A stretch of 42,949 bases of DNA from Escherichia phage ZH5. How positions within the stretch are numbered: the stretch's first letter is position 1; every line of letters begins with the position of its first letter. Both the position numbers and the translations under genes were made by a program. The notes beneath the pieces were generated by a model. The model was not told the DNA's origin. It did no database searches and saw only the letters and a program-made list of their open reading frames with translations. The stretch lies in sequence record OM864357.1; one strand, written 5' to 3'. Of this stretch, positions 1 through 42,949 are shown in pieces.

Positions 1-127
1 GGGGGGGGGGGGCCGTCTAGACGTCTAGATGGCTAGTTGGGGGCCAGCTGGGGGCCGTCTAGGGCGCACCAGGAGGGCCGTAGAGGCTCTCTGCGCGGTC
101 TAATGGCTATCCCTAGTGCTATCCTAT
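1..127. repeat. Left copy of direct terminal repeat (terminal redundancy), starts with a G12 homopolymer
   Basis: Bases 1-127 are identical by eye to 42823-42949. The window ends exactly where the right copy ends, so the true repeat may be longer. Confidence 0.85.
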
Positions 128-169
128 GCCTATTGCTATGCGCTCCTTGTAGGGCCGCTGGGAAGCTCT

Positions 170-202
170 GGGAGGCACTAGGGAGGCACTAGGGAGGCAC
201 TG
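170..202. repeat. Tandem repeat, 3 x 11-mer (gggaggcacta)
   Basis: Three adjacent copies read directly in the sequence; lies in the non-coding left end. Confidence 0.8.
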
Positions 203-556
203 GGTTATCTCTGCGTGCTCTCTGGGTGCTCTCTGTGGGGTATAGAGGTGCGCTCTGCCTTGCTTATTTTGTGCGTCCATTGCGGGCCTTCAGTGCCTCC
301 CTAGTGTGGGCCATAGCGGGCCGCCTAGTGCGCCGTGGTGCTATCGCTAGTGCTACCATTAGTGCTTTACATTGTGCCGATTCTATGCTACGCTGCGCGC
401 TCCCCACTAGGGCGCACTTCCACTATCCGCCACACTCTTCCGCTATCCCTAGCGCTATCACTAGTGCTTACTTTCATTCGAAAGCTATTAAGAAATGATG
501 TTACATGAGTAGGAGGGTTTTAGGGAACTACATACTACCTACTACTACTTACTACT

Positions 557-586
557 ATTCACTAGTATTCACTAGTATTCACTAGT
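557..586. repeat. Tandem repeat, 3 x 10-mer (tattcactag), preceded by an (act)n-like tract
   Basis: Three perfect adjacent copies. Confidence 0.8.
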
Positions 587-694
587 ATGGCCCAGTGCCT
601 ACGCAGTAGGCTGCCATACCTACACAGTCACCGCATCACTCCGTGACTTCACTTACGTTACGTCACTGCGTTCTGCTCCATGCAGTGTTAGATG

Positions 695-724
695 GTATTG
701 GCTAGTATTGGCTAGTATTGGCTA
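695..724. repeat. Tandem repeat, 3 x 10-mer (gtattggcta), related in sequence to the 557-586 array
   Basis: Three perfect adjacent copies. Confidence 0.8.
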
Positions 725-781
725 AATCATTGCCCTGCTTACCCTTTTTGCTCTTAAGGATAAAAAGTTTCAAAAAAGTGC

Positions 782-811
782 TTGCTTTTTTTGGTCTGTT
801 AGCGCTATAGT
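782..811 (+). promoter_or_regulatory. Candidate host sigma70 early promoter (TTGCTT, 18-nt spacer, TATAGT)
   Basis: Hexamers matching consensus 4/6 and 5/6 with an AT-rich upstream tract. By analogy to the A1-A3 host promoters at the T7 left end. Confidence 0.35.
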
Positions 812-914
812 TCAATCACCGGGAGGCGCTGAGGCGCTGAACGGGGCCGAGCCGGGAGGCTCCGCTGGATTAAGGCTAGATAGTGCGAAGGGTTAGATAC
901 TCGAATAAAAAGGG

Positions 915-943
915 TTGACACCGCGAAGGGCATAGGCTAGATT
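915..943 (+). promoter_or_regulatory. Candidate host sigma70 early promoter (TTGACA, 17-nt spacer, TAGATT)
   Basis: Perfect -35 hexamer, optimal spacer, -10 matching 4/6. Confidence 0.45.
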
Positions 944-1063
944 GAATCCCAGCAGTACGGCAGGATAGTTGAAGACAGGCCGCTAACTAGGACACTTCCA
1001 CGTAGCAAGCCGCTACAGGTGACCGGACACATAAACCGGACGGTTTAAGAGTAAGAAATAACG

Positions 1064-1092
1064 TTTGACAAGTTCTGATTCACCTAGTAACT
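1064..1092 (+). promoter_or_regulatory. Candidate host sigma70 early promoter (TTGACA, 17-nt spacer, TAACTT)
   Basis: Perfect -35 hexamer; the -10 keeps the T1, A2 and T6 positions. Confidence 0.35.
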
Positions 1093-1482
1093 TAGATAAC
1101 GAACAAGGCAAGGATAACCGCTCTAGGGCACAGGATGTGTGACCCGTCGGATTAGGCTAGACGTTAAAAATGACCTCTTAAAGGTTTAGTAGTAAGCTGG
1201 TTTGCGGGGAGGCCCAGTACCATAGTGGTACTATGACGACCAATCCTAGACAATCAGTGCAGTAAAGAAGTAACATCAAGAGCCGAGATGACAAACGGCT
1301 GGGGCGCTGAGGTGCTGCCCCTTAAAAGAATAGCACCGAGAGGTTGAGTCCCTTCCACGGTTGTGCAGTGGGTCGTACTCGTAGGTTAGCAGTCCTATGC
1401 CGATAAGTGCAGAGGCAGTCGCTCCCGTATCCAGTGAGCGCGGCAAATACTGCTGGTATCCTAGCAACCACGGAGCTAGGGA

Positions 1483-1542
1483 CGTTTGAGTTAGGTTTTA
1501 GGCGGGCGTTTACATTCCGCCAGAACCTAACCCGTCAAACGT
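1483..1542 (+). promoter_or_regulatory. Long imperfect hairpin in the 5'UTR of the first early gene (candidate RNase III-type processing or regulatory structure)
   Basis: acgtttgagttaggtt pairs with aacctaacccgtcaaacgt, with an inner ggcgg/ccgcc stem. Ends 4 nt before the AAGGAG RBS of the 1556 gene. Confidence 0.4.
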
Positions 1543-1555
1543 TATAAGGAGCACA

Positions 1556-1774
1556 ATGATGAAGTACCGAGATAAATTGAAACAACAGTTCGCTGGGCTT
1601 GAGAAGTTATCCGGTCCTGAATTGAGAAAACGCCGGGATGCGCTGAATCGCGCCGGTTATATGCGGATGAAACAATCTGCTACGTTCAGCACGAACGTTC
1701 GCGGCAAGACCAAAACAAAGGGAAGCAGCAAGGCGCCGCAAGGTTGGTACACTGCCGGGCAGTTCGGACGCTAA
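1556..1774 (+). CDS. Hypothetical early protein (72 aa, basic)
   Basis: First ORF after the non-coding left end; AAGGAG RBS 4-7 nt upstream of tandem ATG ATG. Confidence 0.6.
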   Translation: MMKYRDKLKQQFAGLEKLSGPELRKRRDALNRAGYMRMKQSATFSTNVRGKTKTKGSSKAPQGWYTAGQFGR

Positions 1775-1780
1775 TTACAG

Positions 1781-1808
1781 CCTATAGCATCCTATGGGGT
1801 GCTATGTG
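1781..1808 (+). promoter_or_regulatory. Conserved intergenic hairpin, copy 1 (cctatagcatcc / tatg / gggtgctatgtg)
   Basis: About 12-bp stem allowing G-U pairs; near-identical copy at 2699-2726; 25 nt upstream of the next gene start. Confidence 0.5.
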
Positions 1809-1832
1809 AAGTAATTAAACCAGGAGGCACTT

Positions 1833-1964
1833 ATGAGTGCGATGGAATTACATAAGGCAATCCTGGACGTATTGAGGGAGCTGGAGCGGGTTGACCTTCT
1901 CCCGACGGCTAGGATTGCGCTGAGTCGCTATCTCGAGCGGCTTACAACTATGAAAACTAACTAA
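1833..1964 (+). CDS. Small hypothetical protein (43 aa)
   Basis: AGGAGG RBS 5 nt upstream of ATG; below the 60-aa track cutoff; its stop overlaps the next start region. Confidence 0.45.
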   Translation: MSAMELHKAILDVLRELERVDLLPTARIALSRYLERLTTMKTN

Positions 1965-1975
1965 TGAGGTGTATT

Positions 1976-2563
1976 ATGATCAATTCAATAACTAACGCAA
2001 CCAAAAAAGTATTCAAATTAACCGCTGCTGGCAGCATTCGCAAGGCGCTGGGCGACGTGGTGGAAGCAAAACGCAATATTACTATCAGCGCTCTGTTCCA
2101 CGGCCTGATTAGTAGCAACGTTTCTTGGGCGACGGATATGCAGCGCAGCGATGCCGCTGACTTCGATATGGTGCTGCGTACACTGCTGCCCATCAAGTTC
2201 AACAAGGAATCCGGCAAGTACGAATTCCACGCTAAAAAGTGCTATGCGTCGGCTGAAAAGCTGGGCATTGAACTGGACACTATGCGTCTGGACTATAAAC
2301 AAGCTGACAAGCAAGGCCGTGAGGAGATTATTGCCAGCTTCTATAGCGCTTGCATGGCTCTGTACACTGCTGAAGCGGAGCAAGTGAAGAATGATGCCCT
2401 TGATGCCGATGCAGTGCGTCTGCAAGCTCTGGGGCGCGTTAAAAACGCCATCAAAAAAGCAAAAGAGACTGGCGTAAGCGATGCTGACCTTGTGTCTATG
2501 CTGGTATCGCAGGGCGTGGATGTACGCGCTGTACTGGATGCAACGTTGAAGGTGCCAGCATGA
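1976..2563 (+). CDS. Hypothetical early protein (195 aa)
   Basis: ORF in track from 1964; ATG at 1976 preferred because GAGGTG lies 4 nt upstream. Confidence 0.6.
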   Translation: MINSITNATKKVFKLTAAGSIRKALGDVVEAKRNITISALFHGLISSNVSWATDMQRSDAADFDMVLRTLLPIKFNKESGKYEFHAKKCYASAEKLGIELDTMRLDYKQADKQGREEIIASFYSACMALYTAEAEQVKNDALDADAVRLQALGRVKNAIKKAKETGVSDADLVSMLVSQGVDVRAVLDATLKVPA

Positions 2564-2691
2564 TTTATAAGGTTCCGGTTATCAAGTGGTGGGCGCTGTG
2601 CCCTGCGGCCAACGATGCGGACGCCTTCAACATCCCTACCCGCGGCCGTCACAACAAGTGGCGGTATGAGGGATTAGGGGAATACGTATAG
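2560..2691 (+). CDS. Small hypothetical protein (43 aa)
   Basis: ATG overlaps the upstream stop (ATGA); GAAGGTG upstream; fills an otherwise empty gap. Confidence 0.4.
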   Translation: MIYKVPVIKWWALCPAANDADAFNIPTRGRHNKWRYEGLGEYV

Positions 2692-2698
2692 TGGCAAG

Positions 2699-2726
2699 CC
2701 TATAGCGTCCTACGTGGCGCTATGTG
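2699..2726 (+). promoter_or_regulatory. Conserved intergenic hairpin, copy 2 (cctatagcgtcc / tacg / tggcgctatgtg)
   Basis: Same element as 1781-1808; a compensatory change converts an A-T stem pair to G-C. Confidence 0.5.
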
Positions 2727-2752
2727 ATTGCAACTAGCATATAGGGTTTCAA

Positions 2753-2971
2753 ATGAAAGCAATCATGATTTATCCGGGGCATGCTTTGTGGTTTGGTTGG
2801 TGCAATCAAGTACAAGAATATAACTTCTCTGTACTGATATTCTCCGACCGAGATACTGAGCAAGAGCACCCGCTGGATATAGTTGACACTAACACCGAAA
2901 TGGCGGCGCGTACTCTGCTGGACGCCGTGAATCTAGGTATCATCACCGACTGGAGGCAGTTATATGGTTGA
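2753..2971 (+). CDS. Hypothetical early protein (72 aa)
   Basis: ORF from track; weak RBS; fits the contiguous + strand gene array. Confidence 0.5.
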   Translation: MKAIMIYPGHALWFGWCNQVQEYNFSVLIFSDRDTEQEHPLDIVDTNTEMAARTLLDAVNLGIITDWRQLYG

Positions 2972-3239
2972 CGTATTCAATATTATTGTGACCAGCGCTA
3001 TGCTGGTGCTGGGCAACGATGTAAACAACCCGGTGCCCTACTGTACTGTGCAATTGCAGCAGCAATCACAGCAACCGGCGGCGCAGGAACCGTTAGCGCG
3101 TCCTGAGTATGATCTCTTTGAAGAGCCTGAGGGCGGTTGTAAAGAGCTGGGCGCGCGTATCCTTGCGGCGGTGCAGGGGCAGTACCTGGACGCCACCGTG
3201 ACACTCACTGTGGACGGTAAGAGCAATGATGAAATTTGA
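2964..3239 (+). CDS. Hypothetical early protein (91 aa, Gln-rich and acidic)
   Basis: GGAGG RBS upstream of ATG at 2964; overlaps the previous stop. Confidence 0.55.
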   Translation: MVDVFNIIVTSAMLVLGNDVNNPVPYCTVQLQQQSQQPAAQEPLARPEYDLFEEPEGGCKELGARILAAVQGQYLDATVTLTVDGKSNDEI

Positions 3240-3247
3240 GGTTGGGT

Positions 3248-3427
3248 ATGTACGGGAAGAATCCTGAAACGCTGCTGATGCGTAAGCAGCAACCAACAAT
3301 CGACGGGCTGGCGCGTGAATACAGCGCAAAAGCAGCGCTGCGTCAGCACTATGAGAAACAAGCGAAGCGCCTGGGTATGACCCTGCGCGGTTACTGCTTC
3401 CGGTTTAATGTGCGAGGTGTAGTATGA
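3248..3427 (+). CDS. Hypothetical early protein (59 aa)
   Basis: Track ORF 3236-3427 begins at TTG; the ATG at 3248 with GAGG upstream is preferred. Confidence 0.45.
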   Translation: MYGKNPETLLMRKQQPTIDGLAREYSAKAALRQHYEKQAKRLGMTLRGYCFRFNVRGVV

Positions 3428-3627
3428 ATGAACTAATTGAGTATGACTTGTACAAGAGCCAGTACGGGGTGCTGTACCGGGTGCAACTGCATAGCGCGCT
3501 GCATGAGCCTGCCGAGCTATACCTCCAAGTAGGGGATCGGTGGATTCAGTCATATGCCACAGTTGGCGATGTAGTAGCTGGGAGTGGGATTACCCTCGTG
3601 GCCCGCAACGTAGTATTCAAGGATTAA
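3424..3627 (+). CDS. Hypothetical early protein (67 aa)
   Basis: GAGGTG RBS; ATG overlaps the upstream stop. Confidence 0.55.
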   Translation: MNELIEYDLYKSQYGVLYRVQLHSALHEPAELYLQVGDRWIQSYATVGDVVAGSGITLVARNVVFKD

Positions 3628-3629
3628 AT

Positions 3630-3974
3630 ATGCTTACAGTAGACGAAACAGCGCTACTGTGTTGGCGCTTGCTAGAAACGCAGGGCAAGTGCGGGTGCCC
3701 GTGGGAAATATTCAAAGAGGTCCCTAATGAACTCAAGCAAATCGTACCGGTCGAGCGTAGACTCCTCCGAGTTCGTAAGCAGGACTCTACGGTGGTGCTC
3801 ACCGCATACCGGGAGTATACAGAATCTGCCGCGCGGAATCTGCAAGAACACATTGCATTCAATGTGGTTGCGGCGCTACAGCAGTATGGATATAGGGGAG
3901 CTTTTACGCGATTTAAATCCGCAGTGCGAGCCTATTACAAGCAGCAACAACTCTCTGCGTGGTATGCGCGCTGA
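3630..3974 (+). CDS. Hypothetical early protein (114 aa, Cys-containing)
   Basis: AAGGA RBS then ATG at 3630, immediately after the upstream TAA. The track ORF extends upstream to 3540 but overlaps the previous gene. Confidence 0.5.
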   Translation: MLTVDETALLCWRLLETQGKCGCPWEIFKEVPNELKQIVPVERRLLRVRKQDSTVVLTAYREYTESAARNLQEHIAFNVVAALQQYGYRGAFTRFKSAVRAYYKQQQLSAWYAR

Positions 3975-4014
3975 GCTTTTGATACATGATGAAATACAAT
4001 TCATTCAGGAGCAA

Positions 4015-5721
4015 ATGAAAATGCAAGAGACTAACAAAGTAACCGTAGATGCAAACGTACCTGCCTACGAGGGTTGGACCATCAAATTTCCAGAAGGGGC
4101 CAATGCTCTTCCACTGAAGGATAGTATGTACTCTTCCGGGGATTACTGGTGCCAACTTCCCTACCTATCAACTCAAGGCCGTGTGCGCGTGCAAAGTAAC
4201 AAAACCCGTGCGCTTTTGAATGGCTTTTATATGTTGTCAAGGGTGCTGCCGGGGTATATTGTAGCACTCGGCAACTTTACAGCTGCAGGAGAGGATTTGG
4301 GTAGGTTTGTTGGGCCGCTGGGCACGGTTGATGTTAGTGACACTCTCCTGCATAAGCTCTTTGACTGTGCAGGTACCTGCGACCAAGCATTCGGTTTATA
4401 TAGCAGAACCTTCTATGATGGCCCTGACGTAGTTACAGAACGCGTAGTAGAAGCGGTCCAATACTTTACCGGATACAAGGTGCACAAGCAGGCTATCGAG
4501 TTGTTCGAAGAGATTATGCTAGCACCTAAGTACTCCCTTCGGGCCAAATACCTTCGTGGGTACAGTGAGCGTGATGGAGATTACTGGGCAGCAACCTTGC
4601 TTATGCAGTTGCACGGATTTGTAGTATCTAGGTTTGCAATCCCGCTGGGTTTTGGCTTCCGAAACGGTGAGCCTGTAGTAATGCTGGGGCAGCCGCGACT
4701 GCACAAAGACTACGCCGCTGTTACTGAGTATCGCTGTGTAGAGATGCGAGCAGGCAAGTGGCTCGCTAATTATTACGGAAGCGGTGTAGACTTCCGGGAA
4801 TGTATTGAAGACCTCAAAGCTATGAACGTGGAGCCTACTACATATCTTTGTAAGACCGAGCGGGAGTGGTACTACGCATACGAGAACGGCCCTAGTAGCT
4901 GCATGACTGGATATGACTTCGAGGCTAGCCCGGTGCGTGTATATGCCACGACTAGTCACGGCTTGTCGGATAATGGGCTGCGCTTGTTCATCCAGTATAC
5001 TGGTGAACTTTTTGGCGACGACTTTAAAGTGCACGCCCGCGCTATCGTTAACATCGAAACCAACGAATACGTCCGTGCATACGGGGATGCTGCGGACGCC
5101 ATTCTACGTGCTAATGGGTATGAGCGCGATACAGACTGCTTAGATGGCGCACTACTGGCACGCATTCCGCACCCAGAGCATGATGGTGCCGTGCTTATGC
5201 CGTACTTGGATGGGAACCAAGACGGGGTAGATGAAGAAGGGGATACCGCGTTCGTTATCTGCGACTGCTACGACTATGAAGCACAGGACGCTGACGGGTA
5301 CATTTGGATGGATGATGGTCGCAGTGCTTGTGCAGAGTGTGGGGGACGTTTCGACGAGGATGACATGTACGTAGCTTGTGACGGTGGTTATGTATGCCAG
5401 CACTGTATCGGTGATACTTACGTACAGGTAGTGGGCCGCAGCGTAGTGTATCCATCATGGGATTGCTCATGGTCTGACTACCACGACTCTTGGGTACTCG
5501 ACCAGGACGTAGAAGATTGTGCTGTAGAGGGTACAGTGCATGATGAAGAGCCAATGGTGTGCGTACAAGGGTACAATGTTCTGAGTGTGCATGCCGAAGA
5601 GCACCCAGTGCACGGTATGATTCTCACGGAGTACGCTGCGTCTGTATTGGATGAGCCCTACCTCGGTAATGAAGAAGCCGAAGAAGACAAAGAAGTTAAA
5701 GCAGAACAGGAGGCAGCTTAA
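4015..5721 (+). CDS. Large early protein of unknown function (568 aa) with C-terminal Cys-rich CxxC clusters and an acidic tail
   Basis: Long ORF in track from 3727; the ATG at 4015 with AGGAG RBS is preferred (alternative ATG at 3964). CAECGG...CQHC motifs at about 5329-5406. No family recognised by eye. Confidence 0.7.
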   Translation: MKMQETNKVTVDANVPAYEGWTIKFPEGANALPLKDSMYSSGDYWCQLPYLSTQGRVRVQSNKTRALLNGFYMLSRVLPGYIVALGNFTAAGEDLGRFVGPLGTVDVSDTLLHKLFDCAGTCDQAFGLYSRTFYDGPDVVTERVVEAVQYFTGYKVHKQAIELFEEIMLAPKYSLRAKYLRGYSERDGDYWAATLLMQLHGFVVSRFAIPLGFGFRNGEPVVMLGQPRLHKDYAAVTEYRCVEMRAGKWLANYYGSGVDFRECIEDLKAMNVEPTTYLCKTEREWYYAYENGPSSCMTGYDFEASPVRVYATTSHGLSDNGLRLFIQYTGELFGDDFKVHARAIVNIETNEYVRAYGDAADAILRANGYERDTDCLDGALLARIPHPEHDGAVLMPYLDGNQDGVDEEGDTAFVICDCYDYEAQDADGYIWMDDGRSACAECGGRFDEDDMYVACDGGYVCQHCIGDTYVQVVGRSVVYPSWDCSWSDYHDSWVLDQDVEDCAVEGTVHDEEPMVCVQGYNVLSVHAEEHPVHGMILTEYAASVLDEPYLGNEEAEEDKEVKAEQEAA

Positions 5722-6755
5722 TGTATGGTGTTGACCTTAAACTACTGACAAAGATACTAACAACGCACCGACCTAGCTGGGGCAGTACCAAATGGTTTGA
5801 GCCGCTACTTAGTAGCGCTCTTGCCGGTGCAGAGCACTACGTTAGGGACGCTCATGGTAACTACTTTGTGCTAATTGGTAACTCCGAACAGAGTGATGTA
5901 GCGTTTACTTCACACCTCGATACAGTGGCCCGGCCTGGTAGTGCTGCGCCAGACATTGCAATCACTAACAAGGGTGTAATGTTCCTGCGGAATCCACAGG
6001 TGGCGGATTGTCTAGGTGCAGACTGTGGTGCTGGTATCTACCTGATGCTGGAGATGATTAGGCACGGTGTGCATGGGCGCTACTGCTTCTTCGTGGATGA
6101 GGAGGTAGGTTGTGAGGGCAGCAGAGCATCGGCCAAGGACGATACTGGCTTCTGGACTGGGGTCAAGGCAATGATTAGCTTTGACCGCCGAGGTGACGGT
6201 ATCATCACACATCAACGATACCAGCGTTGCTGCTCTGATACGTTCGCAAAAGAACTCGCGGCCCGGCTAGGGCGCACGGAAGCGCACTTACAGAAAGGAG
6301 TGTACACTGACTCTGCTGAGTTCGTAAGTATTATCCCAGAGTGCACTAACGTAGGCGTAGGGTACATGCACGAACATACTCCGGATGAGGTGCTGGACCT
6401 TAGTATTCTTGGCAGCGTACTGGAGCACGTACTCAGTCCGGGTACATTCAAGCACCTACCGATTGAACGGGATCCAAAGGTAATGGAACCAGATGCGTGG
6501 TTATCTGCCTCTGCGTATCCTTTTGATATGTCACTAGATGTTCCCCCTGCAGAGGATCCTCATTTACTAGCAGCATTCAAGGAGGTGTCACAGCTTTCTA
6601 AGCAGCAACTGATTAGTTGGGTATTGGATAACCCAGCAAGGGCCGCGGAATACATCATGGTGTATTCCGATTATGGCTTCAAAGAGGAACTGATTGAACT
6701 AGGCACCCGAGTTGTAGAAGACTGGGGCGGATACGATAATATTGTGGAGGGTTGA
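5721..6755 (+). CDS. MH-clan (M20/M28-like) zinc metallohydrolase / peptidase-like protein (344 aa)
   Basis: VAFTSHLDTV matches the M20 HxD[TV][STAV] signature; GADCGAG supplies the Asp; YCFFVDEEVG supplies the Glu-Glu; a later HEH may be the distal His. AGGAGG RBS; ATG overlaps the upstream TAA. Confidence 0.6.
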   Translation: MYGVDLKLLTKILTTHRPSWGSTKWFEPLLSSALAGAEHYVRDAHGNYFVLIGNSEQSDVAFTSHLDTVARPGSAAPDIAITNKGVMFLRNPQVADCLGADCGAGIYLMLEMIRHGVHGRYCFFVDEEVGCEGSRASAKDDTGFWTGVKAMISFDRRGDGIITHQRYQRCCSDTFAKELAARLGRTEAHLQKGVYTDSAEFVSIIPECTNVGVGYMHEHTPDEVLDLSILGSVLEHVLSPGTFKHLPIERDPKVMEPDAWLSASAYPFDMSLDVPPAEDPHLLAAFKEVSQLSKQQLISWVLDNPARAAEYIMVYSDYGFKEELIELGTRVVEDWGGYDNIVEG

Positions 6756-6757
6756 TT

Positions 6758-7237
6758 ATGCATAAGTTTAAAGTTGGTGATAAAGTAGTAGTAGGCGAAG
6801 CATGTACCGGGTTTATGGAACTATTGCAACGTACTCAAGGCGTTAAGAAGTATTACACTGTAACACACACTAGTGCTGAAGGCTACTGGCTGCAACTTGA
6901 CGGTATGGTGTGTTACGGGGACCCCGTCCCCTGGTGCTCTGAATACTTTGAGCTATACCAAGAGCCGGACGACGAGCTGCCGCCTGCACCAACCTCAGTA
7001 CTCTATTACCATAGCACTGCGGATGCAGACAACTTGCAGCATATGATAGTGCAACCACATTGGGAGTTAGAGGGACATCTCAGTATCGCTATCGTGAAGA
7101 GTGGTAAAAAGTTCGATCCCCTGGCTTACGGTGATGCATTATCCCTCAACCTGGAACCCGATGCAGCCTTGCAGTTGGCACATGACCTATGCCGCATGGC
7201 TATGGATATTAAACGTAAGGAGAAAGCAAATGCCTAA
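6758..7237 (+). CDS. Hypothetical protein (159 aa)
   Basis: GGAGG 7 nt upstream of ATG at 6758; track ORF begins at TTG 6752. Confidence 0.55.
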   Translation: MHKFKVGDKVVVGEACTGFMELLQRTQGVKKYYTVTHTSAEGYWLQLDGMVCYGDPVPWCSEYFELYQEPDDELPPAPTSVLYYHSTADADNLQHMIVQPHWELEGHLSIAIVKSGKKFDPLAYGDALSLNLEPDAALQLAHDLCRMAMDIKRKEKANA

Positions 7238-7436
7238 TAAAATTATTACATACAAAATGCCACCTAAGAGTATTGTGGTTGGAATTCCGTTCACTTGGGG
7301 GTTATGCAATGCTTGGGCTATAAAGGTGGAGGATGGTGATATGTACTATCTGGAAGGTGGTAGAATGGTGAATGAGGCCGAAGAAGAAATCTTGATGGAT
7401 GGCATAGTATATGCTAATAGTATCGAGATTAAATAA
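7230..7436 (+). CDS. Hypothetical protein (68 aa)
   Basis: TAAGGAG RBS then ATG at 7230; the track ORF from 7101 overlaps the previous gene. Confidence 0.5.
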   Translation: MPNKIITYKMPPKSIVVGIPFTWGLCNAWAIKVEDGDMYYLEGGRMVNEAEEEILMDGIVYANSIEIK

Positions 7437-8227
7437 TGGACCAGCCCTGGCTTAGAGCGTGCAAGCGCCTGGCCGTGGGGCAGAGGGCACGCTTTCGGTG
7501 CTGCGGCAGGGACGCCGCCGGGGTGCTCTACAATAACCCGGATGCCTGGGAATACTATTGCCACCGCTGCAAACAGGTAGGCAAGGAGCGCAAGCAGTAC
7601 CAGCGCATACAGTTACAGGAAGAGCCGAGGGTGCAGCCCTCTGCACCTGCAGATGCAATTTGTATTAGCCAAGCGCCTGCGGAAACGCAGAGTTTTATTT
7701 ACGGATTCCTTGCTTCAAAAGGAATCATGCCTGAAATGGTGGAGGATGCAGAGTGGAGCAACGAGAAACAGCGGATACTATTCCGTGTCGGAAGTGCTGC
7801 TCTGGGCCGTGCAGTGCATGCCCGACAGCAACCGAAGTGGGTAATGTACGGCCAGCCAATAGCTTTCGCTGTCGCGGCACCTGCCGTAGCACCGGCTGTA
7901 GCTGCGGGCGCACCTCTAAAGGTCGTGCTCACCGAGGACTTACTCTCAGCCCGGAAGATACAGCACGCAGTTACGAGCTACAGTGCGTTGAACGTGCAGG
8001 CTATAGCTATGCTGGGTACACGCTTGCCCACGCAGCTAAGGGCCTGGCTGATTCAGAATCGCCCAGAAGTGATTCTGATGCTGGACAATGACCCGGCAGG
8101 GCATGCCGGGGTAGCAGCAGCACGCCGAGCACTGCGCCCGTTCATGCAGTGCCGAGAACACTACTTCGCTGCGGACCCGAAGGACGCAGAAATCAAAGAG
8201 ATACTGGAGGCATTAACTTGGACTTAA
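7436..8227 (+). CDS. DNA primase (zinc-finger plus TOPRIM)
   Basis: N-terminal Cys cluster (CCGRD...CHRC); TOPRIM-like VVLTEDLLSARK and MLDNDPAG motifs; sits immediately upstream of the helicase. Confidence 0.75.
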   Translation: MDQPWLRACKRLAVGQRARFRCCGRDAAGVLYNNPDAWEYYCHRCKQVGKERKQYQRIQLQEEPRVQPSAPADAICISQAPAETQSFIYGFLASKGIMPEMVEDAEWSNEKQRILFRVGSAALGRAVHARQQPKWVMYGQPIAFAVAAPAVAPAVAAGAPLKVVLTEDLLSARKIQHAVTSYSALNVQAIAMLGTRLPTQLRAWLIQNRPEVILMLDNDPAGHAGVAAARRALRPFMQCREHYFAADPKDAEIKEILEALTWT

Positions 8228-9498
8228 TAGTTGTGCGTGCAATGTGCACACAGAAGGTCTGGAACCGACTGCGAGAGCAGATACCCAAGTCTATGCTAGC
8301 GCCGGACACCTCGAACCTACTGGACTGGATAGGACTGTACTGGAACACGTACCCGGAGCACCAGGAGGTGCAGTGGGACGCGATGCAGAGCATGCTCAAT
8401 CTCCGCGCTGGGCACTTGTCCCGTGAAGAGCGGGTGATTATGGACGAGCTTATGCGAGGAGTACAAGCCGTACCACAGGATTCTGTGGTGGGGATTGTCC
8501 AGACCCTGAACGAGCTAGCCTACAGCGGAGAGGTTGCAGCTCTTACACAGCGCTACCAAGACGGTGAGGAGGTTGATTACCTGCTGGAGATGAAGCACCT
8601 CCAGCGCAAGTACGGTGATGGTGCTGCTGTTCATGATTCGCTACTGGAATGGGAGAGCGGAAGTGTTGATGAGATACTTGCCGCGACTGATGAAAGTGGC
8701 GGTCTTAAGCTGGGCGTATTTGAGCAACTCTCTAATAGCATTCGCGGGCTTCGCGGAGGTGATTGCATCGCCGTTGCTGCCCCTGTTGATTCTGGTAAAA
8801 CTAGCCTACTCGCTGCTATTGCTGTGGACTTTGCTAAACAGATGCAGCAGCAACCTGAAGTGTACGGGGATCGTCCGATTCTGTGGTTGGTTAACGAAGG
8901 TCCGGCGACGCGTACAGTGCCGAGGGTATATCAAGCGGCGCTGCATTGGACTCTGGCTGAGATTAAGGACAGGCACAGTAGGCAAGAGTTTGTGCCAGCC
9001 TATCTGGAGAAAGTAGGCAGGGCCGACCGTATTCGTATTAAGGCGGCACACTCCCTTACGATGGCTCAAATCTCTACGCTCATGGAGGAGATGCGCCCAG
9101 CGGTAATCATCATCGACATGGTGGCTAATATCCGTGGCGGTACTATGGAGAGTGAGCACCAGAATCTAGAGGCGAAGTGGCAGGAGCTGCGTATCCTGGG
9201 GTGTGAGAATGACTGTGCCGTTATCGGGACTATGCAGCTTTCACTTGAAGGTTATAACCTGCTGTTCCCACCGCTCACGGCAATGAAGCAGAGTAAGATT
9301 GGCGTACAAGGTGCTTTGGATTTGGCAATTATGATGGGGTGCTTGGACAGGAACGAGCAGCCGCACATGCAAAACATCCGTGGTATCAGTACACCCAAGA
9401 ACAAGATGGCACTATCAGGTAAAGAGTCGCTATTGCAGTTTGAGGTAGCATTCGACCCAGGCAGATGCCGCTTTAATGAGGGTCAGATTAACAAGTGA
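8218..9498 (+). CDS. Replicative DNA helicase (DnaB-like, RecA-fold)
   Basis: Walker A APVDSGKTSLL and Walker B-like VIIIDM. Start uncertain: TTG 8218 with GGAGG 7 nt upstream is preferred over GTG 8149 (inside primase) or ATG 8242. Confidence 0.75.
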   Translation: MDLIVVRAMCTQKVWNRLREQIPKSMLAPDTSNLLDWIGLYWNTYPEHQEVQWDAMQSMLNLRAGHLSREERVIMDELMRGVQAVPQDSVVGIVQTLNELAYSGEVAALTQRYQDGEEVDYLLEMKHLQRKYGDGAAVHDSLLEWESGSVDEILAATDESGGLKLGVFEQLSNSIRGLRGGDCIAVAAPVDSGKTSLLAAIAVDFAKQMQQQPEVYGDRPILWLVNEGPATRTVPRVYQAALHWTLAEIKDRHSRQEFVPAYLEKVGRADRIRIKAAHSLTMAQISTLMEEMRPAVIIIDMVANIRGGTMESEHQNLEAKWQELRILGCENDCAVIGTMQLSLEGYNLLFPPLTAMKQSKIGVQGALDLAIMMGCLDRNEQPHMQNIRGISTPKNKMALSGKESLLQFEVAFDPGRCRFNEGQINK

Positions 9499-9501
9499 CT
9501 T

Positions 9502-9532
9502 CCCTAGCGCCTTCCTAGAGGGCGCTATGTAG
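9502..9532 (+). promoter_or_regulatory. Third, diverged copy of the intergenic hairpin element (tagcgcc / loop / ggcgcta, then tgtagg)
   Basis: Shares the right-arm 10-mer GGCGCTATGT with copy 2; lies between helicase and the next gene. Confidence 0.4.
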
Positions 9533-9560
9533 GTACAAAGGCTCGGAGGGCTAAGTGGAA

Positions 9561-9743
9561 ATGAAGATATACATGCTGATGTATAGCTATAGCTGGGACT
9601 ATGAGGATTACGGCGAGGAGGTGTTGGGGTGTTTCAAAGACCGGTACCACGCGGAGCTTGCTGCGTATTGGTTGAATGATAGCCGCAAACGCTACAACGT
9701 TCCGCACGAAGACTTTTACGTAGAGGAGGTGCGTGTAGTATGA
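9561..9743 (+). CDS. Hypothetical protein (60 aa, Tyr/acidic-rich)
   Basis: GGAGGG RBS upstream of ATG 9561 (GTG at 9555 also possible). Confidence 0.5.
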   Translation: MKIYMLMYSYSWDYEDYGEEVLGCFKDRYHAELAAYWLNDSRKRYNVPHEDFYVEEVRVV

Positions 9744-12106
9744 CAACCAGTATAATGCACATCGACTTGGAGACAGAGAACCATGAATATTATGGCTCTA
9801 AAGCAAGCCCATACTGCCCTGACAACTATGTTGTTGAGTCAGCATGGCGTATCGACACGACACAGGCTGACGGTACTACCACTGTTGGCGCGACTCAATC
9901 GGTGCGCTTCAATTCAAGAGCTGATTTCTTGGCGGGAAACAGTGCAGCAGAAGGCTGCCGGTGGTTTCATATCCCCGAAGATTGCTGGCTTATTGTTGCG
10001 CACAACGCAGCCTATGAGATTTCTTGGTTTCTCACGTACCAGCGGCAGCAGTTTGAGGCCTTCCTCAAGCGCGGCGGCAGGGTGTTCTGCACAATGCACG
10101 GGGAATACATCGCCTCGGACTTTCAGAGCATGTATCCGTCACTGGACGAGACGGCTCCTAAGTACGGCGGTACGCACAAAGTAGATGGGGTTAAGATCCT
10201 CTGGGAGCAAGGTGTATTAACCTCCCAGATTGATCCTATGCTATTGCATGACTACCTAGTGAATGGGGATATACCGAACACGGCCCTGTGCTTCTATGGA
10301 CAGTGCGCGACGTTCGCCCAGCGTAATCAGATGCAGTATGTGTGGGAGCGTATGGATGCGTTGCTGGCATGGGCATACTGTGAATGGTTTGGACTGTTCG
10401 TGAATATGCCTATTGCTCGCAAGAACCAAGAGGAGCAGGAGCAGCGTATCCTGGAGATTAAGAAGGAGCTGCAACAATACATCCCGAAGGACTTGCCGGA
10501 GACACTGGATTTCAACTTCGGCTCAGACTTCCATATGTCTGCACTGGTATACGGTGGCCCTATCAAGTATCGCAAGAAAGTACCATACGACCCTCCACAG
10601 TATGTTAAGTGTGATGCGTACCTGGTGCAGGGCACTGACGGAACATTCGTACCTTGTGATAGCACCGACGTATCTGGACCACACAATTATGTAACCTACA
10701 AAGCAGGGAAGAACAAGGGCCTACCAAAAGTGTTCCGAGTGGACACTGACGAGGAGAAACTTAAGTGGGAGGACGACCTCTACTTCTGTCCAGGCCTAGT
10801 TAACATCCAAGAACTCCCAGAGGTGCTCCGAGAGAAATACGCCGAGCGTGGAGAGTTCAGGCAAGCTCGGTGCTTGCAGGATGGGACTCCAATCTACAGC
10901 ACCAGCACAGATGCAATGGAAGCCCTAGCACGTCATGGATTTGAGTTCTGTCGATTGGTGAACGAGCTAGGCGCTCTGGAGAAGGACACAGGAACCTACT
11001 ATCTACGAACGGAGTACAACGAAGATGGGTCAGTTAAAAAGACCTCAGGCATGCTTCAATACGTCATACCTCAGAACCCTGATGGTTCAGGTATTATCCA
11101 CCACCGTCTTAACACCTGTGCCACTGTCACTGGGCGACTGTCAGGTTCTAACCCGAATCTCCAGAATCTACCGCGCGATGGGACGAGCCGGGTTAAGCAG
11201 ATGTTCACCTCTCGTTTCGGAGAGTCTGGTCGCATCACTGAGGTTGACTACTCGGCCCTGGAAGTGGTTATGTCTTGTGTTCACACTGGAGACCTTAAAC
11301 TACTGGGGCTACTGCAGTCCGGCACGGATATGCACTGCTACCGCCTAGCGTTCAAGGAGGGCAAAACCTACGAAGAGATGTATGACCTCTGCCACAACGC
11401 CGATGGGCCGGACTACAAATACTGGAAGCAGCAGCGTACGGACATTAAGCCTCCGAGCTTTGCTGCACAGTACGGGGCTACGGCTAAAGGGATTGCGTTT
11501 GCTACGGGCTGTACAGTGGAGTATGCACAGTCGTTCCTGGATAACGAGGCGAAGCTGTTCCCAGACACCATCGGATTCCGGGCGGTAGTAAAGGAGGAGG
11601 TAGAGCGCACCGGGGCGGCTGGGCGCATTTACCGGGAGCAAGCGGATGATGGCAGCTACCGCATCTACCGCATTGGCACCTGGACCAGCCCAGCTGGTGC
11701 ACGGTACAGCTTCCGCCAGAAGGAGCAGTGGAAGGAAGTAGTCCCTGGCCAGCGCAAACAAAAGGTGATGGACTACAAAGAAACTGAGATGGCTAACTAC
11801 TGGTGTCAGGGTGAGGCATTCTTCCTGATGGCGGTAGCAGCTGGTATGGTTCTGCGTGCAATGCTGGCACGGGATTGGTTCGATAATCAGGTGTGTTTGA
11901 TTACGAACGTGCACGATGCATTGTATCTGGATAGTGCTAATCCGGAAGTAGGCAGAGAGGCGAGCCTGTTGGTCAAGCAGTGTATGGAGGATGCACCTAA
12001 GCGTATCCACCAGCTCTGGCCTAACTACGGCATAATTGGTGAGGTCCCGTTCCCAGCGGAAGCTGAAATGGGTACAAGCATGTACAGTAAGGAGAAAGTA
12101 GAATGA
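9740..12106 (+). CDS. DNA polymerase, family A (T7 gp5-like) with 3'-5' exonuclease domain
   Basis: Pol A motifs DYSALEV (A), KPPSFAAQYG (B) and VHDALY (C); 788 aa; GGAGGTG RBS. Confidence 0.9.
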   Translation: MTTSIMHIDLETENHEYYGSKASPYCPDNYVVESAWRIDTTQADGTTTVGATQSVRFNSRADFLAGNSAAEGCRWFHIPEDCWLIVAHNAAYEISWFLTYQRQQFEAFLKRGGRVFCTMHGEYIASDFQSMYPSLDETAPKYGGTHKVDGVKILWEQGVLTSQIDPMLLHDYLVNGDIPNTALCFYGQCATFAQRNQMQYVWERMDALLAWAYCEWFGLFVNMPIARKNQEEQEQRILEIKKELQQYIPKDLPETLDFNFGSDFHMSALVYGGPIKYRKKVPYDPPQYVKCDAYLVQGTDGTFVPCDSTDVSGPHNYVTYKAGKNKGLPKVFRVDTDEEKLKWEDDLYFCPGLVNIQELPEVLREKYAERGEFRQARCLQDGTPIYSTSTDAMEALARHGFEFCRLVNELGALEKDTGTYYLRTEYNEDGSVKKTSGMLQYVIPQNPDGSGIIHHRLNTCATVTGRLSGSNPNLQNLPRDGTSRVKQMFTSRFGESGRITEVDYSALEVVMSCVHTGDLKLLGLLQSGTDMHCYRLAFKEGKTYEEMYDLCHNADGPDYKYWKQQRTDIKPPSFAAQYGATAKGIAFATGCTVEYAQSFLDNEAKLFPDTIGFRAVVKEEVERTGAAGRIYREQADDGSYRIYRIGTWTSPAGARYSFRQKEQWKEVVPGQRKQKVMDYKETEMANYWCQGEAFFLMAVAAGMVLRAMLARDWFDNQVCLITNVHDALYLDSANPEVGREASLLVKQCMEDAPKRIHQLWPNYGIIGEVPFPAEAEMGTSMYSKEKVE

Positions 12107-12324
12107 CTATTAAACCGGGTAGTATTGTGGAGATACTAGGACTTGGGCCGGAACCCTTAGAACCTAGACATCGTGATTACTTTGCACCGGGCACACAGCA
12201 TCGTGTGATATCTTATGATCCTGAATTCTGGGAGGTGGAGTTAATGAATCCAGACAATAATTCAGAGAAGCCTGGGGATGGTATTACCTTCTTCTCTGGA
12301 GAGTACAAACTTATAGCGGAGTGA
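12103..12324 (+). CDS. Hypothetical protein (73 aa)
   Basis: AAGGAG RBS; ATG overlaps the polymerase stop. Confidence 0.55.
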   Translation: MTIKPGSIVEILGLGPEPLEPRHRDYFAPGTQHRVISYDPEFWEVELMNPDNNSEKPGDGITFFSGEYKLIAE

Positions 12325-12419
12325 TGATAGGTGTACCCTTGGGTGGTGTAGGGGGTTAGGGTAACATGGAAATACGCTAGGGTCAAGTAGATAATTAAAT
12401 AAAATTATTCGTTGACTCT

Positions 12420-12432
12420 GGCTTGATTCTGT
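12420..12432. promoter_or_regulatory. 13-bp inverted repeat (ctgtga-t-tcacag) in the longest internal intergenic region; candidate operator
   Basis: Perfect 6+1+6 palindrome flanked by an AT-rich tract and TTGACT / TTGATT -35-like hexamers, about 55 nt upstream of the phosphoesterase gene. Confidence 0.3.
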
Positions 12433-12486
12433 GATTCACAGAGAATTAATGTGATACGAGTAGGAACAACATAAGAGAGGCAACCC

Positions 12487-13464
12487 TTGGCTAAAGTAAG
12501 TCTAATCAAACTATTCACCAAAGAGCAGCACCAAGAAATCCTGAGTAAGTACAGCAGTAATACAGAGGCGGCTTGGGCTTACAATGAGAGCTGCAAAGTG
12601 AGGGGTGCAGTGTCCCGCCAGCTTGTACGCTACTGGCGTAGCATCTTCATGGATAACAATGGGAGTAAAGTGAATGCTAACCGTGGTTTACAGGAAGCTC
12701 GTAAGCTTATTCAGCCGAGCCCAACCGACGACATTGGAAATACTAGCGTTCCTAGTACATGTCACCGTATTCTTGTTGTGGGTGATTTGCATGCTCCTTA
12801 TACTCACGTAGATGCTATGGACTTCCTAAAAAGTGTGCGGGATGAGTATTGTCCGGATATGGTGGTACAGGTCGGTGATGAGACTGACGGGCACGCAATC
12901 AGTTTCCACGACTCTGATCCTAACCTAGATAGTGCTGGGGTTGAGCTGGAGAAAGCCAAGCTCGTGCTGGAGGAGCTGCATGAACTGTTCCCGAACCTTC
13001 TGGTGTGTGACTCCAATCACGGCAGTCTGGTTTACCGCAGGGCGAAAGCTCATGGGCTACCAGTGCAATTTATCAAGAAGTACCGCGATATCTTGTTCCC
13101 TGAGCACGGTGCCCCGGCATGGTCGTGGGCCGATGCTTGGGTACTTAATACACCGCTGGGACCTGTCCGCTTCCAGCATCAAGTATCAGGTGACTTCATG
13201 CTTAATGCGTCCCATGAGCGCACTTCACTGGTTCTCGGTCACGAGCATGGGCGGTTCGAAGTTCAGTATGCAGCGTCTTCGACGGCACTGTATTTTGGCG
13301 CGTATGCAGGCTGCTTGATTGACCGTAAGAGTCTGGCCTTTGCATACGGTAGGTTAGCCCGTAAGAAACCAATCCTAGGCGTACTGGTAATCACAGAGGG
13401 TTGTCCGCAGCTAATTCCGATGCTGCTCGATGACGAGGGTCGTTGGGTTGGTCGTTCTAAATAA
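12487..13464 (+). CDS. Calcineurin-like metallophosphoesterase (325 aa)
   Basis: GDLHAPY and GDETDGH motifs typical of the metallophosphoesterase fold. TTG start with GAGAGG RBS; first in-frame ATG is about 54 codons downstream. Confidence 0.65.
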   Translation: MAKVSLIKLFTKEQHQEILSKYSSNTEAAWAYNESCKVRGAVSRQLVRYWRSIFMDNNGSKVNANRGLQEARKLIQPSPTDDIGNTSVPSTCHRILVVGDLHAPYTHVDAMDFLKSVRDEYCPDMVVQVGDETDGHAISFHDSDPNLDSAGVELEKAKLVLEELHELFPNLLVCDSNHGSLVYRRAKAHGLPVQFIKKYRDILFPEHGAPAWSWADAWVLNTPLGPVRFQHQVSGDFMLNASHERTSLVLGHEHGRFEVQYAASSTALYFGAYAGCLIDRKSLAFAYGRLARKKPILGVLVITEGCPQLIPMLLDDEGRWVGRSK

Positions 13465-13474
13465 CGTAGAGGTG

Positions 13475-13642
13475 ATGATGAAAATGGGAATCTGTTCTGT
13501 ACTGGGCCTTATCTTTGTAACCCTGAAACTGACTGGCGTTATCGCCTGGTCTTGGCTGTGGGTGCTGCTCCCGTTCTGGGGCCCTGCTGCGCTGGCTATA
13601 ATCCTGGTGTTCGTTGCCGCCGCCATCGCTTCAAAACGCTAA
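13475..13642 (+). CDS. Small membrane protein (55 aa, two predicted TM helices)
   Basis: GAGGTG RBS then ATG ATG; almost entirely hydrophobic (ICSVLGLIFVTL..., WLWVLLPFWGPAALAIILVFVAAAI). Confidence 0.5.
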   Translation: MMKMGICSVLGLIFVTLKLTGVIAWSWLWVLLPFWGPAALAIILVFVAAAIASKR

Positions 13643-13693
13643 GCCCTGCATCTGCACATAAATTTTATTTAAGCTAAACGAGGACGTAATTAT

Positions 13694-14563
13694 ATGACTA
13701 TGAATGCACTGGACACTCTGAACTCTCTGGTTGCTGCTGCGATTGAAACCCAAGAAGTTGATATGACGGAGACCTCCCAGGGTGGGGCATACGAGGACGT
13801 TCTGCTGCCAAAGGGTGAATACTATGGTTACTTCACTGAGTACGTGGAAATCGGTAAGCGCCTCCCGACTAAGGGTGGTAAGCCTACTGGTAAACCTGCC
13901 GCAGCTAACGTGCGTATCGGGATTGTAGTGTATGGTCCGAACGGCGAGGTTAAGCGTATTCGTCCGTATCCGATGACTATCAGCAACTTTGAGCGTGCGG
14001 GCTTCAAGAAGTTCTTCGACAAGCTCAACTACGATGGCAGCATTAAGCACGCTGCGCAGCGACTGGGACAGGCGTTTGTGTTCCCGCTGGACGAACACAC
14101 CAGCGCCGCTGGCAAGAAGTCCAACATCGTAGACCTCGCGGCAATCCGTCCGATTCCGAAATTCGACCCGAATACCGGTGAGCCGATTAAAATGCCTGAG
14201 CTGGATGCTTCCGAGATTAAGCTGTTCCTGTGGAACAACCCGACTAAGGAAACCTGGGATAGCTTGTATATCGAAGGGACCAAGGATGATGGTAAGAGTA
14301 AAAACTGGATTCAGGAGGATATGTACAAGGCCGTAGACTTCCCGGGCAGTGCTCTGGATATTATGCTGAACGCCAGCTCAGTTCCTAGCCCAGCAGCTAT
14401 GCAGGCTCCAGCGGCCCCAGCTGCTCCTACTGCACCTGCTACACCAACAGCCCCGGCAGCCCCGGCTGCACCAGTGGCTCCAGCAGCCCCTGTAGCCCCT
14501 GTAGCCCCTGTAGCCCCTGTAGCCCCTGTAGCGCCAGCAGCACCTGCTGCGCCTCAAGCCTAA
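13694..14563 (+). CDS. Hypothetical protein (289 aa) with C-terminal Pro/Ala/Val-rich tail
   Basis: GAGGA RBS; the C-terminal ~50 aa are (A/V)P-type repeats encoded partly by a 9-bp tandem repeat. Confidence 0.6.
   Translation: MTMNALDTLNSLVAAAIETQEVDMTETSQGGAYEDVLLPKGEYYGYFTEYVEIGKRLPTKGGKPTGKPAAANVRIGIVVYGPNGEVKRIRPYPMTISNFERAGFKKFFDKLNYDGSIKHAAQRLGQAFVFPLDEHTSAAGKKSNIVDLAAIRPIPKFDPNTGEPIKMPELDASEIKLFLWNNPTKETWDSLYIEGTKDDGKSKNWIQEDMYKAVDFPGSALDIMLNASSVPSPAAMQAPAAPAAPTAPATPTAPAAPAAPVAPAAPVAPVAPVAPVAPVAPAAPAAPQA
14487..14531 (+). repeat. Tandem repeat, 5 x 9-bp (cccctgtag), in frame inside the 13694-14563 CDS
   Basis: Five perfect adjacent units encoding the PVA repeats. Confidence 0.85.
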
Positions 14564-14586
14564 CCTACCTTACTACTAACTAATAT

Positions 14587-14602
14587 GGCCCCACCTGGGG
14601 CC
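14587..14602 (+). promoter_or_regulatory. GC-rich hairpin (ggcccc / acct / ggggcc) without a U-tract; possible RNA-stability or attenuator element
   Basis: 6-bp perfect stem 24 nt after the 14563 stop. Confidence 0.3.
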
Positions 14603-14621
14603 TTAGAGGAGTGTATAATTG

Positions 14622-14996
14622 ATGGATAAAGTATTAGAAGCATATAAGAACCTATCTATTACGGTTGGTGCTGCAGTGTGTGATGCAGCAGCGTGTGGTG
14701 TACACGACATTAGTCTGGACAATATCTATGATGCCTTAGACGAACTGGCGGCCCTATATGGTATGGATCTGGAACTGGCCGCTACCGCCTTCAAGGAGCA
14801 CAACGACCTAGCTGCGCATGCCGACAAGTTGAAGGGAGATGATCTAGCGGTTATCCGCGTAGTAGGCACGCTCAGTATCGGGCTTGCGGAGATTGGTTCC
14901 TGTATCTATGATGTAGACCAGAGCCTGCGTACGCCGGAAGTAATCGGGGACATGCTTGGTACCGTGCTGGTGCTGTCTGAGTTGGAGCCGTGCTGA
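14622..14996 (+). CDS. Hypothetical protein (124 aa, acidic)
   Basis: GAGGAG RBS; ATG at 14622 (TTG at 14619 also possible). Confidence 0.55.
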   Translation: MDKVLEAYKNLSITVGAAVCDAAACGVHDISLDNIYDALDELAALYGMDLELAATAFKEHNDLAAHADKLKGDDLAVIRVVGTLSIGLAEIGSCIYDVDQSLRTPEVIGDMLGTVLVLSELEPC

Positions 14997-15154
14997 TGCT
15001 ATACTTACATCGTGCAATTTACGTAGTTTTGATTCTCCCACTAATCCCCTTGGCGGGACTCTGCTATCTGTGTGATAAGCTCACCAAGGCGAAGTGGGCT
15101 GAACGTTGGGTTAACTGGGCCGATAAGAAGGCCCGCGATATTACGGGGCGCTAA
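14996..15154 (+). CDS. Small membrane protein (52 aa, one predicted TM helix)
   Basis: ATG overlaps the upstream TGA and its stop overlaps the exonuclease ATG; hydrophobic N-terminus (AIYVVLILPLIPLAGLCYL). Confidence 0.4.
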   Translation: MLYLHRAIYVVLILPLIPLAGLCYLCDKLTKAKWAERWVNWADKKARDITGR

Positions 15155-16122
15155 TGATTATCAACGGGGTTGACTTATCCCAGCTCCCAGAGCAGTTAGC
15201 TCCGCAGAACTCTGGGAAGATTCTGCTGTATGATGCGGACTTTTGCGTGTACAAAGCCGCTGCTACAGTGAAACGGCTAGATACCGCGATACGCCGCTTC
15301 TATCAGCTGCTGCTTGAGGACATGTTCCTGGTCGGTTGCTCAGAAGCAGTGGCGTATCTAACGCCTACGGGCTGTGCTAAGTGCTTGCGCTGGCACCTGC
15401 CTACGGCTAAGCCCTACCAGGGGCAGCGAGCTAACCGGCAGGAGCTACCACTGAAGGCCCCTTTGAAGCGGCACCTGATTGATAACCCGGACCAGTATTC
15501 TGAGCAAGGTATCCAGGTGGTTAGCAGTGACTTCTTCGAGGCGGATGACCTGTTCGTAATGGATTCATACGCCTTCGGTGAGCGCGGTATCCTGATGTCA
15601 CAGGATAAAGATTCCTGGCTCAGTCCTATGGCCCGGTTTGATATCCCAACCGGTACAGTGTGGCCTGCACTGGAGGACCCATTCGGATGGATTAAGTGGG
15701 ATGACACCCAGGCTATGCCTGTACGAGCACACGGGTTGAAGTTCTTCTGGTGGCAGATGCTAGCAGGGGACGACGCAGATAACGTCAAAGGCATCACGTT
15801 GCTTGATGGGAAGCCCTGTGGCAAGCGAACAGCCTTTGATGCTATCTACCCTATTACCTCAGAGCAAGACGCCGCAGAGTTCGTTGTAGCGGCTTATGCT
15901 CGAAACAATCAAGATGTACTCGCAGAGGCTGAATGCCTGTTCCTGCGACGCTCCCAATCAGATTCTGCCTATCAGTATCTGATGTCACTGTTGACTACTC
16001 CCAGTCTACGTGACTGGGTGCAGTCGCTGCACGAGTACCATAAACAGCACATACAGTGGATACAGGAGCACCCAGACAATGGCGAAGATGTCTGCGAAGG
16101 AAATGAGCCTGCGGGCGATTGA
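15154..16122 (+). CDS. 5'-3' exonuclease (FEN/T7 gp6-like)
   Basis: N-terminal ILLYDADFCVYKAAA resembles the acidic nuclease motif of phage exonucleases; position between polymerase and endonuclease VII as in phiKMV-like genomes. Confidence 0.6.
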   Translation: MIINGVDLSQLPEQLAPQNSGKILLYDADFCVYKAAATVKRLDTAIRRFYQLLLEDMFLVGCSEAVAYLTPTGCAKCLRWHLPTAKPYQGQRANRQELPLKAPLKRHLIDNPDQYSEQGIQVVSSDFFEADDLFVMDSYAFGERGILMSQDKDSWLSPMARFDIPTGTVWPALEDPFGWIKWDDTQAMPVRAHGLKFFWWQMLAGDDADNVKGITLLDGKPCGKRTAFDAIYPITSEQDAAEFVVAAYARNNQDVLAEAECLFLRRSQSDSAYQYLMSLLTTPSLRDWVQSLHEYHKQHIQWIQEHPDNGEDVCEGNEPAGD

Positions 16123-16276
16123 GTTATACTACGAGGGGAAACATGATGAACTGGAAACTATTCTGGACGCGCTACGTGAACGAGCACCCAAAACACATCG
16201 AAGAACGGTTGAGCATTTGGATTCTATCATTCACGACAATGCTATGTTGGATTTAGTTGGGGAGATTGAATTATGA
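16079..16276 (+). CDS. Hypothetical protein (about 65 aa)
   Basis: Track ORF 16010-16276 overlaps the exonuclease 3' end; ATG 16079 preferred (alternatives 16088 and 16106). Confidence 0.4.
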   Translation: MAKMSAKEMSLRAIELYYEGKHDELETILDALRERAPKTHRRTVEHLDSIIHDNAMLDLVGEIEL

Positions 16277-16485
16277 AATTGAACGTTGAGGCACCACGCC
16301 AAAAGAACAGAGAGTGTGTAACATGCGACCCTTGTCCCTTTTCGTACATGTGGGCCGTTAGCAGCCCTAGCGAAACTTACTACTGGTTCTTCTGGGCGCG
16401 CCCTACTAAGAAGCAACTACGCAGGTTGCAGCGCACCTACCGCAGAATCTTGGCAGAGGGAGTTGTGTTGCATGAGCCTGCGTAA
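16273..16485 (+). CDS. Hypothetical protein (70 aa, basic, with CxxC)
   Basis: ATG overlaps the upstream stop; compact fit in the gene array. Confidence 0.5.
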   Translation: MKLNVEAPRQKNRECVTCDPCPFSYMWAVSSPSETYYWFFWARPTKKQLRRLQRTYRRILAEGVVLHEPA

Positions 16486-16894
16486 GATTACACGGGCACA
16501 GATTCGCTCTGTGGCTATTAAACTTGCCAAAGACCAGGGAGGTATATGCCTCCTTTGTGGTAAACCTTTGGACTTCACGATCAAGGGGGTGACTGGTGAT
16601 TCTGTTGTCGTTGACCACTGTCATATTACTGGGCGTATTCGGGGTGCTCTTCATCGCTCATGCAATGGAGGGGAGGGCAAGGTGGCATCTGCCGCTGGGC
16701 GCTGGATTGTTGGTAGCATGCAATCTTCTAGGGCTATTGCTGAATCTCTGCGTAGGGTTGCCGACTACCTAGACCGTGAACCCACGGATATGCTATACTA
16801 TACATATAAGACGCCGGAAGAACAGGCACAGGCACAGAAGCTCAAGGCACGCAAGGCCAGAGCACGACGCAAAGCACGGGAGACTATTAAATGA
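16472..16894 (+). CDS. Recombination endonuclease VII (Holliday junction resolvase)
   Basis: VVDHCHITGRIRGALHRSCN matches the T4 endonuclease VII catalytic/zinc motif; AGAGGGA RBS. Confidence 0.8.
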   Translation: MSLRKITRAQIRSVAIKLAKDQGGICLLCGKPLDFTIKGVTGDSVVVDHCHITGRIRGALHRSCNGGEGKVASAAGRWIVGSMQSSRAIAESLRRVADYLDREPTDMLYYTYKTPEEQAQAQKLKARKARARRKARETIK

Positions 16895-17265
16895 CGGACG
16901 TTATTCTAGGTAAATGCGCAGGTTATTGTAAGGCTTGCGCTGGGGATATCAGATACCCTCACAGAGACTCTTTAGCTGTTAGGATGCAAAGACTTAAACC
17001 AGCAACTACACAGGAACCTACTGCACCTGTAATCACTGACGCAGTGAACTCCCCGAAGCACTATCAGTTCTTCCCGGACCTAGAGGCTATCGAAGTTATC
17101 GCTCGTAGCATGACTCAGGAGCAGTTCTACGGCTATTGTCTGGGTAACAGATTAAAATACAGACTCCGAGCCGGGAACAAGGATAAACTGGAGCAGGACA
17201 TTGCTAAGTCCGACAAGTACTCAGAACTGTATGAACAACACCGAGGTAAGTGCATTGATGCCTAG
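16891..17265 (+). CDS. Hypothetical protein (124 aa), possibly DUF3310-like
   Basis: Contains an SPKHYQ motif that I recall from a phage domain of unknown function; weak recognition only. Confidence 0.5.
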   Translation: MTDVILGKCAGYCKACAGDIRYPHRDSLAVRMQRLKPATTQEPTAPVITDAVNSPKHYQFFPDLEAIEVIARSMTQEQFYGYCLGNRLKYRLRAGNKDKLEQDIAKSDKYSELYEQHRGKCIDA

Positions 17266-17409
17266 TGCATGGTGTCACATGATGTGGCAGAAAGCAATAG
17301 AGCGGGGCGATGAAAGCTCCGCTAATGACTACCTGGAGATGTACAATCTCTGGGTAAGTCGAAACCTGTAGTTAGAAATACCGGACATAACCAAGGAGAC
17401 TAAGCGCCT

Positions 17410-19878
17410 ATGATTAGCGCCCTGAATACGGTTGTAGTACCAGAGGAAGCACTGGTGGAACGTCAGCTGGAGCTTGAAGAGACCTACAAGATTCGAGGTA
17501 TTGAGCGTGCTCGTAAGTTGATTACTGATGCTCTGCAGAATGGCGGGATTATGAACCTGCCAATGACTCAGCGCATGCTCACCTCTGCGTACGACGTGGC
17601 CTCTGTAGCCATTGAGGAAATGCGTAATGCCAAAGCCCCGGGTATCGGTGGAAAGTACCGCCGATTCCTACGCTTAGTCCCCTTGGATGTTCTAACTACT
17701 CTGAGCCTGTGCACAATGTTTGAGGCGTTCAGTGTTGCCCCTGGTGAGTCCGCCAGTCGCCGCCAGACAGCTCAGGCAGTGATGTCCGCTCTGGGTAGGA
17801 ATGTACAGTCAGAGCTGCTGGCCCTACAACTACGTAACGTTGCCCCAGCGTATATGGACCGGGTATATGAATACCTCACTGAGCGCCGTACTAAGTCGCC
17901 TACGCACATTCTGCGTACGCTCCGCGCCAGTGCTGAGAACGTGCACTATGGGCATGAGCCTTGGACCAACGCTCAGAATATTTCTGTGGGACGTCTGCTG
18001 TGTTCCGCAGTGTTTGAGACAGGGCTGTTCCAGTGGAAGACTGGTAGCGGGAACTTGAGTATGCTCTATCCCGCAGATAATGTTATGGAAGCATTTCAGC
18101 AGTTAGTGGAATCTGCTGACACTGTAACTATGAAGCCTCCGATGCTGGTACCGCCGGTGCAACATACTACACTGTGGGATGGTGGATACCTCACCCCAAT
18201 CGATAACCGTGGGACGTACCACAACTCGCACATTGACCGCGCCAGACTGCGTGAAGTAGCGGAAGCGTTTAAGTCTGCGGACGGTATCAAGAAGGCACTT
18301 AATAAGGCGCAGGAAACTCCTTATCGCATTAATAAGCGAATACTGGAACTGGTACAAGAAGCACGGGCCTTGGGTATTGGGGTAGGTATGCCCCGCTCAG
18401 TACCGGAGCCGAAGCCTGAGTGGTACTTGGACGGCGTGCCAAAAGAGAACTACACCGAAGAAGAACTGGACCGATTCGGTGAGTGGAAGACGCGTATGTC
18501 CCTATGGTACAGCGCAGACCGTAAGCGTGTATCGCAACTGCGTAGCCTGTTGACCACGCTGGAAATGGCGGAGGAATTCAAAGATGAGAAGGCCCTGTAC
18601 TTCCCGACTTGTGTGGACTGGCGTTACCGCCTGTACTTCAAGTCCTCGCTGCACCCCCAAGGTTCTGATTTGCAGAAGGCACTTCTTGAATTCGGACGAG
18701 GTAAACCTCTGGGAGAGAGAGGGTTGTTCTGGCTTAAAGTGCACGTCGCCACTTGCTTTGGTTATGACAAAACCCTATTCAAAGACCGCGCAGATTGGGT
18801 TGATAAAAATATGGCAGTTGTCCGCTCAGTTGCAGAGAATCCATTTGATTCGGACGCTTTTAAGCAGGCCGATTCACCGTGGTGTTTCTTGGCAGCAGTG
18901 CTCGACCTGGTGGCTGCTCTGGATTCTCCGTGCCCAGAAGAGTACATCTCCAGAACTCCGGTTGCTATGGATGCTACAAACTCAGGTGGGCAGCACCTCT
19001 CAGCGCTCCTGAGAGACCCTGTAGGCGGACGCCTGACGAACCTATACTGGGAGGGTAACGACAAGAAAGCGGACCTGTATATGGACGTGAAGCGCCGTAC
19101 GGACGAGAAGGTGATACTGGATCTGGACAAAGAGGATTTCGTTATCCAGAGCACGTACTGGAGAGAGAACGAAATCACTCGAAGCATGACCAAGCGTCCT
19201 AGCATGACCTACTTCTACAGCGCCACAGTGCGCAGCTGCAGCGACTACATCTTTGCAGGGGCCTGTGAAGAGGGGTATGAAGGAACAGACACGCACAGTC
19301 TCTGGAACTTATCATGCTACCTTGCCCCCAGAATGCGTAGCGCTATTGAGGAAGCTAACCCGGCAGCGGCAGCAGCTATGGGGTATCTGCAGAACCTCGC
19401 TAGGCGTGTACCTGCTAGTCAGCATCTGCAGTGGAAGACTCCACTAGGTGGGCTGGTGATGAACCGGTATTCTCAACGAGAGGAGGTGCGTGTACGTATT
19501 GACTGCATGAACTTGTCTGCCGTGCTGGTGCACAACCGTGACTTTAAGACCTGTAATAAGCGCAAGGCTGCCTCCGGTATTGCTCCGAACTTTGTGCATA
19601 GCCTAGATAGCACACACCTCATGATGGTGCTCTGTGCTGCAGAGGGTCTGGATATTGTCCCGATTCACGACTCAATGGCTACTCACGCATCTGATGTTGA
19701 TGCTCTGCACCGACATATACGCGAACAGTTTGTAAAGCTGTACGAGGAGCACGATCTTCTGGGGGATATTACCAGAGCAGCTGCCGAAGCAGGGGCGGAC
19801 CTCACAGACCTGGAGATGCCTGCAATCGGTACTTTGGACATCCGACAAGTGCTTGAATCTCCATTCTTCTTTTGCTAA
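17410..19878 (+). CDS. DNA-directed RNA polymerase, single-subunit T7-type
   Basis: PVAMDATNSGGQH corresponds to T7 RNAP motif A (D-x-x-x-SG) and PIHDSMATH to motif C (HDSF); 822 aa; AAGGAG RBS. Confidence 0.9.
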   Translation: MISALNTVVVPEEALVERQLELEETYKIRGIERARKLITDALQNGGIMNLPMTQRMLTSAYDVASVAIEEMRNAKAPGIGGKYRRFLRLVPLDVLTTLSLCTMFEAFSVAPGESASRRQTAQAVMSALGRNVQSELLALQLRNVAPAYMDRVYEYLTERRTKSPTHILRTLRASAENVHYGHEPWTNAQNISVGRLLCSAVFETGLFQWKTGSGNLSMLYPADNVMEAFQQLVESADTVTMKPPMLVPPVQHTTLWDGGYLTPIDNRGTYHNSHIDRARLREVAEAFKSADGIKKALNKAQETPYRINKRILELVQEARALGIGVGMPRSVPEPKPEWYLDGVPKENYTEEELDRFGEWKTRMSLWYSADRKRVSQLRSLLTTLEMAEEFKDEKALYFPTCVDWRYRLYFKSSLHPQGSDLQKALLEFGRGKPLGERGLFWLKVHVATCFGYDKTLFKDRADWVDKNMAVVRSVAENPFDSDAFKQADSPWCFLAAVLDLVAALDSPCPEEYISRTPVAMDATNSGGQHLSALLRDPVGGRLTNLYWEGNDKKADLYMDVKRRTDEKVILDLDKEDFVIQSTYWRENEITRSMTKRPSMTYFYSATVRSCSDYIFAGACEEGYEGTDTHSLWNLSCYLAPRMRSAIEEANPAAAAAMGYLQNLARRVPASQHLQWKTPLGGLVMNRYSQREEVRVRIDCMNLSAVLVHNRDFKTCNKRKAASGIAPNFVHSLDSTHLMMVLCAAEGLDIVPIHDSMATHASDVDALHRHIREQFVKLYEEHDLLGDITRAAAEAGADLTDLEMPAIGTLDIRQVLESPFFFC

Positions 19879-19902
19879 AAATTTAATGTTACAGGAGTAG
19901 GA

Positions 19903-20346
19903 ATGAAGTTAAAACACACTAGTAAAACACCCAATACTTACTCGCTAAAAGTCCTGCATAATCACGACGATATTAGAAAAGCAGTGGGAGCTCTGCACGA
20001 ACTCGGTCACGGCATCAGTAGGGGCCTTACCACAGAGCAACACTATTGGAGAGTACAAAAAAGTATAATAGGTAAACAGTATATACTAGGAGTCTATGAC
20101 TCCCAGGGCGACTTGGTCGGCGCTGTCAGTTACTACCCAAAAGCTGTAGAGGACTGCCATTACGTAGAGCCTGTGTTGTACACAGACTTCTTCGTATTGA
20201 AACCAGGAAACAGTGAGGCAATGCCTGTAGTTATGAAGGGTCTGCAAGAAATCGCTAAGTGTATGCGAGCTGGGCGCATCGCCATTAGTCGCAATACATC
20301 GGATAATACTTACAAAACAACTTACCATTTAGTGAGGTCAGCATGA
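19903..20346 (+). CDS. Hypothetical protein (147 aa)
   Basis: AGGAG RBS; first gene after RNAP. Confidence 0.6.
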   Translation: MKLKHTSKTPNTYSLKVLHNHDDIRKAVGALHELGHGISRGLTTEQHYWRVQKSIIGKQYILGVYDSQGDLVGAVSYYPKAVEDCHYVEPVLYTDFFVLKPGNSEAMPVVMKGLQEIAKCMRAGRIAISRNTSDNTYKTTYHLVRSA

Positions 20347-20606
20347 GCGGTGGATTAGGTAAACTGTTAGGTAAGGCCACGGATATGCTTGGCCTTACTG
20401 ATAACGAAGGATTAGAACAACAGCAGCGCATGGCACAACAGCAGGCTGAAGCAGCAAAACAGCAGGCAGCCTTAGAGGCTAACAGTGCAGCTGACAATAT
20501 TGCTGAGGTAAACCCCTCCGGCGCGGCCTCTGCATCTGCAGATGCAATTACGTCTGAGCAGAAGAAACGGCGACGGGCAGGGCAGAGCAACCCCCTGGGC
20601 CTGTAA
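20343..20606 (+). CDS. Hypothetical virion-associated protein (87 aa, Gln/Ala-rich)
   Basis: ATG overlaps the upstream stop; immediately precedes the portal gene. Confidence 0.55.
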   Translation: MSGGLGKLLGKATDMLGLTDNEGLEQQQRMAQQQAEAAKQQAALEANSAADNIAEVNPSGAASASADAITSEQKKRRRAGQSNPLGL

Positions 20607-20615
20607 GGAGGAAGC

Positions 20616-22211
20616 TTGGACTATAAAAAGACATTAGCGGAACTGTTCCTGGGGGACCAGGATGCTGGCGTACTGGATGCGTCAGAGAAGTTTGCTGAGT
20701 GGACGCTGCCTACAATCTTTACCCGAGAGCTCTACACTGATGGGCGGCGTATGCAGCTTAGTCGAGACTATCAGAGTACAGGTGCTCAGCTGGTCAATAC
20801 AGCAGCGACTAAAATTGTAGGTGCGTTATTCCCGCAAGGTACCAGCTTCTTTCGGTTCTCTAAGAGTGCAGCCCTTGACAACTTTATTAGTAGTCTGGGA
20901 AGTTCTAGCACTGCGGAATCCCGTTTATCCGAGGTAGAGAACACCGCCTCTCAGAAGGTGTTTGAGAAGGATGGGTATGCTGCTAAGCTTCAAGCTGTGA
21001 AGTTGCTGCTTATCACCGGGAACGCATTGGAGTATATCGATGAAAGAACCGGGAAATCCATTATCTACTCGGTCCGTAACTTTACCGTTCGAAGGGACGG
21101 TAGCGGGAACGTGCTGCGACTCATTATCAAAGAGCGCGCCAGCATCCAGGACCTCCCAGAAGACATTCAAAAAGCACACTACAATGGTCGAGACCCATAC
21201 AGCGACATTGATATCTACACTGCCGCTTGTCGTAAGATTAAGCACCTTCCAAATGGAGAGGAAGCAGTAAGCTATGAGGTGTATCAAGAAGTTGATGGCC
21301 GTCGCCTAGGTGAGAGCAGCACCTACCCTGAGCTGGAACTTCCGTATAACGTATTGGTGTGGAACCTAGTTAACGGTGAGCACTACGGACGCGGTCTGGT
21401 GGAAGACTATGCGGGTGACTTTGCGCGACTGTCTGTGCTGACCGAAGCGTTGACCAACTACGAGATTGAGGCTTCCCGCCTTATCCCTATGGTTGATGCT
21501 AGTTCTGGACTGGATGTGGACGAGTTCTCTCAAGCCGAGACTGGTGAGGCAGTACAGGTTGGCGGTGGTGGTAGTAATGGTAACACCAAGTCCCCTGTAA
21601 CAGCTTACGAGGGTGGTGCAGCTCAGAAGATTCAGTGGATTGCCAGTGACATTCAGATGCTTGAGCAGAAACTGGCTCGTGCATTTATGTACACCGGCAA
21701 TGCTCGACAGGGTGAGCGTGTAACTGCTTATGAGATTCGTCAGAATGCTAAAGAGGCAGAGTATGCTATGGGTGGTGGATTCAGCATCCTCAGTGACTCC
21801 TGGCTGCGTAAGCTCGCGTACCTGTATACTATCGTGGCATATCCTAAGTTCAAGGTGTATCTCACCGAGGGCGTAGTGGATATCAACGTGATGGTAGGTA
21901 CTGCAGCACTAGCTAAAGCAGCAGCAGCAGATAAACTGCTAGAAGCTACCCAGGCTATGCAGCTGGCTATTCCTGTGCTCAAACAGCTTACTCCTCGCTT
22001 TAATGAGGATGCCTGCGTAGATTGGTACTTGGATGCATACGGTATTGTAAGTGGACCGTTCATGCTCACAGAAGAGCAACTGCAAGAGAAGCAGCAAGTT
22101 CAAGATAATGCAGCGGCGGCATCGGCAGCACAAGCACAGTCGCAGGTACAAGATCTCCAGGCAGCGGATCCTACTGTAGCAGGACAACAACTAGGCCTGT
22201 TACCGGGCTAA
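20616..22211 (+). CDS. Head-tail connector (portal) protein
   Basis: 531 aa, the size and position of T7 gp8; TTG start with AGGAGG 5 nt upstream. Confidence 0.75.
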   Translation: MDYKKTLAELFLGDQDAGVLDASEKFAEWTLPTIFTRELYTDGRRMQLSRDYQSTGAQLVNTAATKIVGALFPQGTSFFRFSKSAALDNFISSLGSSSTAESRLSEVENTASQKVFEKDGYAAKLQAVKLLLITGNALEYIDERTGKSIIYSVRNFTVRRDGSGNVLRLIIKERASIQDLPEDIQKAHYNGRDPYSDIDIYTAACRKIKHLPNGEEAVSYEVYQEVDGRRLGESSTYPELELPYNVLVWNLVNGEHYGRGLVEDYAGDFARLSVLTEALTNYEIEASRLIPMVDASSGLDVDEFSQAETGEAVQVGGGGSNGNTKSPVTAYEGGAAQKIQWIASDIQMLEQKLARAFMYTGNARQGERVTAYEIRQNAKEAEYAMGGGFSILSDSWLRKLAYLYTIVAYPKFKVYLTEGVVDINVMVGTAALAKAAAADKLLEATQAMQLAIPVLKQLTPRFNEDACVDWYLDAYGIVSGPFMLTEEQLQEKQQVQDNAAAASAAQAQSQVQDLQAADPTVAGQQLGLLPG

Positions 22212-22225
22212 CAACAGAGGTATAA

Positions 22226-23098
22226 ATGGACGGCGTAGAAACCACTCAAACTAACGTAACAACTACCCAGGTAGAGAACCAAGGCGGCCCTAAGATTCCG
22301 GGCCTGGGCGCTCCTCTTAACGCCCCAAATAATCAGGGTGTGCAGGATGCGCAGATCTCTATGCAGCAGCAACAGGGCAAAGATTCCCCTGCATCTGCAG
22401 TAGTTCCACCAGCAGCTCCAGCACAGATTCCTCTGGATATCGAAGCCCTAAAAGCGGCCCTTAATGACAAGGGTGGCGAAAGCGCCAAAGAGCAGCCTCA
22501 GGAGCTAGCCCAAACAGGCAACCCGACAATTGATGCCGGTGTAGCAATGTTGAAGCAAGTCTCTGGGTTAACTGACTCGGACATGGTGCGGGCACTTAGT
22601 AAGGCCCTGGAGTATCAGGACCCTAACCTAATCGATACAGCCTTCATCAAGGAGCGCTTCGGTGAGCACGCTGCGTATGCAGAGCTGCTGGCTAAGGCGT
22701 ATCTTGAAGACCAGGTGGGACAAGCCACTAAGGCTGTACAGGAAGCGTATGACCTCGTAGGCGGGAAGGAGAATTGGGAGGTAGCAGCGCAGCTATTTAA
22801 TTCCAAGGCTCCAGAGCCTCTGCGTAAGGCTGCACGAGTCCTAGCTGATTCTGGTGAGCTTAAACAGGCAGCAGAGTTGGTGGCAGGTTACTGCCGTGAT
22901 ATGGGTCTTATCAAGACCTCAAATCCATTGGTACGTGGTGTCCCTGGCAACAATGCCTTGTCCGCTGCGGACTTCAAAGTAGAGTATGCTAAACTGCGTC
23001 AGGAGGCAGGGAACCGAAGCCTGGAATCTCAACAGTTCAGTCAACGTTATCACGATTTACTCGCACGCCGTGAAGCCGGTAAACGCGTAGGTCTTTAA
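22226..23098 (+). CDS. Capsid assembly scaffolding protein
   Basis: 290 aa, acidic, Ala/Gln-rich and predicted helical; lies between portal and capsid genes. Confidence 0.65.
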   Translation: MDGVETTQTNVTTTQVENQGGPKIPGLGAPLNAPNNQGVQDAQISMQQQQGKDSPASAVVPPAAPAQIPLDIEALKAALNDKGGESAKEQPQELAQTGNPTIDAGVAMLKQVSGLTDSDMVRALSKALEYQDPNLIDTAFIKERFGEHAAYAELLAKAYLEDQVGQATKAVQEAYDLVGGKENWEVAAQLFNSKAPEPLRKAARVLADSGELKQAAELVAGYCRDMGLIKTSNPLVRGVPGNNALSAADFKVEYAKLRQEAGNRSLESQQFSQRYHDLLARREAGKRVGL

Positions 23099-23110
23099 TA
23101 TCATTTAACT

Positions 23111-23587
23111 ATGGAGGTAAACCTCTTGAAAGAAATTGCAGCGCGCTATACTTATACTCCTGAGGGTCGTCTAGTTAGTAAAGTCACTGGAAGTTACGGG
23201 GACACCTACATCAATAACTGGGGTTATCGCCGAGTTACTTGGGACAGGGGAAAGCTTGGGCGGGTACGTGAGTATGCCCACCGCTTGGTGTGGTTTATGC
23301 ACTACGGGGATATACCAGAGGGTTTAATGGTAGACCATATCAACCTAGACAGGTGTGATAATCGCATTGAGAATCTACGGCTAGTAGACAAATCTGGGAA
23401 TGCCCAAAACTCTAAATGGAGAGGGTGCTTCTGGGATAAGCGGGAGGGCAAATGGCGCGCAGCTATTAAGTTAAATGGGAAAACGAAGCACCTCGGGTAT
23501 TTTGACTGCGAGCAAGCAGCACGGGATGCCTATCTAGTAGCAAAATCTGAGATGCACGAGTATGCGTCTATTCATGTACTTAAATAA
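23111..23587 (+). CDS. HNH homing endonuclease with AP2-like DNA-binding domain
   Basis: VDHINLDRCDNRIENLRLV HNH motif plus a C-terminal AP2-like segment; inserted between scaffold and capsid genes. Confidence 0.8.
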   Translation: MEVNLLKEIAARYTYTPEGRLVSKVTGSYGDTYINNWGYRRVTWDRGKLGRVREYAHRLVWFMHYGDIPEGLMVDHINLDRCDNRIENLRLVDKSGNAQNSKWRGCFWDKREGKWRAAIKLNGKTKHLGYFDCEQAARDAYLVAKSEMHEYASIHVLK

Positions 23588-23599
23588 AGGAAATTAAAT

Positions 23600-24619
23600 A
23601 TGGCTGATACCATTTATAAGGCAGGGGATACAAGAGCACACTGGGGCGGCGCGGCGTCCGACGTCGATATTCACCTGGAAGTGTACCAGAACGAAGTGGA
23701 CACCCGCTTCCAGTACCAGGCGCTGTTCCTAGGCCTCTCTAGCCAGCGCTCTATCAGCGGCTCTAACACCTACCGTATCGACCGCCTGAATACCTCTGCG
23801 GTGAAGGGTCGTCGTTCTGGTGAAGCGCTGGATAGCACTCCGGTCCGTAACGATAAGATGATTATCGTGGTGGATACGGTGCTGTACATCCGTAACCCAA
23901 TCGACTACCAGGACGACTGGACTGGTCCGGACTTCCTCTCTGAGATGGGTCAGAACAACGGTTCCGAATTCGCGGAGACCTTCGACCAGGCGCACCTGAT
24001 TCAGCTCATCAAGGGCCGTTCCTGGGTTGCACCAGAGCACCTGAAGCCTGCGTTCAACGACGGTATCGAAGTAGGTGCCTCTATCCTCGTAGCGGGTAAC
24101 ACTCCGGATAAGCAGCTGACTCAGGCTGAGATGGAAGCCAACGCCATGAACATCAACCTGGCTCACAAGGCTGGTATCGATGAACTCATCAAGCGTAAGA
24201 CCCCTCTGATGGATATGATTACTCTGGTGGACGTGGATACCTACTCCCGACTGCTGGAGCATCCGAAGCTGTTAAATCTCGAGTTCGGCGCGACTAACGA
24301 CGATGGCTATAAGAATCGCCGGGTTGTGAAGATGAACGGTGTGCCGGTAGTAGAGTGCACTGAGTTCCCGACCGAAGCTGGTACGCACCCGCTGGGTTCG
24401 GCTTACACCGTTACCGCGGATGATGCGAAGTGCCGCATGGTAACTTTCAGCAAGTCCAAGACCCTGGTGACGGTAGAGGCTAAGCCGTTCACTTCTCGTA
24501 TCTGGGATGACCAGCGCGAGTTCAACAACGTTCTGGACTGCTACGCGATGTACAACATCGGCCTGCGTCGTCCGGATACAGCGGCAGTGACTAAGTTCAC
24601 CTTCACCACTAAAATCTGA
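23600..24619 (+). CDS. Major capsid protein
   Basis: 339 aa; AAGGA RBS; position after the scaffold gene and before a strong terminator, as in T7-like late operons. Confidence 0.75.
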   Translation: MADTIYKAGDTRAHWGGAASDVDIHLEVYQNEVDTRFQYQALFLGLSSQRSISGSNTYRIDRLNTSAVKGRRSGEALDSTPVRNDKMIIVVDTVLYIRNPIDYQDDWTGPDFLSEMGQNNGSEFAETFDQAHLIQLIKGRSWVAPEHLKPAFNDGIEVGASILVAGNTPDKQLTQAEMEANAMNINLAHKAGIDELIKRKTPLMDMITLVDVDTYSRLLEHPKLLNLEFGATNDDGYKNRRVVKMNGVPVVECTEFPTEAGTHPLGSAYTVTADDAKCRMVTFSKSKTLVTVEAKPFTSRIWDDQREFNNVLDCYAMYNIGLRRPDTAAVTKFTFTTKI

Positions 24620-24630
24620 TTGGAGGTTAA

Positions 24631-24828
24631 ATGGCAGTAATCGCCGTGTTCGGTCTGGAGACTCTCCAGGCCAACGCTGCTCAACGTGAGGCGGTAAAAG
24701 CCGCCTCTGAGGTAGCGAAGCACATTCAAGTAGGTTCGGTAGAATCTGGCCGTAAAGCTACTAAGCGTACCCGCAAAGCTGTTGATGCAGTAGCCGACGC
24801 AGCAGCTGGTACAGAAACTAAAGAGTAA
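24631..24828 (+). CDS. Hypothetical protein (65 aa), possibly a minor capsid protein
   Basis: GGAGG RBS; separate gene, with a stop codon immediately 5' of its ATG in that frame. Confidence 0.5.
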   Translation: MAVIAVFGLETLQANAAQREAVKAASEVAKHIQVGSVESGRKATKRTRKAVDAVADAAAGTETKE

Positions 24829-24833
24829 TATGC

Positions 24834-24869
24834 GCCCCTGGTGCCTTCGGGTGCCGGGGGCTTTTTTTT
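24834..24869 (+). terminator. Rho-independent terminator
   Basis: 12-bp GC-rich stem (gcccctggtgcc / ttcg / ggtgccgggggc, with G-U pairs) followed by T8. Confidence 0.8.
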
Positions 24870-24914
24870 GTCCCTGTCTTAAGGGTCCTAGGGGTCTTTA
24901 ATAGAGGAACAAAT

Positions 24915-25475
24915 ATGAGAGAATTAGACGCCATTAATTTGACGCTGGAAGCCCTAGGGGAGTCTCGCGTTATGGATATCAACACTTCAAACCCTAGTGC
25001 GGGGTTAGCACGTTCTGCGCTCGCGCGTAATCGCAGAGGGTTGCTCAGTACTGGTTACTGGTTCAATGTAGTTGAGCGAGAGGTTACTCCTACGACTGAC
25101 GGTTTTATTAAAATTCCATGGAACCAGCTAGCAGTGTATGATGCGTGCTCCGACAATAAGTATGGTGTACGTGATGGAAACCTTTACAACCTGGTCGAGC
25201 AGGACGAGTACTTCGATTCCCCTGTTAGGATTAAGGTGGTGTTGGACCTCAACTTTGAGGATCTCCCAGAGCACGCCGCCATGTGGATTGCAAACTACAC
25301 TGCTGCGCAGGTGTACCTGAATGACCTTGGCAGTGACGGCAATTACGCCAACTACGCTGCAGAGGCGGAGCGGTACAAGTCCCTGGTGTTGCGAGAGCAT
25401 CTGCGTAACCAGAAGTACAGTACCAGTAAGACCAGATTCGCACGTCGTATTCGTCGTGCACGCTTCATGATTTAA
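24915..25475 (+). CDS. Tail tubular protein A (T7 gp11-like)
   Basis: 186 aa; position and size; first of the tail tube pair. Confidence 0.7.
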   Translation: MRELDAINLTLEALGESRVMDINTSNPSAGLARSALARNRRGLLSTGYWFNVVEREVTPTTDGFIKIPWNQLAVYDACSDNKYGVRDGNLYNLVEQDEYFDSPVRIKVVLDLNFEDLPEHAAMWIANYTAAQVYLNDLGSDGNYANYAAEAERYKSLVLREHLRNQKYSTSKTRFARRIRRARFMI

Positions 25476-25484
25476 GGAGGGCAC

Positions 25485-27863
25485 ATGGCCCAGTCCCTAG
25501 AGGGTACCATTCAGAGTTTGCTCCAGGGCGTGTCCCAGCAGATTCCAAGAGAGCGCCAGCCTGGGCAACTTGGGGCGCAACTGAACATGCTCAGTGACCC
25601 GGTATCCGGAATACGTAGACGACCCCCAGCAGAGATTGTATGGGAGAGTAGTATCGACAATCCGGATTTAGACTCACTGTATACAGAATACGTTGAGCGT
25701 GGTTCCGACGGTAGGCACCTGCTGATTAACACCCGTAACGGTAATTGGTGGTTATTGTCCAAGGACGGTAAATCTATTGTAAACAGCGGGAACGACCCGT
25801 ACTTCGTAACAACGGTAGGTCAAACCTCTATCCAGACTGCGAGCATTGCTGGGTTGACCTACATCCTGAATACGGAGATGGCCCCAAATGCGACCGTGGA
25901 CAACACTGGTCGAATTGACCCGAGCACCACGGGATTCTTCTACATCAAGACGGTGGCCTTTCAGAAGCGTTGGGAGGTTACTGTATCCTGGACAGGTGGT
26001 TCCGTATCAGGTTACTATAATGCCCCCGACTCAAGTAGCGCCGAATCGGCAGAGTGGGTTTCAGCACCTTATGTAGTTAGGGCCTTAATCGATGGGGATC
26101 CTAATGGTCGGGGTATAGGCTCAGCTATTACGGCGGCTGGTGGAAGTATAAGCCGTTTCGAGGGGTATATGTATATATCCGGGCTGCCTAATCTCGTAGT
26201 CAGTACGTCTGCTGGAGACACCTACGCCGTGGCATCTGGGCAGAGTAGGGTTCATCAAGAACAGGATTTACCTGCACAGCTACCAGCACAGGCTCACGGT
26301 ACGATGTGCCAAGTGGGTACAGCTTCAGCTGAGACAGCATGGTATCAGTTCGACTATAATTCCCGCACCTGGTCTGAAGTTGGAGCCTATGGTAGCATCT
26401 CCAAAATTACTAACATGCCCCGGGAACTAGCATCGGATGATAACATCATTGCTCGTGAATGGGAGGGGCGTCTTGCTGGGAACGACGAAAACAATCAGGA
26501 TCCTGGGTTTATTGAGAATGGTTACATTACAGGTATAGCAGCATTCCAGGGCCGTCTGGTGCTGCTTAGTGGTAGTGTAGTGGACATGTCAGCCTCTGGG
26601 CTGTATCAGCGATTCTATCGCTCTACAGTAACCTCTCTGCTGGATACAGACCGTATCAGCATTAGCTCGGCATCTGCTCAGGATTCCGTGTACCGTACAG
26701 CTATACAATTCAACCGAGACTTGGTTCTGTTTGCAAATAGCATGCAGGCTGTAGTGCCTGGGTCAGCAGTGCTTACTCCAACTAACGCCAGTATCAGCAT
26801 CACTAGCACCTACGAATGTGACAGCCGAGTAACGCCAGTAATGGCTGGGCAGACTGTGATTTACCCGAACAAGCGCAACAACAGCTACGCGGGTATTCTG
26901 GAGCTTATCCCATCCCCGTATACTGCCTCACAATATACTACGCAGGATGCGACTGTGCATCTCCCTCGGTATATCCATGGGAGGGTGCTGCAGATGCAAA
27001 ACTCCAGTGTCACTAATATGGCGTTTGTGCGTATGTCCGGACAGCGCAAGAGTCTGCTGGTATATGAGTTCATGTGGGGTGGACAGGATGGTGGTAAGGT
27101 GCAATCAGCCTGGCACCAATGGACGTTCCCGTATAATATTCTGAGCGTGCAGGCACTTGAAGATGAAGTGTTCCTGTACCTGCAAGGGCCTAGTCCCGGT
27201 AATAAACTTCTAATTTTAGCTATGGACCCCCGCGAAGGGTACAACCTCGGCAGCGAGTATACGGATGCGTACTCGGACTTGCAGACGCAAGTTACTGTAA
27301 GCGGAGGGGTACTAGACGTGCCCGCAGTGCTGCGTCCGGTTGGTTGGGCAGATACATACAAAGAGGACTTAATCCTTACGTATCCAGCCAATAGCCCCAT
27401 GGGGCCTACTGAGGTGGGTCTCAAGGATATTGCCGGTACAAACCAGCTCAGCGTAGTGCGAGGTGTTCCTGATGGGCAGTATATCCTGGGTCGCAGGTAC
27501 AATAGCTCATTCACTCTGACTACCCCAGTACTCCGGGATCAGAATGATAAGCTAGTTGGTAGTGGGCACGTGCGCTTACTGCGTCTGGATGTAGCAGTAC
27601 GTAACTCCGGGCACTTTGATGTGCATGTAACGGATACGCCCCGGGATGTTGATTGGAGTGGAGAACTCACAGGTATCTTGATGAACTCCAAGGAGCTGAC
27701 GCTGGGGCAGACCTTGCGTATGGACTTGGCTACCATCACAGTACCGTGCCGTACTAACGCGGACACTACCGAAATCACTTTGTATACAAAAGGCTCCCAG
27801 GAGCTTAACGTGCTGGATATCTCTTATATCCTGCGCTACAACCAACGCAGACGGAGGATTTAA
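25485..27863 (+). CDS. Tail tubular protein B (T7 gp12-like)
   Basis: 792 aa; GGAGGG RBS; follows tail tube A. Confidence 0.75.
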   Translation: MAQSLEGTIQSLLQGVSQQIPRERQPGQLGAQLNMLSDPVSGIRRRPPAEIVWESSIDNPDLDSLYTEYVERGSDGRHLLINTRNGNWWLLSKDGKSIVNSGNDPYFVTTVGQTSIQTASIAGLTYILNTEMAPNATVDNTGRIDPSTTGFFYIKTVAFQKRWEVTVSWTGGSVSGYYNAPDSSSAESAEWVSAPYVVRALIDGDPNGRGIGSAITAAGGSISRFEGYMYISGLPNLVVSTSAGDTYAVASGQSRVHQEQDLPAQLPAQAHGTMCQVGTASAETAWYQFDYNSRTWSEVGAYGSISKITNMPRELASDDNIIAREWEGRLAGNDENNQDPGFIENGYITGIAAFQGRLVLLSGSVVDMSASGLYQRFYRSTVTSLLDTDRISISSASAQDSVYRTAIQFNRDLVLFANSMQAVVPGSAVLTPTNASISITSTYECDSRVTPVMAGQTVIYPNKRNNSYAGILELIPSPYTASQYTTQDATVHLPRYIHGRVLQMQNSSVTNMAFVRMSGQRKSLLVYEFMWGGQDGGKVQSAWHQWTFPYNILSVQALEDEVFLYLQGPSPGNKLLILAMDPREGYNLGSEYTDAYSDLQTQVTVSGGVLDVPAVLRPVGWADTYKEDLILTYPANSPMGPTEVGLKDIAGTNQLSVVRGVPDGQYILGRRYNSSFTLTTPVLRDQNDKLVGSGHVRLLRLDVAVRNSGHFDVHVTDTPRDVDWSGELTGILMNSKELTLGQTLRMDLATITVPCRTNADTTEITLYTKGSQELNVLDISYILRYNQRRRRI

Positions 27864-27864
27864 T

Positions 27865-28446
27865 ATGTGGTGGGCCGTCGCTGCCTTAGCGGGCACTAAG
27901 CTGCTTGGTGCTGCTGCACAGATTGAGGTTGCCAAAGCACGTAACAAAGCAGTAATTCAGCAGACAGCGAAGCAGTTAAACGATATCGCACTGCAACGGG
28001 CTCAGTCCAGGGATCGGACTGAGGTTGCCCTGTTCAACGTTCAACAGCAGAAGCTGCAAGCACAGAGTCAGGTAGGCCTACAAGCTGCTGCGTCCGGTAC
28101 TATGGGGGCGTCTGTTAAGGATGCCGTAGCAACCGTGAATACAGTAGCAGATCGTCAGGTATCTGGAATCAAGTCCCAGCAGGCCACTCAGGAAGAGGGC
28201 TACCGAATGATGGTGGATAAGGCCGTGGATAGCGGATTAGCCAATATGGACCTGGAGAGCGGATACGACAAGATGTTTAATGCTGCCTTGGGCTTTGGTG
28301 GGCAACTGCTCGGGCAATACATAGGGAATGAACTATCCAAGAGCACTCCCGATAGTACCGACACCACCCCGGAGCCTGCAGCAGATAATTCGTTCTTGTA
28401 TGACCTATGGGGCAGCAAGGGTAATAGCAAAGTACACACCTGGTAA
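27865..28446 (+). CDS. Internal virion protein A (ejection/core protein)
   Basis: 193 aa; position between tail tube B and the larger internal virion proteins. Confidence 0.6.
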   Translation: MWWAVAALAGTKLLGAAAQIEVAKARNKAVIQQTAKQLNDIALQRAQSRDRTEVALFNVQQQKLQAQSQVGLQAAASGTMGASVKDAVATVNTVADRQVSGIKSQQATQEEGYRMMVDKAVDSGLANMDLESGYDKMFNAALGFGGQLLGQYIGNELSKSTPDSTDTTPEPAADNSFLYDLWGSKGNSKVHTW

Positions 28447-28461
28447 ACTAAGGGGAAGTAA

Positions 28462-31146
28462 ATGCCTGTAATTCAACCCAACCGACAGGGTCTAAATATC
28501 GGCGGCGTGCAATTGCAGGCCAACGAGGTTAACTTGCCCTCTACAGTCGGGGATGTAGTAGTAGACACGTCCAAAGCAAACCGCCTTGCAGCACTCTCTG
28601 GCTTCGTCCAGGACTTCGGTATAGGGTTTGATGCAGCAGTAAAAGAAAATGCAGCAGCAGCCACTGTGCGAGGTGCTATGGATGCCCAGGGTGCAGTAGA
28701 TGCAATGGCCTCTAAAGATGAGGCGGTACAGAAGCAGAATATATTTGTACGAGAAGCCTACCAGGATGGTTATGTATCTGCTGCGGCCTACGATTCTCTA
28801 GCTAAGTGGCGTACGGATAGTATTACTCGAGCTAAGAAGGCAGCTGAGGCTGGACTGACTGATGAGGAATTCCACCAGCAGGAGCAAGAGTATGTTCAAG
28901 CTATGTCTGACAAGCTCGGTATGTATCTTCCGGATATGTCCAAACAGTCCGCTACGGCGGTACTGCAACAGCTCCGTGCAACCAGCTTAGCTAACTACAC
29001 GGCCTTCCAGAAAGGTCGCGCAGAGTTTGCAGTAGCACAAGCAGACCGTGCGCTGGACCGTGGGCTCAGCTCCTCCGTTGATGAGTTCTATCAGCGCCTG
29101 GATGCTGGGCAGGGTGCTGCCGCGCAGATGTCAATTAAGACAGGGTTGGATAGTATCCTGGCAGCTGAGCACCTGGATAAGTCCAAGAAGTTGGACCGAG
29201 CCAAGCAGTATCTGGTCAGTGTAGCGCAGCAGACCCAGGACCCTCTAATCATCAACCAGTTGCAGGAAATGGCAACTAAAGAGCTTGGTGTTAACTCTGT
29301 AGACGTTAATGCTGCATTGTATCAGGAATTTAAGCGTGCTGGGACTCAGATTGAGACTCAGGCTCGCTTTGAAATCTCAGATGCAATTCAGTCTCTGGAG
29401 GGGCAGTCCCCAGAAGAGCAGGAGCAGACGATGCAGCGTATCCGCAACCGCGTGATTGAGCTATCTGCTACGGATGTACTAAGCCCCGGCACCAGTATGG
29501 AGTTCTGGAACAAGGCTCAGACTATCAGGGAGAAGACTGCCGATACACAGGCTTTACGTAGTGCCATCACAGGAAACCTTCCTACATCCACCTTAGCTGG
29601 TATGTTTAAAGGGGATTTGGATAAGGCCCGGTCACAGGTACTCAAAAACTTCCCAGACACTCCAGAGGGGAACTTGCAGCTACTGGCTTATGGTAGCAAT
29701 AGTAAAGATGCGTGGGCCATCAATGAAGCACACAAGCGCATGTCCTCGGATATGGCGCGCACCCTCACTACACTGGACCAGTTAGGTGAGGATGGGCAGG
29801 TGTCCAAGGAGAATGTCAATAGCATCAACCTGTGGGCCCAAGCATATAGTACCAGTACCGACTTAGGTAAGATGGCTCTGCTGTCTGAAGTCCCATCTGA
29901 GTGGCAGGGGGTGGTTCAGAAGGCCGTTGCACAGAACCCTAATAACGCTAGTAACACCATTCTGGACGACCTGCGTCGCCAGGCCCGTAACAAGGCTAGC
30001 GGGCGCTACAGCAACATCAGTAGCAACCCCACAGACAAAATGGTGGACCCGAGTCACACTGCTAATTGGTTCAGCTTCTTCGGCACAGCTGACGCGCAGC
30101 GCCAGGAAGCGCGCGCCGCTATGGAGGAAGAGTATCGGTACGTATATAATCACAACCCAGAGGCGTTAGTTGGTAAGGATCCTGATGATATCAACACGAT
30201 GCTCAAAGGTAACATCCAAGCCCGTAAGCTGGAGTTAGATATCTCTGGGGCTCCTCGGCACGTGTACCTGCCAGCTGGGACTTCTATTCAATCCCTAATG
30301 GGGGATTATCGAGGAGACCAGGAGCAGTTCAAGTCGTCTCTGCAGCAGCAGATTCAGAGCCAGGTAAACGCCTTAACTGACCCTAGCAACCTTGAACGAG
30401 TAGTAGTGCAAGCTGCCACAGCAGGTAACTCAGCGCAGAACATGACTGTCACCGTATTCGACAAGAAGGGAACCTTCCAGACTATGTCGGTGAATCTGCG
30501 TGACGTTCAAACCGCTGCGCAAGATGCATATGACAAAGCTCTGGCCGGTGAGATAAAGATTGGCAGTGAGCAAGTAGGTGTCCGTCCAGTTACCTTCTAC
30601 GATCATGACAACGGCAGGGTTGTAAGCACGCAGGTCAATGGACGTAACGGGGCAGGTGTAGAGCCATCGCTATTTAGTGAGATTCTCGCCAACACCATGC
30701 AGTTTGAGGGATTCCGAGAGGGTAAAGGCAACGGTAGTGTAGGCTTCGGTCTGCACAACAACTCCGGTATGCCTGTTCCGAAGAAGGTCACTATCGATGA
30801 TGGTATTAGTATTCTGAAATCCTCCCTGGAGCAGCAGTACATCCCGAACGTGAACAGACAGTTGCGCGGACAGGGCTTGAATGCCTCTGCGGATGCTATG
30901 AAGGTTATGGTTGATTTGAACTACCACGGCGGTAACGGAAGTTCTGGCCCAGTAGCTGAGGCTGTGGCACAAGTACGTAAGGCATCCAAGACCCCTGTAG
31001 GGGCGTACCAGTACCCTGTATCCGAGGCTCAGGGTAAGGCATGGCAAGCGCTACGGAATACTCCAGCTTACAAGCAGGCACAGCCTAAGCGTAAGAAATA
31101 CCTGGAGCAAGGACTGCGAAACTGGATGTTCGAGGTGACACACTAA
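28462..31146 (+). CDS. Internal virion protein B (ejection/core protein)
   Basis: 894 aa, Ala/Gln-rich; AAGGGGAAG RBS. Confidence 0.65.
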   Translation: MPVIQPNRQGLNIGGVQLQANEVNLPSTVGDVVVDTSKANRLAALSGFVQDFGIGFDAAVKENAAAATVRGAMDAQGAVDAMASKDEAVQKQNIFVREAYQDGYVSAAAYDSLAKWRTDSITRAKKAAEAGLTDEEFHQQEQEYVQAMSDKLGMYLPDMSKQSATAVLQQLRATSLANYTAFQKGRAEFAVAQADRALDRGLSSSVDEFYQRLDAGQGAAAQMSIKTGLDSILAAEHLDKSKKLDRAKQYLVSVAQQTQDPLIINQLQEMATKELGVNSVDVNAALYQEFKRAGTQIETQARFEISDAIQSLEGQSPEEQEQTMQRIRNRVIELSATDVLSPGTSMEFWNKAQTIREKTADTQALRSAITGNLPTSTLAGMFKGDLDKARSQVLKNFPDTPEGNLQLLAYGSNSKDAWAINEAHKRMSSDMARTLTTLDQLGEDGQVSKENVNSINLWAQAYSTSTDLGKMALLSEVPSEWQGVVQKAVAQNPNNASNTILDDLRRQARNKASGRYSNISSNPTDKMVDPSHTANWFSFFGTADAQRQEARAAMEEEYRYVYNHNPEALVGKDPDDINTMLKGNIQARKLELDISGAPRHVYLPAGTSIQSLMGDYRGDQEQFKSSLQQQIQSQVNALTDPSNLERVVVQAATAGNSAQNMTVTVFDKKGTFQTMSVNLRDVQTAAQDAYDKALAGEIKIGSEQVGVRPVTFYDHDNGRVVSTQVNGRNGAGVEPSLFSEILANTMQFEGFREGKGNGSVGFGLHNNSGMPVPKKVTIDDGISILKSSLEQQYIPNVNRQLRGQGLNASADAMKVMVDLNYHGGNGSSGPVAEAVAQVRKASKTPVGAYQYPVSEAQGKAWQALRNTPAYKQAQPKRKKYLEQGLRNWMFEVTH

Positions 31147-31148
31147 TA

Positions 31149-31166
31149 GAGGCCCTTCGGGGCCTC
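31149..31166 (+). terminator. Hairpin (gaggccc / ttcg / gggcctc) with an interrupted T-rich tail; weak terminator or RNA-stabilising element
   Basis: 7-bp perfect stem with tetraloop directly after the stop at 31146; the downstream T-tract is not contiguous. Confidence 0.4.
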
Positions 31167-31195
31167 CCCTTATCAAAATTCTTTTAGGAGATATT

Positions 31196-34100
31196 ATGGC
31201 TCAGTTTCTGAACCGAGAACCGAATCCACAGGAAAAGGATTCTGCTAAGGGCGCAACACTTAAACCTGCGCCTGCGCGTATAGATTGGAACGATGCGGGT
31301 GACGACGGCTTAAACGCACTGGAGCGTGCCTCCTTACTAGCACAAGCCAAGACACCTGCTACTACAGCTGCAGAGAGCTTTGCTTCTGGTATGGGCAACA
31401 GTATCATCGCCGCAGCTATCCGTAAAGCCTCTTCCCCAGCATTCGTCCCAGAGCAGGGGTTTGATGCTAAGAAACAACTAAGCACCGACTCCCGGGTTAA
31501 GTTGTATACTCCCAACCAGGAAGAGATTGATTACTTACATGGAGCAGTGTCTCTAGAGGACTATAACTACCGTATACAGCAGATGCTTGATCAGCGTCAT
31601 CGCGATCGCTTAATGGCTGACAACACAATAGCTGGGTTCGCTGGTGCCATAGCAGGTGACTCCCCATTTCCCCTAGCTCCGATGTCTGCGGCAGGTATCG
31701 CTGGTCGGGCTGGCTTAGCAGTACGCACTGCTATCCGCGCAGCGGATGTAGGTACGGCTGTTTATGCACAGGACCAACTGGGTCAGTCTGCGGCAGTTAC
31801 TGCTCTTGTAGCAGGTGTAGCTGGTCTAGACCAACTCTGGGATATCCGTAGAGCAGTGCGCGCGTCTACAGTAGCTGCCTCAACTACAAGAACTGCTGAG
31901 ACCGCACCTAATACTGCTACGGCAACTTCCCGCACTGCTCCGGAAGAAGTAGCAACAAGTCGCAATGGGGTAGATTCCCCTGCTGGCCCGTTTAATGCGC
32001 AAGCTGATAGTGCCGCGGCTGCTAAAACCACTGACGGTTTACCAGAAGGTTTAAGCTTGAACGTGCTGGATGATGTAGAGCACCACGCTTACTCTGGTGT
32101 ACGTGTACCCGGTATAGAGGTAGAAGTAAATCGCGGAGATAAGTTGGTTGGTGTTGTGCAGGCTTATCGTGTAGGTGATGATTTACAAGTAGCACATGCC
32201 TGGGTTGATAAATCCCTGCGTGGCAAGGGAGTAGGCGCGAGCATGTACAAAGCACTAGTTAAGCGCGCTACTGATGCAGGGTATGGCAACTTGTTGTCTG
32301 ATAGCTCAGTAACTGCGTCTGCTCAGCAGATGTGGCGCAAACTTGGTGCTACAAAAACCAAAGATTTTAAAGAACTAACGGACGGTATTGAAGGGCAGCG
32401 TTATGCGGTCTCTGCGGATGAAAAGTCCCCACTCTTTACTTTAGACTTGAAACGTCCTGTGTTTGACCCAGATGCGCCTACAACTCGTACAGCGAGGGAT
32501 GTTAATGTTACAGGAGTAGGAGAGGGGGAAGAAATCCTCACCAAAGCACTGGATGAACCGATAAAAGTCCTTAGAAACAACACTACTACTGTTAACATTA
32601 AAGCGCAGGACGTAGTTCGATTCCTAAAGACCTCTGAGCATTTATCTAAGGGTCAGAAGGCTATCCTGGACACCTTGGGCGATGCAGTACAGGACATTGA
32701 TTTTAAGTTGGTGGCAGGCTCTTCTAACCGTAGCCACTACAGCTTTCCACTGGTATCAAGAACTGATAGAGGTTTTATATCTTTACGTGCCCCTAAGAAA
32801 GCTAATGGAAGTACTTGGACAACTGTAGGTGACGCCCTACGCGCCATGGACGCCGATACTAGTCGAGTAGCAGTGCACGAGCTGATTCACGCTGCCACTA
32901 CTAGGGCCCTTAAGCGGAATCCTGAAATTGCTAGTAAGCTGGAAGAGGTGCGCGCTGCAATAGCAGCTGATTCAACCCTCAGTGATAAGCTTAAGTACTA
33001 CGCAAGCGATGTGCACGAGATGTTAGCTGGACTAGGTGATAGCCCTGAGTGGGTGGAATATCTCTCCAGAACTCAATCCCCTACCGGTAAGAGTATGCTC
33101 CGCCAGATTGGTGAGTATATCATGAATGCCCTTGGGATCCGTACTAAAGGCTCCGCTTTGGAGGACGTACTAGATGCGTATGAAGATGCTGTCAAGTGGA
33201 CTGCAAAAGACTACGCAGAACAAGTTCAGAGCTTCCGCAGCGAATCCTTCCAGGACCTAGCGGGTACATCGGTTAAGAATGAGGCCCTGAAAGCTCAGAC
33301 TATGATGGACACGGCCAAGCGTAAGTTAGCCACTATGTTCTCCCTGTATGATAACATCGCAGAGGGTAGTGAGGACCTGGCACGCTTATTAGTATCTGAT
33401 GCTACTGCTGTAGGCGGTCGTAAACCGTCTGTGGTGGACTTCAAGCGTAACCTTACGTTGGAGATGGATGCTAGTGCCAGTGTAGTTGAGGACGCTATAC
33501 TTGGTGCCCTCAAGGCCAAAGGTGTAGGTTTCATAGACCGCTTCTTCCACCGTAGCAACTTCCGAGCAGCTCGTGCTGACTTAGAAGGTCGCTTGGGCCG
33601 TTACCTGGACTCTGCGTACAGTGCTGAGGTTAATGGACGCCCTGTACCTCTGCCGGACTCTGACTTGGTTCCGCTAGTAGAGGCATACCGCAACTCCGGC
33701 TGGGCCAGTAAGTGGCACGATCACATGACTGCTGCCGGACTGGTGGATGACGGTACTCTGATTAAATCGGACTATTACTTCCCTCGCCAGTACAGTTACG
33801 ATAAGATGCGCCAAGGTATTGCAAACGGTCGCTCCCTGGATAATTATCGGGATCTGTTCCGTCAGGCACTGCGTGATGTGTATCCATCTATGGAGCCTGA
33901 GGTTGTTCAGCGCGTCGCTAAGGAAATGGTTGATGGTATCTACAACGGACGCTCCTCGGCCTCTGGTCCTATGTGGAAGCAACTCATCAATGGTATGGGT
34001 AATGATGAAGTAGTTATGGCCATGCGTAATGCTGGCGTAGACGAGAGTGCAATCCAGAGTTTCTTGGCAGGTAATGTCCGAGAATCTGGCGCTACCTCGC

Positions 34101-35458
34101 CTGCTAAGAACCTCCGTCAACGTACCCGCTTCAACATGGACAAAGAGTACATCGTAGATGGTCAGGTTATGCGCATGCAGGATCTGATGGATACTGACGT
34201 AGCCAAGGTTATGCATGGTTATACTAACCGAATGTCAGGTCGTGTAGGTATGGCTTACGCCGGAGTCTCTGACCTAAAAACACTAGAGACGATGATTAAT
34301 GAGTCCAAACACGCTCTGGCCGACCCTGGGAAGTGGGAGAAGACCGTTAATGACACCATCGACTTTATCTTAGGTGGGGCACCAGCCGACGCCGGGCAGA
34401 TGCCGGACCTGCTCCGTGCAGCCGGTAACATGGCCAACGCTACCATGCTTAAGAACTCTGGGTTGTACCAGCTTACTGACACCGCTCTAGCGCTGAAAGA
34501 GTTTGGTATGTCCCGAGTACTTCGCAGTATGCGTGAGCAGCCTTGGTTTAAAGAAGGTTCTGTAGCTATTCGCACTCCGGATATGGCTAGTCGTCTGGAT
34601 GCAATCCTACGTGGTAGTATCCAGAAGGAGATGCGCTTCCGCTGGTTGAATACGTACGCCGACGATAACCTGGACTTGACCCGTCAAGCCTCTTGGTTCA
34701 ACGTCACCCAGAACGTTGGGCAGGCTGCACGTCACGTCAACGGTATGAGCATGGTGCATCGGCTGCAAGTTAACCTGAACTCAGGTATTGTAGCGGATGA
34801 GCTCCAGCAGATGTTCAAGGGCGACGCTGAGGCGTTTAAGCGTCTGGAACGTTTCGGTCTTACTCGTGAAATCGCTGACCGGGCTATTGCTGCTAACAAA
34901 GCTAATCCTGGTGCTATGTTCCAGCCGGACCTGCAAATGCAAGTTGAGGTGGTAGGGACGCGTATGATGGACTATTTGGTGCAGCAAGTACGTACCGGTG
35001 AGACCTCGCACTTCGCCCAGTTCAACCCTATCGGCAAAGTAATTGTCGGCTATCAGAGCTTCGCCCTGGCTGCCACCAACAAGATTCTGCGCCGCGAGTT
35101 GAATGATGCCGGGTGGATTGGGGTTGCACACATCATGGCATACCAGTTCCCATTGATGCTTCTAGCAACTATGGCGAAGCACGGTATGGACGGCAAAGAG
35201 GCCGATACTCAGAAGCTTATCGCTGAGTCGGTTATGGGTATGAGTGCCATCGGTGGTATCTCGCTTCTGCAGGATATCTTCACTGGGGACTCTCCGCGTC
35301 ATTCTCTGGCGTCTATGGGCTACGTCACCGGGCTGTTGGGTGCGGTGCAAGCCCTGGCTACTGGGGATATGGATATCCAGACCTTCACTAAGCAGGTCCC
35401 GTTAATCCAGGAATTTGCACCTACGCGGGCTATCATCAATAACTTCGGAGACGATTAA
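31196..35458 (+). CDS. Internal virion protein C (largest ejection/core protein) with an embedded GNAT-like signature
   Basis: 1420 aa; AGGAG RBS; N-terminal Ala-rich low-complexity region; LRGKGVGASMYKAL (GNAT motif A-like) at about 32211-32243; HELIH at 32876-32890. Confidence 0.75.
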   Translation: MAQFLNREPNPQEKDSAKGATLKPAPARIDWNDAGDDGLNALERASLLAQAKTPATTAAESFASGMGNSIIAAAIRKASSPAFVPEQGFDAKKQLSTDSRVKLYTPNQEEIDYLHGAVSLEDYNYRIQQMLDQRHRDRLMADNTIAGFAGAIAGDSPFPLAPMSAAGIAGRAGLAVRTAIRAADVGTAVYAQDQLGQSAAVTALVAGVAGLDQLWDIRRAVRASTVAASTTRTAETAPNTATATSRTAPEEVATSRNGVDSPAGPFNAQADSAAAAKTTDGLPEGLSLNVLDDVEHHAYSGVRVPGIEVEVNRGDKLVGVVQAYRVGDDLQVAHAWVDKSLRGKGVGASMYKALVKRATDAGYGNLLSDSSVTASAQQMWRKLGATKTKDFKELTDGIEGQRYAVSADEKSPLFTLDLKRPVFDPDAPTTRTARDVNVTGVGEGEEILTKALDEPIKVLRNNTTTVNIKAQDVVRFLKTSEHLSKGQKAILDTLGDAVQDIDFKLVAGSSNRSHYSFPLVSRTDRGFISLRAPKKANGSTWTTVGDALRAMDADTSRVAVHELIHAATTRALKRNPEIASKLEEVRAAIAADSTLSDKLKYYASDVHEMLAGLGDSPEWVEYLSRTQSPTGKSMLRQIGEYIMNALGIRTKGSALEDVLDAYEDAVKWTAKDYAEQVQSFRSESFQDLAGTSVKNEALKAQTMMDTAKRKLATMFSLYDNIAEGSEDLARLLVSDATAVGGRKPSVVDFKRNLTLEMDASASVVEDAILGALKAKGVGFIDRFFHRSNFRAARADLEGRLGRYLDSAYSAEVNGRPVPLPDSDLVPLVEAYRNSGWASKWHDHMTAAGLVDDGTLIKSDYYFPRQYSYDKMRQGIANGRSLDNYRDLFRQALRDVYPSMEPEVVQRVAKEMVDGIYNGRSSASGPMWKQLINGMGNDEVVMAMRNAGVDESAIQSFLAGNVRESGATSPAKNLRQRTRFNMDKEYIVDGQVMRMQDLMDTDVAKVMHGYTNRMSGRVGMAYAGVSDLKTLETMINESKHALADPGKWEKTVNDTIDFILGGAPADAGQMPDLLRAAGNMANATMLKNSGLYQLTDTALALKEFGMSRVLRSMREQPWFKEGSVAIRTPDMASRLDAILRGSIQKEMRFRWLNTYADDNLDLTRQASWFNVTQNVGQAARHVNGMSMVHRLQVNLNSGIVADELQQMFKGDAEAFKRLERFGLTREIADRAIAANKANPGAMFQPDLQMQVEVVGTRMMDYLVQQVRTGETSHFAQFNPIGKVIVGYQSFALAATNKILRRELNDAGWIGVAHIMAYQFPLMLLATMAKHGMDGKEADTQKLIAESVMGMSAIGGISLLQDIFTGDSPRHSLASMGYVTGLLGAVQALATGDMDIQTFTKQVPLIQEFAPTRAIINNFGDD

Positions 35459-35459
35459 T

Positions 35460-35948
35460 ATGGCTGAGGAGAATAGGGCCACAGTGGTCTATGATGAGAC
35501 CAGCCCCAGTGGGTTGCGGTACGTAGCCAGCAGGTTTAAGTCTAGAGTAGGAGCCCCTGCGGGGGCCTTAAACTCCAAGGGCTATTATGACCTACGCTCT
35601 GCGCCTACTGGGTGTAACTCTAGGATGGCGCACGCTGTTTTGTGGGAACTACACAACGGGGGCATTCCAGAGGGGTTTGAAGTTGACCACATTGATGGCA
35701 ATCCAAGTAACAACCGAATAGAGAATCTACGTTTGGCTACCCGTTCTTTGCAGGCCTTTAACCGGGGAACACGAACCGACAAGCGCTCAGGTCTACCTAA
35801 AGGCGTATTCGTTAACGGTACAGGATTTATGGGGCGGACGTCTCGGGATGGTGTTCGTATATCTAAGACTTTTAGCACTGTAGAGGAAGCTGCCGCCTGG
35901 GTTGCCGAGGCCCGTAAAGTCTCGGCTGGGGCCTGGGTGCGTAGCTAA
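35460..35948 (+). CDS. HNH homing endonuclease with AP2-like domain (second copy)
   Basis: VDHIDGNPSNNRIENLRLAT HNH motif; ATG 35460 directly after the upstream TAA. Track ORF begins at 35415 inside the previous gene. Confidence 0.75.
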   Translation: MAEENRATVVYDETSPSGLRYVASRFKSRVGAPAGALNSKGYYDLRSAPTGCNSRMAHAVLWELHNGGIPEGFEVDHIDGNPSNNRIENLRLATRSLQAFNRGTRTDKRSGLPKGVFVNGTGFMGRTSRDGVRISKTFSTVEEAAAWVAEARKVSAGAWVRS

Positions 35949-36969
35949 GGAGGTCATCATAGCTTACTCATGGCAAGAACAAATCAAGCCAGCTGGTACC
36001 CAGGATATCCAGTGCGATATTGAGTATTTGGACAAGTCCTATATTCATGTATACCTAGACGGTGTGGAAACCACTGGGTACACCTGGACCAGCGCTACCA
36101 ATATAAGGCTGAATTCGGCCCTAACGGCGAGCACTACAGTGCTTCTCATTCGTAAGACTGAGCGCGAGTATCTGTATATTGAGTTTACTAGCGGCTCTCC
36201 GTTCATCGAGGTGAACGTAGACTCTCAAAATACACAGTTCTTGCACTTGGCGCAAGAGCTTGTGGAAGGCAGGGCTATCCCCGGATTCTACGGGGATATA
36301 AGCATGAACGGGTACCGCATCACGAATGTATCAGACCCGGTGGGCTTGCAAGATGCTGCTACCAAGCACTACGTAGACGTCGGGGATGCTAGACTAGACT
36401 CTCGTATTGATGCAGAACACGCCGCCTGGGTATCCGCTGATGCCGCCATCAAATCCTACGTTGTTTCTGAGGACGCCAGGCTAGACACCCGCATCGACAC
36501 AGAACGCGCCGCCAGGAAGGCTGCGGACGATGCCTTGAGTGTGCGTACCTCCGCTCTGGAAAACACCTTTATAAGTGGTGTAGAAACAGTAAGCTACCCG
36601 TGGAGCACGGTGCTTACAGAGGATACAGACGAGGTAACTCCAGGGCTAAAGTTTACTAAGGCTATAGTAGAACTTAATGGTGTTGGGCAGATTCGTGGCT
36701 ATAGTTTCGAGATTGTAGATAATACCATAATGTTTGCCGAGACTCTCCCTGCAGGAACGATCGTAGCTGCTCGATTAGGTGCTGATGTAACTGCAGGGGA
36801 TGGCTTCGCTACACAAGCATCTGTAGACCACTTAGCCAACTCATTAGGGGCTTTGGCGTACCTAGGCAAAGCAGAGGCTGTGGAGGATGCAACCGGTGCT
36901 GAGGACGTAGTGAATCAACTAAATGCATTACTAGCAGCACTACGTGCCAGCGGAGTAATAACATCCTAA
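35902..36969 (+). CDS. Tail fibre protein with T7 gp17-like N-terminal adaptor domain (start codon uncertain)
   Basis: CDIEYLDKSYIHVYLDGV... aligns by eye with the T7 gp17 N-terminus (NIPFEYLARKFVVVTLIGV). ORF open from TTG 35902; a TAAGGAGG RBS at 35946-35953 is followed in frame only by ATC/ATA. Confidence 0.7.
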   Translation: MPRPVKSRLGPGCVAKEVIIAYSWQEQIKPAGTQDIQCDIEYLDKSYIHVYLDGVETTGYTWTSATNIRLNSALTASTTVLLIRKTEREYLYIEFTSGSPFIEVNVDSQNTQFLHLAQELVEGRAIPGFYGDISMNGYRITNVSDPVGLQDAATKHYVDVGDARLDSRIDAEHAAWVSADAAIKSYVVSEDARLDTRIDTERAARKAADDALSVRTSALENTFISGVETVSYPWSTVLTEDTDEVTPGLKFTKAIVELNGVGQIRGYSFEIVDNTIMFAETLPAGTIVAARLGADVTAGDGFATQASVDHLANSLGALAYLGKAEAVEDATGAEDVVNQLNALLAALRASGVITS

Positions 36970-36981
36970 CAGGAGGATCAT

Positions 36982-37284
36982 ATGGCAGGGGCGGCTAAAC
37001 GCAGCCGTCTCTCGGAGCTGCATCGCATGTTCACAGAGGCTTTGATTGAAGAGATCAAACAGTCTAAAGAAGATGAGGTGCCGCTCCCGGCCGCAGATAA
37101 GTCAGTCATTGCTAAGTTCTTGAAGGATAATGATATCACTGCGGATGCAGATTCCGAGGAGATGCAGGACCTTCGTGACGAATTCGATGATGAACTAGCG
37201 GCGCGCAGAGAGGCGCGTAAACAAGAAATTTTAGGTAAGATTAGTGGATCTGACTCTGAGGACTTACTAGAAGGAATTGTCTAA
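36982..37284 (+). CDS. Terminase small subunit (DNA maturase A)
   Basis: 100 aa, acidic, directly upstream of the large terminase; AGGAGG RBS. Confidence 0.65.
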   Translation: MAGAAKRSRLSELHRMFTEALIEEIKQSKEDEVPLPAADKSVIAKFLKDNDITADADSEEMQDLRDEFDDELAARREARKQEILGKISGSDSEDLLEGIV

Positions 37285-39140
37285 TGGTATCGGTGAAGAC
37301 TGCGCGAAGACTGCGCATGCTCAACCAGAAACTTACTGGTTATAGTGTGAATCCGCGCAGTATTCCCAAAGAGGAGCGCGAGGATATCGCCATGATGATG
37401 GCGGCTACCCTCAGTAATTTCAGGGAATTCGCATACATCGGTATGCGTTTCCTAGGCTTTACGCTCACGGATATGCAAGCTGACATTGCAGAGTATATGC
37501 AGAAGGGCCCTAGGAAGCGCATGGTGGCCGCACAGCGTGGTGAGGCTAAATCTACACTGGCCGCGCTGTATGCTGTCTGGAGGCTCATCCAGGACCAATC
37601 CTGTCGTATACTGATTGTGTCTGGGGCGGAGAAGCAGGCGTCCGACGTTGCGAACTTAATCATTCGTATGCTGGAAACCTGGCCTCTGTTGTGCTACTTG
37701 AAGGCTGATCCTACTCGTGGGGATCGTACTTCATTCGAAGGTTATGATGTCAACTGCGACCTTAAACCTCTGGATAAGTCTGCTAGTGTAGCCTGTGTAG
37801 GTATCACTGCATCGCTGCAGGGTAAGCGTGCTGACCTCTTGATTCCAGATGATATTGAGACCACCAAGAACGGTTTGACACAAACCCAGCGTGAGCAGTT
37901 GCTGATGATTTCGAAAGACTTCGCAGCTATCTGTACACATGGGGATACACTGTACCTGGGTACACCGCAGACCAAGGACAGTATTTATAAAACCCTGCCG
38001 GGGCGTGGCTTCGAGGTGCGGGTATGGCCTGGACGCATCCCGTCAGTTGAAATGGAAGAACGATATGGAAGTACACTTGCTCCTTATATACTGCAGCTCA
38101 TTGAGCGGGGTTATAAACGCACCGGGTTCGGAGTAGATGGGACACTAGGTGAGAGCACCGACACCGGTCGTTATGATGAGGATGCGCTGATTGAGAAGGA
38201 GCTGGACTTCGGCCCAGAGGGCTTCCAGCTGCAGTACATGCTCGACACGACCTTGTCTGATCAGATGCGCACCCGTATTAAGCTGTCGGATATGCTTGTG
38301 TATTCCGGTAGCCTAGATTCCTCGCCTGAGACCTTCTCCTACATTGCGGACCGCCGGTACTTGTACCAGCACGAGCATGAGGGGATTATGGGTCAGCAGA
38401 TGTACTTCCCAGCATTCTATGGGGATATGCATCTACCGTATCAGCATAAGGTGCTAGTAGTGGATCCAGCAGGTTGTGGTGGGGATGAAGTGTCCTATGC
38501 TGCTGGTGGGGCTGCAAACTCATATATTCACTTGTTCTCCGTTGGGGGTTTCCAAGGAGGCGTAAGCACTGAGAATATCGATAAGCTCATTGATTTGTGC
38601 GTAGAGTTGGATATCTCTGACATGGTGGTGGAGAGTAACATGGGGCACGGTACTGTGTCTATGTTGATTCTGAACCGCCTGAGGGAGCGTCGCCTTGCCG
38701 GTATCGGTGTACGCGATATCAACAACACCACGCAGAAAGAGCGTCGTATTATTGACACAATCAGTCCTGTAACTCGACGACACCGCTTAGTGGTACATGA
38801 GCGTGCTATTCAAGATGATATTGGGACTTGTATGCTCTACTCCCGAGACCGTCGATGGCTGTACTCTGCGTTTGCACAGCTCGCAGGTATTACGTATGAT
38901 CGGGGAAGTCTAGCGAAGGATGACCGAGCAGACGCCATTGCTATGATGGTGGCAGTGCTGAACGGGCACCTGGTAGAAGATGAGAAAGTAGTAGCTGAGC
39001 GTGAGTCCGAGAAGATGGCCCTGGCCTTCATTGAGAACCCACTGGATTGGGCACAGAGTAAATTGTCTAAGGGACTTCGCGGTGTAGCGGCTCGGTTGCA
39101 GAACCGTGGCAGAGGTAAACAACATAGAGGAAGAAGATAA
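37284..39140 (+). CDS. Terminase large subunit (DNA maturase B)
   Basis: 618 aa; Walker A-like GAEKQAS/LIVSG region and VLVVDPAGCGGDE nuclease-domain motif; T7 gp19-like size and position. Confidence 0.8.
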   Translation: MVSVKTARRLRMLNQKLTGYSVNPRSIPKEEREDIAMMMAATLSNFREFAYIGMRFLGFTLTDMQADIAEYMQKGPRKRMVAAQRGEAKSTLAALYAVWRLIQDQSCRILIVSGAEKQASDVANLIIRMLETWPLLCYLKADPTRGDRTSFEGYDVNCDLKPLDKSASVACVGITASLQGKRADLLIPDDIETTKNGLTQTQREQLLMISKDFAAICTHGDTLYLGTPQTKDSIYKTLPGRGFEVRVWPGRIPSVEMEERYGSTLAPYILQLIERGYKRTGFGVDGTLGESTDTGRYDEDALIEKELDFGPEGFQLQYMLDTTLSDQMRTRIKLSDMLVYSGSLDSSPETFSYIADRRYLYQHEHEGIMGQQMYFPAFYGDMHLPYQHKVLVVDPAGCGGDEVSYAAGGAANSYIHLFSVGGFQGGVSTENIDKLIDLCVELDISDMVVESNMGHGTVSMLILNRLRERRLAGIGVRDINNTTQKERRIIDTISPVTRRHRLVVHERAIQDDIGTCMLYSRDRRWLYSAFAQLAGITYDRGSLAKDDRADAIAMMVAVLNGHLVEDEKVVAERESEKMALAFIENPLDWAQSKLSKGLRGVAARLQNRGRGKQHRGRR

Positions 39141-39514
39141 TGGCATCAATCATCGCGGCTAAAACCGCGGACGTCCAGTACGCTATTGTAGGTAAGAGCC
39201 AGAACCTCGAGAAAGAGGTGGCCCCGGATTATAATGTAGGTTTCGTGGGTACGGCTGCCCTAACTAAGCTGAATGCGTTCTTCACGTACATGCAGTCCCA
39301 GGGCTATACGGCTACCCGTGCCGGTACAGCCTTCAAGGATGATGGTACACTGCAGGCGCGCCTGTTCAGCATGCTGTCGCAGCTCTCTAAGACTGGTTAC
39401 GTTGCACTTACAGGTACTGGTATGCCACTAGGTGAGGGTTCTGGTACAGCGTTTGATACTTCGTTCACCGCACTACAGAGTGCGTTTGTAGCCGCTACTG
39501 ATGCGGAAGAATAA
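39140..39514 (+). CDS. Hypothetical protein (124 aa)
   Basis: ATG overlaps the terminase stop; Gly/Thr/Ala-rich. Confidence 0.55.
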   Translation: MASIIAAKTADVQYAIVGKSQNLEKEVAPDYNVGFVGTAALTKLNAFFTYMQSQGYTATRAGTAFKDDGTLQARLFSMLSQLSKTGYVALTGTGMPLGEGSGTAFDTSFTALQSAFVAATDAEE

Positions 39515-39525
39515 GGAGAGTACAC

Positions 39526-39708
39526 ATGGCAATTGCTAAAGCTACCCCAGCACAGCGTCAGGAGCTGCTGCGTCAGCTGAACATTCTCGGTAAGGACCTC
39601 TATGCAATCCTTACCCAGCCTCAGGATGTAGCCCAGACAGGTGCAGCGTTCGACGCTAAGATTGCTGCGTTAGAAGCTGCTGTTGCAGCTGTGAAGGCGG
39701 CCAGCTAA
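39526..39708 (+). CDS. Hypothetical protein (60 aa, Ala-rich helical)
   Basis: GGAGAG RBS; precedes the lysis cassette. Confidence 0.5.
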   Translation: MAIAKATPAQRQELLRQLNILGKDLYAILTQPQDVAQTGAAFDAKIAALEAAVAAVKAAS

Positions 39709-40112
39709 TGCGTAAACTGGTCGCTGGGTTACTACTCGTGGTTACTCTGACTGGTTGCTCAGCGACCTCTGCACTTACCGGCTTAGTTGGTTCTAAGCCG
39801 GAAGTATCTGCTCAGGTTGGCGCTGAGAATACTAAGCAGATGCTCGGGCTGAATAATAAGGTGGACTCCAGCACCACCAACAAAACCGATGTACAGGATT
39901 CTAACGTAGGTACACTGGATACTTCTAGCAAGAAGCAAGTGCAGACTATTAGTACAGGCACAATCCAGGCAGAGCGCCTACAGGTGGTTAACAACGATAG
40001 TTACAGTCTTATTCTCGCCGGATTAGCCGGGGCCAGTATTCCCTTGGTCTTCCTAGTGACCATTCTGGTGATTCGTAAGCTGTTCAGGAAGAAAGGTCAA
40101 CAGGATGATTAA
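39708..40112 (+). CDS. Candidate unimolecular spanin (N-terminal lipoprotein signal plus C-terminal TM anchor)
   Basis: Lipobox LTGC at residues 15-18 after a hydrophobic signal; Ser/Thr/Gln-rich middle; C-terminal LILAGLAGASIPLVFLVTILVI followed by RKLFRKK. Confidence 0.6.
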   Translation: MRKLVAGLLLVVTLTGCSATSALTGLVGSKPEVSAQVGAENTKQMLGLNNKVDSSTTNKTDVQDSNVGTLDTSSKKQVQTISTGTIQAERLQVVNNDSYSLILAGLAGASIPLVFLVTILVIRKLFRKKGQQDD

Positions 40113-40356
40113 AGTAGGAGACGTAGTTGGGGCAGACCTCGCTACCCGGGCAGGTGCAGCAGTTACTGGCGCTACAGTCTCAGGAGGCTGGTTGGCAGAG
40201 CTAATGAGTTGGAACTGGAGTGTTATCAGCTTCATCACTGCGACGGTATGTGCAGTGCTAACCCTGGCGTGGAATGCGTATTACAAACGGCGTACGTACA
40301 AGCTCCTAGAAGAGCATGCACGTAAGGGGGCTATTAAATATGAGTTTAAGGACTAG
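40105..40356 (+). CDS. Holin, pinholin-like (two TM segments, first Gly/Ala-rich)
   Basis: 83 aa; TM1 ATRAGAAVTGATVSGGWLAEL is weakly hydrophobic, TM2 SVISFITATVCAVLTLAW is strongly hydrophobic; basic C-terminus; adjacent to a SAR endolysin. Confidence 0.6.
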   Translation: MIKVGDVVGADLATRAGAAVTGATVSGGWLAELMSWNWSVISFITATVCAVLTLAWNAYYKRRTYKLLEEHARKGAIKYEFKD

Positions 40357-40939
40357 GGTTATAGCTGCACTCGCCGGGGCTACTATGCTTGGCGGGGCTA
40401 TTACTGAGGTAGTCCAGCACAATGAAGGTTTGAGCCTTACAGCCTACAAAGACAGTGCCGGTATCCCTACGATCTGCTACGGAGAGACAAAGGGTGTCAA
40501 AATGGGTCAGAGAGCCACTCTGAGCGACTGTCAGAAGCAACTAATAGAATCAGCAGGGGAACATGCTAAGGCTCTTGACGGGCTTCCTATGCAGCTCTCT
40601 GACGTGGCTCTGATAGGGTCTGTAGACTTCATCTATAATGTAGGCGTAGCCGGCTTCAATGGCAGCGCCGTGAAACGGCACCTCAAAAACCTTGATTACG
40701 CAGCGGCTGGAAAGGCTGTGCTGGACTGGCGTTACATTAGCAAGTATCAGCAGAAGTCCCCAGGCACCGGTTGGGTGTACAAGGGTGGCAACCGCTGGAT
40801 CTTCGACTGCTCCCAGTATATTAACGGGCAGCGCAATAAGGTGTGCTGGGGCCTATGGGAGCGCCGTGTGTGGGAAGCCAAAGCTATTGGCAATGAATAT
40901 GAGTCTGTGCAGGTAGCTGTTGCTGCTACGCCTAAATGA
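40340..40939 (+). CDS. Endolysin, GH24 lysozyme with N-terminal signal-anchor-release (SAR) domain
   Basis: EGLSLTAYKDSAGIPTICYGET matches the phage lysozyme catalytic motif (E...D...T); N-terminal VIAALAGATMLGGAI is a SAR-like segment; AAGGGGG RBS. Confidence 0.8.
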   Translation: MSLRTRVIAALAGATMLGGAITEVVQHNEGLSLTAYKDSAGIPTICYGETKGVKMGQRATLSDCQKQLIESAGEHAKALDGLPMQLSDVALIGSVDFIYNVGVAGFNGSAVKRHLKNLDYAAAGKAVLDWRYISKYQQKSPGTGWVYKGGNRWIFDCSQYINGQRNKVCWGLWERRVWEAKAIGNEYESVQVAVAATPK

Positions 40940-40948
40940 GGAATAGTA

Positions 40949-42676
40949 ATGAATCTAATTTCGTTAGTAGATGTAAGTTCAAGGCAGGTACAGAACTCCT
41001 TACTTACAGTAAATACAGTTGCCGAGTTGCGTAATATCCAAGCTAAGGCAGGTCAACGCGTTCGTTGGTTAGGATATTTTAACCTCAACGATGGTGGTGG
41101 TAATACAGGATATGTTACCGCAGGTCCACTTACTGCGGATAACGGGAGTGTGTTCCTGCTTAATAATGGAATGTACGTACGTGCAGTGTTTGAGTCTAAA
41201 GTAGACCCGCTTCAGTTCGGCGTCTCAGGAAGTAATACCTCTGCGGACAATAAGATACGGTTTGACCGTATGGTTAGTTATTGTCTCAATACAAAGACCG
41301 CTATTGAATATTCTCGTAGTATGGACTACCAGTGTGACCCGGTGCGCATTAGCGGTGCCTCTGCGGACTTCTTTAGTATTACTGCTCCGCGAGCAAGTGT
41401 AACTCACCGCTGTCCTAGCGCATCAGACCACGCATTTATTCTGCAAGGTGCAGCTCCCGTAGCCCCAGCATCATACGATACGTTCCAGCATTGTACTGTA
41501 TCAGGGCTCAGGATTGTAAGTTCATTCAGCTGCATTTATACCCGCTATACAGAGAACTTGGTCATTGAGAAGTGCTTGTTCAGCGGCGGCTCATTAGGTG
41601 CAGCTACTGGCGTGGGGATAACTATGTCATACAATGGCCCACTGGAAACCGATATTAAGCCGAGAATAAGGAACTGTATATTTTCGTACTGCAAACACGC
41701 GATACTCGGACAAACAGCAGTAGCAGAGACGGACCGAGGCCGCGTAGCGGATGGGGTATTTGAAGACCTTGTGGCATTAAATTGCGGCGGCACTACCGGA
41801 GACTTTGTGTACCACTTACCTTACATGGATGGGGCCATACTGAACAAAGTAGAGGCATACCAGGATTCTTTTAACACTGTGGCCGCTAATGGTATTCTGC
41901 TACAAAAACCTACGTTAGTTAATCTGACAAACTGCAACATGTTTGGATTAGGTGGGTACGGGATACAACTACTCAGTCCTCGTGGTGTCTGCATAGATAG
42001 CACCAACACAATACAAGGGTGTGGTAAACAAGGAAACCGCACGGCACTTGTTGTGTCCAGCCTGTCGTCAAGTATTACCACTCAGAATGTGAAATTAAGC
42101 CCTAGAATTCGTGACTGTTACGGTAGTGCTGTGCAGATGCAAGGTGTCTCTAACATAGACCTTTCAGGTTTAGAGGAGTACGGGAACTGCCGAGGTACCT
42201 CTAGTGCCGCTGGATGGTCCTTCCTGAACTGTCAGGGCGTGCGCCTGCATAATGTACGCGCAGACAGCGCAGGTACTGCCTTTCTGAACGTGGACGGGGG
42301 AAGTGTTGAACTGTTTAATCCCACGTTCCTACAGTACACCTCTCAGATATTACTGGCTAACTCGGCGACTGTCAGGGTACTTCCTGCTGAGCGTATTCTG
42401 CAAGTAAACGCAGCTACCTCTCCTGGCGGTATTGTAGATGAAGTACAGTATGACGCCAGTACAGGCTCAGCTATCGTCACCTTACCCAGCGCCAGTAGCT
42501 TCCCCGGTAAGGTTATTCGTATCATTAAGACTGATTCAACTTCTAATGGCATAGGTATCTTCCCGGCAGCGGGTCAATCTATTAATGGGGCAACCTCCTA
42601 CAGCCTTACTGCACAGTATTCGTTCGTGCAGCTGCGCAGTACAGGGTCTAACTGGTTAGTTATAGGTAAGTCCTGA
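40949..42676 (+). CDS. Tailspike protein, candidate polysaccharide depolymerase; lacks a gp17-like N-terminal anchor
   Basis: 575 aa, last gene before the right terminal repeat; Gly/Ser/Thr/Asn-rich periodic sequence consistent with a beta-helix; no T7 gp17-like N-terminus. Confidence 0.6.
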   Translation: MNLISLVDVSSRQVQNSLLTVNTVAELRNIQAKAGQRVRWLGYFNLNDGGGNTGYVTAGPLTADNGSVFLLNNGMYVRAVFESKVDPLQFGVSGSNTSADNKIRFDRMVSYCLNTKTAIEYSRSMDYQCDPVRISGASADFFSITAPRASVTHRCPSASDHAFILQGAAPVAPASYDTFQHCTVSGLRIVSSFSCIYTRYTENLVIEKCLFSGGSLGAATGVGITMSYNGPLETDIKPRIRNCIFSYCKHAILGQTAVAETDRGRVADGVFEDLVALNCGGTTGDFVYHLPYMDGAILNKVEAYQDSFNTVAANGILLQKPTLVNLTNCNMFGLGGYGIQLLSPRGVCIDSTNTIQGCGKQGNRTALVVSSLSSSITTQNVKLSPRIRDCYGSAVQMQGVSNIDLSGLEEYGNCRGTSSAAGWSFLNCQGVRLHNVRADSAGTAFLNVDGGSVELFNPTFLQYTSQILLANSATVRVLPAERILQVNAATSPGGIVDEVQYDASTGSAIVTLPSASSFPGKVIRIIKTDSTSNGIGIFPAAGQSINGATSYSLTAQYSFVQLRSTGSNWLVIGKS

Positions 42677-42822
42677 TTAAGTCCTAAGTAAGTCCACTGC
42701 AAAGGCTCCTGTCCTGAGCACGTGTAGACAGGCACCTAGAAAATATTAGACTCACGCGAGGCCCTCCCTCACCCTCAACGCGCCCCAGTGCCCCCATAGG
42801 GGGTGCCTAGCGTATAAATGAG

Positions 42823-42949
42823 GGGGGGGGGGGGCCGTCTAGACGTCTAGATGGCTAGTTGGGGGCCAGCTGGGGGCCGTCTAGGGCGCACCAGGAGGGC
42901 CGTAGAGGCTCTCTGCGCGGTCTAATGGCTATCCCTAGTGCTATCCTAT
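42823..42949. repeat. Right copy of direct terminal repeat
   Basis: Identical to 1-127; preceded by one extra G (13-G run at 42822-42834). Confidence 0.85.

Follow-up and report, generated by a model that had tools for sequence, protein, structure and literature searches.

Conserved intergenic hairpins in the early and middle mRNA of Drulisvirus phages as candidate RNase III processing sites

Early-mRNA processing in T7 and a published motif of KP34-like phages

The closest known hairpins of comparable design are the early RNase III sites of phage T7, and the rules for their recognition come from work on the E. coli enzyme. According to Pertzev and Nicholson 2006 (PMC1540722), E. coli RNase III depends on a helix of about two turns, with the cut separated from the tetraloop by at least 11 bp. 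An internal loop restricts cleavage to a single strand, and the product keeps a protective hairpin at its 3' end (PMC1540722). Within the proximal box, a G-C pair at position 2 blocks binding and one at position 4 blocks catalysis, the latter position being occupied by a U·C pair in T7 R1.1; the optimal distal box is UA/UG; and, given an upper stem-loop product of 28 nt, the 3' cut lies 13 nt past the loop (PMC1540722). The enzyme may also bind such motifs without cutting them (PMC1540722). Since RNase III sites used in vivo in E. coli match the box consensus poorly (PMC5371410), we regard a box match as weak evidence and give the overall architecture more weight.

A repeated motif with a different published interpretation is known from the KP34-like phages. 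Eriksson 2015 (Table 3) listed it with the consensus AGCCTATAGCGTCCTACGGGGCGCTATGTGAA as a "putative phage promoter", occurring twice per genome in KP34, SU503, SU552A, NTUH-K2044-K1-1 and F19, and mentioned nick sites as an alternative reading (PMC4411677). When Lu et al. 2019 offered a PCR fragment with the motif to purified KP34 RNA polymerase, it yielded no RNA, and the real KP34 promoters were mapped as T(A/G)ATGTTACAGGAGTA (PMC6834552). Our literature searches, which were partly loose, returned no other function assigned to the motif and no transcriptome, end-mapping, rnc-dependence or RNase III work on Drulisvirus. The motif, the only long repeat of these genomes, has been called a putative promoter since 2015, despite the failed direct test in 2019. 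The motif itself is already known; as far as the literature is searchable, its hairpin nature, the existence of a third locus, its occurrence in other genera and a reading in terms of RNase III are unpublished. As therapeutic candidates against Klebsiella, Drulisvirus phages belong to those used most, and the KP34 RNA polymerase is under development for RNA synthesis.

The DNA analysed here (the window, 42,949 nt) is the complete linear genome of Escherichia phage ZH5 (OM864357.1), with direct terminal repeats of 127 nt. Its early region is ~89% identical to those of Escherichia phages Minorna and phiHAO78-1 and Shigella phage SFN6B, which places the genome in Drulisvirus (KP34-like; Slopekvirinae, Autographiviridae). 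Every gene reads rightward, and the sole RNA polymerase gene identified is a T7-like one at 17410-19878, assigned via synteny with ZX6 and Buco. The three hairpins described below (A, B and C) occupy three of the genome's few intergenic gaps. A sequence-only reading of the window had earlier picked out the repeats, unaware that the motif had been published (PMC4411677).

Structure, covariation and position of the hairpins

Two near-identical 28-mers are present in the early region, GCCTATAGCATCCTATGGGGTGCTATGT at 1780-1807 and GCCTATAGCGTCCTACGTGGCGCTATGT at 2698-2725, each 1 nt further left than the sequence-only reading had put it; none of 100 dinucleotide shuffles yielded such a match. Each 28-mer is the mere core of an extended hairpin of ~46 nt with a covarying outer helix, a point that reading had overlooked. 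From the base upwards, the hairpin consists of an outer helix of 6-8 bp, an internal loop (AG/AA), an isolated C-G pair, a 5'C·U3' mismatch, an inner helix of 10 bp with two conserved G·U pairs, and the apical loop. The two copies are laid out as follows:

1772-1817, + strand: hairpin A, extended (-19.8 kcal/mol, z -3.5; covariance model 72 bits over 1766-1822)
1772-1778/1811-1817, + strand: outer helix of hairpin A, UAAUUAC/GUAAUUA
1779-1780 (AG) and 1809-1810 (AA), + strand: internal loop of hairpin A
C1781-G1808 and C1782·U1807, + strand: isolated pair and mismatch of hairpin A
1783-1792/1797-1806, + strand: inner helix of hairpin A, with the loop UAUG at 1793-1796
2689-2736, + strand: hairpin B, extended, with its core at 2697-2728 (covariance model 65.3 bits over 2684-2740)
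2689-2696/2729-2736, + strand: outer helix of hairpin B, with one internal mismatch

The stem had been given as 10-12 bp. It measures 10 bp in copy 1, and in copy 2 it is 9 bp in the window, where the loop has 6 nt (CUACGU), and 10 bp in most relatives; a loop of 4 nt is likewise seen in most relatives.

We collected 40 related loci via the neighbouring 199-aa protein, independently of the motif, extracted the copies by a Hamming scan, and obtained a gapless alignment of 66 distinct copies; copy B was not found in 4 of the 40 relatives (L008, L026, L032 and L039). The apical tetraloops of the 66 copies are mostly UNCG, with UACG in 29, UAUG in 18 and UGCG in 12. In this alignment, 93.6% of the pair cells are paired, versus 25-44% after sliding the 3' partners by 1-3 columns. 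Changes on both sides are seen in 11 of the 19 pairs, and RNAalifold arrives unaided at the same fold. The compensatory stem change noted earlier between the two copies is borne out: column pair 24/35 is A-U in 35 copies, G-C in 30 and broken in one, the difference being fixed between the paralogues A and B in relatives. Elsewhere in the inner helix, two relatives have replaced a U-A pair by C-G and a third shows the intermediate C·A, and the loop-adjacent C-G pair is U-A in one relative. The outer-helix sequences are unrelated between copies and lineages, with their complementarity kept (e.g., TAATTAC/GTAATTA, TAGTAGCA/TGCAACTA, TAATGGTA/TACCGTTA, GGTTAAT/ATTAACC and TAGTTAC/GTAACTA). As most of the events separate paralogue classes, we count ~8-12 independent covariation events, not hundreds.

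The hairpins also stand out as local conservation peaks, with an identity of 0.93-0.97 vs 0.55-0.87 in the flanking genes, and their core is nearly invariant, including the unpaired A14, G15, A44 and A45. Across the whole window, no Rfam family scored at or above its gathering threshold. Selection on the structure of the hairpins is strongly supported, by evidence that goes far beyond the one A-T/G-C swap from which the sequence-only reading had proposed it, and the comparison across related phages brought out the further copies and covariation which that reading had named as a check.

A third, diverged copy had been proposed from a shared 10-mer. The copy is real, at 9502-9530, but the 10-mer by itself is not significant: GGYGCTATGT with at most one mismatch has 9 matches in the whole window against 6.6 expected, and the second exact copy, at 34910, is intragenic and does not fold into a hairpin. 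In the third copy, the 10-mer (GGCGCTATGT at 9521-9530) falls within the hairpin TAGCGCCTTC-CTA-GAGGGCGCTA, the parts of which are:

9495-9536, + strand: hairpin C, diverged paralogue (-19.3 kcal/mol), a conserved block
9495-9501/9531-9536, + strand: outer helix of hairpin C, with one bulged A
9502-9504/9528-9530, + strand: C·U, C-G and C·U of hairpin C
9505-9514/9518-9527, + strand: inner helix of hairpin C, with the loop CUA

A covariance model built from the A and B copies recovered both of these and no other copy in the window; the third copy was not retrieved (E>10). By that measure hairpin C falls outside the family, and we include it on account of its shared arms, its shared design and its own conservation. 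With A and B it has in common the stem arms TAGCG/CGCTA and the 3' GCUAUGU, as well as the design of 10 bp, C·U, C-G, mismatch and a 6-bp outer helix. Of 80 loci collected via the DNA polymerase gene, 58 contain it, and in these and the window (37 distinct sequences) it forms a 42-nt block that is invariant save for the loop, between variable flanks. We treat it as a diverged paralogue of the A/B family.

The three hairpins share a position relative to the neighbouring genes, in that the upstream stop codon lies within the 5' arm of the outer helix and the next ribosome-binding site (RBS) follows from a few to ~10-15 nt past the 3' arm. The downstream genes start at 1833 (after A), 2753 (after B) and 9555 (after C). 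Measured from the core end to the next start codon, the distances are 25 nt for A (1807 to ATG at 1833), 27 nt for B (2725 to ATG at 2753) and 24 nt for C (9530 to GTG at 9555), so that A and B fall within the 25-40 nt suggested earlier and C just short of it. The genic landmarks and a further hairpin of the same design are:

1772-1774, + strand: stop codon TAA of the ORF 1556-1774, in the 5' arm of hairpin A
1833-1964, + strand: first gene 3' of hairpin A (RBS AGGAGG at 1821-1826, ATG at 1833)
1964-2563, + strand: gene of a conserved 199-aa protein with no function assigned, bracketed by hairpins A and B
2689-2691, + strand: stop codon TAG, in the 5' arm of hairpin B
9496-9498, + strand: stop codon TGA of the helicase gene, in the 5' arm of hairpin C
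24867-24913, + strand: possible fourth site of the same design and unrelated sequence (10-bp inner helix, 5'C·U3', one Watson-Crick pair, mismatch, 3 + 5 bp)

The possible fourth site lies right after the terminator at 24834-24861 and right before the gene starting at 24915; its sequence is identical in ZX6, and it is kept in Buco with an altered inner-helix sequence.

A stable nascent-RNA hairpin at gene boundaries, in an operon read by two polymerases, is also what one would expect of a transcriptional RNA signal (terminator, attenuator, pause or put/nut-like antiterminator) acting on the host or phage RNA polymerase. Against this, the hairpins have no U-tract on their 3' side, where the sequence is GAAGUAAUUA; the terminator scan is empty at the hairpins, and the genome's real terminator at 24834-24861 looks quite different. 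The lack of a U-run after any of hairpins A, B and C means that they are not intrinsic terminators. Further, they come as three dispersed copies, whereas put/nut elements sit just downstream of promoters, and they have no Rfam match. We consider such a signal quite improbable.

Strand preference and distribution beyond Drulisvirus

The two conserved G·U pairs, U18·G41 (in 65 of the 66 copies) and U25·G34 (in 64 of 66), would be A·C mismatches on the opposite strand, and when they change they become Watson-Crick pairs. As RNA, the + strand of A, B and C folds with -19.8, -19.9 and -19.3 kcal/mol, respectively, vs -14.8, -17.9 and -15.3 kcal/mol for the - strand, while the DNA folds are weak on both strands (-7 to -11 kcal/mol). 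Together, the G·U pairs, the sense-favoured RNA folds and the weak DNA folds identify the sense-strand transcript as the functional form.

Hairpin promoters of the N4 type have a stem of 5-7 bp and a 3-nt loop, and they are extruded on the template strand, where the virion RNA polymerase reads them. We rejected this type for the present elements, which have a stem of 10 bp plus an outer helix, favour the non-template strand and make only weak DNA hairpins. The published annotation as a phage-specific promoter, possibly one active only as an N4-like extruded hairpin, is favoured by this being the longest repeated motif in these genomes and lying upstream of genes (PMC4411677), and by the in vitro template having been linear duplex DNA only (PMC6834552). 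On the other side stand the absence of any KP34 RNA polymerase transcript in vitro (PMC6834552) and the mapped promoter T(A/G)ATGTTACAGGAGTA, which shares nothing with the motif. In a scan of the window, this promoter sequence is exact at 19884 and 32503, deviates by one mismatch at 496, recurs in a weaker form at 12447, and has no match at the hairpins; nor does any sigma-70-like promoter overlap the motif. The hairpin-type promoter, one of three functions that the sequence-only reading had offered, is not supported, given the negative polymerase result (PMC6834552), the location of the true promoter elsewhere, the favoured sense (non-template) strand and the weak DNA fold. We find a promoter of either kind barely credible.

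A DNA-level element, such as a phiKMV-like nick site, a recombination or homing-endonuclease target or junction, or a protein-binding palindrome, would fit with repeated conserved cores that border variable gene cassettes. It would also fit with the spacing between hairpin C and the DNA polymerase gene, which varies from 54 to 993 nt among relatives, and with the additional copy found 88 nt past hairpin A in some of them. Such an element leaves unexplained why sequence-unrelated outer helices keep their complementarity and why the G·U pairs (A·C on the opposite strand) are conserved, and the DNA hairpins are weak. The single-strand nick consensus of phiKMV is CGACNNNNNCCTACTCCGG; in the window it has one 3-mismatch match (30778), against 3.1 expected, and none at the hairpins. 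A DNA-level role is in our view very improbable, and we prefer to see cassette exchange at the repeated cores as a by-product.

Beyond Drulisvirus, the pairing of hairpin A with the 199-aa gene is syntenic in Bucovirus and Kotilavirus. In Shigella phage Buco (Bucovirus), where the homologue of the 199-aa gene shows 58% identity, this gene is preceded by a copy that the covariance model detects (50 bits) and followed by a C-like hairpin. In the Buco orthologue of hairpin C the entire inner helix is replaced and pairs perfectly, with -35 kcal/mol for the sense vs -20.5 kcal/mol for the antisense strand. Another intergenic gap of the same early operon in Buco contains the exact T7 site consensus, CTCAAGG-N-CCTTTATGA, at 2444-2470; a bona fide T7-type site stands here interchangeably among the hairpins of the family. 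Pectobacterium phage PP16 (Corkvirinae) has a copy of 46.7 bits upstream of its 199-aa gene homologue, in which both sides of the internal loop have symmetrically lost one base, and a second hairpin that joins the family's base to the apex of T7 R1.1 (CAUUC...GAGUG). In Erwinia phage Micant, equivalent positions are taken by hairpins that share the design but are unrelated in sequence; Micantvirus shows an analogue by structure only at the place of hairpin A beside the 199-aa gene. No copy was found in Vibrio phage OWB or in T7, and the early region of OWB has no comparable repeat family. A blind hairpin scan of the distant loci was too noisy within coding sequence and was informative for Buco (L086) alone. 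A design that is kept across genera while its sequence can be replaced is what is predicted for an enzyme that reads structure.

One alternative is an RNA operator or stability element bound by a sequence-specific protein of the phage or host, without RNase III cleavage. Candidates are a site for translational repression ahead of the RBS, a 5' or 3' protective hairpin, or an uncoupled site that RNase III binds only, given that binding without cutting is possible (PMC1540722). The near-invariance of the core across Drulisvirus, Bucovirus and Kotilavirus, which extends to the unpaired bases of the internal loop, and the location of hairpin A always immediately upstream of the same conserved 199-aa gene would be natural for such an operator. 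The wholesale replacement of the inner helices in Buco hairpin C and PP16 with the design kept, the unrelated sequences at the same positions in Micant, and the unrelated genes that hairpins A, B and C precede would not. The neighbouring proteins give no hint of function either: their PHROGs matches are all of unknown function, and Pfam gives nothing at or near threshold. The 199-aa protein has no sequence match in the PDB; its AF2 model (pLDDT 81) finds nothing with E<0.1 in a Foldseek search of the PDB and only uncharacterised phage proteins in the BFVD. Neither the sequence nor the structure searches found an RNA-binding fold or family among the proteins neighbouring the hairpins, the 199-aa protein included. 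We judge a cleavage-free operator unlikely.

RNase III as the probable reader of the hairpins

For comparison, we predicted folds for the intergenic regions of T7 in which the early RNase III sites lie, at positions which we take to be those of Dunn and Studier 1983; these are consistent with the consensus-pattern matches at T7 863-892, 1438-1470 and 5858-5889 (R0.3, R0.5 and R1.1). The folded T7 sites have a loop of 4-5 nt and a conserved internal loop, and, R1.1 apart, they precede the start codon by ~27-35 nt. Read in lock-step from the loop, T7 R1.1 and R0.5 present 10 bp, 5'C·U3', one Watson-Crick pair and the internal loop, and hairpins A and C and the site at 24867-24913 show exactly this order.

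The hairpins further agree with the features that E. coli RNase III is known to use. First, their helices span about two turns (~20-22 positions): A has 10 bp, the C·U, 1 bp, a 2x2 loop and 7 bp; B is built as A with an 8-position outer helix; and C has 10 bp, a C·U, 1 bp, a second C·U and 6 bp. Second, the 10-bp inner helix with the stacked C·U provides 11 positions between cut and loop, as in T7 R1.1. Third, a conserved internal loop of the kind that restricts cutting to one strand is present in A, B and C. Fourth, with the numbering that we take from the text of PMC1540722, proximal-box position 4 is occupied by the 5'C·U3' and position 2 by A-U in all three. The distal box of hairpin C is exactly U-A/U·G, and that of A and B is C-G/U·G; departures from this box are frequent among in vivo sites.

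Our preferred reading is that the hairpins are host RNase III processing and stabilising sites in the early and middle sense mRNA, to which we assign a probability of roughly 0.6. Among the three functions that the sequence-only reading had offered, an RNase III-type site as in T7 early mRNA fits best, by structure and by likeness to T7, and the RNA-stability element, which it had listed separately, is absorbed into the same mechanism. Against it speak the conservation of the core, which is stricter than RNase III is known to require and hints at an extra or different sequence-specific partner, the C-G/U·G distal box of A and B, and the capacity of RNase III for binding without cleavage (PMC1540722).

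We infer RNase III as the partner, the positions of the cuts and the effects on stability and translation largely from the T7 parallel, and the mechanism may be pictured as follows. Each hairpin, with ~21-22 helical positions, starts at the upstream stop codon within the rightward early/middle polycistronic mRNA, and host RNase III would bind its roughly two-turn helix, as at the five early T7 sites. The internal loop would leave the enzyme a single cut, on the 3' side and 13 nt past the apical loop; by analogy with T7 R1.1, the predicted cuts fall near 1809|1810 in A, 2727|2728 in B and 9530|9531 in C. The upstream mRNA would be left ending in the intact inner hairpin, which may protect it from 3' exonucleases, and the downstream mRNA would gain a short unstructured leader.

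More speculatively, and in our estimate doubtfully, the near-invariant core, unpaired bases included, may be more than an RNase III substrate and offer a docking place to a sequence-specific factor by which early-mRNA processing is tuned or blocked; this factor could be a phage early protein or RNase III itself as a non-cleaving binder. The same doubtful proposal has the repeated cores acting as portable junctions for cassette exchange, which could then occur between Drulisvirus, Bucovirus and Corkvirinae phages.

If RNase III processing is indeed the role of the hairpins, the promoter annotation would be corrected and a first post-transcriptional map of the early operon would be at hand, with cut sites testable at the level of single nucleotides. 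The T7 strategy of cutting early mRNA at irregular hairpins would then extend to the phiKMV-like Autographiviridae, in an independent sequence family. For phage engineering, indels that break the hairpins could change the expression of neighbouring early genes.

Among known systems, the PeSL (promoter-early stem-loop) cassettes of T4-type phages are conserved stem-loop repeats that flank small variable early genes and include an early promoter. The present hairpins resemble them as repeated stem-loop sequences next to such genes, and recombination could shuffle cassettes in either system, a role that is suggested here by the variable neighbouring content; they differ in that PeSL elements contain an early promoter and none is detectable at these hairpins. 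The "putative promoter" motif of Kp34likevirus is the same sequence at the same two early-region positions, but was described as a linear promoter or nick motif, with the hairpin, the outer helix, the third copy and the copies outside the genus unreported (PMC4411677).

The early T7 sites (R0.3, R0.5, R1, R1.1 and R1.3) differ from the family in sequence, as the hairpins have no similarity to the T7 consensus ACUCAAGG...CCUUUAUGA: searched as ACUCAAGG-(stem-loop)-CCUUUAUGA, it has no match in the window with at most 3 mismatches, and the pattern occurs at 3 sites in T7 itself. T7 has ten sites, compared to three here (four with the late hairpin); the internal loop of the present hairpins is smaller and more symmetric (2x2 or 1x1); and cleavage at the Drulisvirus hairpins is a prediction. 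In both cases, a paralogous family of intergenic hairpins punctuates a polycistronic early mRNA in an Autographiviridae phage of enterobacteria, with a conserved core and a covarying, variable lower helix. In both, the hairpins lie at or beside the upstream stop codon and ~25-35 nt ahead of the start codon (~120 nt for R1.1). The likeness extends to the build of T7 R0.3, R0.5, R1 and R1.1, in which an upper helix of 9-10 bp with G·U is followed by 5'C·U3', one Watson-Crick pair, an internal loop and a variable lower helix, as in the hairpins of the Drulisvirus family.

Genome ends and promoter copies

The sequence ends in exact direct terminal repeats of 127 nt (1-127 and 42823-42949) and is therefore a complete linear genome. 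Short repeats (GCTATCCCTAGTGCTATC) are clustered close to the left end, at 106-471, and are also found at 42928-42945; they have CCTAG(C/T)GCTAT in common with the arms of the hairpins. This cluster is possibly a counterpart of the arrays of short repeats that adjoin the terminal repeats of T7. The promoter of KP34 RNA polymerase has been defined by experiment as T(A/G)ATGTTACAGGAGTA, and the sequence contains these copies of it:

Copies of the KP34-type promoter
496-511, left end, one mismatch
12447-12462, variant inside the intergenic gap 12325-12486, three mismatches
19884-19899, exact
32503-32518, exact

The variant at 12447-12462 displays 85% identity across 20 nt (TTAATGTGATACGAGTAGGA) and might represent a hitherto unreported middle promoter. 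A strong, long intergenic hairpin with an AU-rich top lies 5' of this promoter-like site, at 12376-12422. Two further strong hairpins (17300-17360; z -4.6) lie in the 144-nt gap that precedes the gene for RNA polymerase.

Regions bordered by the early hairpins

Hairpins A and B, two of the early intergenic hairpins, flank the following gene:

1964-2563, gene for a 199-aa protein

The conservation of this protein is 86-95% within Drulisvirus and about 30-58% in Bucovirus, Corkvirinae, Micantvirus and Vibrio phages. We found no Pfam family for it, and a Foldseek search against the PDB (E<0.1) recovered no similar solved fold. The AF2 model, which is confident, predicts a mainly helical protein with a single long helix of 53 residues.

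Three of the related loci (L-numbers) possess an additional copy of the hairpin, which follows hairpin A at a distance of 88-92 nt. The two are separated by no more than a tiny possible ORF:

Positions of hairpin A and the additional copy
L011, 1533 and 1621
L027, 2857 and 2945
L030, 2853 and 2945

Each additional copy has a separate outer helix, GGTTAAT/ATTAACC. A different variation is seen in Klebsiella phage KPV811 (2070-2105 of its locus, L019), where the apical loop of hairpin A carries a 5-nt insertion (…CATCCTACGGTATGGGGTG…) that leaves both helices unbroken.

In loci L042-L106, a hypervariable slot precedes the DNA polymerase gene, and hairpin C, the diverged early paralogue, marks its left border. 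Depending on the relative, between 54 and 993 nt separate the hairpin from the start of the polymerase gene. The slot contains small ORFs; ZX6 and Buco also have a gene for an HNH endonuclease there. The 42-nt block of hairpin C does not vary outside its loop.

A late hairpin and T7-like sites in relatives

A hairpin in the late region (24867-24913), directly 3' of the terminator at 24834-24861 and 5' of the gene at 24915, comprises 10 bp, a 5'C·U3', one pair, a mismatch and 3+5 bp. This design is that of hairpins A, B and C and of the T7 R sites, although the sequence is unrelated. It is identical in sequence in ZX6, while Buco retains the hairpin with an altered inner helix. It may constitute a fourth processing site.

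The gp6-gp7 gap of the Slopekvirinae phage Buco of Shigella (L125, NC_048174; 2444-2470) matches the consensus of the T7 RNase III sites, CTCAAGG-N-CCTTTATGA, exactly, with a fold like that of T7 R0.3; of the other 123 loci examined, only T7 itself has such a match. A hairpin of Pectobacterium phage PP16 (L126, 2370-2420) appears chimeric: at the base (CCUGUAAC...GUUAUGUGG) it resembles the Drulisvirus hairpin family, whereas the apex (CAUUC-loop-GAGUG) is exactly that of T7 R1.1.

Follow-up and report, generated by a model that had tools for sequence, protein, structure and literature searches.

A predicted MH-clan hydrolase of Escherichia phage ZH5 and its upstream partner from a phage-restricted protein superfamily

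Among the MH-clan di-zinc hydrolases, the single-domain M28 aminopeptidases (Aeromonas AAP, Streptomyces griseus SGAP and Aspergillus LapA) consist of a lid-less catalytic domain whose co-catalytic metal ligands follow each other as H, D, E, D, H, with a general-base Glu next to them. The M20 enzymes PepT and DapE and the M42 enzyme TET have in common HxD, GADD-like, EE and D motifs; M20 enzymes also carry a dimerisation or lid domain between the fourth and fifth ligands. Exopeptidase specificity cannot be read from the MH catalytic domain. In the lysine and arginine biosynthesis of Thermus and Sulfolobus, the M20 hydrolase LysK is encoded together with LysW, a zinc-ribbon protein of about 54 aa whose acidic C-terminus has a conserved EDWGE end.

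A phage protein of this kind, here called B, has been annotated as a 'putative peptidase' since phage KP34 (2011), and its gene is a listed core gene of the KP34-like and PhiM1-like phages. That B is a hydrolase is thus not new, as it is already labelled a peptidase in related phages. It is also a core gene of Klebsiella, Escherichia and Shigella Drulisvirus phages under development for therapy. No functional study of B, or of the gene A that precedes it, was found in the literature; a homologue of A is named 'putative DNA mimic protein' in one GenBank record.

The window analysed here, all 42,949 nt of record OM864357.1 (Escherichia phage ZH5), is a complete Drulisvirus-like podophage genome. 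A and B are the two largest open reading frames 5' of the primase gene; they lie directly upstream of primase, helicase and DNA polymerase and 3' of a conserved early-middle motif at 2697. The original prediction, made from the sequence alone, had described them as an overlapping pair (4015-5721, 568 aa from ATG 4015, and 5721-6755, 344 aa) joined at a TAATG at 5719-5723, and both frames and the junction, in which stop and start have one base in common, are present as described. Both genes are real, with 421 clusters of homologous proteins for A and 678 for B. The features of the locus are listed in Table 1.

Table 1. Features of the A-B locus of phage ZH5. Residues of A are given in the numbering of the 568-aa form, and their conservation was counted in 110 divergent family representatives of at most 40% identity.
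Feature	Position	Strand	Details
Shine-Dalgarno GGAG of gene A	4007..4010	+	in 7/7 aligned Drulisvirus genomes; 10 nt 5' of ATG 4021
Gene A	4021..5721	+	566 aa from the conserved ATG 4021, the most likely start (568 aa from ATG 4015); phrog_6980
Lineage-specific N-terminal part of A	4015..4626	+	aa 1-204; small beta domain, disordered aa 78-105, helical bundle (AF2)
Conserved A-core domain	4627..5316	+	aa ~205-434; pLDDT >90
S295-C296-M297 (SCM) motif	4897..4905	+	C 110/110, S 107/110, M 108/110
Invariant Arg342 (ARA motif)	5038..5040	+	110/110
Invariant Tyr356 (YxRxYG motif)	5080..5082	+	110/110
P396-Y397-L-D399 (PYLD) motif	5200..5211	+	D 110/110, Y 108/110, P 106/110
Predicted zinc ribbon C439-x2-C442 ... 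C461-x2-C464	5329..5406	+	each Cys in 77-85% of the 110 representatives
Short beta-hairpin array after ribbon	5407..5634	+	aa 465-540; AF2 strands 469-537, pLDDT ~95-97
Acidic C-terminal tail of A (EPYLGNEEAEEDKEVKAEQEAA)	5641..5718	+	10 D/E vs 2 K/R
Coupling junction	5708..5723	+	AGGAGG 5708-5713, TAATG 5719-5723; A stop and B start overlap by one base
Gene B	5721..6755	+	344 aa, predicted MH-clan di-zinc hydrolase; phrog_4191 'peptidase', PHROG E=8e-144
H65-x-D67, first metal ligand and orienting Asp	5913..5921	+	187/188 each, the exception being a gap
D101, bridging metal ligand (GADCGAG)	6021..6023	+	188/188
E127 general base and E128 metal ligand	6099..6104	+	188/188 each
D155 fourth ligand (FDRRG) and invariant R156	6183..6188	+	188/188 each
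H219, fifth metal ligand (HEH)	6375..6377	+	188/188
C-terminal helical extension of B	6558..6752	+	aa 280-344; pLDDT 45-76, poorly conserved

The region holding the pair has been defined as early (PMC6115819), and in Cellulophaga phage phi38:1 the genes gp027-036, neighbours of its pair, are early as well (PMC5335546). From gene position only, the best reading is that A and B are expressed early, before replication. Scans of the sequence for sigma-70 promoters and terminators gave no more sites than shuffled sequence.

By sequence and predicted structure, B is a catalytic-domain-only, lid-less MH-clan di-zinc hydrolase with a conserved active site, and profile match, fold and metal ligands all agree with the clan that had been predicted for it. 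M28 (PF04389) is the sole Pfam family above threshold, by a small margin (24.1 bits against a cut-off of 21.3, E=3.3e-5) and over residues 53-186 only; M42 stays below its cut-off (12.1 against 23.2 bits), and the NCBIfam PepT-like model scores 16 bits against a cut-off of 274. PepT is the best PDB match by sequence. AF2 models were built for both proteins, and that of B (pLDDT 83.5) has 188 Foldseek matches in the PDB at E<=0.001, all top ones being TET, PepT, M42, DapE or SGAP. The leading fold matches (TET1, PepT, M42 and the DapE catalytic domain) have E-values of ~1e-11 to 1e-8. Best are TET1 (2cf4, E=3.9e-11) and PepT (3gb0, E=5.3e-11); the DapE catalytic domain (4h2k) aligns with a TM-score of 0.65. 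The HxD, GADD-like, EE and D motifs of these enzymes recur in B.

Residue conservation in B was followed in 45 relatives and then in 188 sequences. H65, D67, D101, E127, E128, D155 and H219 are invariant in all 45 relatives, and the succession H65, D101, E128, D155, H219, with the EE general base and the Asp of HxD, is the order of the MH clan. The four motifs on which the original prediction was built, SHLDTV (aa 64-69), GADCGAG (99-105), DEEVG (126-130) and HEH (217-219), hold invariant residues; the fourth ligand, D155, was not among them. The lid or dimerisation domain of M20 enzymes is missing, with only 64 aa between D155 and H219 and an alignment to PepT that skips chain residues 152-302. 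That B also has no M42 PDZ-like insert is indicated indirectly by its short, 245-aa catalytic part and the sub-threshold M42 score. B therein resembles the M28 aminopeptidases, of which SGAP and LapA are among its Foldseek matches, at a sequence identity of 13-16%. Unlike these, it is a cytoplasmic phage protein that has neither signal peptide nor pro-peptide, it ends in an additional helical segment of poor conservation (distant homologues align to aa ~1-260 only), and its gene is paired with A.

Protein A was said at the outset to match nothing recognised, and to judge by its sequence it belongs to a large, phage-restricted superfamily that had no earlier description. Searches of A against Pfam, NCBIfam and PADLOC gave no match, and neither did Pfam with 80 members of the family, the PDB by sequence and with two profiles, or Pfam and PHROGs with the minimal type of A found in jumbo phages. 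The model of A is confident (pLDDT 85.6), and Foldseek found no PDB match for it at E<=0.001 and only uncharacterised phage proteins in BFVD. The PADLOC models, run on A, B and the two flanking proteins, returned no family at E<=0.1. No mundane function could be assigned.

What unites the family is the A-core, the region common to at least 419 clusters at 50% identity; aa 1-204, by comparison, have low column occupancy and conservation in an 80-sequence alignment. Four residues of the core, Cys, Arg, Tyr and Asp, are invariant in all 110 representatives, a pattern less typical of a scaffold than of a pocket for catalysis or ligand binding. A papain-like, NlpC-P60 or transglutaminase cysteine peptidase was considered for the core and rejected, as the family has no conserved His and no fold match was found.

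Downstream of the core, the probable zinc ribbon that had been predicted (CAECGG...CQHC) corresponds to C439, C442, C461 and C464, which form two CxxC knuckles on predicted beta-hairpins (pLDDT >90). Its profile weakly resembles those of RBR and CPxCG zinc fingers, and it is missing from the minimal jumbo-phage type of A. The hairpin array has LIM-like matches, weak only. The description of A as Cys-rich holds in a modest sense: there are 18 Cys in 566 aa, four of them in the ribbon and one, which never varies, in the SCM motif. The predicted acidic tail is present as well, the last 30 residues having a net charge of about -8 to -9. Over the last 30 aa, mean net charge is -6.0 in members of the A family adjacent to B, -4.0 in paralogues without B and -0.7 in background ORFs. 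The acidic tail is thus a trait of the family, stronger in B-adjacent members, and neither its sequence nor its terminal residues are conserved. With the DNA mimics T7 Ocr and ArdA, A has in common an early position and strong acidity (pI 4.4), but it far exceeds them in size, and its invariant polar constellation and its linkage to a hydrolase set it apart. A was rejected as such a mimic, overall acidity being the sole likeness of the protein and no PDB match having been found by Foldseek at E<=0.001.

The junction of the two genes supports a translationally coupled module. The -1 overlap is found at all Drulisvirus and Bucovirus loci and at several distant ones; elsewhere, the spacing from A to B is -13 to +22 nt in most loci. 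A lies directly 5' of B in five genera of Autographiviridae (Drulisvirus, Bucovirus, Maculvirus, Phimunavirus and Kantovirus). The 114-aa and 158-aa genes on either side were rejected as parts of the module, being conserved only within Autographiviridae relatives.

The pair itself is kept far beyond related phages, in lytic podophages, temperate prophages, thermophilic siphophages and megaphages. An A-like gene adjoins B in 41 of 51 other IMG/VR viral loci. The order is inverted, with B followed by a minimal A, at all 30 jumbo-type loci as well as in Cellulophaga phi38:1 and Thermus phage TSP4, and a 735-kb megaphage has a cluster of four A-like and two B genes. In bacterial genomes A is found 5' of B at 55 of 80 loci; both of the two bacterial loci examined, in alphaproteobacterial prophages, have the pair beside a prophage integrase. 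Records of cultured phages contain nearly equal numbers of A and B (Klebsiella 232/232, Vibrio 42/42, Escherichia 9/9, Shigella 4/4).

Each gene is also found alone. A further 47, more distant A-core paralogues, whose genes lie more than 4 kb from any B, keep the same invariant residues, and Thermus phage P23-45 and ~20% of diverse loci have a B but no A. By these distributions, the A-core superfamily is wider than its B-linked subset and neither protein strictly needs the other. None of 16 long B ORFs was an A-B fusion. Because the genes are adjacent in very different phages, the two proteins almost certainly work together. New here are this adjacency across diverse phages, the inverted order, the paralogue clusters and the A-core superfamily, so that what was annotated as a peptidase plus a hypothetical protein becomes a defined, testable target.

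We tentatively propose that A and B constitute a functionally linked module, produced together ahead of DNA replication, whose two proteins act on the same substrate. B would be a catalytically competent hydrolase, most likely an exopeptidase or amidohydrolase, whose active site, being open, could take peptides or protein termini. A would be an enzyme-like partner with a Cys-Arg-Tyr-Asp pocket, and its zinc ribbon, hairpin array and acidic tail have the look of elements for docking other proteins, perhaps basic partners that bind nucleic acids. Simple electrostatic docking of the tail onto B is unlikely since both proteins are acidic (pI 4.4 and 5.0). A and B might act on their substrate one after the other or joined in a physical complex, and their likeliest purpose would be to modify or process, early in infection, a protein or peptide of the host (or of the phage). 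We would conjecture a host-directed role, in takeover or counter-defence, with which the pre-replication position, the integrase neighbours and the expansion of paralogues in megaphages are only indirectly consistent. Any role found for the pair would extend to several hundred protein clusters of very diverse phages, and an enzyme fold or a strategy of host manipulation not seen before might come to light.

A bolder version, which we hold to be rather unlikely, makes the A-core (SCM...R...Y...PYxD) a new phage-specific superfamily of cysteine-nucleophile enzymes that, with B, would form a pan-phage system, previously unrecognised, that covalently modifies or de-modifies a protein or peptide target in the host. 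The use of this system could lie in takeover or counter-defence, and functionally it could be an analogue of conjugation/deconjugation pairs; the ribbon, hairpins and acidic tail of A, together with the paralogue arrays of megaphages, would give target specificity.

The stronger acidic tails next to B would also fit an A protein that is itself the substrate or a pro-protein of B and is switched on or off by trimming of its tail or N-terminus. This would resemble the action of glutamate carboxypeptidases on acidic tails or, by analogy, the release step of LysW/LysK, in which a ribbon and an acidic end are likewise encoded beside an MH-clan hydrolase. Glu or Asp termini are the substrates of many MH enzymes (CPG2, GCPII, LysK), and several A paralogues surround B in the megaphage. 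We nevertheless regard trimming as improbable. Paralogues without B have acidic tails too, the tails are not conserved in sequence or at their ends, B is itself acidic, and the invariant pocket of A would be left without explanation. The close relative Minorna, which is annotated, has no ATP-grasp or other ligase partner. Unlike LysW, A is 566 aa long, with a tail that is not conserved and a conserved core that has no relation to LysW; as a LysW-type carrier it was rejected, size and tail being wrong and neither an ATP-grasp protein (LysX) nor a pathway enzyme appearing in the Minorna annotation.

Here and in jumbo phages, the surroundings of the pair are replication and nucleic-acid genes (NUDIX, PhoH, ligase, RtcB), and the A paralogues without B adjoin other genes, for example those of PD-(D/E)XK and bifunctional nucleases. 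This would suit a role in nucleotide, nucleic-acid or small-molecule metabolism, in which A might be, for instance, a Cys-nucleophile acting on a nucleotide or base and B the deacylase or amidohydrolase of the pathway. Cys, Arg, Tyr and Asp are the kind of constellation seen in pyrimidine-C6-attacking enzymes, which A recalls by analogy, and many M20 enzymes are small-molecule deacylases. The probability of such a role is low in our view: the Minorna annotation has no hydroxymethylase, thymidylate-synthase-like or other base-modification gene, PDB fold and profile searches gave A no match to nucleotide-modifying enzymes, and acidity that includes the core (pI 4.36) is unusual in a nucleic-acid binder.

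It is quite improbable that A is a non-catalytic regulator of B, either supplying a lid in trans or acting as a 'cysteine switch' whose invariant Cys ligates the zinc of B. B has no lid domain, which in M20 enzymes contributes substrate-binding residues, thiols are classic inhibitors of MH-clan enzymes, and translational coupling implies matched production of the two proteins. Both forms of regulation are down-weighted because the 47 paralogues with no nearby B keep the invariant residues; B occurs without A in P23-45-like phages, and megaphages have several A paralogues per B, which argues against a simple 1:1 relation. Finally, mere inherited synteny of functionally unrelated genes is very improbable: each gene does occur without the other in some genomes, and within Autographiviridae synteny extends to the 114-aa and 158-aa genes, but those flanking genes do not travel along with the pair, which stays together even where the gene order is reversed and is found in podo-, sipho-, jumbo and temperate phages whose hosts are Proteobacteria, Bacteroidota and Deinococcota.

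The extent of gene A differs between records. It most likely starts at ATG 4021 (MQETNK...), because this codon and the GGAG before it are conserved in all seven genomes compared, whereas ATG 4015 is AAG or ACG in four of six relatives. The reading frame of the original prediction therefore stands, with 566 rather than 568 aa. A 664-aa form from ATG 3727, annotated in many records, was rejected because in 3727-3971 it is the third codon positions of the upstream 114-aa gene that vary most (0.59, against 0.31 and 0.24). Overall, this segment varies more, rather than less, than the part of the 114-aa gene outside the overlap, and distant homologues of A (Buco, Nobby and SU503; 555-575 aa) do not have the extension. 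Despite this, the frame of A upstream is still open over 115-127 codons in 7/7 genomes.

The observation behind the original prediction, an early-region module pairing a Cys-rich protein with a metallohydrolase, was confirmed, and its structural interpretation is supported. The two ORFs, here termed A (upstream) and B (downstream), meet at a TAATG junction preceded by AGGAGG (see table), and every motif previously listed was found in the two proteins. With homologous protein clusters numbering 421 for A and 678 for B, both are real genes. The sole correction concerns the start of A: the ORF stands, but its start is probably not the ATG at 4015 that gives 568 aa. In an alignment of seven Drulisvirus genomes this codon is AAG or ACG in four, whereas ATG 4021 (MQETNK) and the GGAG at 4007-4010 are kept in all seven.

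Many database entries give a 655-673-aa form of A (664 aa in many records) that starts at the equivalent of ATG 3727, and the PHROG profile of A has ~95 additional N-terminal positions. This extension overlaps a 114-aa gene (3630-3974). Variability in the overlap is highest at the third codon position of the 114-aa gene (0.59 versus 0.31 and 0.24), and distant A homologues of 550-575 aa lack the extension; both results speak against the long form, and the extension is most likely an annotation artefact. Upstream of its conserved start, however, the A frame (3727-4020 in the window) runs without a stop for 115-127 codons in each of the seven genomes, and AAGAGG precedes a conserved ATG within it. 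There was no sign of dual coding there in the variability by codon position.

Assignment of B to the di-zinc hydrolases of the MH clan (peptidase families M20, M28, and M42) is borne out. B scores just above threshold against Pfam M28 (24.1 bits, threshold 21.3) and below threshold against both Pfam M42 and the NCBIfam PepT-like model. Its best PDB sequence match, peptidase T (3gb0), aligns in two pieces that skip the lid domain. Across 45 homologues with identities as low as 34%, H65, D67, D101, E127, E128, D155, and H219 do not vary. Among 188 distinct family members drawn from podophages, jumbo phages, and prophages, D101, E127, E128, D155, R156, and H219 are invariant, H65 and D67 occur in 187 (the exception being a gap), and E223 in 186. 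In the AF2 model (pLDDT 83.5), aa 1-245 form a compact catalytic domain, and the helical C-terminus is predicted poorly. Foldseek returned 188 PDB matches at E<=0.001; heading the list are TET1, PepT, other M42 enzymes, the isolated DapE catalytic domain, and SGAP. The conserved ligands, the PepT alignment without the lid, and the fold matches point to a lid-less clan member with an intact predicted active site, and B is almost certainly an active MH-clan hydrolase. In architecture it most resembles single-domain M28 aminopeptidases: it belongs to the clan and, marginally, to Pfam M28, directly lacks the lid that marks M20, and is tentatively placed outside M42 on its sub-threshold Pfam score and short length. 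The hydrolase alone is ordinary and its peptidase annotation is not new. The counterpart KP34p11 has been a 'putative peptidase' since 2011 (PMC3082699) and is counted among the core genes of KP34-like and PhiM1-like phages; KP34p10 and PhiM1_09, hypothetical proteins adjoining the peptidase, are core genes too.

The upstream protein had been said to match nothing recognised, and A indeed found no sequence match in Pfam, NCBIfam, PADLOC, or PDB; a Pfam domain occurs in 0 of 80 family members. Its AF2 model is confident (pLDDT 85.6, >95 across aa 280-550). Foldseek found no PDB match at E<=0.001, and in BFVD the model matched uncharacterised phage proteins only. When 1.8 billion cluster representatives were searched exhaustively with HMMER, 419 clusters were recovered, which have only residues ~240-475 in common. 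Among 110 representatives (<=40% identity), a Cys (S-C-M), an Arg (A-R-A), a Tyr (YxRxYG), and an Asp (P-Y-L-D) are invariant and no His is conserved; such a set of residues resembles an active site or a ligand-binding one. The zinc ribbon and acidic tail of the original prediction were both recovered.

Features of the A-B locus (nt, window positions; aa, residues of the 568-aa form of A)
Feature	Position	Basis
ORF A as first read	nt 4015-5721	
ORF B	nt 5721-6755	
AGGAGG	nt 5708-5713	
TAATG junction	nt 5719-5723	
A, lineage-specific N-terminal part	aa 1-204	AF2 + alignment
A, conserved alpha/beta core	aa ~205-434	AF2 + alignment
A, predicted zinc ribbon CxxC...CxxC	aa 439-464	
A, run of short beta-hairpins	after ribbon, to aa ~540	
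A, acidic tail	C-terminal, beyond beta-hairpins	

A is strongly acidic (pI 4.4; core 4.36). The last 30 residues carry a mean net charge of -6.0 in A proteins adjacent to B, against -4.0 in the remaining paralogues and -0.7 in background ORFs, in sequences that are not phylogenetically independent; acidic C-termini are a family trait. A homologue is labelled 'putative DNA mimic protein' in one GenBank record, a label that is not supported, acidity being the one result in its favour. A could be placed among neither Ocr/ArdA DNA mimics, Cys-His peptidases, nor LysW-type carriers.

Conservation of the pair extends through five Autographiviridae genera and far beyond. B lies directly downstream of A in Drulisvirus, Bucovirus, Maculvirus, and Phimunavirus, and also in Kantovirus, where B is frameshifted. 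An A-like gene adjoins B in 41 of 51 non-Drulisvirus loci (IMG/VR, searched from B). Jumbo-phage contigs have the inverted order, B being followed by a ~320-aa minimal A that has an acidic tail, lacks the ribbon, and carries the motifs NSCMR, ARALLW, MDRIY, and YPYLDTF; searched from this minimal A, B was directly upstream in all 30 closest loci. The pair occurs in Cellulophaga phage phi38:1 (gp038 peptidase and gp037) and in Thermus phage TSP4, where proteins with A-core similarity lie on both sides of the hydrolase (L100 1929-2546, 3830-4798); the related Thermus phage P23-45 has the hydrolase only (gp56). A 735-kb megaphage (L102, LR756501.1 434125-442038) carries four A-like/A-core and two B paralogues in one ~8-kb cluster, and megaphage records hold 7-14 A-like places each. 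In bacterial genomes A is upstream of B in 55 of 80 B loci, and in Xanthobacter and Shimia the pair sits at a prophage edge, with a tyrosine integrase 1-2 kb away. Where A precedes B, the junction is tight: all Drulisvirus and Bucovirus loci and some distant ones have the TAATG overlap, and spacing in other clades is -8, -13, or +2 to +22 nt, by a heuristic choice of start codons. Conservation of the flanking 114-aa and 158-aa genes does not reach beyond Autographiviridae relatives.

Two loci carry interrupted genes. In Pseudomonas phage YMC11/06/C171_PPU_BP (L013 5038-6050) a frameshift divides the hydrolase beside the A homologue into two overlapping ORFs, from either a sequencing error or a pseudogene; GenBank annotates small hypothetical proteins there. 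In an IMG/VR Drulisvirus contig (L034 1935-3983) an in-frame stop splits A (1935-3623, 3627-3983) and B is intact.

Linkage has limits. No A-B fusion protein was found, and 47 A-core paralogues (400-570 aa) that are more distant lack a B within 4 kb; among the genes they adjoin instead are a PD-(D/E)XK nuclease and an uncharacterised 332-aa protein. In principle A and B can thus do without each other, and B-linked A proteins form a subfamily of a wider A-core superfamily. Among B-less loci (L137-L175, e.g. L161 2852-3847, L174 5481-6248), one subfamily is bracketed in 11 loci by an uncharacterised ~330-aa protein immediately upstream and a PD-(D/E)XK nuclease immediately downstream; other subfamilies adjoin a UVR-motif bifunctional nuclease, an M50 peptidase, or a nucleotidyltransferase. 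Some B-less paralogues (L164 3425-5146; L142 3443-4987) end in a DnaJ/BSD2-type Cys-rich zinc finger in place of the CxxC...CxxC ribbon, which suggests interchangeable C-terminal zinc modules.

A and B are very probably linked in function, and chances are about even that they work as a complex or handle a single substrate in successive steps. That the substrate is a protein or peptide and the purpose host-directed (takeover or counter-defence) is a more tentative proposal, drawn from where the pair lies, ahead of the replication genes and next to prophage integrases, from its patchy distribution, and from the expansion of paralogues. Alternatively, A might itself be the substrate of B, or the pair might have a nucleotide or nucleic-acid role; adjacency could also be mere synteny. 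The idea that A is a lid or cysteine-switch regulator of B is weakened, since B-less A-core paralogues retain the invariant residues. What is new is the pan-phage association of the hydrolase with a large, enzyme-like, structurally unassigned family; no description of it was found in the literature searched, and the pair is therefore a well-defined experimental target.

The window is the complete genome (42,949 bp) of a Drulisvirus-like podophage (Autographiviridae, Slopekvirinae). Its region 3500-7300 matches 241 phage records; identity is 92% with Shigella phage SFN6B and 87-92% with Klebsiella phage KPV811 and the Escherichia phages Minorna and AV102. The sequence opens with a run of 12 G, and bases 1-127 and 42823-42949 form a perfect 127-bp direct repeat, either terminal redundancy or, given its length of 127, a circular-assembly k-mer overlap. 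A 32-nt motif, AGCCTATAGCRTCCTAYGKGGYGCTATGTGAW, is present at 1779-1810 and 2697-2728 and contains the inverted repeat TAGCRyCC...GGyGCTA. Klebsiella phage SU503 has a nearly identical element, marked twice in its annotation as 'promoter discovered using MEME'; the motif may serve as an early-middle promoter for a phage RNAP or as a processing hairpin. A variable homing-endonuclease slot separates gene 6752-7237 from the primase: SFN6B has an HNH endonuclease there (L001 6909-7370), and the window a different 111-aa ORF (7101-7436) common to Minorna, Buco, and others.

Follow-up and report, generated by a model that had tools for sequence, protein, structure and literature searches.

A Bxb1 gp47-family metallophosphoesterase behind a conserved intergenic spacer with a candidate variant phage promoter in a KP34-like podophage

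The closest described relatives of the phage enzyme considered here are gp47 of mycobacteriophage Bxb1 and Gp48 of phage A10ZJ24. Bxb1 gp47 is a recombination directionality factor that is also needed for phage DNA replication and has a weak exonuclease activity. Gp48, which has phosphodiesterase and DNase activity, breaks the DNA of the host into fragments, and the phage requires it to replicate in M. tuberculosis; its authors aligned it with the Bxb1 protein and regard it as a conserved MPE of Cluster A (PMC12287305).

The transcription of KP34-like phages is described through the KP34 RNA polymerase, whose strong promoter, T(A/G)ATGTTACAGGAGTA, was mapped by 5'-RACE and in vitro transcription (Lu et al. 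2019, PMC6834552). Copies of this promoter are located at KP34 positions 475, 22197 and 33721, the one at 22197-22212 being among those mapped by 5'-RACE, and the loss of 2 nt at its 5' end greatly lowers the activity (PMC6834552). In the NAR 2025 PhageProm genome-mining study, 467 KP34-like promoters are predicted in 135 genomes, about 3.5 per genome. No transcriptome or map of transcription start sites of a KP34-like phage was found in the literature search.

The stretch of DNA analysed here (42,949 bp, hereafter the window) is the complete genome of a KP34-like (Drulisvirus) lytic podophage (Autographiviridae, Slopekvirinae) with direct terminal repeats of 127 bp, and the region queried shares 83-93% identity with many Klebsiella and Escherichia Drulisvirus podophages. 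All the genes are carried by the + strand in the same order as in KP34: early genes, primase, helicase, DNA polymerase, a 73-aa ORF (phrog_6862, 12103-12324, +), the phosphoesterase, 5'-3' exonuclease, endonuclease VII, nucleotide kinase and RNA polymerase, followed by the structural and lysis genes. The phosphoesterase ORF (12487-13464, +) encodes 325 aa, belongs to PHROG 221, the family of Bxb1 gp47, and, as originally predicted, opens with TTG; its position 3' of the DNA polymerase and 5' of the exonuclease and endonuclease VII genes is shared by KP34, KpV2883 and phiKDA1. It is a stand-alone gene in the sense that the window encodes no SbcC/Rad50-like partner. Between the stop codon of the 73-aa ORF and the TTG lies a gap of 162 bp (12325-12486), which had been described as the only sizeable intergenic region of the replication module; it is indeed the longest truly non-coding stretch of the block, since the apparent gaps at 7238-7435 and 17266-17409 are filled by small overlapping ORFs (7101-7436 and 17201-17371). 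The reading preferred here, with a probability of roughly 0.6, is that of a replication-module PHROG 221 phosphoesterase, likely a DNA phosphodiesterase, located behind a conserved spacer that carries a diverged phage promoter.

The conservation of the gap was evaluated on an alignment of the window and 29 relatives (30 distinct gap sequences) drawn from 80 related viral loci, most of which have a gap of the same length class, about 161-164 bp. The gap of Klebsiella phage VLC3 has the standard 162 bp, and phiKDA1, an Enterobacter phage (Koutsourovirus), was taken in its place as the divergent-lineage comparison. The mean pairwise identity of the gap is 0.937, against 0.57 at the third codon positions of both flanking genes, whose first and second codon positions reach 0.80-0.90; strong purifying selection thus acts on the spacer. 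The original prediction was right about the importance of the spacer, while its stress on a palindrome and on the TTGACT/TTGATT hexamers finds no support. Conservation is unevenly distributed: a G-rich block at the left end (12325-12364, +, …GGTGTACCCTTGGGTGGTGTAGGGGGTTAGGGTAA) has an identity of 0.95, the following segment (12365-12384) of 0.80, an AT-rich tract (about 12385-12411, +) of 0.97 and the segment 12412-12434, from TTGACT to TGTGA, of 0.98. The AT-rich tract, TTGACT (12412-12417, +) and TTGATT (12423-12428) are all present as previously noted, and the TTGACT box is invariant. The highest value, 0.993, is found at 12444-12470; the last segment (12471-12486, 0.96) includes the Shine-Dalgarno GAGAGG (12475-12480, +), 6 nt ahead of the TTG.

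The most conserved segment contains a candidate variant of the KP34-type RNA polymerase promoter, TAATGTGATACGAGTA (12447-12462, +), with the start predicted at G 12463. It matches the mapped strong promoter at 13 of 16 positions, or 17 of 20 when the flanking T and the GGA start are included, and the three mismatches fall in the upstream half, at -10 (T>G), -8 (C>T) and -6 (G>C); these substitutions are themselves invariant across the genus. A repeat search grouped it in a 20-nt family of four members (D4, at 495, 12446, 19883 and 32502), and a scan of the window with this 20-mer, allowing up to 3 mismatches, recovered these four sites only, each on the + strand, while 100 shuffles yielded no match. 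The other three are strong promoters: the left-end copy TGATGTTACATGAGTA (496-511, +), equivalent to KP34 475-490; an exact copy just 3' of the RNA polymerase gene (19884-19899, +), corresponding to KP34 22197-22212; and an exact copy inside the internal virion protein gene (32503-32518, +), corresponding to KP34 33721-33736. The weak promoter W is also present in the window (19831-19850).

The variant resembles the KP34 strong promoter also in its setting, being on the coding strand, intergenic and followed by a Shine-Dalgarno and a start codon, and it is one of exactly four sites per genome both in the window phage and in KP34, where an identical TAATGTGATACGAGTA is found at 12983-12998. Of the 56 loci with the site, 55 have it exactly and one (L067) to within 1 nt; the 25 loci that lack it are divergent lineages, several of which were shown to belong to other genera. 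This site is neither listed nor tested in the promoter-mapping paper (PMC6834552), and its sequence was not found in the literature searched. A variant copy of the promoter upstream of the phosphoesterase is therefore apparently unreported, even if it may sometimes have been captured computationally, given the roughly 3.5 KP34-like promoters per genome predicted by PhageProm.

The insertions observed in some relatives fit the promoter reading. In these phages a 92-aa ORF (Gp5.5-like in KP34) or an HNH endonuclease gene lies between the promoter and the phosphoesterase, which starts with TTG where the promoter abuts the gene and with ATG where something is inserted between them. The promoter-like core is retained in every insertion case, including those in which an HNH gene located upstream replaces the AT tract, and would therefore serve whichever gene comes first. 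Homologous elements occur outside the genus. The phosphoesterase gene of phiKDA1 is preceded by an element, TAGAAGTATCACGAATAGGA, that is similar to a pair found immediately 3' of the RNA polymerase gene of that phage, TAGAGGTTGCACGTATAGAA and TAGAAACCACACGTATAGAA. Locus L060 and the EM1 RNA polymerase derive from the same elephant-faeces metagenome (IMG 3300001598), and L060 appears to be the ~10-kb source contig of that polymerase; its element upstream of the phosphoesterase gene, AATAGAAACATACTATAAG, is the 'ORF53 promoter' of EM1, which has a low in vitro activity with the cognate EM1 RNA polymerase (PMC9596486). Because of these elements in phiKDA1 and EM1/L060, 12447-12462 is best regarded as a putative weak, specialised phage-polymerase promoter.

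The working analogy for such a promoter is offered by phage T7. T7 class II promoters are weaker, non-consensus copies recognised by the phage polymerase and located among the DNA-metabolism genes. The differences are that KP34-like phages have one variant only, T7 having about ten, and that in the window the variant precedes the RNA polymerase gene, so that the promoter would also feed back on the expression of the polymerase. In the proposed mechanism the phage RNA polymerase, once made, would initiate at G 12463, and the transcript would have a 24-nt leader with a good Shine-Dalgarno ahead of a weak TTG start codon; a weaker 'middle' promoter of this kind would boost the block that extends from the phosphoesterase through exonuclease, endonuclease VII and nucleotide kinase to the RNA polymerase. 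The variant may thus be the missing 'middle' promoter of the KP34 transcription scheme. Moreover, the KP34 RNA polymerase serves as an in vitro transcription enzyme, and a natural variant at -10, -8 and -6 is a ready probe of its promoter specificity.

The same spacer could be, or could also be, a host sigma-70 promoter, in which the AT tract would be UP-like and TTGATT, as the -35, would stand 18 bp from a -10, TAATGT, that overlaps the phage promoter; the host polymerase would then express the downstream genes, including that of the RNA polymerase, before the phage polymerase exists. Judging from the gene order, the genes from the gap to the RNA polymerase must first be read by the host enzyme, and hardly any variation is seen in the TTGACT/TTGATT boxes and in the AT tract (0.97-0.98). 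TTGATT-N18-TAATGT retains the key -10 positions (TA...T) but matches the consensus at only 7 of 12 positions and falls under the threshold of the scan, so that it was not reported, whereas the sole site reported in the gap, TGGAAA-N17-GATAAT (12367-12395), has a poorly conserved -35; the number of sites is also under the shuffle expectation. TTGACT, in turn, has no acceptable -10 hexamer 16-18 bp downstream; the TTGAC box of phiKDA1 and EM1 precedes a hairpin and lacks a suitably spaced -10; and the AT tract is removed by HNH insertions in some relatives. A sigma-70 promoter in the gap is consequently possible but weak as a proposal, and on balance rather unlikely.

With regard to the product of the gene, the protein consists of an N-terminal helical, HTH-like domain that is branch-specific (residues 1-92, 12487-12762, +) and of a catalytic metallophosphoesterase domain (residues 93-325, or about 93-323; 12763-13461, +). 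The prediction of a calcineurin-like phosphoesterase is borne out: Pfam PF00149 scores 22.0 bits against a cutoff of 21.5, covering motifs I-II only; PHROG 221 ('metallo-phosphoesterase') matches at E 1.6e-112 over residues 1-324; and the AF2 model is confident (pLDDT 94.4), with the beta-alpha-beta-alpha-beta sandwich of the calcineurin-like superfamily (PF00149). Searches of the PDB by sequence, with the single protein and with a profile of 142 sequences, gave nothing meaningful. The active site is of the two-metal type with the full set of canonical ligands; in fact, among 142 homologues D100, H102, D131, N177, H178, H231, H252 and H254 are invariant or at least 90% conserved, within the motifs D100-x-H102, G130-D131, N177-H178 (as SNHG), H231 and G251-H252-x-H254.

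The gene is an ordinary, widely annotated member of a known phage family, and its presence is not news, since a metallo-phosphoesterase is annotated in hundreds of phage genomes. The family comprises 1,868 hits in 90% clusters and 1,613 representative clusters, and the domain occurs in 642 records of the phage collection, mostly from podophage genera, always annotated by fold only. These podophages include KP34-like phages, SP6 (gene 22), Vectrevirus (K1-5-like) and Proteus, Aeromonas, Vibrio, Pseudomonas and Pelagibacter phages; the weakest among the matches listed is a 77.5-kb Tenacibaculum phage. In all the phages compared, lytic and temperate, the gene is within the replication block: in SP6 it comes after genes 20-21, and in Bxb1 the gp47 gene is between the polymerase and primase genes. 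Several homologues contain inteins placed exactly in the GDE…D metal-binding motif; inteins typically occupy conserved active sites of essential replication proteins. In several lineages differing HTH domains are fused at the N-terminus, HTH_24 and HTH_23 being above the Pfam cutoffs in one of them. Taken together, replication-block location, intein positions and N-terminal HTH fusions favour an action on DNA.

The comparison with Bxb1 gp47 points in the same direction. The Bxb1 protein matches PHROG 221 at E 4.5e-116, and hhalign of the family profile against it gives a probability of 97.6% (E 2.9e-12) over the whole catalytic domain, the alignment including the C-terminal segment 'GCLID…AF.Y.K…P.LG…P.liPM'; A10ZJ24 Gp48 can be placed by inference in the same PHROG through the alignment of its authors (PMC12287305). 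Both the window protein and the gp47 type (L5 gp54 type) belong to PHROG 221, are stand-alone without Rad50/SbcC and are encoded among replication genes, and the top structural neighbours of the window protein, as of gp47/Gp48, are Mre11 and PolD DP1. In contrast, the identity with gp47 is only about 21%; gp47 has no counterpart of the 92-residue N-terminal helical domain; its motif I has Q in place of H (DTQ against DLH in the window); and it also serves a serine integrase as recombination directionality factor, whereas the window phage is strictly lytic and has no such integrase. The enzyme is most probably a metal-dependent phosphodiesterase that acts on DNA, a nuclease supporting phage DNA replication and/or breaking down host DNA, and its N-terminal HTH-like domain may help to engage DNA. 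The link with gp47 and Gp48 gives a fold-only annotation in therapeutic Klebsiella phages a testable function, replication-associated nuclease or host-DNA degradation, and shows enzymes of the gp47 type to be common across the Autographiviridae, SP6 among them. The new points are modest: this homology, the branch-specific N-terminal domain, and a genus-invariant fourth promoter variant outside the published set.

The suggestion of an Mre11/SbcD-like nuclease stands as regards the two-metal calcineurin-like fold, the full motif set including the motif III His, the structural neighbours and the likely DNA substrate, but does not extend to membership of that family. The structural identity with Mre11/SbcD is 13-19%, the PDB search returned no hit to them, and the only PHROG match of this kind is a marginal 'DNA repair exonuclease' (E 0.0068); with no sequence-level relationship and no Rad50/SbcC ATPase ORF in the genome, the protein is not a true Mre11/SbcD. 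A role as proofreading subunit of the phage DNA polymerase, prompted by the DP1 hit, was also considered and is unlikely, because the N-terminus of the polymerase has a DxE motif (DLET) that looks like those of 3'-5' exonuclease domains.

The enzyme might instead hydrolyse small nucleotides or second messengers (cyclic mono-, di- or oligonucleotides, Ap4A, 2',3'-cyclic phosphates) in counter-defence or salvage. The cyclic-nucleotide phosphodiesterase type proposed in the original prediction found no support in sequence models, the YfcE model TIGR00040 (NCBIfam) reaching 12.9 bits, below its cutoff of 56.25, and the structural similarity to small-molecule phosphodiesterases (YfcE, MJ0936 and CpdA/Icc types) is no better than that to nuclease-type members. 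The PHROG 221 members that have been studied, which are those of mycobacteriophages, act on DNA or in DNA replication, several lineages carry the N-terminal DNA-binding HTH fusions, and the gene keeps its place among the replication genes in lytic and temperate phages alike; in addition, the protein matched none of the PADLOC defence and anti-defence models, and no second-messenger hydrolase of the phage MPE type turned up in the literature search. Hydrolysis of small nucleotides is accordingly improbable as its function, and a DNA phosphodiesterase is preferred.

As for the spacer, the conservation of the G-rich block, of the AT tract with its hairpin and of the TTGAC box goes beyond what the promoter explains. 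The AT tract, which ranks in the top three of the 40-nt windows of the genome by AT content, forms with the flanking GGTCAA/TTGACT an imperfect hairpin (about 12379-12419) in the MFE fold, the z-score of the region being only -1.82. The TTGACT box is 45 bp upstream of the +1 of the promoter-like 16-mer, and TTGAC(A/T) occurs at the matching distance, -51 to -46 by manual count on the sequence, in the phiKDA1 lineage. The G-rich block has a weak folding potential and no Rfam match, and it is kept in a relative (L017) in which an HNH gene is inserted just 3' of it. The sequence of L017, read as an example of the relatives with gaps of about 500 bp, has the HNH gene in place of the AT tract, and four further loci (L028, L056, L059 and L067) have the same gap length; the AT tract is dispensable, since the HNH gene substitutes for it in some relatives.

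These features recall T7, in which promoters are paired with an AT-rich origin and RNase III sites are located in intergenic regions. The main function of the spacer could then be that of a site of RNA processing or termination, or of an origin of replication similar to the primary origin of T7, with a hairpin and AT-rich DNA beside a phage promoter, and such a function would account for a conservation (G-rich block 0.95, AT tract 0.97) in excess of the need of a 16-20-nt promoter. Against it, besides the modest z-score, an Rfam scan of the whole window gave no match and a terminator scan of the gap no terminator-like site; the cumulative GC and AT skews are monotonic, without inflection at the gap; viable relatives have an HNH gene where the AT tract and the hairpin's left half would be; and the AT tract is upstream of the promoter, whereas that of T7 is downstream. 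Such a role as the main function of the spacer is thus distinctly improbable.

A wider and frankly speculative possibility, to be regarded as very doubtful, is that the 162-bp spacer works as a composite control element of replication and transcription, in which the variant would be tuned to be weak, for example for priming replication by the AT tract or for a feed-forward on the polymerase, and on which the HTH-bearing phosphoesterase itself would act. If this were the case, the replication requirement of the gp47 type would be linked to a defined cis element.

The palindrome on which the original prediction relied does exist, but not at 12420-12432, a position that was off by 9 nt: the inner ctgtga-t-tcacag is at 12429-12441, within a perfect 7+1+7 palindrome (TCTGTGA-T-TCACAGA, 12428-12442). 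It does not exceed chance, the window having 27 perfect palindromes with 7-nt arms (spacers 0-6) against about 18 expected by calculation for random sequence, and about 0.07 expected by calculation within a 162-bp stretch. An inverted-repeat finder run on the gap with a minimum length of 8 gave nothing. The consensus spacing between the half-sites of CRP is 6, and a CRP site is ruled out for TGTGA-N-TCACA, in which the spacing is 1. Over the right arm (12435-12443) the mean pairwise identity falls to 0.76, against the gap average of 0.94, and from the identities of the blocks this arm is one of the two least constrained segments of the gap. The full dyad is kept in only 7 of the 30 distinct gap sequences, is absent from KP34, and its segment folds no better than shuffles (Drulisvirus mean z -0.17, window z -0.92), so that the dyad is not an operator conserved within Drulisvirus.

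An operator for a dimeric regulator, possibly the HTH-like N-domain of the phosphoesterase itself in an autoregulatory loop, is therefore most unlikely even though the dyad is placed after the TTGAC box and ahead of the promoter-like element, dyads of this size being common in the genome and the N-domain being highly conserved while the dyad is not. Strong inverted repeats are present at the homologous place in phiKDA1 and EM1 (z -4.85 and -3.98), and the dyad of the window may therefore be a degenerate counterpart of an element that is real in these sister lineages.

The layout of the spacer upstream of the phosphoesterase gene is kept in the sister genera of phiKDA1 (L086 1103-1177) and the EM1 contig (L060 ~2600-2696), where an AT-rich tract is followed by a TTGAC box, a strong hairpin, the promoter variant, the SD sequence and the phosphoesterase gene. 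The sequence of the hairpin differs by lineage (TTGCAGCAG-N10-CTGCTGCAA and CCCTTAAG-N7-CTTGAGGG in phiKDA1 and the EM1 contig) and the loops of both hairpins contain ATGAAACT. In related viral loci the same spacer is a hot spot for the insertion of HNH homing endonucleases (L017, L028, L030, L031, L033, L037, L050, L056, L059, L067 and L080), which are located either 3' of the promoter-like core or 5' of it with replacement of the AT tract; in other relatives, of the KP34 type, it carries a 92-aa ORF annotated as "Gp5.5-like host HNS inhibition". The spacer of the window holds neither an HNH gene nor the 92-aa ORF.

Large insertions are also found within several members of the phosphoesterase family and show the features typical of inteins (…GDE|C … HN/GN|C D…). 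In particular, the homologues P0125, P0126 and P0173 are interrupted by an intein-like insertion at metal-binding motif II; P0174 and P0217 have similar insertions close to motif I and immediately following motif V. These elements suggest that the active site of the family is conserved and important. A further homologue, P0264, is truncated at the N-terminus. Downstream of the phosphoesterase gene, window 13694-14563 encodes a 289-aa protein of phrog_862 (unknown function) with a long C-terminal tail of Pro/Ala/Val repeats, PAAPAAPTAPATPTAPAAPAAPVAP…; in relatives it is variously named "oxidoreductase", "Fe-S oxidoreductase" or "large tegument protein", names that look like spurious transfers.

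The strong phage promoter occurs without mismatch at 32503-32518, within the ORF of the 1420-aa internal virion protein (31196-35458), as it does in KP34 at 33721; this position makes it an internal promoter serving the tail-fibre, terminase and lysis genes further downstream. The KP34 "weak promoter" W has a homologue with 1 mismatch, ACTTTGGACATCCGACAAGT, at 19831-19850, within the 3'-terminal part of the RNA polymerase gene and 34 nt upstream of the strong promoter. After the capsid gene region, a conserved KP34-like rho-independent terminator, GCCCCTGGTGCCTTCGGGTGCCGGGGGC followed by T8 (24834-24861), agrees with Eriksson 2015.

Exact direct terminal repeats of 127 bp (1-127 and 42823-42949), shorter than the 216 bp annotated in KP34, bound the window and mark it as a linear genome that is complete. 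At the left end, the ~900 bp directly after the left promoter copy (499-1406) contain no ORF of at least 40 aa and are marked by short "tactac/cacta" repeats; this region probably holds the host promoter and early leader region as in KP34, whose corresponding region has an annotated promoter at 931-959.

Two further repeated elements were found. A 32-nt motif including an inverted repeat, AGCCTATAGC.TCCTA.G.GG.GCTATGTGA, is present at 1779-1810 and 2697-2728; it was put forward as the phage promoter (Eriksson 2015) and was inactive with KP34 RNAP (Lu 2019, PMC6834552). The other is a 23-nt repeat, CCTCTGCA(C/T)CTGCAGATGCAATT, whose two copies (22/23 identical) reside in coding regions unrelated to each other, one in the primase gene (7638-7660) and one in a short ORF that follows the RNAP gene (20527-20549), the latter copy containing a perfect 16-nt palindrome, TGCATCTGCAGATGCA (20531-20546).

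Follow-up and report, generated by a model that had tools for sequence, protein, structure and literature searches.

Two I-HmuI-like HNH genes at structural-gene junctions of the Drulisvirus-like phage ZH5: probable free-standing homing endonuclease genes

The genome of Escherichia phage ZH5 (OM864357.1; the window analysed here is a stretch of 42,949 nt) contains two HNH genes, termed HNH1 and HNH2. They belong to the I-HmuI-like HNH_3 family, and we regard them with good confidence as homing endonuclease genes of the free-standing kind, residing in a Drulisvirus-type phage. The ZH5 genome is Drulisvirus-like, with about 93% identity to SFN6B, phiHAO78-1 and Minorna, and the genome type that hosts both genes is that of a Klebsiella/E. 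coli podophage.

An earlier note on this DNA, made from the letters alone, had placed two HNH genes between the scaffold and capsid genes and between the ejection protein and the tail fibre. Both ORFs are indeed present on the plus strand at the coordinates it gave, and the PHROGs calls agree with its assignment of the flanking genes (Table 1). The free-standing arrangement is likewise as it described: the flanking genes of both inserts are complete, and HNH1 and HNH2 are ORFs of their own, separate from these intact structural genes and outside any intron or intein. Insert 1 follows the stop codon of the scaffold gene and precedes the ribosome-binding site of the capsid gene; insert 2 is situated between the stop codon of gp16 and the N-terminus of the tail fibre. 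A tblastn search with both proteins detected no third HNH copy in the whole ZH5 window. Scans for promoters and terminators around both inserts yielded nothing above shuffled expectation, and the predicted RNA folds at three junctions were no more stable than those of shuffled sequences (z 0.29 to -1.0). A strong terminator-like hairpin is found at 24834-24861, after the capsid module; it bears no relation to the inserts.

Table 1. Features of the two HNH loci of phage ZH5 and of their surroundings (positions refer to the window).
Feature	Position	Strand	Details	Basis
Head scaffolding protein	22226-23098		upstream of HNH1	PHROGs
Insert 1	23109-23585	+	477 nt, in the scaffold-capsid spacer	alignment with HNH1-less SFN6B, Minorna and KPV811
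HNH1 ORF	23111-23587	+	ATG...TAA, 158 aa as first called	
HNH1 translation signals (probable)	23113-23128	+	SD GGAGG 23113-23117; TTG 23126-23128	
HNH1 catalytic core	23333-23401	+	Asp75-His76 23333-23338; Asn88 23372-23374; Asn97 23399-23401	
HNH1 AP2-like DNA-binding domain (likely)	23414-23557	+	C-terminal, aa 102-149	Pfam AP2, Foldseek, model
HNH1-linked recoded patch	23588-23641	+	capsid ribosome-binding site, start codon and first 42 nt	
Major head protein (capsid)	23600-24619		downstream of HNH1	PHROGs
Internal virion protein with endolysin domain (gp16)	31196-35458		upstream of HNH2	PHROGs
HNH2 ORF	35460-35948	+	ATG...TAA, 162 aa	
Insert 2	35465-35963	+	499 nt	alignment with HNH2-less phiHAO78-1, Minorna and KPV811
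HNH2 catalytic core	35685-35753	+	Asp76-His77 35685-35690; Asn89 35724-35726; Gln98 35751-35753	
HNH2 stop/tail-fibre start region	35946-35961	+	TAA overlapping SD TAAGGAGGT, 5-nt spacer, ATA	
Tail-fibre gene	35959-36969	+	from the conserved N-terminus	Phage_T7_tail, PHROG profiles
Small and large terminase genes	36982-39140		HNH2 lies one gene upstream	PHROGs

HNH1 and HNH2 are I-HmuI-like HNH_3 proteins by sequence, with a predicted ββα-metal fold that resembles I-HmuI. The Pfam profile HNH_3 (PF13392; gathering score 24.8 bits) matched HNH1 with 72.5 bits (E 2.1e-20) and HNH2 with 72.8 bits (E 1.7e-20), and phrog_99 ('HNH endonuclease') aligned with both over their full length (5.8e-49 and 1.8e-40, respectively). 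That the two proteins are paralogues, as had been suggested, is supported by BLASTP (41% identity over 91 aa, E = 2e-16). The motif they were said to share exists, although it had been slightly misquoted; it reads MVDHINLDRCDNRIENLRL in HNH1 and EVDHIDGNPSNNRIENLRL in HNH2. Among PDB sequences, I-HmuI (1U3E) was the best match of both proteins. The AF2 models (pLDDT 94.4 for HNH1 and 87.1 for HNH2) both had 1u3e_M as their top Foldseek match in the PDB, with probabilities of 1.00 and 0.99. A search of NCBIfam gave no match for either protein, and Pfam searches with the isolated N-terminal parts returned nothing up to E 10.

As a check on the active site, the earlier note had named a His-Asn-His signature with zinc Cys/His ligands. 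This is the wrong signature for I-HmuI-type enzymes, whose triad is Asp-His...Asn without zinc ligands; the catalytic residues are Asp74/His75/Asn96 (PMC12724721). Judged by this triad, HNH1 has a full active site, D74/H75/N87/N96 of I-HmuI aligning with its D75/H76/N88/N97, whereas HNH2 retains Asp76-His77 and Asn89 and has Gln98 in place of the metal-ligand Asn (N96 of I-HmuI). In an alignment of 66 sequences D75, H76 and N88 (HNH1 numbering) are invariant, and the column of N97 and Gln98 is Asn in at least 90%. Gln at this column was seen in the HNH2 clade only, in the alignments inspected, and it is kept in all HNH2 orthologues examined except phi1_146024, which has Arg. In the AF2 model Gln98 is the fourth residue of the helix, the same position as N97 of HNH1. 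HNH2 also carries an Ala instead of Arg59 of a conserved His-Arg pair. Gln98 makes the catalytic competence of HNH2 uncertain; its nuclease activity may be low or absent.

The label 'HNH/AP2' that had been applied to both genes fits HNH1 better than HNH2. The C-terminus of HNH1 is likely an AP2 domain: the Pfam model AP2 (PF00847) scored 25.7 bits with the whole protein and 29.1 bits with the C-terminal fragment, neither of which reaches the gathering score of 33.3, WRINKLED1 appeared as a PDB sequence match through its AP2 domain, and the modelled fold, three strands and a helix, matched the AP2 domains of plant TEM1 and ERF1 with Foldseek probabilities of 0.97-1.00. Many homologues carry both Pfam domains, HNH_3 and AP2. 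For HNH2 neither AP2 nor any other Pfam family matched the C-terminus up to E 10. Its C-terminal model again consists of three strands and a helix; the fold matches were all weak, namely chains of T. gondii mitoribosomal proteins (probability 0.57-0.92) and, at 0.33, an AP2 domain from P. falciparum. The profile phrog_99 aligns the C-terminus of HNH2 with the AP2 region of HNH1.

HNH1 as first called starts with the ATG at 23111, a codon that is ACG or CCG in most HNH1 orthologues. The TTG at 23126 is the start common to all of them (ATG in one lineage), and it yields a protein of 153 aa, the commonest length among the closest homologues; judging from these comparisons, this TTG is probably the true start. 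The SD sequence GGAGG could pair with 23122-23126 to form a 5-bp hairpin, and divergent orthologues preserve the pairing as GGAGA...TCTC. This SD-sequestering hairpin had no significant fold energy (z = 0.29).

Comparison with relatives that lack the inserts, the check proposed in the earlier note, favours its reading. Among the GenBank relatives, about 20 of 294 carry HNH1 and about 16 of 243 carry HNH2 (~7%); far from being universally present at these loci, both genes are absent from more than 90%. In IMG/VR, an HNH gene was found at 17 of 80 loci for site 1 and at one of about 60 for site 2. The empty alleles are precise, with indels of 477 and 499 nt, and the junction sequences of the empty sites are TATCATTTAAAAGGAAAGTAATACATGGCAGATACTATT... 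and GACGATTAATATGGCATACAGCTGGCAAGAG; HNH1-less relatives covered exactly 70% (1124 nt) of a 1601-nt query. All four combinations of presence and absence were seen: HNH2 only in SFN6B, HNH1 only in phiHAO78-1, Kpp-9 and IME308, neither in Minorna and KPV811, and both in pKP-M212-2.1 and ZH5. The two inserts assort independently.

The closest copies are very similar, HNH2 sharing 98.8% protein identity with gp41 of SFN6B and the HNH1 locus 93.5% nucleotide identity with phiHAO78-1 over 1.6 kb. HNH1 and its orthologue in L012 are 84% identical at the nucleotide level (dS 0.9), whereas the adjoining capsid genes are 95.6% identical, as would fit a transfer from one genome backbone to another. Purifying selection on both genes is strong, with dN/dS values of 0.05-0.08 (0.05-0.06 for HNH2) at dS of 0.7 to >1. 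Degenerate copies occur as well: HNH1 is frameshifted in L063 and L067, and HNH2 is frameshifted or truncated in L175 and L176, as would be expected from the cycle of invasion and decay of such elements.

At site 1 the empty allele corresponds to TATCATTTAA joined directly to AAGGAAAGTAATACATG, the boundary being ambiguous by a few A residues. ZH5 is Minorna-like on both sides of insert 1, except for a patch of about 55 nt directly downstream; the sliding divergence profile has no comparable spike on the upstream side. The capsid gene shows 9-11 differences within its first 42 nt, of which 0-1 are non-synonymous, compared to 14-43 differences in the remaining 978 nt. This clustering at the 5' end is significant against Minorna (Fisher p = 4.3e-10), KPV811 (1.8e-6) and SFN6B (1.4e-4). 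The recoded patch is also present in other HNH1 carriers, and it is the predicted target and immunity region of HNH1. Part of it may represent ordinary mosaicism, since its linkage to HNH1 carriage is imperfect: of the capsid changes, the first three alone are found in carriers L012 and L035, and the empty alleles L013 and L014 also have the GATACAAGA segment.

At site 2 the sliding divergence profile was uninformative at the junction, where MAFFT had scattered the gap, and direct alignments were used instead. Insert 2 has ATGGC (35460-35464) at its left border and ATAGC (35959-35963) at its right border, and HNH2 now occupies the former ribosome-binding site and ATG of the tail fibre. The anomaly at the tail-fibre start, which had been noticed before, is real and is caused by insert 2: ATA replaces ATG at 35959-35961, the ancestral start position, and is followed by the conserved N-terminus without an in-frame ATG. 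All 11 carriers inspected (11/11) have ATA together with the Ser codon TCA, as opposed to ATG or GTG together with AGC in about 60 empty alleles; the 11 carriers may stem from a single insertion, in which case the association does not represent 11 independent events. Clustering of differences at the tail-fibre 5' end relative to the rest of the N-terminal domain was not significant (Fisher p = 0.055-0.6), and for this reason we do not claim a recoded tail-fibre patch on density alone.

The tail fibre is most likely initiated at this ATA (AUA), as far as the sequence comparisons indicate. Its protein matches Pfam Phage_T7_tail (2.6e-17), and its alignments to the PHROG tail-fibre profiles begin at residue 2 when the product is read from ATA. 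The spacer varies non-synonymously between lineages, with a purine-rich SD being kept. In-frame upstream starts do occur in most lineages, namely a TTG at 35902 (inside HNH2) in ZH5, which would give a product beginning MPRPVKSRLGPGCVAKEVII... / MPRPVKSRLGPG..., and an ATG in the xx20 group. L175, however, has an in-frame TAG six codons upstream of the ATA, so that no upstream canonical start is possible there. On inspection we rejected a programmed frameshift as a way of joining HNH2 and the tail fibre: the TAA is not preceded by a slippery site, and the SD comes after the stop instead of before it. The insertion accounts for the disagreement of annotated tail-fibre starts among SFN6B-like, KMI5-like and xx20-like genomes; they are placed at an upstream TTG in SFN6B, at an upstream ATG in xx20 and at an internal position about 180 nt downstream in KMI5. 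Against initiation at AUA speaks that in E. coli reporters AUA starts gave about 1-2% (range 0.02-3%) of AUG expression (bioRxiv 10.1101/063800).

Going one step further, HNH2 might have rewired translation of the tail fibre throughout its clade of plaque-forming phages (SFN6B, KMI5, the xx20 group and ZH5), combining an AUA start with a near-perfect SD placed over the nuclease stop codon; we put this forward only tentatively. If so, HNH2 would be entrenched, since its simple deletion would cripple tail-fibre synthesis, and this entrenchment would account for strong purifying selection on HNH2 despite Gln98. The ATA start of the tail fibre is the sole unusual feature of what are otherwise ordinary selfish elements.

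According to our proposal, the enzyme made by a carrier would, in a mixed infection, nick or cut the empty allele of a co-infecting relative. The cut site would be located near the start of the essential gene that follows, capsid in the case of HNH1 and tail fibre in that of HNH2. Repair by recombination with the carrier genome would then copy in the nuclease gene plus a short downstream tract (homing by gene conversion), whose mostly synonymous changes would make the carrier's own site resistant to cleavage. HNH1 would combine a hairpin region at its N-terminus with a ββα-metal core (Asp-His...Asn) and, at the C-terminus, a DNA-binding domain of the AP2 type, and its translation from TTG would probably be low-level. 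HNH2 would have seized the ribosome-binding site and ATG of the tail fibre and in return supply a new strong SD across its own stop codon. Clustering of HNH-3 and HNH-AP2 homing endonuclease genes beside essential structural genes is known from other phages (PMC10448857), and Skunavirus has I-HmuI-like HNH genes whose number and position are variable and which bring about the exclusion of phages without them (PMC12724721). On homing endonucleases of Drulisviruses we found only passing mentions of differences (PMC7013548) and no functional study.

HNH2, and perhaps HNH1, could instead be a domesticated or catalytically disabled HNH protein, kept for sequence-specific DNA or RNA binding or because the phage has become dependent on it; in the dependence variant, the 3' end of HNH2 holds the tail-fibre ribosome-binding site and translation of the two genes may be coupled. 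Replacement of the metal-ligand Asn by Gln98 across the clade (Arg in one member) and of Arg59 by Ala would be in line with this, and a dN/dS of 0.05 at dS >1 is unusual for a purely selfish gene. The tail-fibre ATG is moreover gone and its SD overlaps the HNH2 stop, so that simple deletion of HNH2 would damage tail-fibre expression. We nevertheless consider domestication unlikely. More than 90% of close relatives live without the gene and have retained the ancestral ATG, hence it is not needed by the lineage, and the broken copies in L175 and L176 retain the same downstream layout, so the HNH2 protein appears dispensable. In addition, Asp76-His77 and Asn89 are intact, and HNH1 with its complete active site shows the same purifying selection. 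Another reading, that both genes are functionless decaying relics whose patchiness results from repeated loss only, could draw on the degenerate copies (L063/L067 for HNH1; L175 and L176 for HNH2). It is very improbable in view of the intact ORFs and of dN/dS values of 0.05-0.08 maintained across dS of 0.7 to >1. Also, insert 1 and its 55-nt patch sit in a backbone otherwise almost identical to that of the empty Minorna, which argues for recent gain by recombination rather than ancestral retention. A pseudogene interpretation was rejected on distribution and dN/dS.

HNH proteins acting as accessory factors of DNA packaging, such as HK97 gp74 and the GVE2 HNH protein, which help terminase to cut concatemers, are well documented (PMC5304195, PMC10448857), and HNH2 lies only one gene upstream of the terminase genes. 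We see hardly any chance, even less than for relics, that the ZH5 genes belong to this type. HNH1 is far from the terminase genes, and both genes are missing from most near-identical relatives with the same terminase. In Skunavirus, all genomes have the GVE2-like packaging HNH gene at a single fixed place, in contrast to the I-HmuI-like genes, which are variable (PMC12724721); HNH1 and HNH2 behave like the variable class and are I-HmuI-like, not GVE2-like, by sequence and fold. With more than 90% of relatives lacking the genes, a universal fixed position beside terminase or portal is not what we observe, and the packaging interpretation was rejected.

The closest characterized systems are I-HmuI and I-BasI of the Bacillus phages SPO1 and Bastille, which have an N-terminal β-hairpin region and a ββα-metal core as in HNH1 and HNH2; the Asp-His...Asn catalytic residues of I-HmuI are present in HNH1, whereas HNH2 differs by Gln at the Asn96 position. 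The C-terminal DNA-binding modules of I-HmuI are helical and helix-turn-helix; those of the ZH5 proteins are instead AP2-type, likely so in HNH1 and more doubtfully in HNH2. I-HmuI is a nicking enzyme encoded inside a group I intron of a DNA polymerase gene (PMC3017599), in contrast to the free-standing HNH1 and HNH2 between structural genes. The combination of HNH and a C-terminal AP2 domain, likely for HNH1, is known from HNH-AP2 enzymes of phages, cyanobacteria and protists (PMC10448857 citing Magnani et al. 2004). The IPA-HNH and HNH-3 genes of phage ICP1 likewise adjoin essential and structural genes and the borders of recombined segments (PMC10448857). The IPA-HNH domains of ICP1 have diverged too far to be matched by the HNH_3 profile, whereas HNH1 and HNH2 match it strongly. 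According to PMC12724721, the I-HmuI-like genes of Skunavirus are also free-standing and variable between close relatives, including in the morphogenesis module, with distinct lineages at the same site and truncated remnants being common. Their HNH proteins showed marker exclusion against a phage lacking them; host and phage family differ, and no start-codon replacement in a neighbouring gene is known to us from that study. Within the Drulisviruses, GenBank orthologues at the same loci (gp41 of SFN6B, 'HNH endonuclease' in phiHAO78-1 and KMI5, 'HNH homing endonuclease' in xx20) are annotated by name only. HNH1 and HNH2 are further members of a known gene family, common in phages and with annotated representatives in relatives.

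Homing endonuclease genes are regarded as a driving force of phage mosaicism and of competition between phages in mixed infections, and Drulisviruses are widely isolated for phage therapy against Klebsiella and E. coli. At each of the two ZH5 loci a carrier allele can be set against an empty one, as clean and testable pairs; the predicted targets are the 5' end of the capsid gene and that of the tail-fibre gene. Should the AUA start prove true, HNH2 would be a selfish element that altered the translation of an essential structural gene, and the tail fibre would show that an enterobacterial phage can naturally initiate efficiently at AUA.

The window is an essentially complete genome of a T7-supergroup podophage of the genus Drulisvirus (Autographiviridae, Slopekvirinae). 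Its 20-kb structural half, whose gene order was confirmed by PHROG scans, is 92-93% identical to Shigella phage SFN6B, Escherichia phages phiHAO78-1 and Minorna and Klebsiella phage KPV811, and matches 299 phage records in total, mostly of Klebsiella phages. The gp16-like internal virion protein comprises 1420 aa in the window and SFN6B; its counterparts in Minorna, KPV811 and phiHAO78-1 are shorter, at 1232 aa. A GNAT acetyltransferase domain is predicted within the additional region, at aa 311-384 (Pfam Acetyltransf_1, 30.4 bits vs. a gathering score of 20.7); the protein would thus be an acetyltransferase-bearing ejected virion protein. A 575-aa ORF 3' of the lysis genes (40949-42676) has a right-handed beta-helix region (Pfam Beta_helix, E = 2.4e-9) and no match in the PHROG search; it probably encodes a tailspike or capsule depolymerase determining host range.

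Structural genes and nuclease insertions of phage ZH5
Feature	Position	Length	Basis	Remarks
Portal	20616-22211		PHROG	
Scaffold	22226-23098		PHROG	followed by HNH1
Insert 1	23109-23585	477 nt	alignment	precise empty allele TATCATTTAA/AAGGAAAGTAATACATG
HNH1 (+)	23111-23587			scaffold/capsid junction
Major capsid	23600-24619		PHROG	followed by tail tube proteins and internal virion proteins
gp16-like protein	31196-35458		PHROG	last of the internal virion proteins; followed by HNH2, tail fibre, small and large terminase subunits
HNH2 (+)	35460-35948			gp16/tail fibre junction
Insert 2	35465-35963	499 nt	alignment	precise empty allele GACGATTAATATGGC/ATACAGCTGG; flanked by ATGGC and ATAGC

The two ORFs that the earlier note had proposed as HNH/AP2 homing endonuclease genes were recovered at exactly its coordinates. 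Each matches Pfam HNH_3 (E about 2e-20, at about threefold the gathering score) and, along its full length, phrog_99 ("HNH endonuclease"). Their suggested paralogy holds (41% identity over 91 residues, E = 2e-16), and a search of the window for a further copy revealed no third. The shared motif had been quoted essentially correctly, reading MVDHINLDRCDNRIENLRL in HNH1 and EVDHIDGNPSNNRIENLRL in HNH2. For both proteins, I-HmuI (PDB 1U3E), a single-strand nicking enzyme (PMC3017599), was the sole solved relative found by sequence search. It also topped both Foldseek lists against the PDB (probability 1.00 for HNH1 and 0.99 for HNH2). The AlphaFold2 models used for this, derived from 66 and 63 aligned sequences, are confident, with pLDDT values of 94.4 and 87.1, respectively.

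Zinc Cys/His ligands, whose absence the earlier note had named among its refuting conditions, are inapplicable to the I-HmuI-like subfamily. The catalytic residues of I-HmuI are D74, H75 and N96 (PMC12724721). Their equivalents in HNH1 (D75, H76 and N97) are invariant or nearly so across HNH1 homologues, whereas HNH2 retains them only in part: D76 and H77 are present, but Gln98 occupies the Asn96 position, which is the fourth residue of the ββα helix in both models. Gln98 is found in all HNH2 orthologues examined, covering four sub-lineages, bar one with Arg. In alignment A3, at least 90% of the 66 sequences have Asn in this column, and in the printed alignments Gln is restricted here to the HNH2 clade. 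A second natural active-site variant was seen in a distant site-1 orthologue (IMG/VR contig 3300010266_000002, 57% identity), which reads VVGHKNGD where VDH is expected, with Gly at the catalytic Asp position in an intact ORF.

The combination of HNH and AP2 domains is a recognised homing endonuclease architecture (PMC10448857), and HNH_3 and AP2 occur together in many homologues. With 25.7-29.1 bits against Pfam AP2, residues 102-149 of HNH1 fall short of the gathering score (33.3), and they match the AP2 domain of WRINKLED1 in a search of PDB sequences; the HNH1 model matches the AP2 domains of TEM1 and ERF1 (probability 0.97-1.00). For HNH2, no AP2 signal was detected by sequence and fold matches were weak; its C-terminal model has three strands and a helix in the same topology as HNH1. 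The "HNH/AP2" label is therefore fair for HNH1 and tentative for HNH2.

Comparison with relatives lacking the genes, as the earlier note had proposed, yielded precise empty alleles and showed carriage to be sporadic, not universal. Using a 1.6-kb query spanning each locus, related GenBank phages fell into two classes: a minority with a full-length match and an annotated HNH gene, and a majority matching 64-70% of the query in two pieces, where scaffold adjoins capsid or gp16 adjoins tail fibre. HNH1 is carried by about 20 of 294 and HNH2 by about 16 of 243 phages, and the two assort independently: phiHAO78-1, Kpp-9, IME308 and NNA-G4 have HNH1 only, SFN6B, KMI5 and xx20 HNH2 only, pKP-M212-2.1 both, and Minorna and KPV811 neither. 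Of 80 IMG/VR capsid loci, 17 carry a site-1 HNH gene whose product is 44-93% identical to HNH1; in two of them (L063 and L067, 1008-1488) this gene is frameshifted. HNH2 is likewise decayed in two metagenome contigs, by a frameshift in L175 (41 kb; 1501-2000) and a premature stop in L176 (1209-1658). A third insertion site lies between a 65-aa ORF after the capsid gene and the tail tubular protein A gene (24829-24914). It holds another HNH_3 paralogue in roughly 20 of 80 related IMG/VR loci, including SFN6B (L010, 2819-3265); in the window it is empty, with a strong terminator-like hairpin and T8 run at 24834-24861.

The flanks of both inserts differ from empty alleles. Compared with Minorna, the scaffold gene shows 0-4 differences per 60 nt up to the insert edge, whereas the capsid gene has 11 differences (10 synonymous) in its first 42 nt and 14 in the remaining 978 nt. 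This clustering is significant against Minorna, KPV811 and SFN6B (Fisher p = 4.3e-10, 1.8e-6 and 1.4e-4), and the patch is common to other carriers. Differences being dense downstream only, the conversion tract would be one-sided, of about 55 nt. The pattern suggests a cut site at the capsid ribosome-binding site or shortly after the gene begins, with the recoding shielding carriers. Linkage to carriage is imperfect: of the changes, carriers L012 and L035 retain just those at +6, +12 and +18, and segment GATACAAGA of the patch also occurs in two empty alleles; linkage is tightest for the spacer and for +6 and +12 in the capsid gene. At the start of HNH1 itself, the SD GGAGG can pair with CCUCU directly before the probable TTG start in a 5-bp hairpin (23113-23128) of non-significant fold energy. 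Pairing is kept in divergent orthologues (GGAGA...TCTC, G-C to A-T), and the hairpin may occlude the ribosome-binding site, holding nuclease expression low.

At site 2, the anomalous tail-fibre start noticed earlier does coincide with the insertion. In about 60 empty alleles the gene opens with ATG (or GTG) GCA TWC AGC TGG. The 11 carrier alleles, from the window, seven GenBank phages (three sub-lineages) and three metagenome contigs (one representing a fourth sub-lineage), all read ATA GCN TWY TCA TGG, so that the start codon is lost; the Ser codon is changed at all three bases. HNH2 opens with the former tail-fibre signals (GGAGACGATTAAT ATG GC...), and its stop codon is embedded in TAAGGAGGT, 5 nt upstream of ATA. 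Annotated tail-fibre starts are an in-frame TTG inside HNH2 in SFN6B (35902 in the window), an in-frame ATG 10 codons upstream in the xx20 group, and in KMI5 a start within the gene, about 180 nt further downstream. Initiation at ATA itself appears the most likely option, with a chance just about even or slightly better. All lineages retain a strong, correctly spaced SD, while the codons of the spacer vary non-synonymously (KEVI, KGAT, KGAI), and PHROG tail-fibre profiles begin at ATA. In L175, a 1-nt insertion creates an in-frame TAG six codons upstream, leaving no canonical upstream start, although L175 is a contig from a metagenome and its HNH2 is decayed. Against an ATA start, expression from AUA in E. 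coli reporters reaches only about 1-2% of that from AUG (bioRxiv 10.1101/063800).

Both nuclease genes are under strong purifying selection (dN/dS 0.05-0.08 with dS 0.67-0.97 for HNH1, 0.05-0.06 with dS >1 for HNH2), on which a pseudogene reading fails. HNH1 is far more diverged from its orthologues than the neighbouring capsid gene (84% vs. 95.6% identity to carrier L012), which fits nuclease lineages moving between genome backbones. The surroundings of HNH2 are mosaic (35160-35460, 35960-36400): the gp16 3' end is Minorna-like (0-4 differences per 60 nt, vs. 10-18 to SFN6B), HNH2 and tail fibre are SFN6B-like, placing a recombination boundary no more than about 150 nt upstream of insert 2.

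With family membership and fold, insertion that is precise and sporadic, independent assortment of the two genes, purifying selection and recoding of the linked flanks all observed, the best-supported reading is that HNH1 and HNH2 are free-standing homing endonuclease genes. The nuclease would nick or cut the empty allele close to where the capsid or tail-fibre gene begins, repair would copy the carrier genome, and carriers would be immune through their recoded or split site. A role as packaging cofactors fails because the genes are missing from more than 90% of the relatives that have the same terminase. Owing to Gln98 at the Asn96 position, HNH2 might instead be domesticated or inactive, which we consider improbable.

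Relatives were found by tblastn in 2637 (HNH1) and 1891 (HNH2) phage records; annotations of the matched genes include T7 "putative NHN endonuclease", phage 13a gp3.8 and "H-N-H-endonuclease F-TflVI". Orthologues in SFN6B, phiHAO78-1, KMI5 and xx20 are already annotated as HNH or homing endonucleases, variable homing endonuclease content among Drulisviruses has been mentioned in passing (PMC7013548), and comparable HNH gene behaviour has been analysed in ICP1 (PMC10448857) and Skunavirus phages (PMC12724721). Three features appear not to have been described before: synonymous recoding confined to one side, at the beginning of the capsid gene; the change of the tail-fibre ATG to ATA in all carriers; and the Asn-to-Gln active-site variant under purifying selection in HNH2. 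None of the three alters the category of HNH1 and HNH2, which belong, as new members, to a very common family of phage genes.

Follow-up and report, generated by a model that had tools for sequence, protein, structure and literature searches.

A GNAT-fold domain inside the largest ejection protein of Escherichia phage ZH5

What would an acetyltransferase-like segment be doing in a protein that a phage is predicted to eject into its host? Podovirus ejection proteins are usually seen as structural components that form a channel and bear a cell-wall hydrolase at most. A reading of the DNA of Escherichia phage ZH5 (sequence record OM864357.1; the window is the whole analysed stretch, 42,949 nucleotides long) had proposed that its largest internal virion protein carries an acetyltransferase of the GNAT kind, and not the lytic transglycosylase (LT) usual in this class. 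The gene concerned (31196..35458, + strand) encodes 1420 aa, and the three strings quoted in this original prediction all occur in its translation: IEVEVNRGDKLVGVVQAYRV at aa 307-326, LRGKGVGASMYKALVKRA at aa 341-358 and SAQQMWRKLG at aa 375-384.

The carrier is indeed an internal virion (ejection) protein of the gp16 type (IVP-D), as its profile match and the ejectosome gene order around it show. It matches phrog_342 with an E-value of 4.3e-236, aa 19-1419 lying on profile positions 180-1225 of 1235, and its PHROG-derived product name is identical to that of T7 gp16. The upstream ejectosome genes (25485..31146, + strand) encode a nozzle (25485-27863; Pfam Phage_nozzle, E 2.7e-160), a gp14-like protein (27865-28446; T7_gp14, E 4.8e-28) and a gp15-like protein (28462-31146), and these ORFs match phrog_457, phrog_4295 and phrog_2083. 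The order nozzle, gp14, gp15, gp16, tail fibre, terminase is the synteny of T7 gp16-type genes and is present here; no gene resembling gp13 separates the nozzle gene from the gp14-like one. The source is a Drulisvirus-like, T7-like phage of the Klebsiella/E. coli type, and the gene for the 'putative internal core protein' of phage SFN6B is 91% identical to the ZH5 gene at the nucleotide level. Direct comparison of the 1420-aa protein with T7 gp16 gave no significant BLASTP match and an hhalign probability of 15%. Going by homology and by what has been described for T7 (PMC8954989), the protein would be a component of the capsid core that leaves with the DNA and ends up in the cell envelope or cytoplasm.

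Both the profile search and the structure prediction, which had been put forward as checks, confirmed a genuine GNAT-fold domain inside this protein. Pfam Acetyltransf_1 (PF00583) matches aa 311-384 of the whole protein (E 5.3e-07, 30.4 bits, for a curated cut-off of 20.7 bits) and scores 33-35 bits on the isolated segment, and Acetyltransf_10 (PF13673) is also above threshold (26.4 bits vs 23.6); the matches begin at profile position ~38 of 116. When a profile of 26 family sequences was compared with the PDB, the best match was 1y9k (E 2.6e-08) and the second E. coli RimI, 5isv (E 8.9e-08). The AlphaFold2 (AF2) model of aa 279-425, built from a multiple alignment, has a pLDDT of 87.4 and a pTM of 0.84, and was used in place of a single-sequence model that reached a pLDDT of only 63.5. 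Foldseek matched it to 313 PDB entries at E<=1e-3, and the best 50 of the 313 are all GNATs, led by RimI 5isv and including the protein acetyltransferase HP0935, GCN5 and PCAF (probability 1.00 and TM 0.5-0.65 to these four). RimI is the ribosomal protein S18 N-alpha-acetyltransferase.

The same evidence, together with Foldseek matches in BFVD, sets the extent of the domain at aa 283-420 (32042..32455, + strand). The place first proposed, 32060-32360 or aa 289-389, thus lies within the GNAT and is too short for the whole of it. The modelled elements run b1-b2-b3-b4-a3-b5-a4-b6-b7, b1 leading straight to b2, in keeping with the GNAT fold, a mixed beta-sheet splayed between b4 and b5 and with a3 and a4 at its sides. 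The N-terminal a1-a2 arm of canonical GNATs, which helps build the acceptor site, is missing from the model. Such an absence is typical of mini-GNATs and compatible with membership of the superfamily. The PF14542 mini-GNATs (Acetyltransf_CG; YjdJ 5i0c, S. aureus 1r57/2h5m) likewise have a short core without the N-terminal helices, and the score of the 1420-aa protein for PF14542 is 22-27 bits, below the curated cut-off of 30.

The domain belongs to a family that recurs in other phage proteins. A word-index search for homologues gave no match when the GNAT segment was the sole query and only 3 proteins with the family profile; it was an exhaustive search of representative sequences that revealed the family. 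Of 30 family members, 29 match PF00583 and 27 PF14542. The same domain, in the same alignment columns, is found in gp16-like proteins that are 17-21% identical: the metagenomic P0017 (phrog_342) and P0008, P0034 (phrog_6651), whose gene adjoins a T7-type small terminase, and the orthologue of Xylella phage Cota. Further occurrences are in DarB-like (P0010) and LPD38 (P0014) polyvalent proteins, in a NUDIX virion-module protein of the jumbo phage Tunturi_5, and as solo genes (P0004, P0015, P0184), the first of which lies in an internal-virion-protein module. Viral GNATs linked to MuF, ART-PolyVal and RadC are its structural neighbours by Foldseek. In many family members the domain is repeated in tandem, 2-5 times, and arrays of up to five are odd for a plain enzyme.

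Is the domain equipped for acetyl transfer? Motif A, the acetyl-CoA pyrophosphate loop, had been recognised in the second of the quoted strings, and R342-G-K-G345-V-G347 (32219..32236, + strand) is present intact, in the Q/R-x-x-G-x-G/A form and between strand b4 and helix a3; going by the motif, the domain would bind acetyl-CoA. Over 99 instances of the family domain, G345 is conserved in 98%, G/A347 in 96% and R/Q/K342 in 94%. In helix a3, Y351 (32246..32248, + strand) is a near-invariant, family-specific tyrosine (88% of the 99 instances, invariant in alignments A2 and A3), to which Leu85 corresponds in RimI. At the end of strand b5 lies S368-D369 (32297..32302, + strand), and when HMMER aligns the family profile with 5isv, D369 falls on Glu103 of RimI, reportedly the general base of that enzyme from work by Vetting and colleagues in 2008 (cited in PMC5512222). 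The first of these positions is S in 71% of instances and the second D in 65% and G in 24%, and among the 26-30 best single-domain members S and D reach at least 90%. The third string, SAQQMWRKLG, had been called motif B-like; it does occupy the position of helix a4, with the qualification that W380 (32333..32335, + strand) stands in that alignment where RimI has its catalytic Tyr115, the general acid. Across the 99 instances this position is W in 58%, H in 19% and Y in 17%. The signature SD...A...W plus Y351 is specific to this mini-GNAT family relative to PF14542.

The domain can be aligned with E. coli and Salmonella RimI (5isv, 2cnm) at motif A and at the acidic residue in the place of the general base, but differs in having 14-17% identity, no a1-a2 arm and Trp for Tyr115. 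An orthologue of RimI is ruled out by the TIGR01575 rimI score (16.5 vs a cut-off of 86.4), and the scores for NCBIfam equivalogs are all far under their cut-offs, with no specific enzyme family or substrate indicated.

These differences might mean that the fold has become a pseudoenzyme, kept for oligomerisation, such as the pairing of neighbours in the gp16 ring, or as a binding module at the cytoplasmic hub, whose ligand might be CoA or a nucleotide, DNA or a host protein, with no acetyl transfer. The swap of the general-acid tyrosine and the loss of the arm fit this reading, and the tandem arrays, in which D369 is often replaced by Gly, suggest a scaffold-like use. Yet the strong conservation of motif A (94-98%) is hard to explain without CoA binding, an acidic residue is kept at the RimI general-base position here and in most single-domain members, and many active GNATs lack the catalytic tyrosine. 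Moreover, mini-GNATs without a1-a2 (PF14542 type; 1r57/2h5m) are among the profile matches, and the structure 2h5m was reportedly solved with acetyl-CoA bound. A precedent for a silent fold has been described in T7 IVP-A (gp13), with a reported acetyltransferase-like fold and no known activity (PMC4819975). On balance we regard loss of catalysis as unlikely, if worth keeping in mind. A link between the ZH5 domain and gp13 (phrog_308) itself was rejected at an hhalign probability of 0.7%, a weak test with a single-sequence template.

The distribution of the domain and its dS indicate that it is an optional, horizontally exchanged cassette. The domain is preceded by an Ala/Thr/Ser/Pro-rich, low-complexity linker (aa 217-282; 31844..32041, + strand), and the two together (aa ~217-420) make up a cassette of ~188 aa, whose approximate extent from protein and DNA alignments and cluster lengths is 31880..32451 (+ strand) and which is a clean indel relative to orthologues of the Hope/KP34 type. 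The common cassette-less allele, as in Hope, KP34 and Minorna, is 1232 aa long. Only SFN6B, myPSH1235 and KpV48 carry the cassette among 249 phage records that match; of the 120 clusters listed, 4 bear the GNAT and the remaining 116, of about 1231-1246 aa, are without it. Outside the cassette, the genes of Hope and Minorna are ~92% identical to that of ZH5 at the nucleotide level, and Drulisvirus core proteins are otherwise 82-95% identical. Exchange is indicated by a dS that is lower inside the cassette (0.13 and 0.68) than in the corresponding flanks (0.36-0.96 and 0.91-1.45).

The proposed comparison with orthologues also came out positive, the segment being conserved in the carriers; it is lacking in most other orthologues. 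Its absence from the latter, and the 65 low-complexity residues in front of it, could be taken as signs of a chance resemblance of motifs in an unfolded linker. This explanation has next to no probability left, being refuted by the Pfam scores above cut-off, the confident fold, the 313 structural matches and strong purifying selection: the segment is missing from most orthologues as an entire, optional domain cassette and not as a linker. The dN/dS of the GNAT core (0.02-0.11) is similar to that of the rest of the protein and shows that the core is under purifying selection and selectively maintained. The linker has values of 0.16-0.54, weakly conserved DNA and a length that differs among carriers (it is shorter in P0066).

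On which side of the membrane would the domain find itself? The N-terminal region of aa 1-216 (31196..31843, + strand), common to the 1232-aa orthologues, ends in a hydrophobic, Gly/Ala-rich stretch at aa ~143-217 (Kyte-Doolittle maximum at 199-217). For T7 gp16, a review assigns residues 1-228 to the periplasm, with two putative transmembrane regions after them, and residues 411-1118 to the cytoplasm (PMC8954989). Direct mapping onto T7 gp16 having failed, we used the orthologue of Xylella phage Cota as a bridge for placing the insertion site. The match of Cota to phrog_342 begins at position 5 of the profile, and the protein has LT PHROGs on aa 11-194, a hydrophobic region at aa 335-465 that matches T7 gp16 aa 305-421 (E 0.003), a GNAT at 573-677 and then a region matching T7 742-1206; its own Gly/Ala-rich hydrophobic stretch, from about aa 369 in the aligned block and inside aa 335-465, aligns with aa ~143-217 of the ZH5 protein. 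Because the GNAT follows the hydrophobic region, the domain is, by this analogy, probably cytoplasmic rather than periplasmic. The distinction matters: a domain left in the periplasm after entry would find no acetyl-CoA there.

The ZH5 protein thus has in common with T7 gp16 its phrog_342 family, its gene order and the principle of an enzyme on an ejection protein, but has a GNAT after the hydrophobic region where T7 has an LT before it. Cota has both enzymes, whereas the LT is missing from the 1420-aa protein: Pfam finds in it no SLT or lysozyme match, and positions 1-179 of phrog_342 (about the first 180) have no counterpart. The LT has been described as phage-specific and not universal (PMC8954989). 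Its absence here also exposes an annotation problem, since Drulisvirus orthologues are named 'with endolysin domain' or 'lytic exotransglycosylase' for a domain that is undetectable here.

The explanation that we favour, and to which we give an even chance, is that a RimI-like, protein-acetylating GNAT cassette is delivered by the ejection protein to the host cytoplasm and acetylates a host protein there. The flexible linker of ~65 aa ties the domain directly to the point where the hydrophobic N-terminal region stops, and the large C-terminal part comes after it; models of T7 gp16 make this last part the hub of the ejectosome in the cytoplasm. A few copies of the protein from the capsid core would be ejected ahead of or with the DNA and go into the inner membrane; the small domain would refold on the cytoplasmic side, take host acetyl-CoA through motif A and acetylate a host protein close to the site of DNA entry. 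The outcome might be counter-defence or early host takeover, preceding all phage gene expression. We infer in this way the cytoplasmic location of the domain, its catalysis, its protein substrate and its timing, including the action at the first moment of infection that had been proposed at the outset. Such a mechanism has parallels in T4 Alt and in the GNATs that polyvalent phage proteins contain. Besides the swapped tyrosine, the missing arm, the tandem arrays and a topology argued by analogy, further points count against it: delivery is limited to a handful of copies per virion, the domain has to unfold and refold through the tail channel, and most sister phages thrive without the cassette.

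A bolder version, which we offer tentatively and hold to be possible but improbable, is that enzymes can be swapped as cargo at a conserved docking site, formed by the start of the gp16-type ejectosome subunit where it faces the cytoplasm. The mini-GNAT, small enough to refold after the tail channel and held by its tether where the DNA channel opens, would then be a 'first-seconds' effector that acetylates a host defence or DNA-entry factor and gives a strain-specific host-range advantage. Candidate targets would be the RNA polymerase by which the genome is drawn into the cell, or an enzyme of the restriction or RecBCD type.

The domain might instead work in the producer cell, acetylating core or capsid proteins of the phage, or its own protein, during assembly, for example by neutralising lysines that face the packaged DNA or by marking N-termini; injection would then be incidental. 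Acetyl-CoA is plentiful at that stage, and the free-standing mini-GNAT P0004 lies among internal virion proteins. Acetyltransferase-like genes, whether or not akin to the present family, recur in such modules, namely in phiRIO-1-like phages, as T7 gp13 and as Bcep22-like JC1 gp63, and Hardies et al. classed such products of phiRIO-1-like phages and T7 gp13 as non-structural (PMC4819975). However, the ZH5 domain is covalently joined to a packaged and ejected protein, virions of most Drulisviruses are assembled without it, and relatives in its family are joined to effectors of the typical injected kind (DarB-like, LPD38), with MuF- and ART-linked GNATs among the structural neighbours. We therefore consider an assembly role rather unlikely, slightly more so than a loss of catalysis.

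Still less probable is a toxin-type or small-molecule GNAT, which would stop host translation or metabolism upon entry by acetylating aminoacyl-tRNA, as AtaT/TacT do, polyamines or a metabolite. AtaT ranks 7 among the Foldseek matches (E 8.9e-06), and diamine, spermidine and EctA-type enzymes are matched too, but these matches are generic for the superfamily (11-20% identity), the best ones in both sequence and structure are protein N-acetyltransferases (RimI, HP0935), no NCBIfam equivalog comes near its cut-off, and the catalytic tyrosine of the AtaT type is not conserved in the family. A few tethered copies would also be poorly suited to draining an abundant metabolite pool.

Returning to the delivered protein acetyltransferase, its closest known relatives in design are the GNATs of polyvalent proteins, likewise RimI-like and placed within very large packaged proteins that, by prediction, enter the host together with the DNA; solo versions gave rise to them on repeated occasions (Iyer, Burroughs, Anand, de Souza & Aravind 2017, J Bacteriol, PMC5512222). 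Members of the ZH5 family themselves occur with LPD38 and DarB-like regions. Injected GNATs are in this sense a kind already described (Iyer et al. 2017, PMC5512222). The ejection-protein case differs in that a T7-like podovirus has the domain on a structural subunit of its ejectosome, of the gp16 type, with one recognisable effector domain and no adjacent ART or peptidase; gp16 and internal virion proteins receive no mention in PMC5512222. T4 Alt (an ADP-ribosyltransferase), P1 DarB and N4 vRNAP are likewise packaged enzymes delivered with the DNA, active before phage gene expression (PMC5512222, PMC7552054), whereas acetylation chemistry and fusion to a channel-forming ejectosome subunit set the ZH5 domain apart.

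Host takeover by a GNAT is also known in a related podovirus group, the phiKMV-like Autographiviridae, where Rac (LUZ19 gp28) triggers cleavage of the alpha subunit of host RNA polymerase and shuts the polymerase off, a function that needs the acetyl-CoA pocket (PMC7552054). Unlike the ZH5 domain, Rac is free-standing, belongs to no virion protein and is expressed once infection has begun. A link between the two was rejected (hhalign probability 1.2%; phrog_3986 at E 0.036 only). In LUZ19 the Rac gene lies directly downstream of the RNA polymerase gene, and Pfam found no free-standing GNAT in 10 scanned ORFs of ZH5, including the two directly downstream of its own polymerase gene.

If our explanation is correct, a T7-like phage could modify host proteins post-translationally before transcribing its own genes, which would be relevant to the choice and engineering of therapeutic phages against Klebsiella, E. 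coli and Shigella. The hypothesis is cheap to test, since the cassette-less relatives Hope and Minorna are natural controls. Our literature search turned up no publication that describes such a domain in proteins of the gp16 type or in internal core proteins; the GenBank note of SFN6B already marks the domain (cd04301).

The gp16-type ejection protein of this phage carries a genuine GNAT domain. A GNAT-like signature had been read there from the sequence alone, and our results confirm it. The three strings quoted in the original prediction all occur in the protein (aa 307-326, 341-358 and 375-384), and Pfam Acetyltransf_1 matches aa 311-384 of the whole protein at 30.4 bits, against a cut-off of 20.7 (E 5e-07), and the isolated segment at 33-35 bits. 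Acetyltransf_10 also passes its cut-off, as does Acetyltransf_7 on the segment, and a profile built from relatives matches the solved GNATs 1y9k (E 2.6e-08) and E. coli RimI (5isv, E 8.9e-08). AlphaFold2 modelled the domain with pLDDT 87.4 and pTM 0.84 from a 30-sequence alignment, and with a pLDDT of only 63.5 from the single sequence. Foldseek matched the model to 313 PDB chains at E<=1e-3, the top 50 listed being GNATs without exception, and 97 more matches at E<=1e-3 came from viral GNAT models (BFVD). RimI headed these PDB matches, together with HP0935 (a protein acetyltransferase of H. pylori), AtaT and GCN5/PCAF. The Pfam, profile and structure matches exclude a chance resemblance and, within the reach of sequence analysis and structure prediction, support the prediction's interpretation. 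That the domain is a toxin-like or small-molecule GNAT seems quite improbable to us.

The folded unit spans aa 283-420 (32042-32455, plus strand), with the modelled topology b1-b2-b3-b4-a3-b5-a4-b6-b7. The model lacks the a1-a2 arm of canonical GNATs and the Pfam matches begin at about profile position 38, so we regard the domain as a mini-GNAT like PF14542/YjdJ; PF14542 is also matched by 27 of 30 relatives. Motif A is whole (R342-G-K-G345-V-G347). In the HMMER alignment, D369 falls on Glu103, the general base of RimI, and W380 on Tyr115, its general acid. In the 99 family domains compared, motif A is conserved at G345 (98%), G/A347 (96%) and R/Q/K342 (94%), as are Y351 (88%), A376 (92%) and S368 (71%); the D369 position holds D in 65% and G in 24%, and that of W380 holds W in 58%, H in 19% and Y in 17%. 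The family has thus kept its CoA-binding loop to a high degree, and our domain has an acidic catalytic candidate, with the classical Tyr absent. The Trp in its place, the missing arm and the tandem arrays found in the family would suit a non-catalytic GNAT-fold binding module, an explanation that we consider rather unlikely.

The host protein had been described as the largest internal virion (ejection) protein, rightly so given its profile match, its neighbours and its closest annotated relative. The ~43-kb genome is that of a phiKMV/KP34-like podovirus (Autographiviridae, Slopekvirinae, Drulisvirus-like). The gene (31196-35458, plus strand, 1420 aa) matches phrog_342 (E 4e-236), the PHROG family of T7 gp16-type proteins, labelled 'internal virion protein with endolysin domain'. 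On its 5' side lie genes for the nozzle (Phage_nozzle, E 3e-160), a gp14-like protein (T7_gp14, E 5e-28) and an 894-aa gp15-like protein (phrog_2083); on its 3' side come an HNH gene, the tail fibre and the terminase. That closest relative, from Shigella phage SFN6B, is annotated as a 'putative internal core protein' (91% nucleotide identity). The HNH ORF, of the homing endonuclease type (35415-35948, plus strand; HNH_3, E 2e-20; phrog_99), shares 44 nt with the 3' end of the gp16-like gene. It has the same location in SFN6B; in Hope and KpV48 the next gene is already that of the tail fibre, and in myPSH1235 nothing is annotated at the site. It is a presence/absence polymorphism adjoining a mosaic ejection gene. 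Further along, a phage lysozyme gene (40316-40939, plus strand; Phage_lysozyme, E 9e-21) precedes the last large ORF (40949-42676, plus strand, 575 aa), whose predicted right-handed beta-helix (Beta_helix, E 2e-09) is typical of capsule/O-antigen depolymerase tailspikes.

Comparison with orthologues showed that the domain is optional. The orthologue of Klebsiella phage Hope has 1232 aa and, outside the cassette, about 92% nucleotide and 90% amino acid identity to ours, which differs by a clean insertion of ~188 aa between ...LDQLWD and P(V/M)FDPDAPTTRTARD. The insertion consists of a 65-aa linker rich in Ala/Thr/Ser/Pro (aa 217-282) followed by the GNAT core. Among 249 phage records with a match to the gene, the segment is present only in SFN6B, myPSH1235 and KpV48. 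The predicted signature recurs in a few orthologues and does not extend to most: four of the 120 best protein clusters carry it (1405-1428 aa, with PF00583 precomputed), and the remaining 116 (about 1231-1246 aa, mostly 1232) lack it. The carriers are not mutually closest in their flanks, since Hope and Minorna are as near to our phage as SFN6B; myPSH1235 and KpV48 are 79% identical to it. By the Nei-Gojobori method, dN/dS is 0.02-0.11 in the core, 0.04-0.10 in the rest of the protein and 0.16-0.54 in the linker. Relative to the Klebsiella carriers, dS is 0.68 inside the cassette and 0.91-1.45 in the flanks; relative to SFN6B, it is 0.13 inside and 0.36-0.96 outside (0.96 over codons 1-216, 0.36 over the remainder), an unevenness that indicates several recombination breakpoints within one ejection-protein gene. 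The carrier pattern, the dN/dS values and the lower dS inside the cassette argue that the core is a functional, selected module that moved by recombination between Drulisvirus lineages.

Where would the domain end up? In T7 gp16, the lytic transglycosylase (LT) domain (aa 1-156) and a 'molecular tape' (157-228) lie in the periplasm, two putative transmembrane regions have been proposed, and gp16-C (411-1118) forms a cytoplasmic hub (PMC8954989). Hydrophobicity peaks in T7 gp16 at 328-348 and 387-413; our protein has a sole N-terminal peak (199-217), immediately before the cassette. We could obtain no direct alignment between the two proteins, and we related them through the ejection protein of Xylella phage Cota, which covers the phrog_342 profile in full. 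Two segments of the Cota protein align to T7 gp16, aa 335-465 to 305-421 (E 0.003) and aa 976-1428 to 742-1206 (E 9e-7); its GNAT (573-677) falls between these blocks, and its hydrophobic stretch aligns to ours. By this collinearity, the GNAT directly follows the membrane-associated region and stands where the portion modelled as cytoplasmic begins. The domain would thus probably lie in the cytoplasm, where acetyl-CoA is available. Cota's 1490-aa protein (LR778216, 5285-9757) bears both an LT domain (aa 11-194) and the mini-GNAT, two enzymes presumably destined for two compartments.

We favour, with about even confidence, the reading that the domain is an accessory protein acetyltransferase of the RimI-like type that the ejectosome delivers. 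Its predicted activity, on a putative protein substrate, would take place where the DNA enters the cell or close by, ahead of phage gene expression, and might serve counter-defence or early takeover. That it acts on phage proteins while still in the producer cell strikes us as unlikely.

Our protein shows no lytic transglycosylase or lysozyme domain by Pfam at its N-terminus (31196-31750), and it leaves phrog_342 profile positions 1-179 unmatched. Its orthologues are nonetheless labelled 'internal virion protein with endolysin domain' or 'peptidoglycan lytic exotransglycosylase', names that seem to have been carried over from members of the family that do have an LT, T7 and Cota among them. 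The gp15-like protein, whose phrog_2083 label includes a 'lysozyme motif', also lacks a muralytic Pfam match.

The domain is real but not categorically new. RimI-like-clade GNATs are known in packaged 'polyvalent proteins' (Iyer et al. 2017, PMC5512222), a study in which neither gp16 nor internal virion proteins appear, and acetyltransferase-like genes, including T7 gp13, occur in internal-virion-protein modules (Hardies et al. 2016). The SFN6B record already notes 'cd04301: N-Acyltransferase superfamily' on the orthologue, Pfam matches are precomputed for the carrier clusters, and our literature search found no paper discussing the domain. We therefore rate it as a known principle and domain type in a carrier, a T7-type ejectosome subunit, undiscussed for such a domain in the literature found. 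The finding provides a clean system, with controls supplied by nature, in which to ask if the ejectosome of a podovirus delivers an enzyme that modifies proteins. Profile comparison gave no specific link between T7 gp13 and the mini-GNAT family. Rac (LUZ19 gp28), a GNAT of phiKMV-like phages that inactivates host RNA polymerase, is free-standing, whereas our domain is embedded in an ejection protein, and the two show no specific relationship. None of ten ORFs of the window scanned against Pfam, including the two just 3' of the RNA polymerase gene, was a GNAT. Directly 3' of that gene, where LUZ19 encodes Rac, lies a 147-aa ORF (19903-20346, plus strand; phrog_5167, a function-less label) that does not resemble Rac significantly (BLASTP E 1.2) and matches nothing in Pfam.

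We searched 1.8 billion representatives exhaustively with HMMER and obtained 63 mini-GNAT relatives at E<=1e-3, none closer than 41% identity, and they link the family with ejected or polyvalent proteins. Three gp16-like proteins (P0017, P0034 and P0008) have the domain at the same alignment columns as ours despite overall identities of only 17-21%; P0017 (1446 aa) belongs to phrog_342, and P0034 (1322 aa) to phrog_6651 ('internal virion protein'), on a contig that also encodes a T7-type small terminase. Among isolated phages, Cota (Autographiviridae) is a carrier. The domain also lies inside a DarB-like polyvalent protein (P0010) and an LPD38-containing protein (P0014), and a solo gene stands two genes 3' of that for a 1653-aa internal virion protein. 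BFVD structural neighbours include MuF-, ART-PolyVal- and RadC-fused viral proteins. In the jumbo Tunturiibacter phage Tunturi_5 (PP885688, 308 kb), the domain is part of a 1362-aa NUDIX protein of the structural module, a virion protein of polyvalent type recalling the NUDIX-GNAT-InPase associations of Iyer et al. (PMC5512222); this 'MutT/NUDIX hydrolase' gene (3217-7305) sits between head-tail connector and minor tail genes, and the genome has a second domain match at another site (229483-229635). Two to five domains are arrayed head to tail in a single polypeptide in P0001, P0003, P0006, P0011, P0013 and other proteins, with five copies in the 901 aa of P0001 and, in P0006, three copies behind an N-terminal minimal CRISPR polymerase (mCpol) domain.

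Follow-up and report, generated by a model that had tools for sequence, protein, structure and literature searches.

The tail-fibre gene of Escherichia phage ZH5 most likely starts, to judge from comparison with its relatives, by Shine-Dalgarno (SD)-driven initiation at the near-cognate codon AUA at position 35959 (AUC in Enterobacter phage phiKDA1). A preliminary description of this DNA had pointed out that the gene has no canonical start behind a perfect SD, and had offered AUA/AUC initiation, a start displaced by an HNH insertion, or a 1-nt sequencing error as explanations; the comparative evidence favours the first. The anatomy of the junction, the positional homology of the codon, the complete association of an ATH codon with the HNH cassette, the conservation of SD and spacing, the stops that shut the upstream frame of two lineages and the constraint that acts from codon 2 onward are all observed. 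To our knowledge, natural conserved AUA/AUC starts are extremely rare in enterobacteria and their phages, and we know of no established natural AUA start among them. A search of the literature found neither a published description of this AUA-start/HNH locus nor a proteomic paper on an HNH-bearing phage of this group.

ZH5 is a T7-like, KP34-like podophage (Drulisvirus), and the window to which all positions refer is its complete genome of 42,949 nt. The features discussed below are as follows:

31196 to 35458, plus strand: gene for a gp16-like internal virion protein, 1420 aa, with a GNAT domain insert (ORF list, annotation of the SFN6B homologue, Pfam GNAT)
35460 to 35948, plus strand: predicted free-standing HNH homing-endonuclease gene, 162 aa (Pfam HNH_3, E 1.7e-20; PHROG 99 'HNH endonuclease', E 1.8e-40)
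35902 to 35904, plus strand: TTG, upstream in-frame candidate start, the start in the SFN6B annotation, judged non-functional
35946 to 35953, plus strand: consensus SD TAAGGAGG from the 3' end of the cassette, overlapping the HNH stop, its core kept in all HNH-bearing haplotypes
35954 to 35958, plus strand: spacer TCATC, 5 nt, fixed in length and variable in sequence
35959 to 35961, plus strand: ATA, proposed fibre initiation codon, positional homologue of ATG/GTG in HNH-less haplotypes
35959 to 36969, plus strand: tail-fibre or tailspike-adaptor gene with a gp17-like N-terminal domain, 336 codons from ATA (PF03906, PHROG 2710, 23sh_r)
35961 to 35970, plus strand: cassette-linked substitutions at fibre nt 3, 6 and 10-12 (ATG to ATA, GCA to GCT, AGC to TCA)
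35970 to 36023, plus strand: out-of-frame ATG and its 17-codon ORF ending in TGA
36028 to 36030, plus strand: TTG at codon 24, downstream candidate start, rejected
36139 to 36141, plus strand: GTG at codon 61, start in the public ZH5 annotation (UOL48267.1, a 276-aa 'tail fibers protein')

The fibre gene and the HNH cassette

Counting ATA as codon 1, the fibre ORF matches the Pfam family Phage_T7_tail (PF03906) from residue 13 (E 2.4e-17, 63.5 bits against a cut-off of 25.2) and PHROG 2710 with an E value of 1e-113. A solved virion protein of a Drulisvirus, PDB entry 23sh_r ('tail fiber gp9'), begins MAYSWQEQIK, and its residues 1-153 align to residues 1-153 of the ZH5 protein (E 6.5e-88). The significant PF03906 match, together with this alignment from residue 1 to a solved homologue, identifies a tail-attachment domain of the T7 gp17 type, and by comparison with 23sh_r and the N-terminal domain of T7 gp17 the sole N-terminal difference of the ZH5 fibre is its genomic first codon, ATA and not ATG. 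The N-terminus M-A-x-S-W, without extension, is found in 23sh_r and in every fibre homologue down to 50% identity. Between the HNH-bearing lineages of Drulisvirus, codons 2-23 change mostly synonymously (six synonymous and two non-synonymous differences between ZH5 and KMI5), so that these codons must be translated; the pattern of substitution indicates that the fibre gene, codons 2-23 included, is under purifying selection. A 307-aa protein beginning MAYSW..., P0022, was also recorded as a member of the fibre cluster of the metagenome lineage L230.

Relatives that lack the HNH gene have the same gp16 end as ZH5, ...TTCGGAGACGATTAAT, followed immediately by the fibre ATG or GTG. The 3' end of gp16 in ZH5 still carries the ancestral fibre initiation region, with a weak SD, GGAG, at 35447-35450 and the stop TAA at 35456-35458. 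The codon equivalent to the fibre ATG of HNH-less phages, ATG 35460, is the start of the HNH gene, whose stop (TAA 35946-35948) falls within TAAGGAGG, just as the preliminary description had it. The HNH ORF is distinct from both neighbouring genes and accounts for 489 of the 499 inserted bases. In a census of 87 loci the junction was occupied by the HNH gene in about 20 and empty in 67, with close relatives differing in its presence; phiHAO78-1 and KPV811 are among the phages without it. An HNH domain and presence/absence polymorphism at a precise site, outside any intron or intein, are the marks of a free-standing homing endonuclease. Identity of the HNH protein among cassette-bearing phages falls to 59%. 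The exact ZH5 HNH protein had no database record, and an exact look-up with the small terminase returned HNH-less contigs only. A DNA pattern agnostic to the start codon, built for further HNH-bearing or TCN-type alleles, retrieved only SFN6B and phiKDA1 from IMG/VR and 78 matches, all apparently due to chance, from the JGI metagenomes.

The 87 loci comprise 57 distinct junction haplotypes, 47 HNH-less and 10 HNH-bearing. Alignment with orthologous fibre genes that lack the insertion, a check proposed at the outset, placed a canonical start at the ATA position in 47 of 47 HNH-less haplotypes (ATG in 39, GTG in 8), 1 nt after the gp16 stop and encoding MA[YF]SW. Nine of the 10 HNH-bearing haplotypes have ATA at this position and the remaining one, that of phiKDA1, has ATC; ATA is also present in three further short contigs. 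The HNH-bearing set covers two genera and more than 15 isolates (Malaysia, China, Australia, India), together with ENA metagenomes, but its alleles may share one origin, and the 10-versus-47 association does not equal 57 independent observations. Recurrence of the same ATH codon in every independent HNH-bearing genome or metagenome contig examined rules out the suggested 1-nt sequencing error.

The HNH-less arrangement reads gp16-TAA-T-ATG GCA TWC AGC TGG, and that of ZH5 reads TAAGGAGG-TCATC-ATA GCT TAC TCA TGG. The fibre-frame codons behind the SD had been given as ATC, ATA and GCT, and these do lie at 35956, 35959 and 35962; in the alignment it is ATA 35959, 5 nt from the SD, and not ATC 35956, that takes the place of the ancestral ATG. 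ATA 35959 has several attributes of a near-cognate start: it differs from AUG at one position, is homologous to a canonical start and has an SD at functional spacing.

The SD itself pairs with the anti-SD at -12.7 kcal/mol in ZH5 (the ancestral fibre initiation region reaches -6.6) and at -11.1 to -12.9 kcal/mol across the HNH-bearing lineages. Its core, GGAGG, GGGGG or GGGAGG, stands 5 nt upstream of ATH in 10 of 10 HNH-bearing haplotypes and is conserved while the fibre-frame residues that overlap it change (KEVI, KGAT, KGAI). The spacers of these lineages vary in sequence (TCATC, CTACC, CTATC, TTATC, TCATT), and every one is 5 nt long; in L230 a 1-nt insertion lies within the G-run of the SD, upstream of the spacer, so that the 5-nt spacing is kept. 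A chance match is unlikely: about 1.1 occurrences of TAAGGAGG would be expected on both strands together, and the coding strand has just three. The two besides the fibre copy are the ribosome-binding sites of the portal gene (start TTG 20616) and the nozzle gene (start ATG 25485), each lying 4 nt upstream of the start codon.

Other candidate starts and competing explanations

As first described, TTG 35902 is alone among canonical codons in offering an upstream start in the fibre frame, and it lies within the HNH gene, 44 nt ahead of the SD; on the downstream side the first such codon is TTG 36028 (codon 24). Initiation at TTG 35902, which would give the fibre a 19-residue N-terminal extension and make ATA an internal Ile codon, is unlikely. 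In ZH5 a TAG at -78 closes the frame, which is open from there into the fibre; a TTG at -57 is shared by ZH5, SFN6B, P284 and KMI5, and it is the homologue of TTG 35902 that is annotated in the SFN6B RefSeq record. The change from ATA to ATC between the genera is, moreover, synonymous for Ile, an alternation equally expected of an internal codon. Yet TTG 35902 has no usable SD (its best pairing, -6.0 kcal/mol, is about 13-15 nt away), the TTG is missing in phiKDA1 and in the metagenome lineage L246, and the positions of upstream in-frame starts vary by lineage (-57, -30, -72/-45/-39). Conservation is seen in the SD sequence and in the HNH frame but not in the peptide that the fibre frame encodes upstream of ATA, and an extension is at odds with the M-A-x-S-W beginning of all fibre homologues. 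Such a start would yield a junction-spanning peptide, EVIIAYSWQEQIK in ZH5 and GATIAYSWQEQIK in P284.

Two lineages bear on this directly. A 1-nt insertion in L230/L245 creates an in-frame TAG at -18, and a substitution in L246 creates one at -42, with the TTG at -57 absent; in both, no ATG, GTG or TTG precedes ATA, so that an upstream start is impossible there. Between the in-frame stop and the conserved codon 2, no start-like codon other than ATA stands at a workable distance from the SD; L246 has in addition an ATC at -3, only 2 nt from the SD. These frame-closing lineages are metagenome contigs, recorded under ERZ27299209 and ERZ28810347, L246 of about 2x coverage with a chimeric end and L230 with a frameshifted HNH gene, and we infer their viability. 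In L230/L245 and L246 no canonical in-frame start could explain the protein; in ZH5 the TTG at -57 is open in frame to the fibre, and this particular genome may yield an isoform extended at its N-terminus. The idea of a start displaced by the HNH insertion stands as history, the HNH gene now using the fibre's original SD and ATG, and probably falls as a statement that the current start is TTG 35902.

Termination-reinitiation is a variant of initiation at AUA and not an exclusive rival to it: ribosomes ending the HNH gene at UAA 35946 would restart 10 nt downstream, still at AUA, and fibre synthesis would depend on HNH translation. An HNH stop that overlaps the SD and lies 10 nt before ATA is classical coupling geometry, and coupling is often seen in the surroundings of free-standing endonuclease genes (PMC2988022). 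We consider such dependence improbable, since coupling by itself would need an SD nowhere near as strong and since the HNH ORF is broken well upstream of its stop, by a frameshift or nonsense codon, in L230/L245 and L247, where the SD-ATA arrangement is kept.

Starts at TTG 36028 or at GTG 36139 (the GenBank record of ZH5) would yield an N-terminally truncated fibre; they are the first canonical in-frame starts 3' of the SD and the choice of gene callers in ZH5, KMI5 and metagenome contigs, but are very hard to credit. TTG 36028 lacks an SD (pairing of only -2.2 kcal/mol), and it was rejected because codon 24 is CTG in KMI5 and phiKDA1 and codons 2-23 evolve by synonymous change; GTG 36139 truncates the conserved N-terminal domain, and strictly conserved tail-attachment residues would be lost.

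There is as little to recommend an artefact or a recoding event, be it a misread base at 35961, a pseudogene, a spliced intron joining ATG 35460 to GCT 35962 or a +1 frameshift that begins in the HNH frame or at ATG 35970. In silico removal of the HNH block does restore ATG GCT TAC TCA TGG, and a +1 shift leads from the HNH frame to that of the fibre, but the same ATH recurs in more than 15 independently sequenced genomes and the fibre is under purifying selection. A group I intron or structured RNA was rejected on a scan of 35200-36300, which gave no match to an Rfam intron or other RNA family at E<=1, and on a local fold that is not significant (MFE z-score -0.44); nearly all of the insert is, besides, ORF. 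A 9-bp stem, CCUGGGUGC / GGUACCCAGG, was predicted but is preserved in neither KMI5 nor phiKDA1. Ahead of the HNH stop the lineages have different codons (AGC, AGT, CAT), so there is no conserved slippery site, and this variability, the RNA results and the broken HNH ORFs of L230 and L247 led us to set aside programmed frameshifting, bypass and splicing alike. The out-of-frame ATG 35970 does open a 17-codon ORF, as had been reported, but is a by-product of the codon pair TCA TGG and lies 16 nt from the SD; a frameshift from it was rejected, the ATG being absent in phiKDA1 (TCC TGG).

A proposed mechanism and its known counterparts

AUH starts are normally weak and disfavoured by IF3. The HNH gene sits precisely at the gp16/fibre junction and has taken over the fibre's original weak SD (GGAG) and ATG, the latter now being the HNH start at 35460. 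With its final bases the cassette supplies a replacement fibre initiation region, made up of the consensus SD TAAGGAGG, the 5-nt spacer and the former ATG, now ATA. In our inferred scheme, 30S subunits are recruited by this very strong SD and AUA is decoded as the start by fMet-tRNA; the resulting amount of protein is put forward on the same footing. The product would be fMet-Ala-Tyr-Ser-Trp..., identical to the protein of HNH-less phages, with the predicted N-terminal peptide (M)AYSWQEQIKPAGTQDIQCDIEYLDK. On the assumption that fibre yield is sufficient, the consensus SD would offset a penalty of roughly 10- to 100-fold for an AUH start.

In E. coli in vivo, AUA/AUC initiation reaches 1-2% of that at AUG, and an AUC-start construct analysed by mass spectrometry carried an N-terminal Met (bioRxiv 10.1101/063800). 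Higher values are cited in PMC5499595 for a T4 rIIB AUG-to-AUA mutant, which kept about 15% of translation, and for a truncated construct of the phage HB-3 murein hydrolase (7.5% with AUA), and with an optimised initiation region in vitro an AUA mRNA equalled its AUG counterpart (PMC5499595). The rIIB and HB-3 cases, cited there with E. coli yields of about 7-15% relative to AUG, resemble ZH5 in having AUA behind a functional SD; they are, however, engineered or selected mutants, whereas the ZH5-type AUA is naturally fixed and conserved across two phage genera.

Natural counterparts are infC (IF3; AUU/AUC) and pcnB (AUU) of E. coli, which belong with the 'class IIA' codons AUU, AUC, AUA and CUG and, like the ZH5 fibre gene, have a phylogenetically conserved first codon that departs from AUG at the third position. 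They are read by the initiator tRNA and subject to IF3 discrimination, and the same would be expected of the ZH5 fibre (PMC5499595; bioRxiv 10.1101/063800). Unlike them, ZH5 combines an AUA codon with an essential virion gene, a link to a mobile element and a consensus SD, and autoregulation is not in evidence.

The cassette has its own counterparts in the free-standing HNH and GIY-YIG endonucleases of the T-even phages (mob, seg; 'intronless homing'), which are likewise small ORFs variably present between conserved genes and which, like the ZH5 HNH gene, overlap the translation signals of their neighbours. Such elements must avoid harming the expression of neighbouring genes (PMC2988022). The T4 elements are described as intergenic, whereas the ZH5 cassette takes the downstream SD and ATG and leaves a non-canonical start; no case with an altered downstream start codon was found among the T4 free-standing endonucleases covered in PMC2988022. 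Paralogous HNH_3 cassettes precede the large terminase gene in Aeromonas phage PT2 and Salmonella phage PRF-SP1, and there too the 3' end of the HNH gene holds the downstream SD (GAGGAGG or GGAGGG, then 5 nt). In contrast to the ZH5 fibre, the terminase gene keeps a canonical ATG in both, and the notion that HNH_3 cassettes generally leave non-canonical starts was rejected on this evidence.

Annotation and consequences for the phage

The public records of HNH-bearing members all mis-annotate the fibre gene: its start is misplaced in four different ways, the tail-attachment domain is truncated in two cases and one record has no call for the gene. Gene callers limited to ATG, GTG and TTG will repeat the error. 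Phages of the ZH5 type are therapeutic candidates against Klebsiella, E. coli and Shigella, and the fibre protein anchors their tailspikes.

The substitutions that accompany the cassette may bear on the loss of the ATG. ZH5 differs from eight HNH-less relatives at fibre nt 3, 6, 10, 11 and 12, and then at only 0-3 positions up to about nt 57; at the fibre Ser codon, the 47 HNH-less haplotypes all have AGC or AGT, and the 10 HNH-bearing ones all have TCA or TCC. Speculatively, the HNH enzyme may recognise the start of the fibre gene, and cassette alleles may need ATG-to-ATH and AGC-to-TCN changes (nt 3 and 10-12) against self-cleavage. Position 3 of the start codon can be altered only by losing AUG, so that under this doubtful reading the lost canonical start would be a cost of the selfish element. 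If it were true, an essential fibre gene would be locked into near-cognate initiation, perhaps of a kind sensitive to IF3, until the cassette is lost, with the consensus SD compensating. The AUA start, if true, would provide a natural test case for the rescue of a near-cognate start by a consensus SD in an essential virion gene, and would show a homing endonuclease cassette rewiring the translation signals of its neighbour.

Genome layout and the fibre junction

Exact 127-bp direct terminal repeats at 1-127 and 42823-42949 mark the window as the complete linear genome of a phage. A run of G residues comes before each repeat, with 12 G at the left end. Just inside the left repeat, at 171-203, an 11-nt unit (GGGAGGCACTA / ...CACTG) is present in three tandem copies. 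Across 35400-37000, the fibre region, ZH5 shares 96% identity with Shigella phage SFN6B (genus Drulisvirus, KP34-like Autographiviridae). The gene order here is:

31196-35458, +, gp16-like internal virion protein
35460-35948, +, HNH_3 endonuclease gene
to 36969, +, gp17-like tail fibre / adaptor gene
36982-37284, +, small terminase
37284-39140, +, large terminase

The 1420-aa gp16 carries a GNAT acetyltransferase domain (Pfam PF00583, E 5e-7) at about residues 311-401 that is missing from the 1232-aa gp16 of most relatives; an acetyltransferase on an ejected internal protein is unusual.

Every coordinate in the preliminary description withstood a re-check of sequence and ORFs. The Shine-Dalgarno (SD) sequence TAAGGAGG spans 35946-35953 and contains the TAA stop of the HNH gene, while ATC, ATA and GCT (35956-35964) lie 3' of it. 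The first canonical in-frame start beyond the SD is TTG 36028 (codon 24); the sole one before it is TTG 35902, with the frame closed by TAG at -78 (counted upstream from the ATA). Out of frame, ATG 35970 opens an ORF of 17 codons.

In relatives lacking the HNH gene, the fibre gene starts one base 3' of the gp16 stop, reading ...TTCGGAGACGATTAA T ATG GCA TWC AGC TGG CAA... (MA[YF]SWQEQIK). In ZH5 the shared left flank runs into ATG GCT GAG... of the HNH gene, and the fibre sequence picks up 3' of this cassette as TAAGGAGG TCATC ATA GCT TAC TCA TGG CAA. The HNH gene thus sits on the weak SD and ATG that formerly served the fibre gene, in line with the earlier suggestion of an HNH-displaced start. 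Aligned with HNH-less orthologues, ATA 35959 pairs with their ATG, whose position it now holds.

Conservation of the proposed near-cognate start and its Shine-Dalgarno sequence

Loci from IMG/VR, GenBank phages and ENA/Logan assemblies (87 in all) gave 57 distinct 120-nt junction haplotypes. The 47 without the HNH gene all start with ATG (39) or GTG (8). Each of the 10 with it has ATA (9) or ATC, the latter once, in Enterobacter phage phiKDA1 (genus Koutsourovirus). Three additional short contigs beyond this census also carry ATA.

A strong SD core stands exactly 5 nt 5' of the ATA or ATC in all HNH-bearing lineages, in the SD-spacer variants TAAGGAGG-TCATC, TAAGGGGG-CTACC, -CTATC and -TTATC, TAAGGGAGG-CTACC, TGAGGAGG-TCATC and TAAGGAGG-TCATT. 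Because the fibre-frame reading of these bases varies (KEVI, KGAT or KGAI, or out of frame), what has been preserved is a run of purines at a fixed spacing and not a peptide; the element is conserved as an SD rather than as coding sequence.

Predicted SD:anti-SD energies (kcal/mol)
HNH-bearing fibre initiation regions: -11.1 to -12.9
ZH5 portal and nozzle ribosome-binding sites: -12.1 and -12.6
Ancestral fibre region, now that of the HNH gene: -6.6
Before TTG 35902: -6.0, about 13-15 nt away
Before TTG 36028: -2.2

The coding strand has three copies of TAAGGAGG; besides the one at the fibre gene, they form the ribosome-binding sites of the portal (TTG 20616) and nozzle (ATG 25485) genes. At the portal gene (20604-20618) the TTG lies 4 nt 3' of a perfect TAAGGAGG, and therefore the strongest SDs and weak start codons are combined more than once in ZH5.

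The substitutions at the fibre start are tightly clustered. Compared with eight HNH-less relatives, ZH5 differs at fibre nt 3, 6, 10, 11 and 12, and from there to about nt 57 at only 0-3 positions; the fibre Ser codon is AGC/AGT in all HNH-less haplotypes and TCA/TCC in all HNH-bearing ones. Such a cassette-linked cluster could be the trace of a donor lineage, left by a very short co-conversion tract. It could also reflect target-site immunity, with the substitutions protecting against the endonuclease, but free-standing endonucleases frequently cleave at sites distant from where they are inserted (PMC2988022). Paralogous HNH_3 cassettes directly 5' of the large terminase bring a downstream SD, in the last HNH codons, yet keep a canonical ATG:

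1560-1600, Aeromonas phage PT2 (locus L233), HNH ORF unannotated
1590-1620, Salmonella phage PRF-SP1 (locus L234)

Since these paralogues keep ATG, the ATA/ATC codon is specific to the fibre-junction cassette.

Alternative starts and other explanations

GenBank records of the HNH-bearing phages (L001, L004, L141-L147) place the fibre start differently in nearly every case.

Annotated fibre starts
SFN6B: TTG -57
P284 group: ATG -30
phiKDA1: ATG -72
KMI5: +168, truncated
ZH5 (UOL48267.1, 276-aa 'tail fibers protein'): GTG at codon 61
Klebsiella phage KMI3: no fibre gene called

The positions of upstream candidates are not conserved among these phages, nor is the fibre-frame peptide 5' of the ATA or ATC, in contrast to the HNH frame that overlaps it. 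Two metagenomic lineages (assemblies, neither an isolate) refute an upstream start for themselves by an in-frame TAG with no ATG, GTG or TTG between it and the ATA. In the 41-kb contig ERZ27299209 k141_19778 (L230/L245), whose HNH gene is also frameshifted, one nucleotide is inserted into the G-run of the SD, creating TAG at -18. Contig ERZ28810347 NODE_20913 (L246), at about 2x coverage and with a chimeric far end, has an intact HNH gene (protein 86% identical to that of ZH5), TAG at -42 and no TTG at -57. In ZH5 itself an upstream start is unlikely.

A downstream start is refuted. Codons 2-23 differ mostly synonymously among Drulisvirus HNH-bearing lineages (for example GCT/GCA, TAC/TAT, GGT/GGC; 6 synonymous and 2 non-synonymous between ZH5 and KMI5), and are thus translated; even phiKDA1, which is far more diverged, has synonymous codons (GCC, TCC) at positions 2 and 4. 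Codon 24 is CTG, not TTG, in KMI5 and phiKDA1. Like the solved virion protein 23sh_r, all homologues down to 50% identity have M-A-x-S-W as their N-terminus and lack any extension. A 42,383-bp Logan/ENA contig encodes a 307-aa fibre (P0022) with a MAYSWQEQ N-terminus, in a common 90% cluster with the L230 fibre; it may belong to a sibling phage lacking the HNH gene or to a cassette-bearing allele whose ATG has been restored.

Recoding and RNA-based explanations are rejected: no Rfam family matches the locus at E<=1, 489 of the 499 inserted bases lie within the ORF, local folding is unremarkable (z = -0.44), ATG 35970 is missing in phiKDA1 and the codons 5' of the HNH stop differ between lineages. 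The HNH gene is decaying in some metagenomic variants: a frameshift cuts it to 106 aa in L230 (ENA ERZ27299209, 631-951), and in L247 (ENA ERZ28574879, 901-1350) a nonsense codon leaves 149 aa. SD-ATA is retained in both, which speaks against an HNH-fibre fusion and also against termination-reinitiation as an obligatory route. The 1-nt sequencing error once considered is excluded by the presence of ATA or ATC in all 10 HNH-bearing haplotypes, a set that includes Malaysian, Chinese, Australian and Indian isolates and in which HNH protein identity drops to 59%.

Proposed initiation at AUA or AUC

Initiation at AUA, one of the options raised originally, is the best explanation for the ZH5 fibre gene and a likely one, in view of positional homology, SD conservation and the closed upstream frame in two lineages. 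Ribosomes would be recruited to the consensus SD carried by the cassette, fMet-tRNA would initiate on AUA (AUC in phiKDA1), and Met removal would yield the same protein as in HNH-less phages; the SD would roughly offset the start-codon penalty.

Such initiation is physically plausible. In E. coli in vivo, AUA and AUC reach 1-2% of AUG, and an AUC construct analysed by mass spectrometry had N-terminal Met (bioRxiv 10.1101/063800). Translation persisted at about 15% in a T4 rIIB AUG>AUA mutant, AUA gave 7.5% in a hydrolase construct of phage HB-3, and in vitro, with an optimised initiation region, AUA mRNA equalled AUG mRNA (PMC5499595). The fibre gene appears to tolerate weak initiation, because HNH-less phages have a weak SD and, in 8 of 47 haplotypes, GTG.

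The underlying mechanism is already known in principle: the fibre start would work in the manner of infC and pcnB, with their near-cognate starts, and of laboratory AUG>AUA mutants, and the cassette resembles T4 mob-type free-standing HNH homing endonucleases. Literature searches found no published description of an AUA/AUC fibre start with an HNH cassette. What we propose as new is that an essential virion gene naturally has a conserved AUA/AUC start, linked one-to-one with a mobile cassette that captured the original start and supplied a replacement SD. The ZH5 fibre start would represent a rare and clean case from nature, and it matters in practice for annotation.
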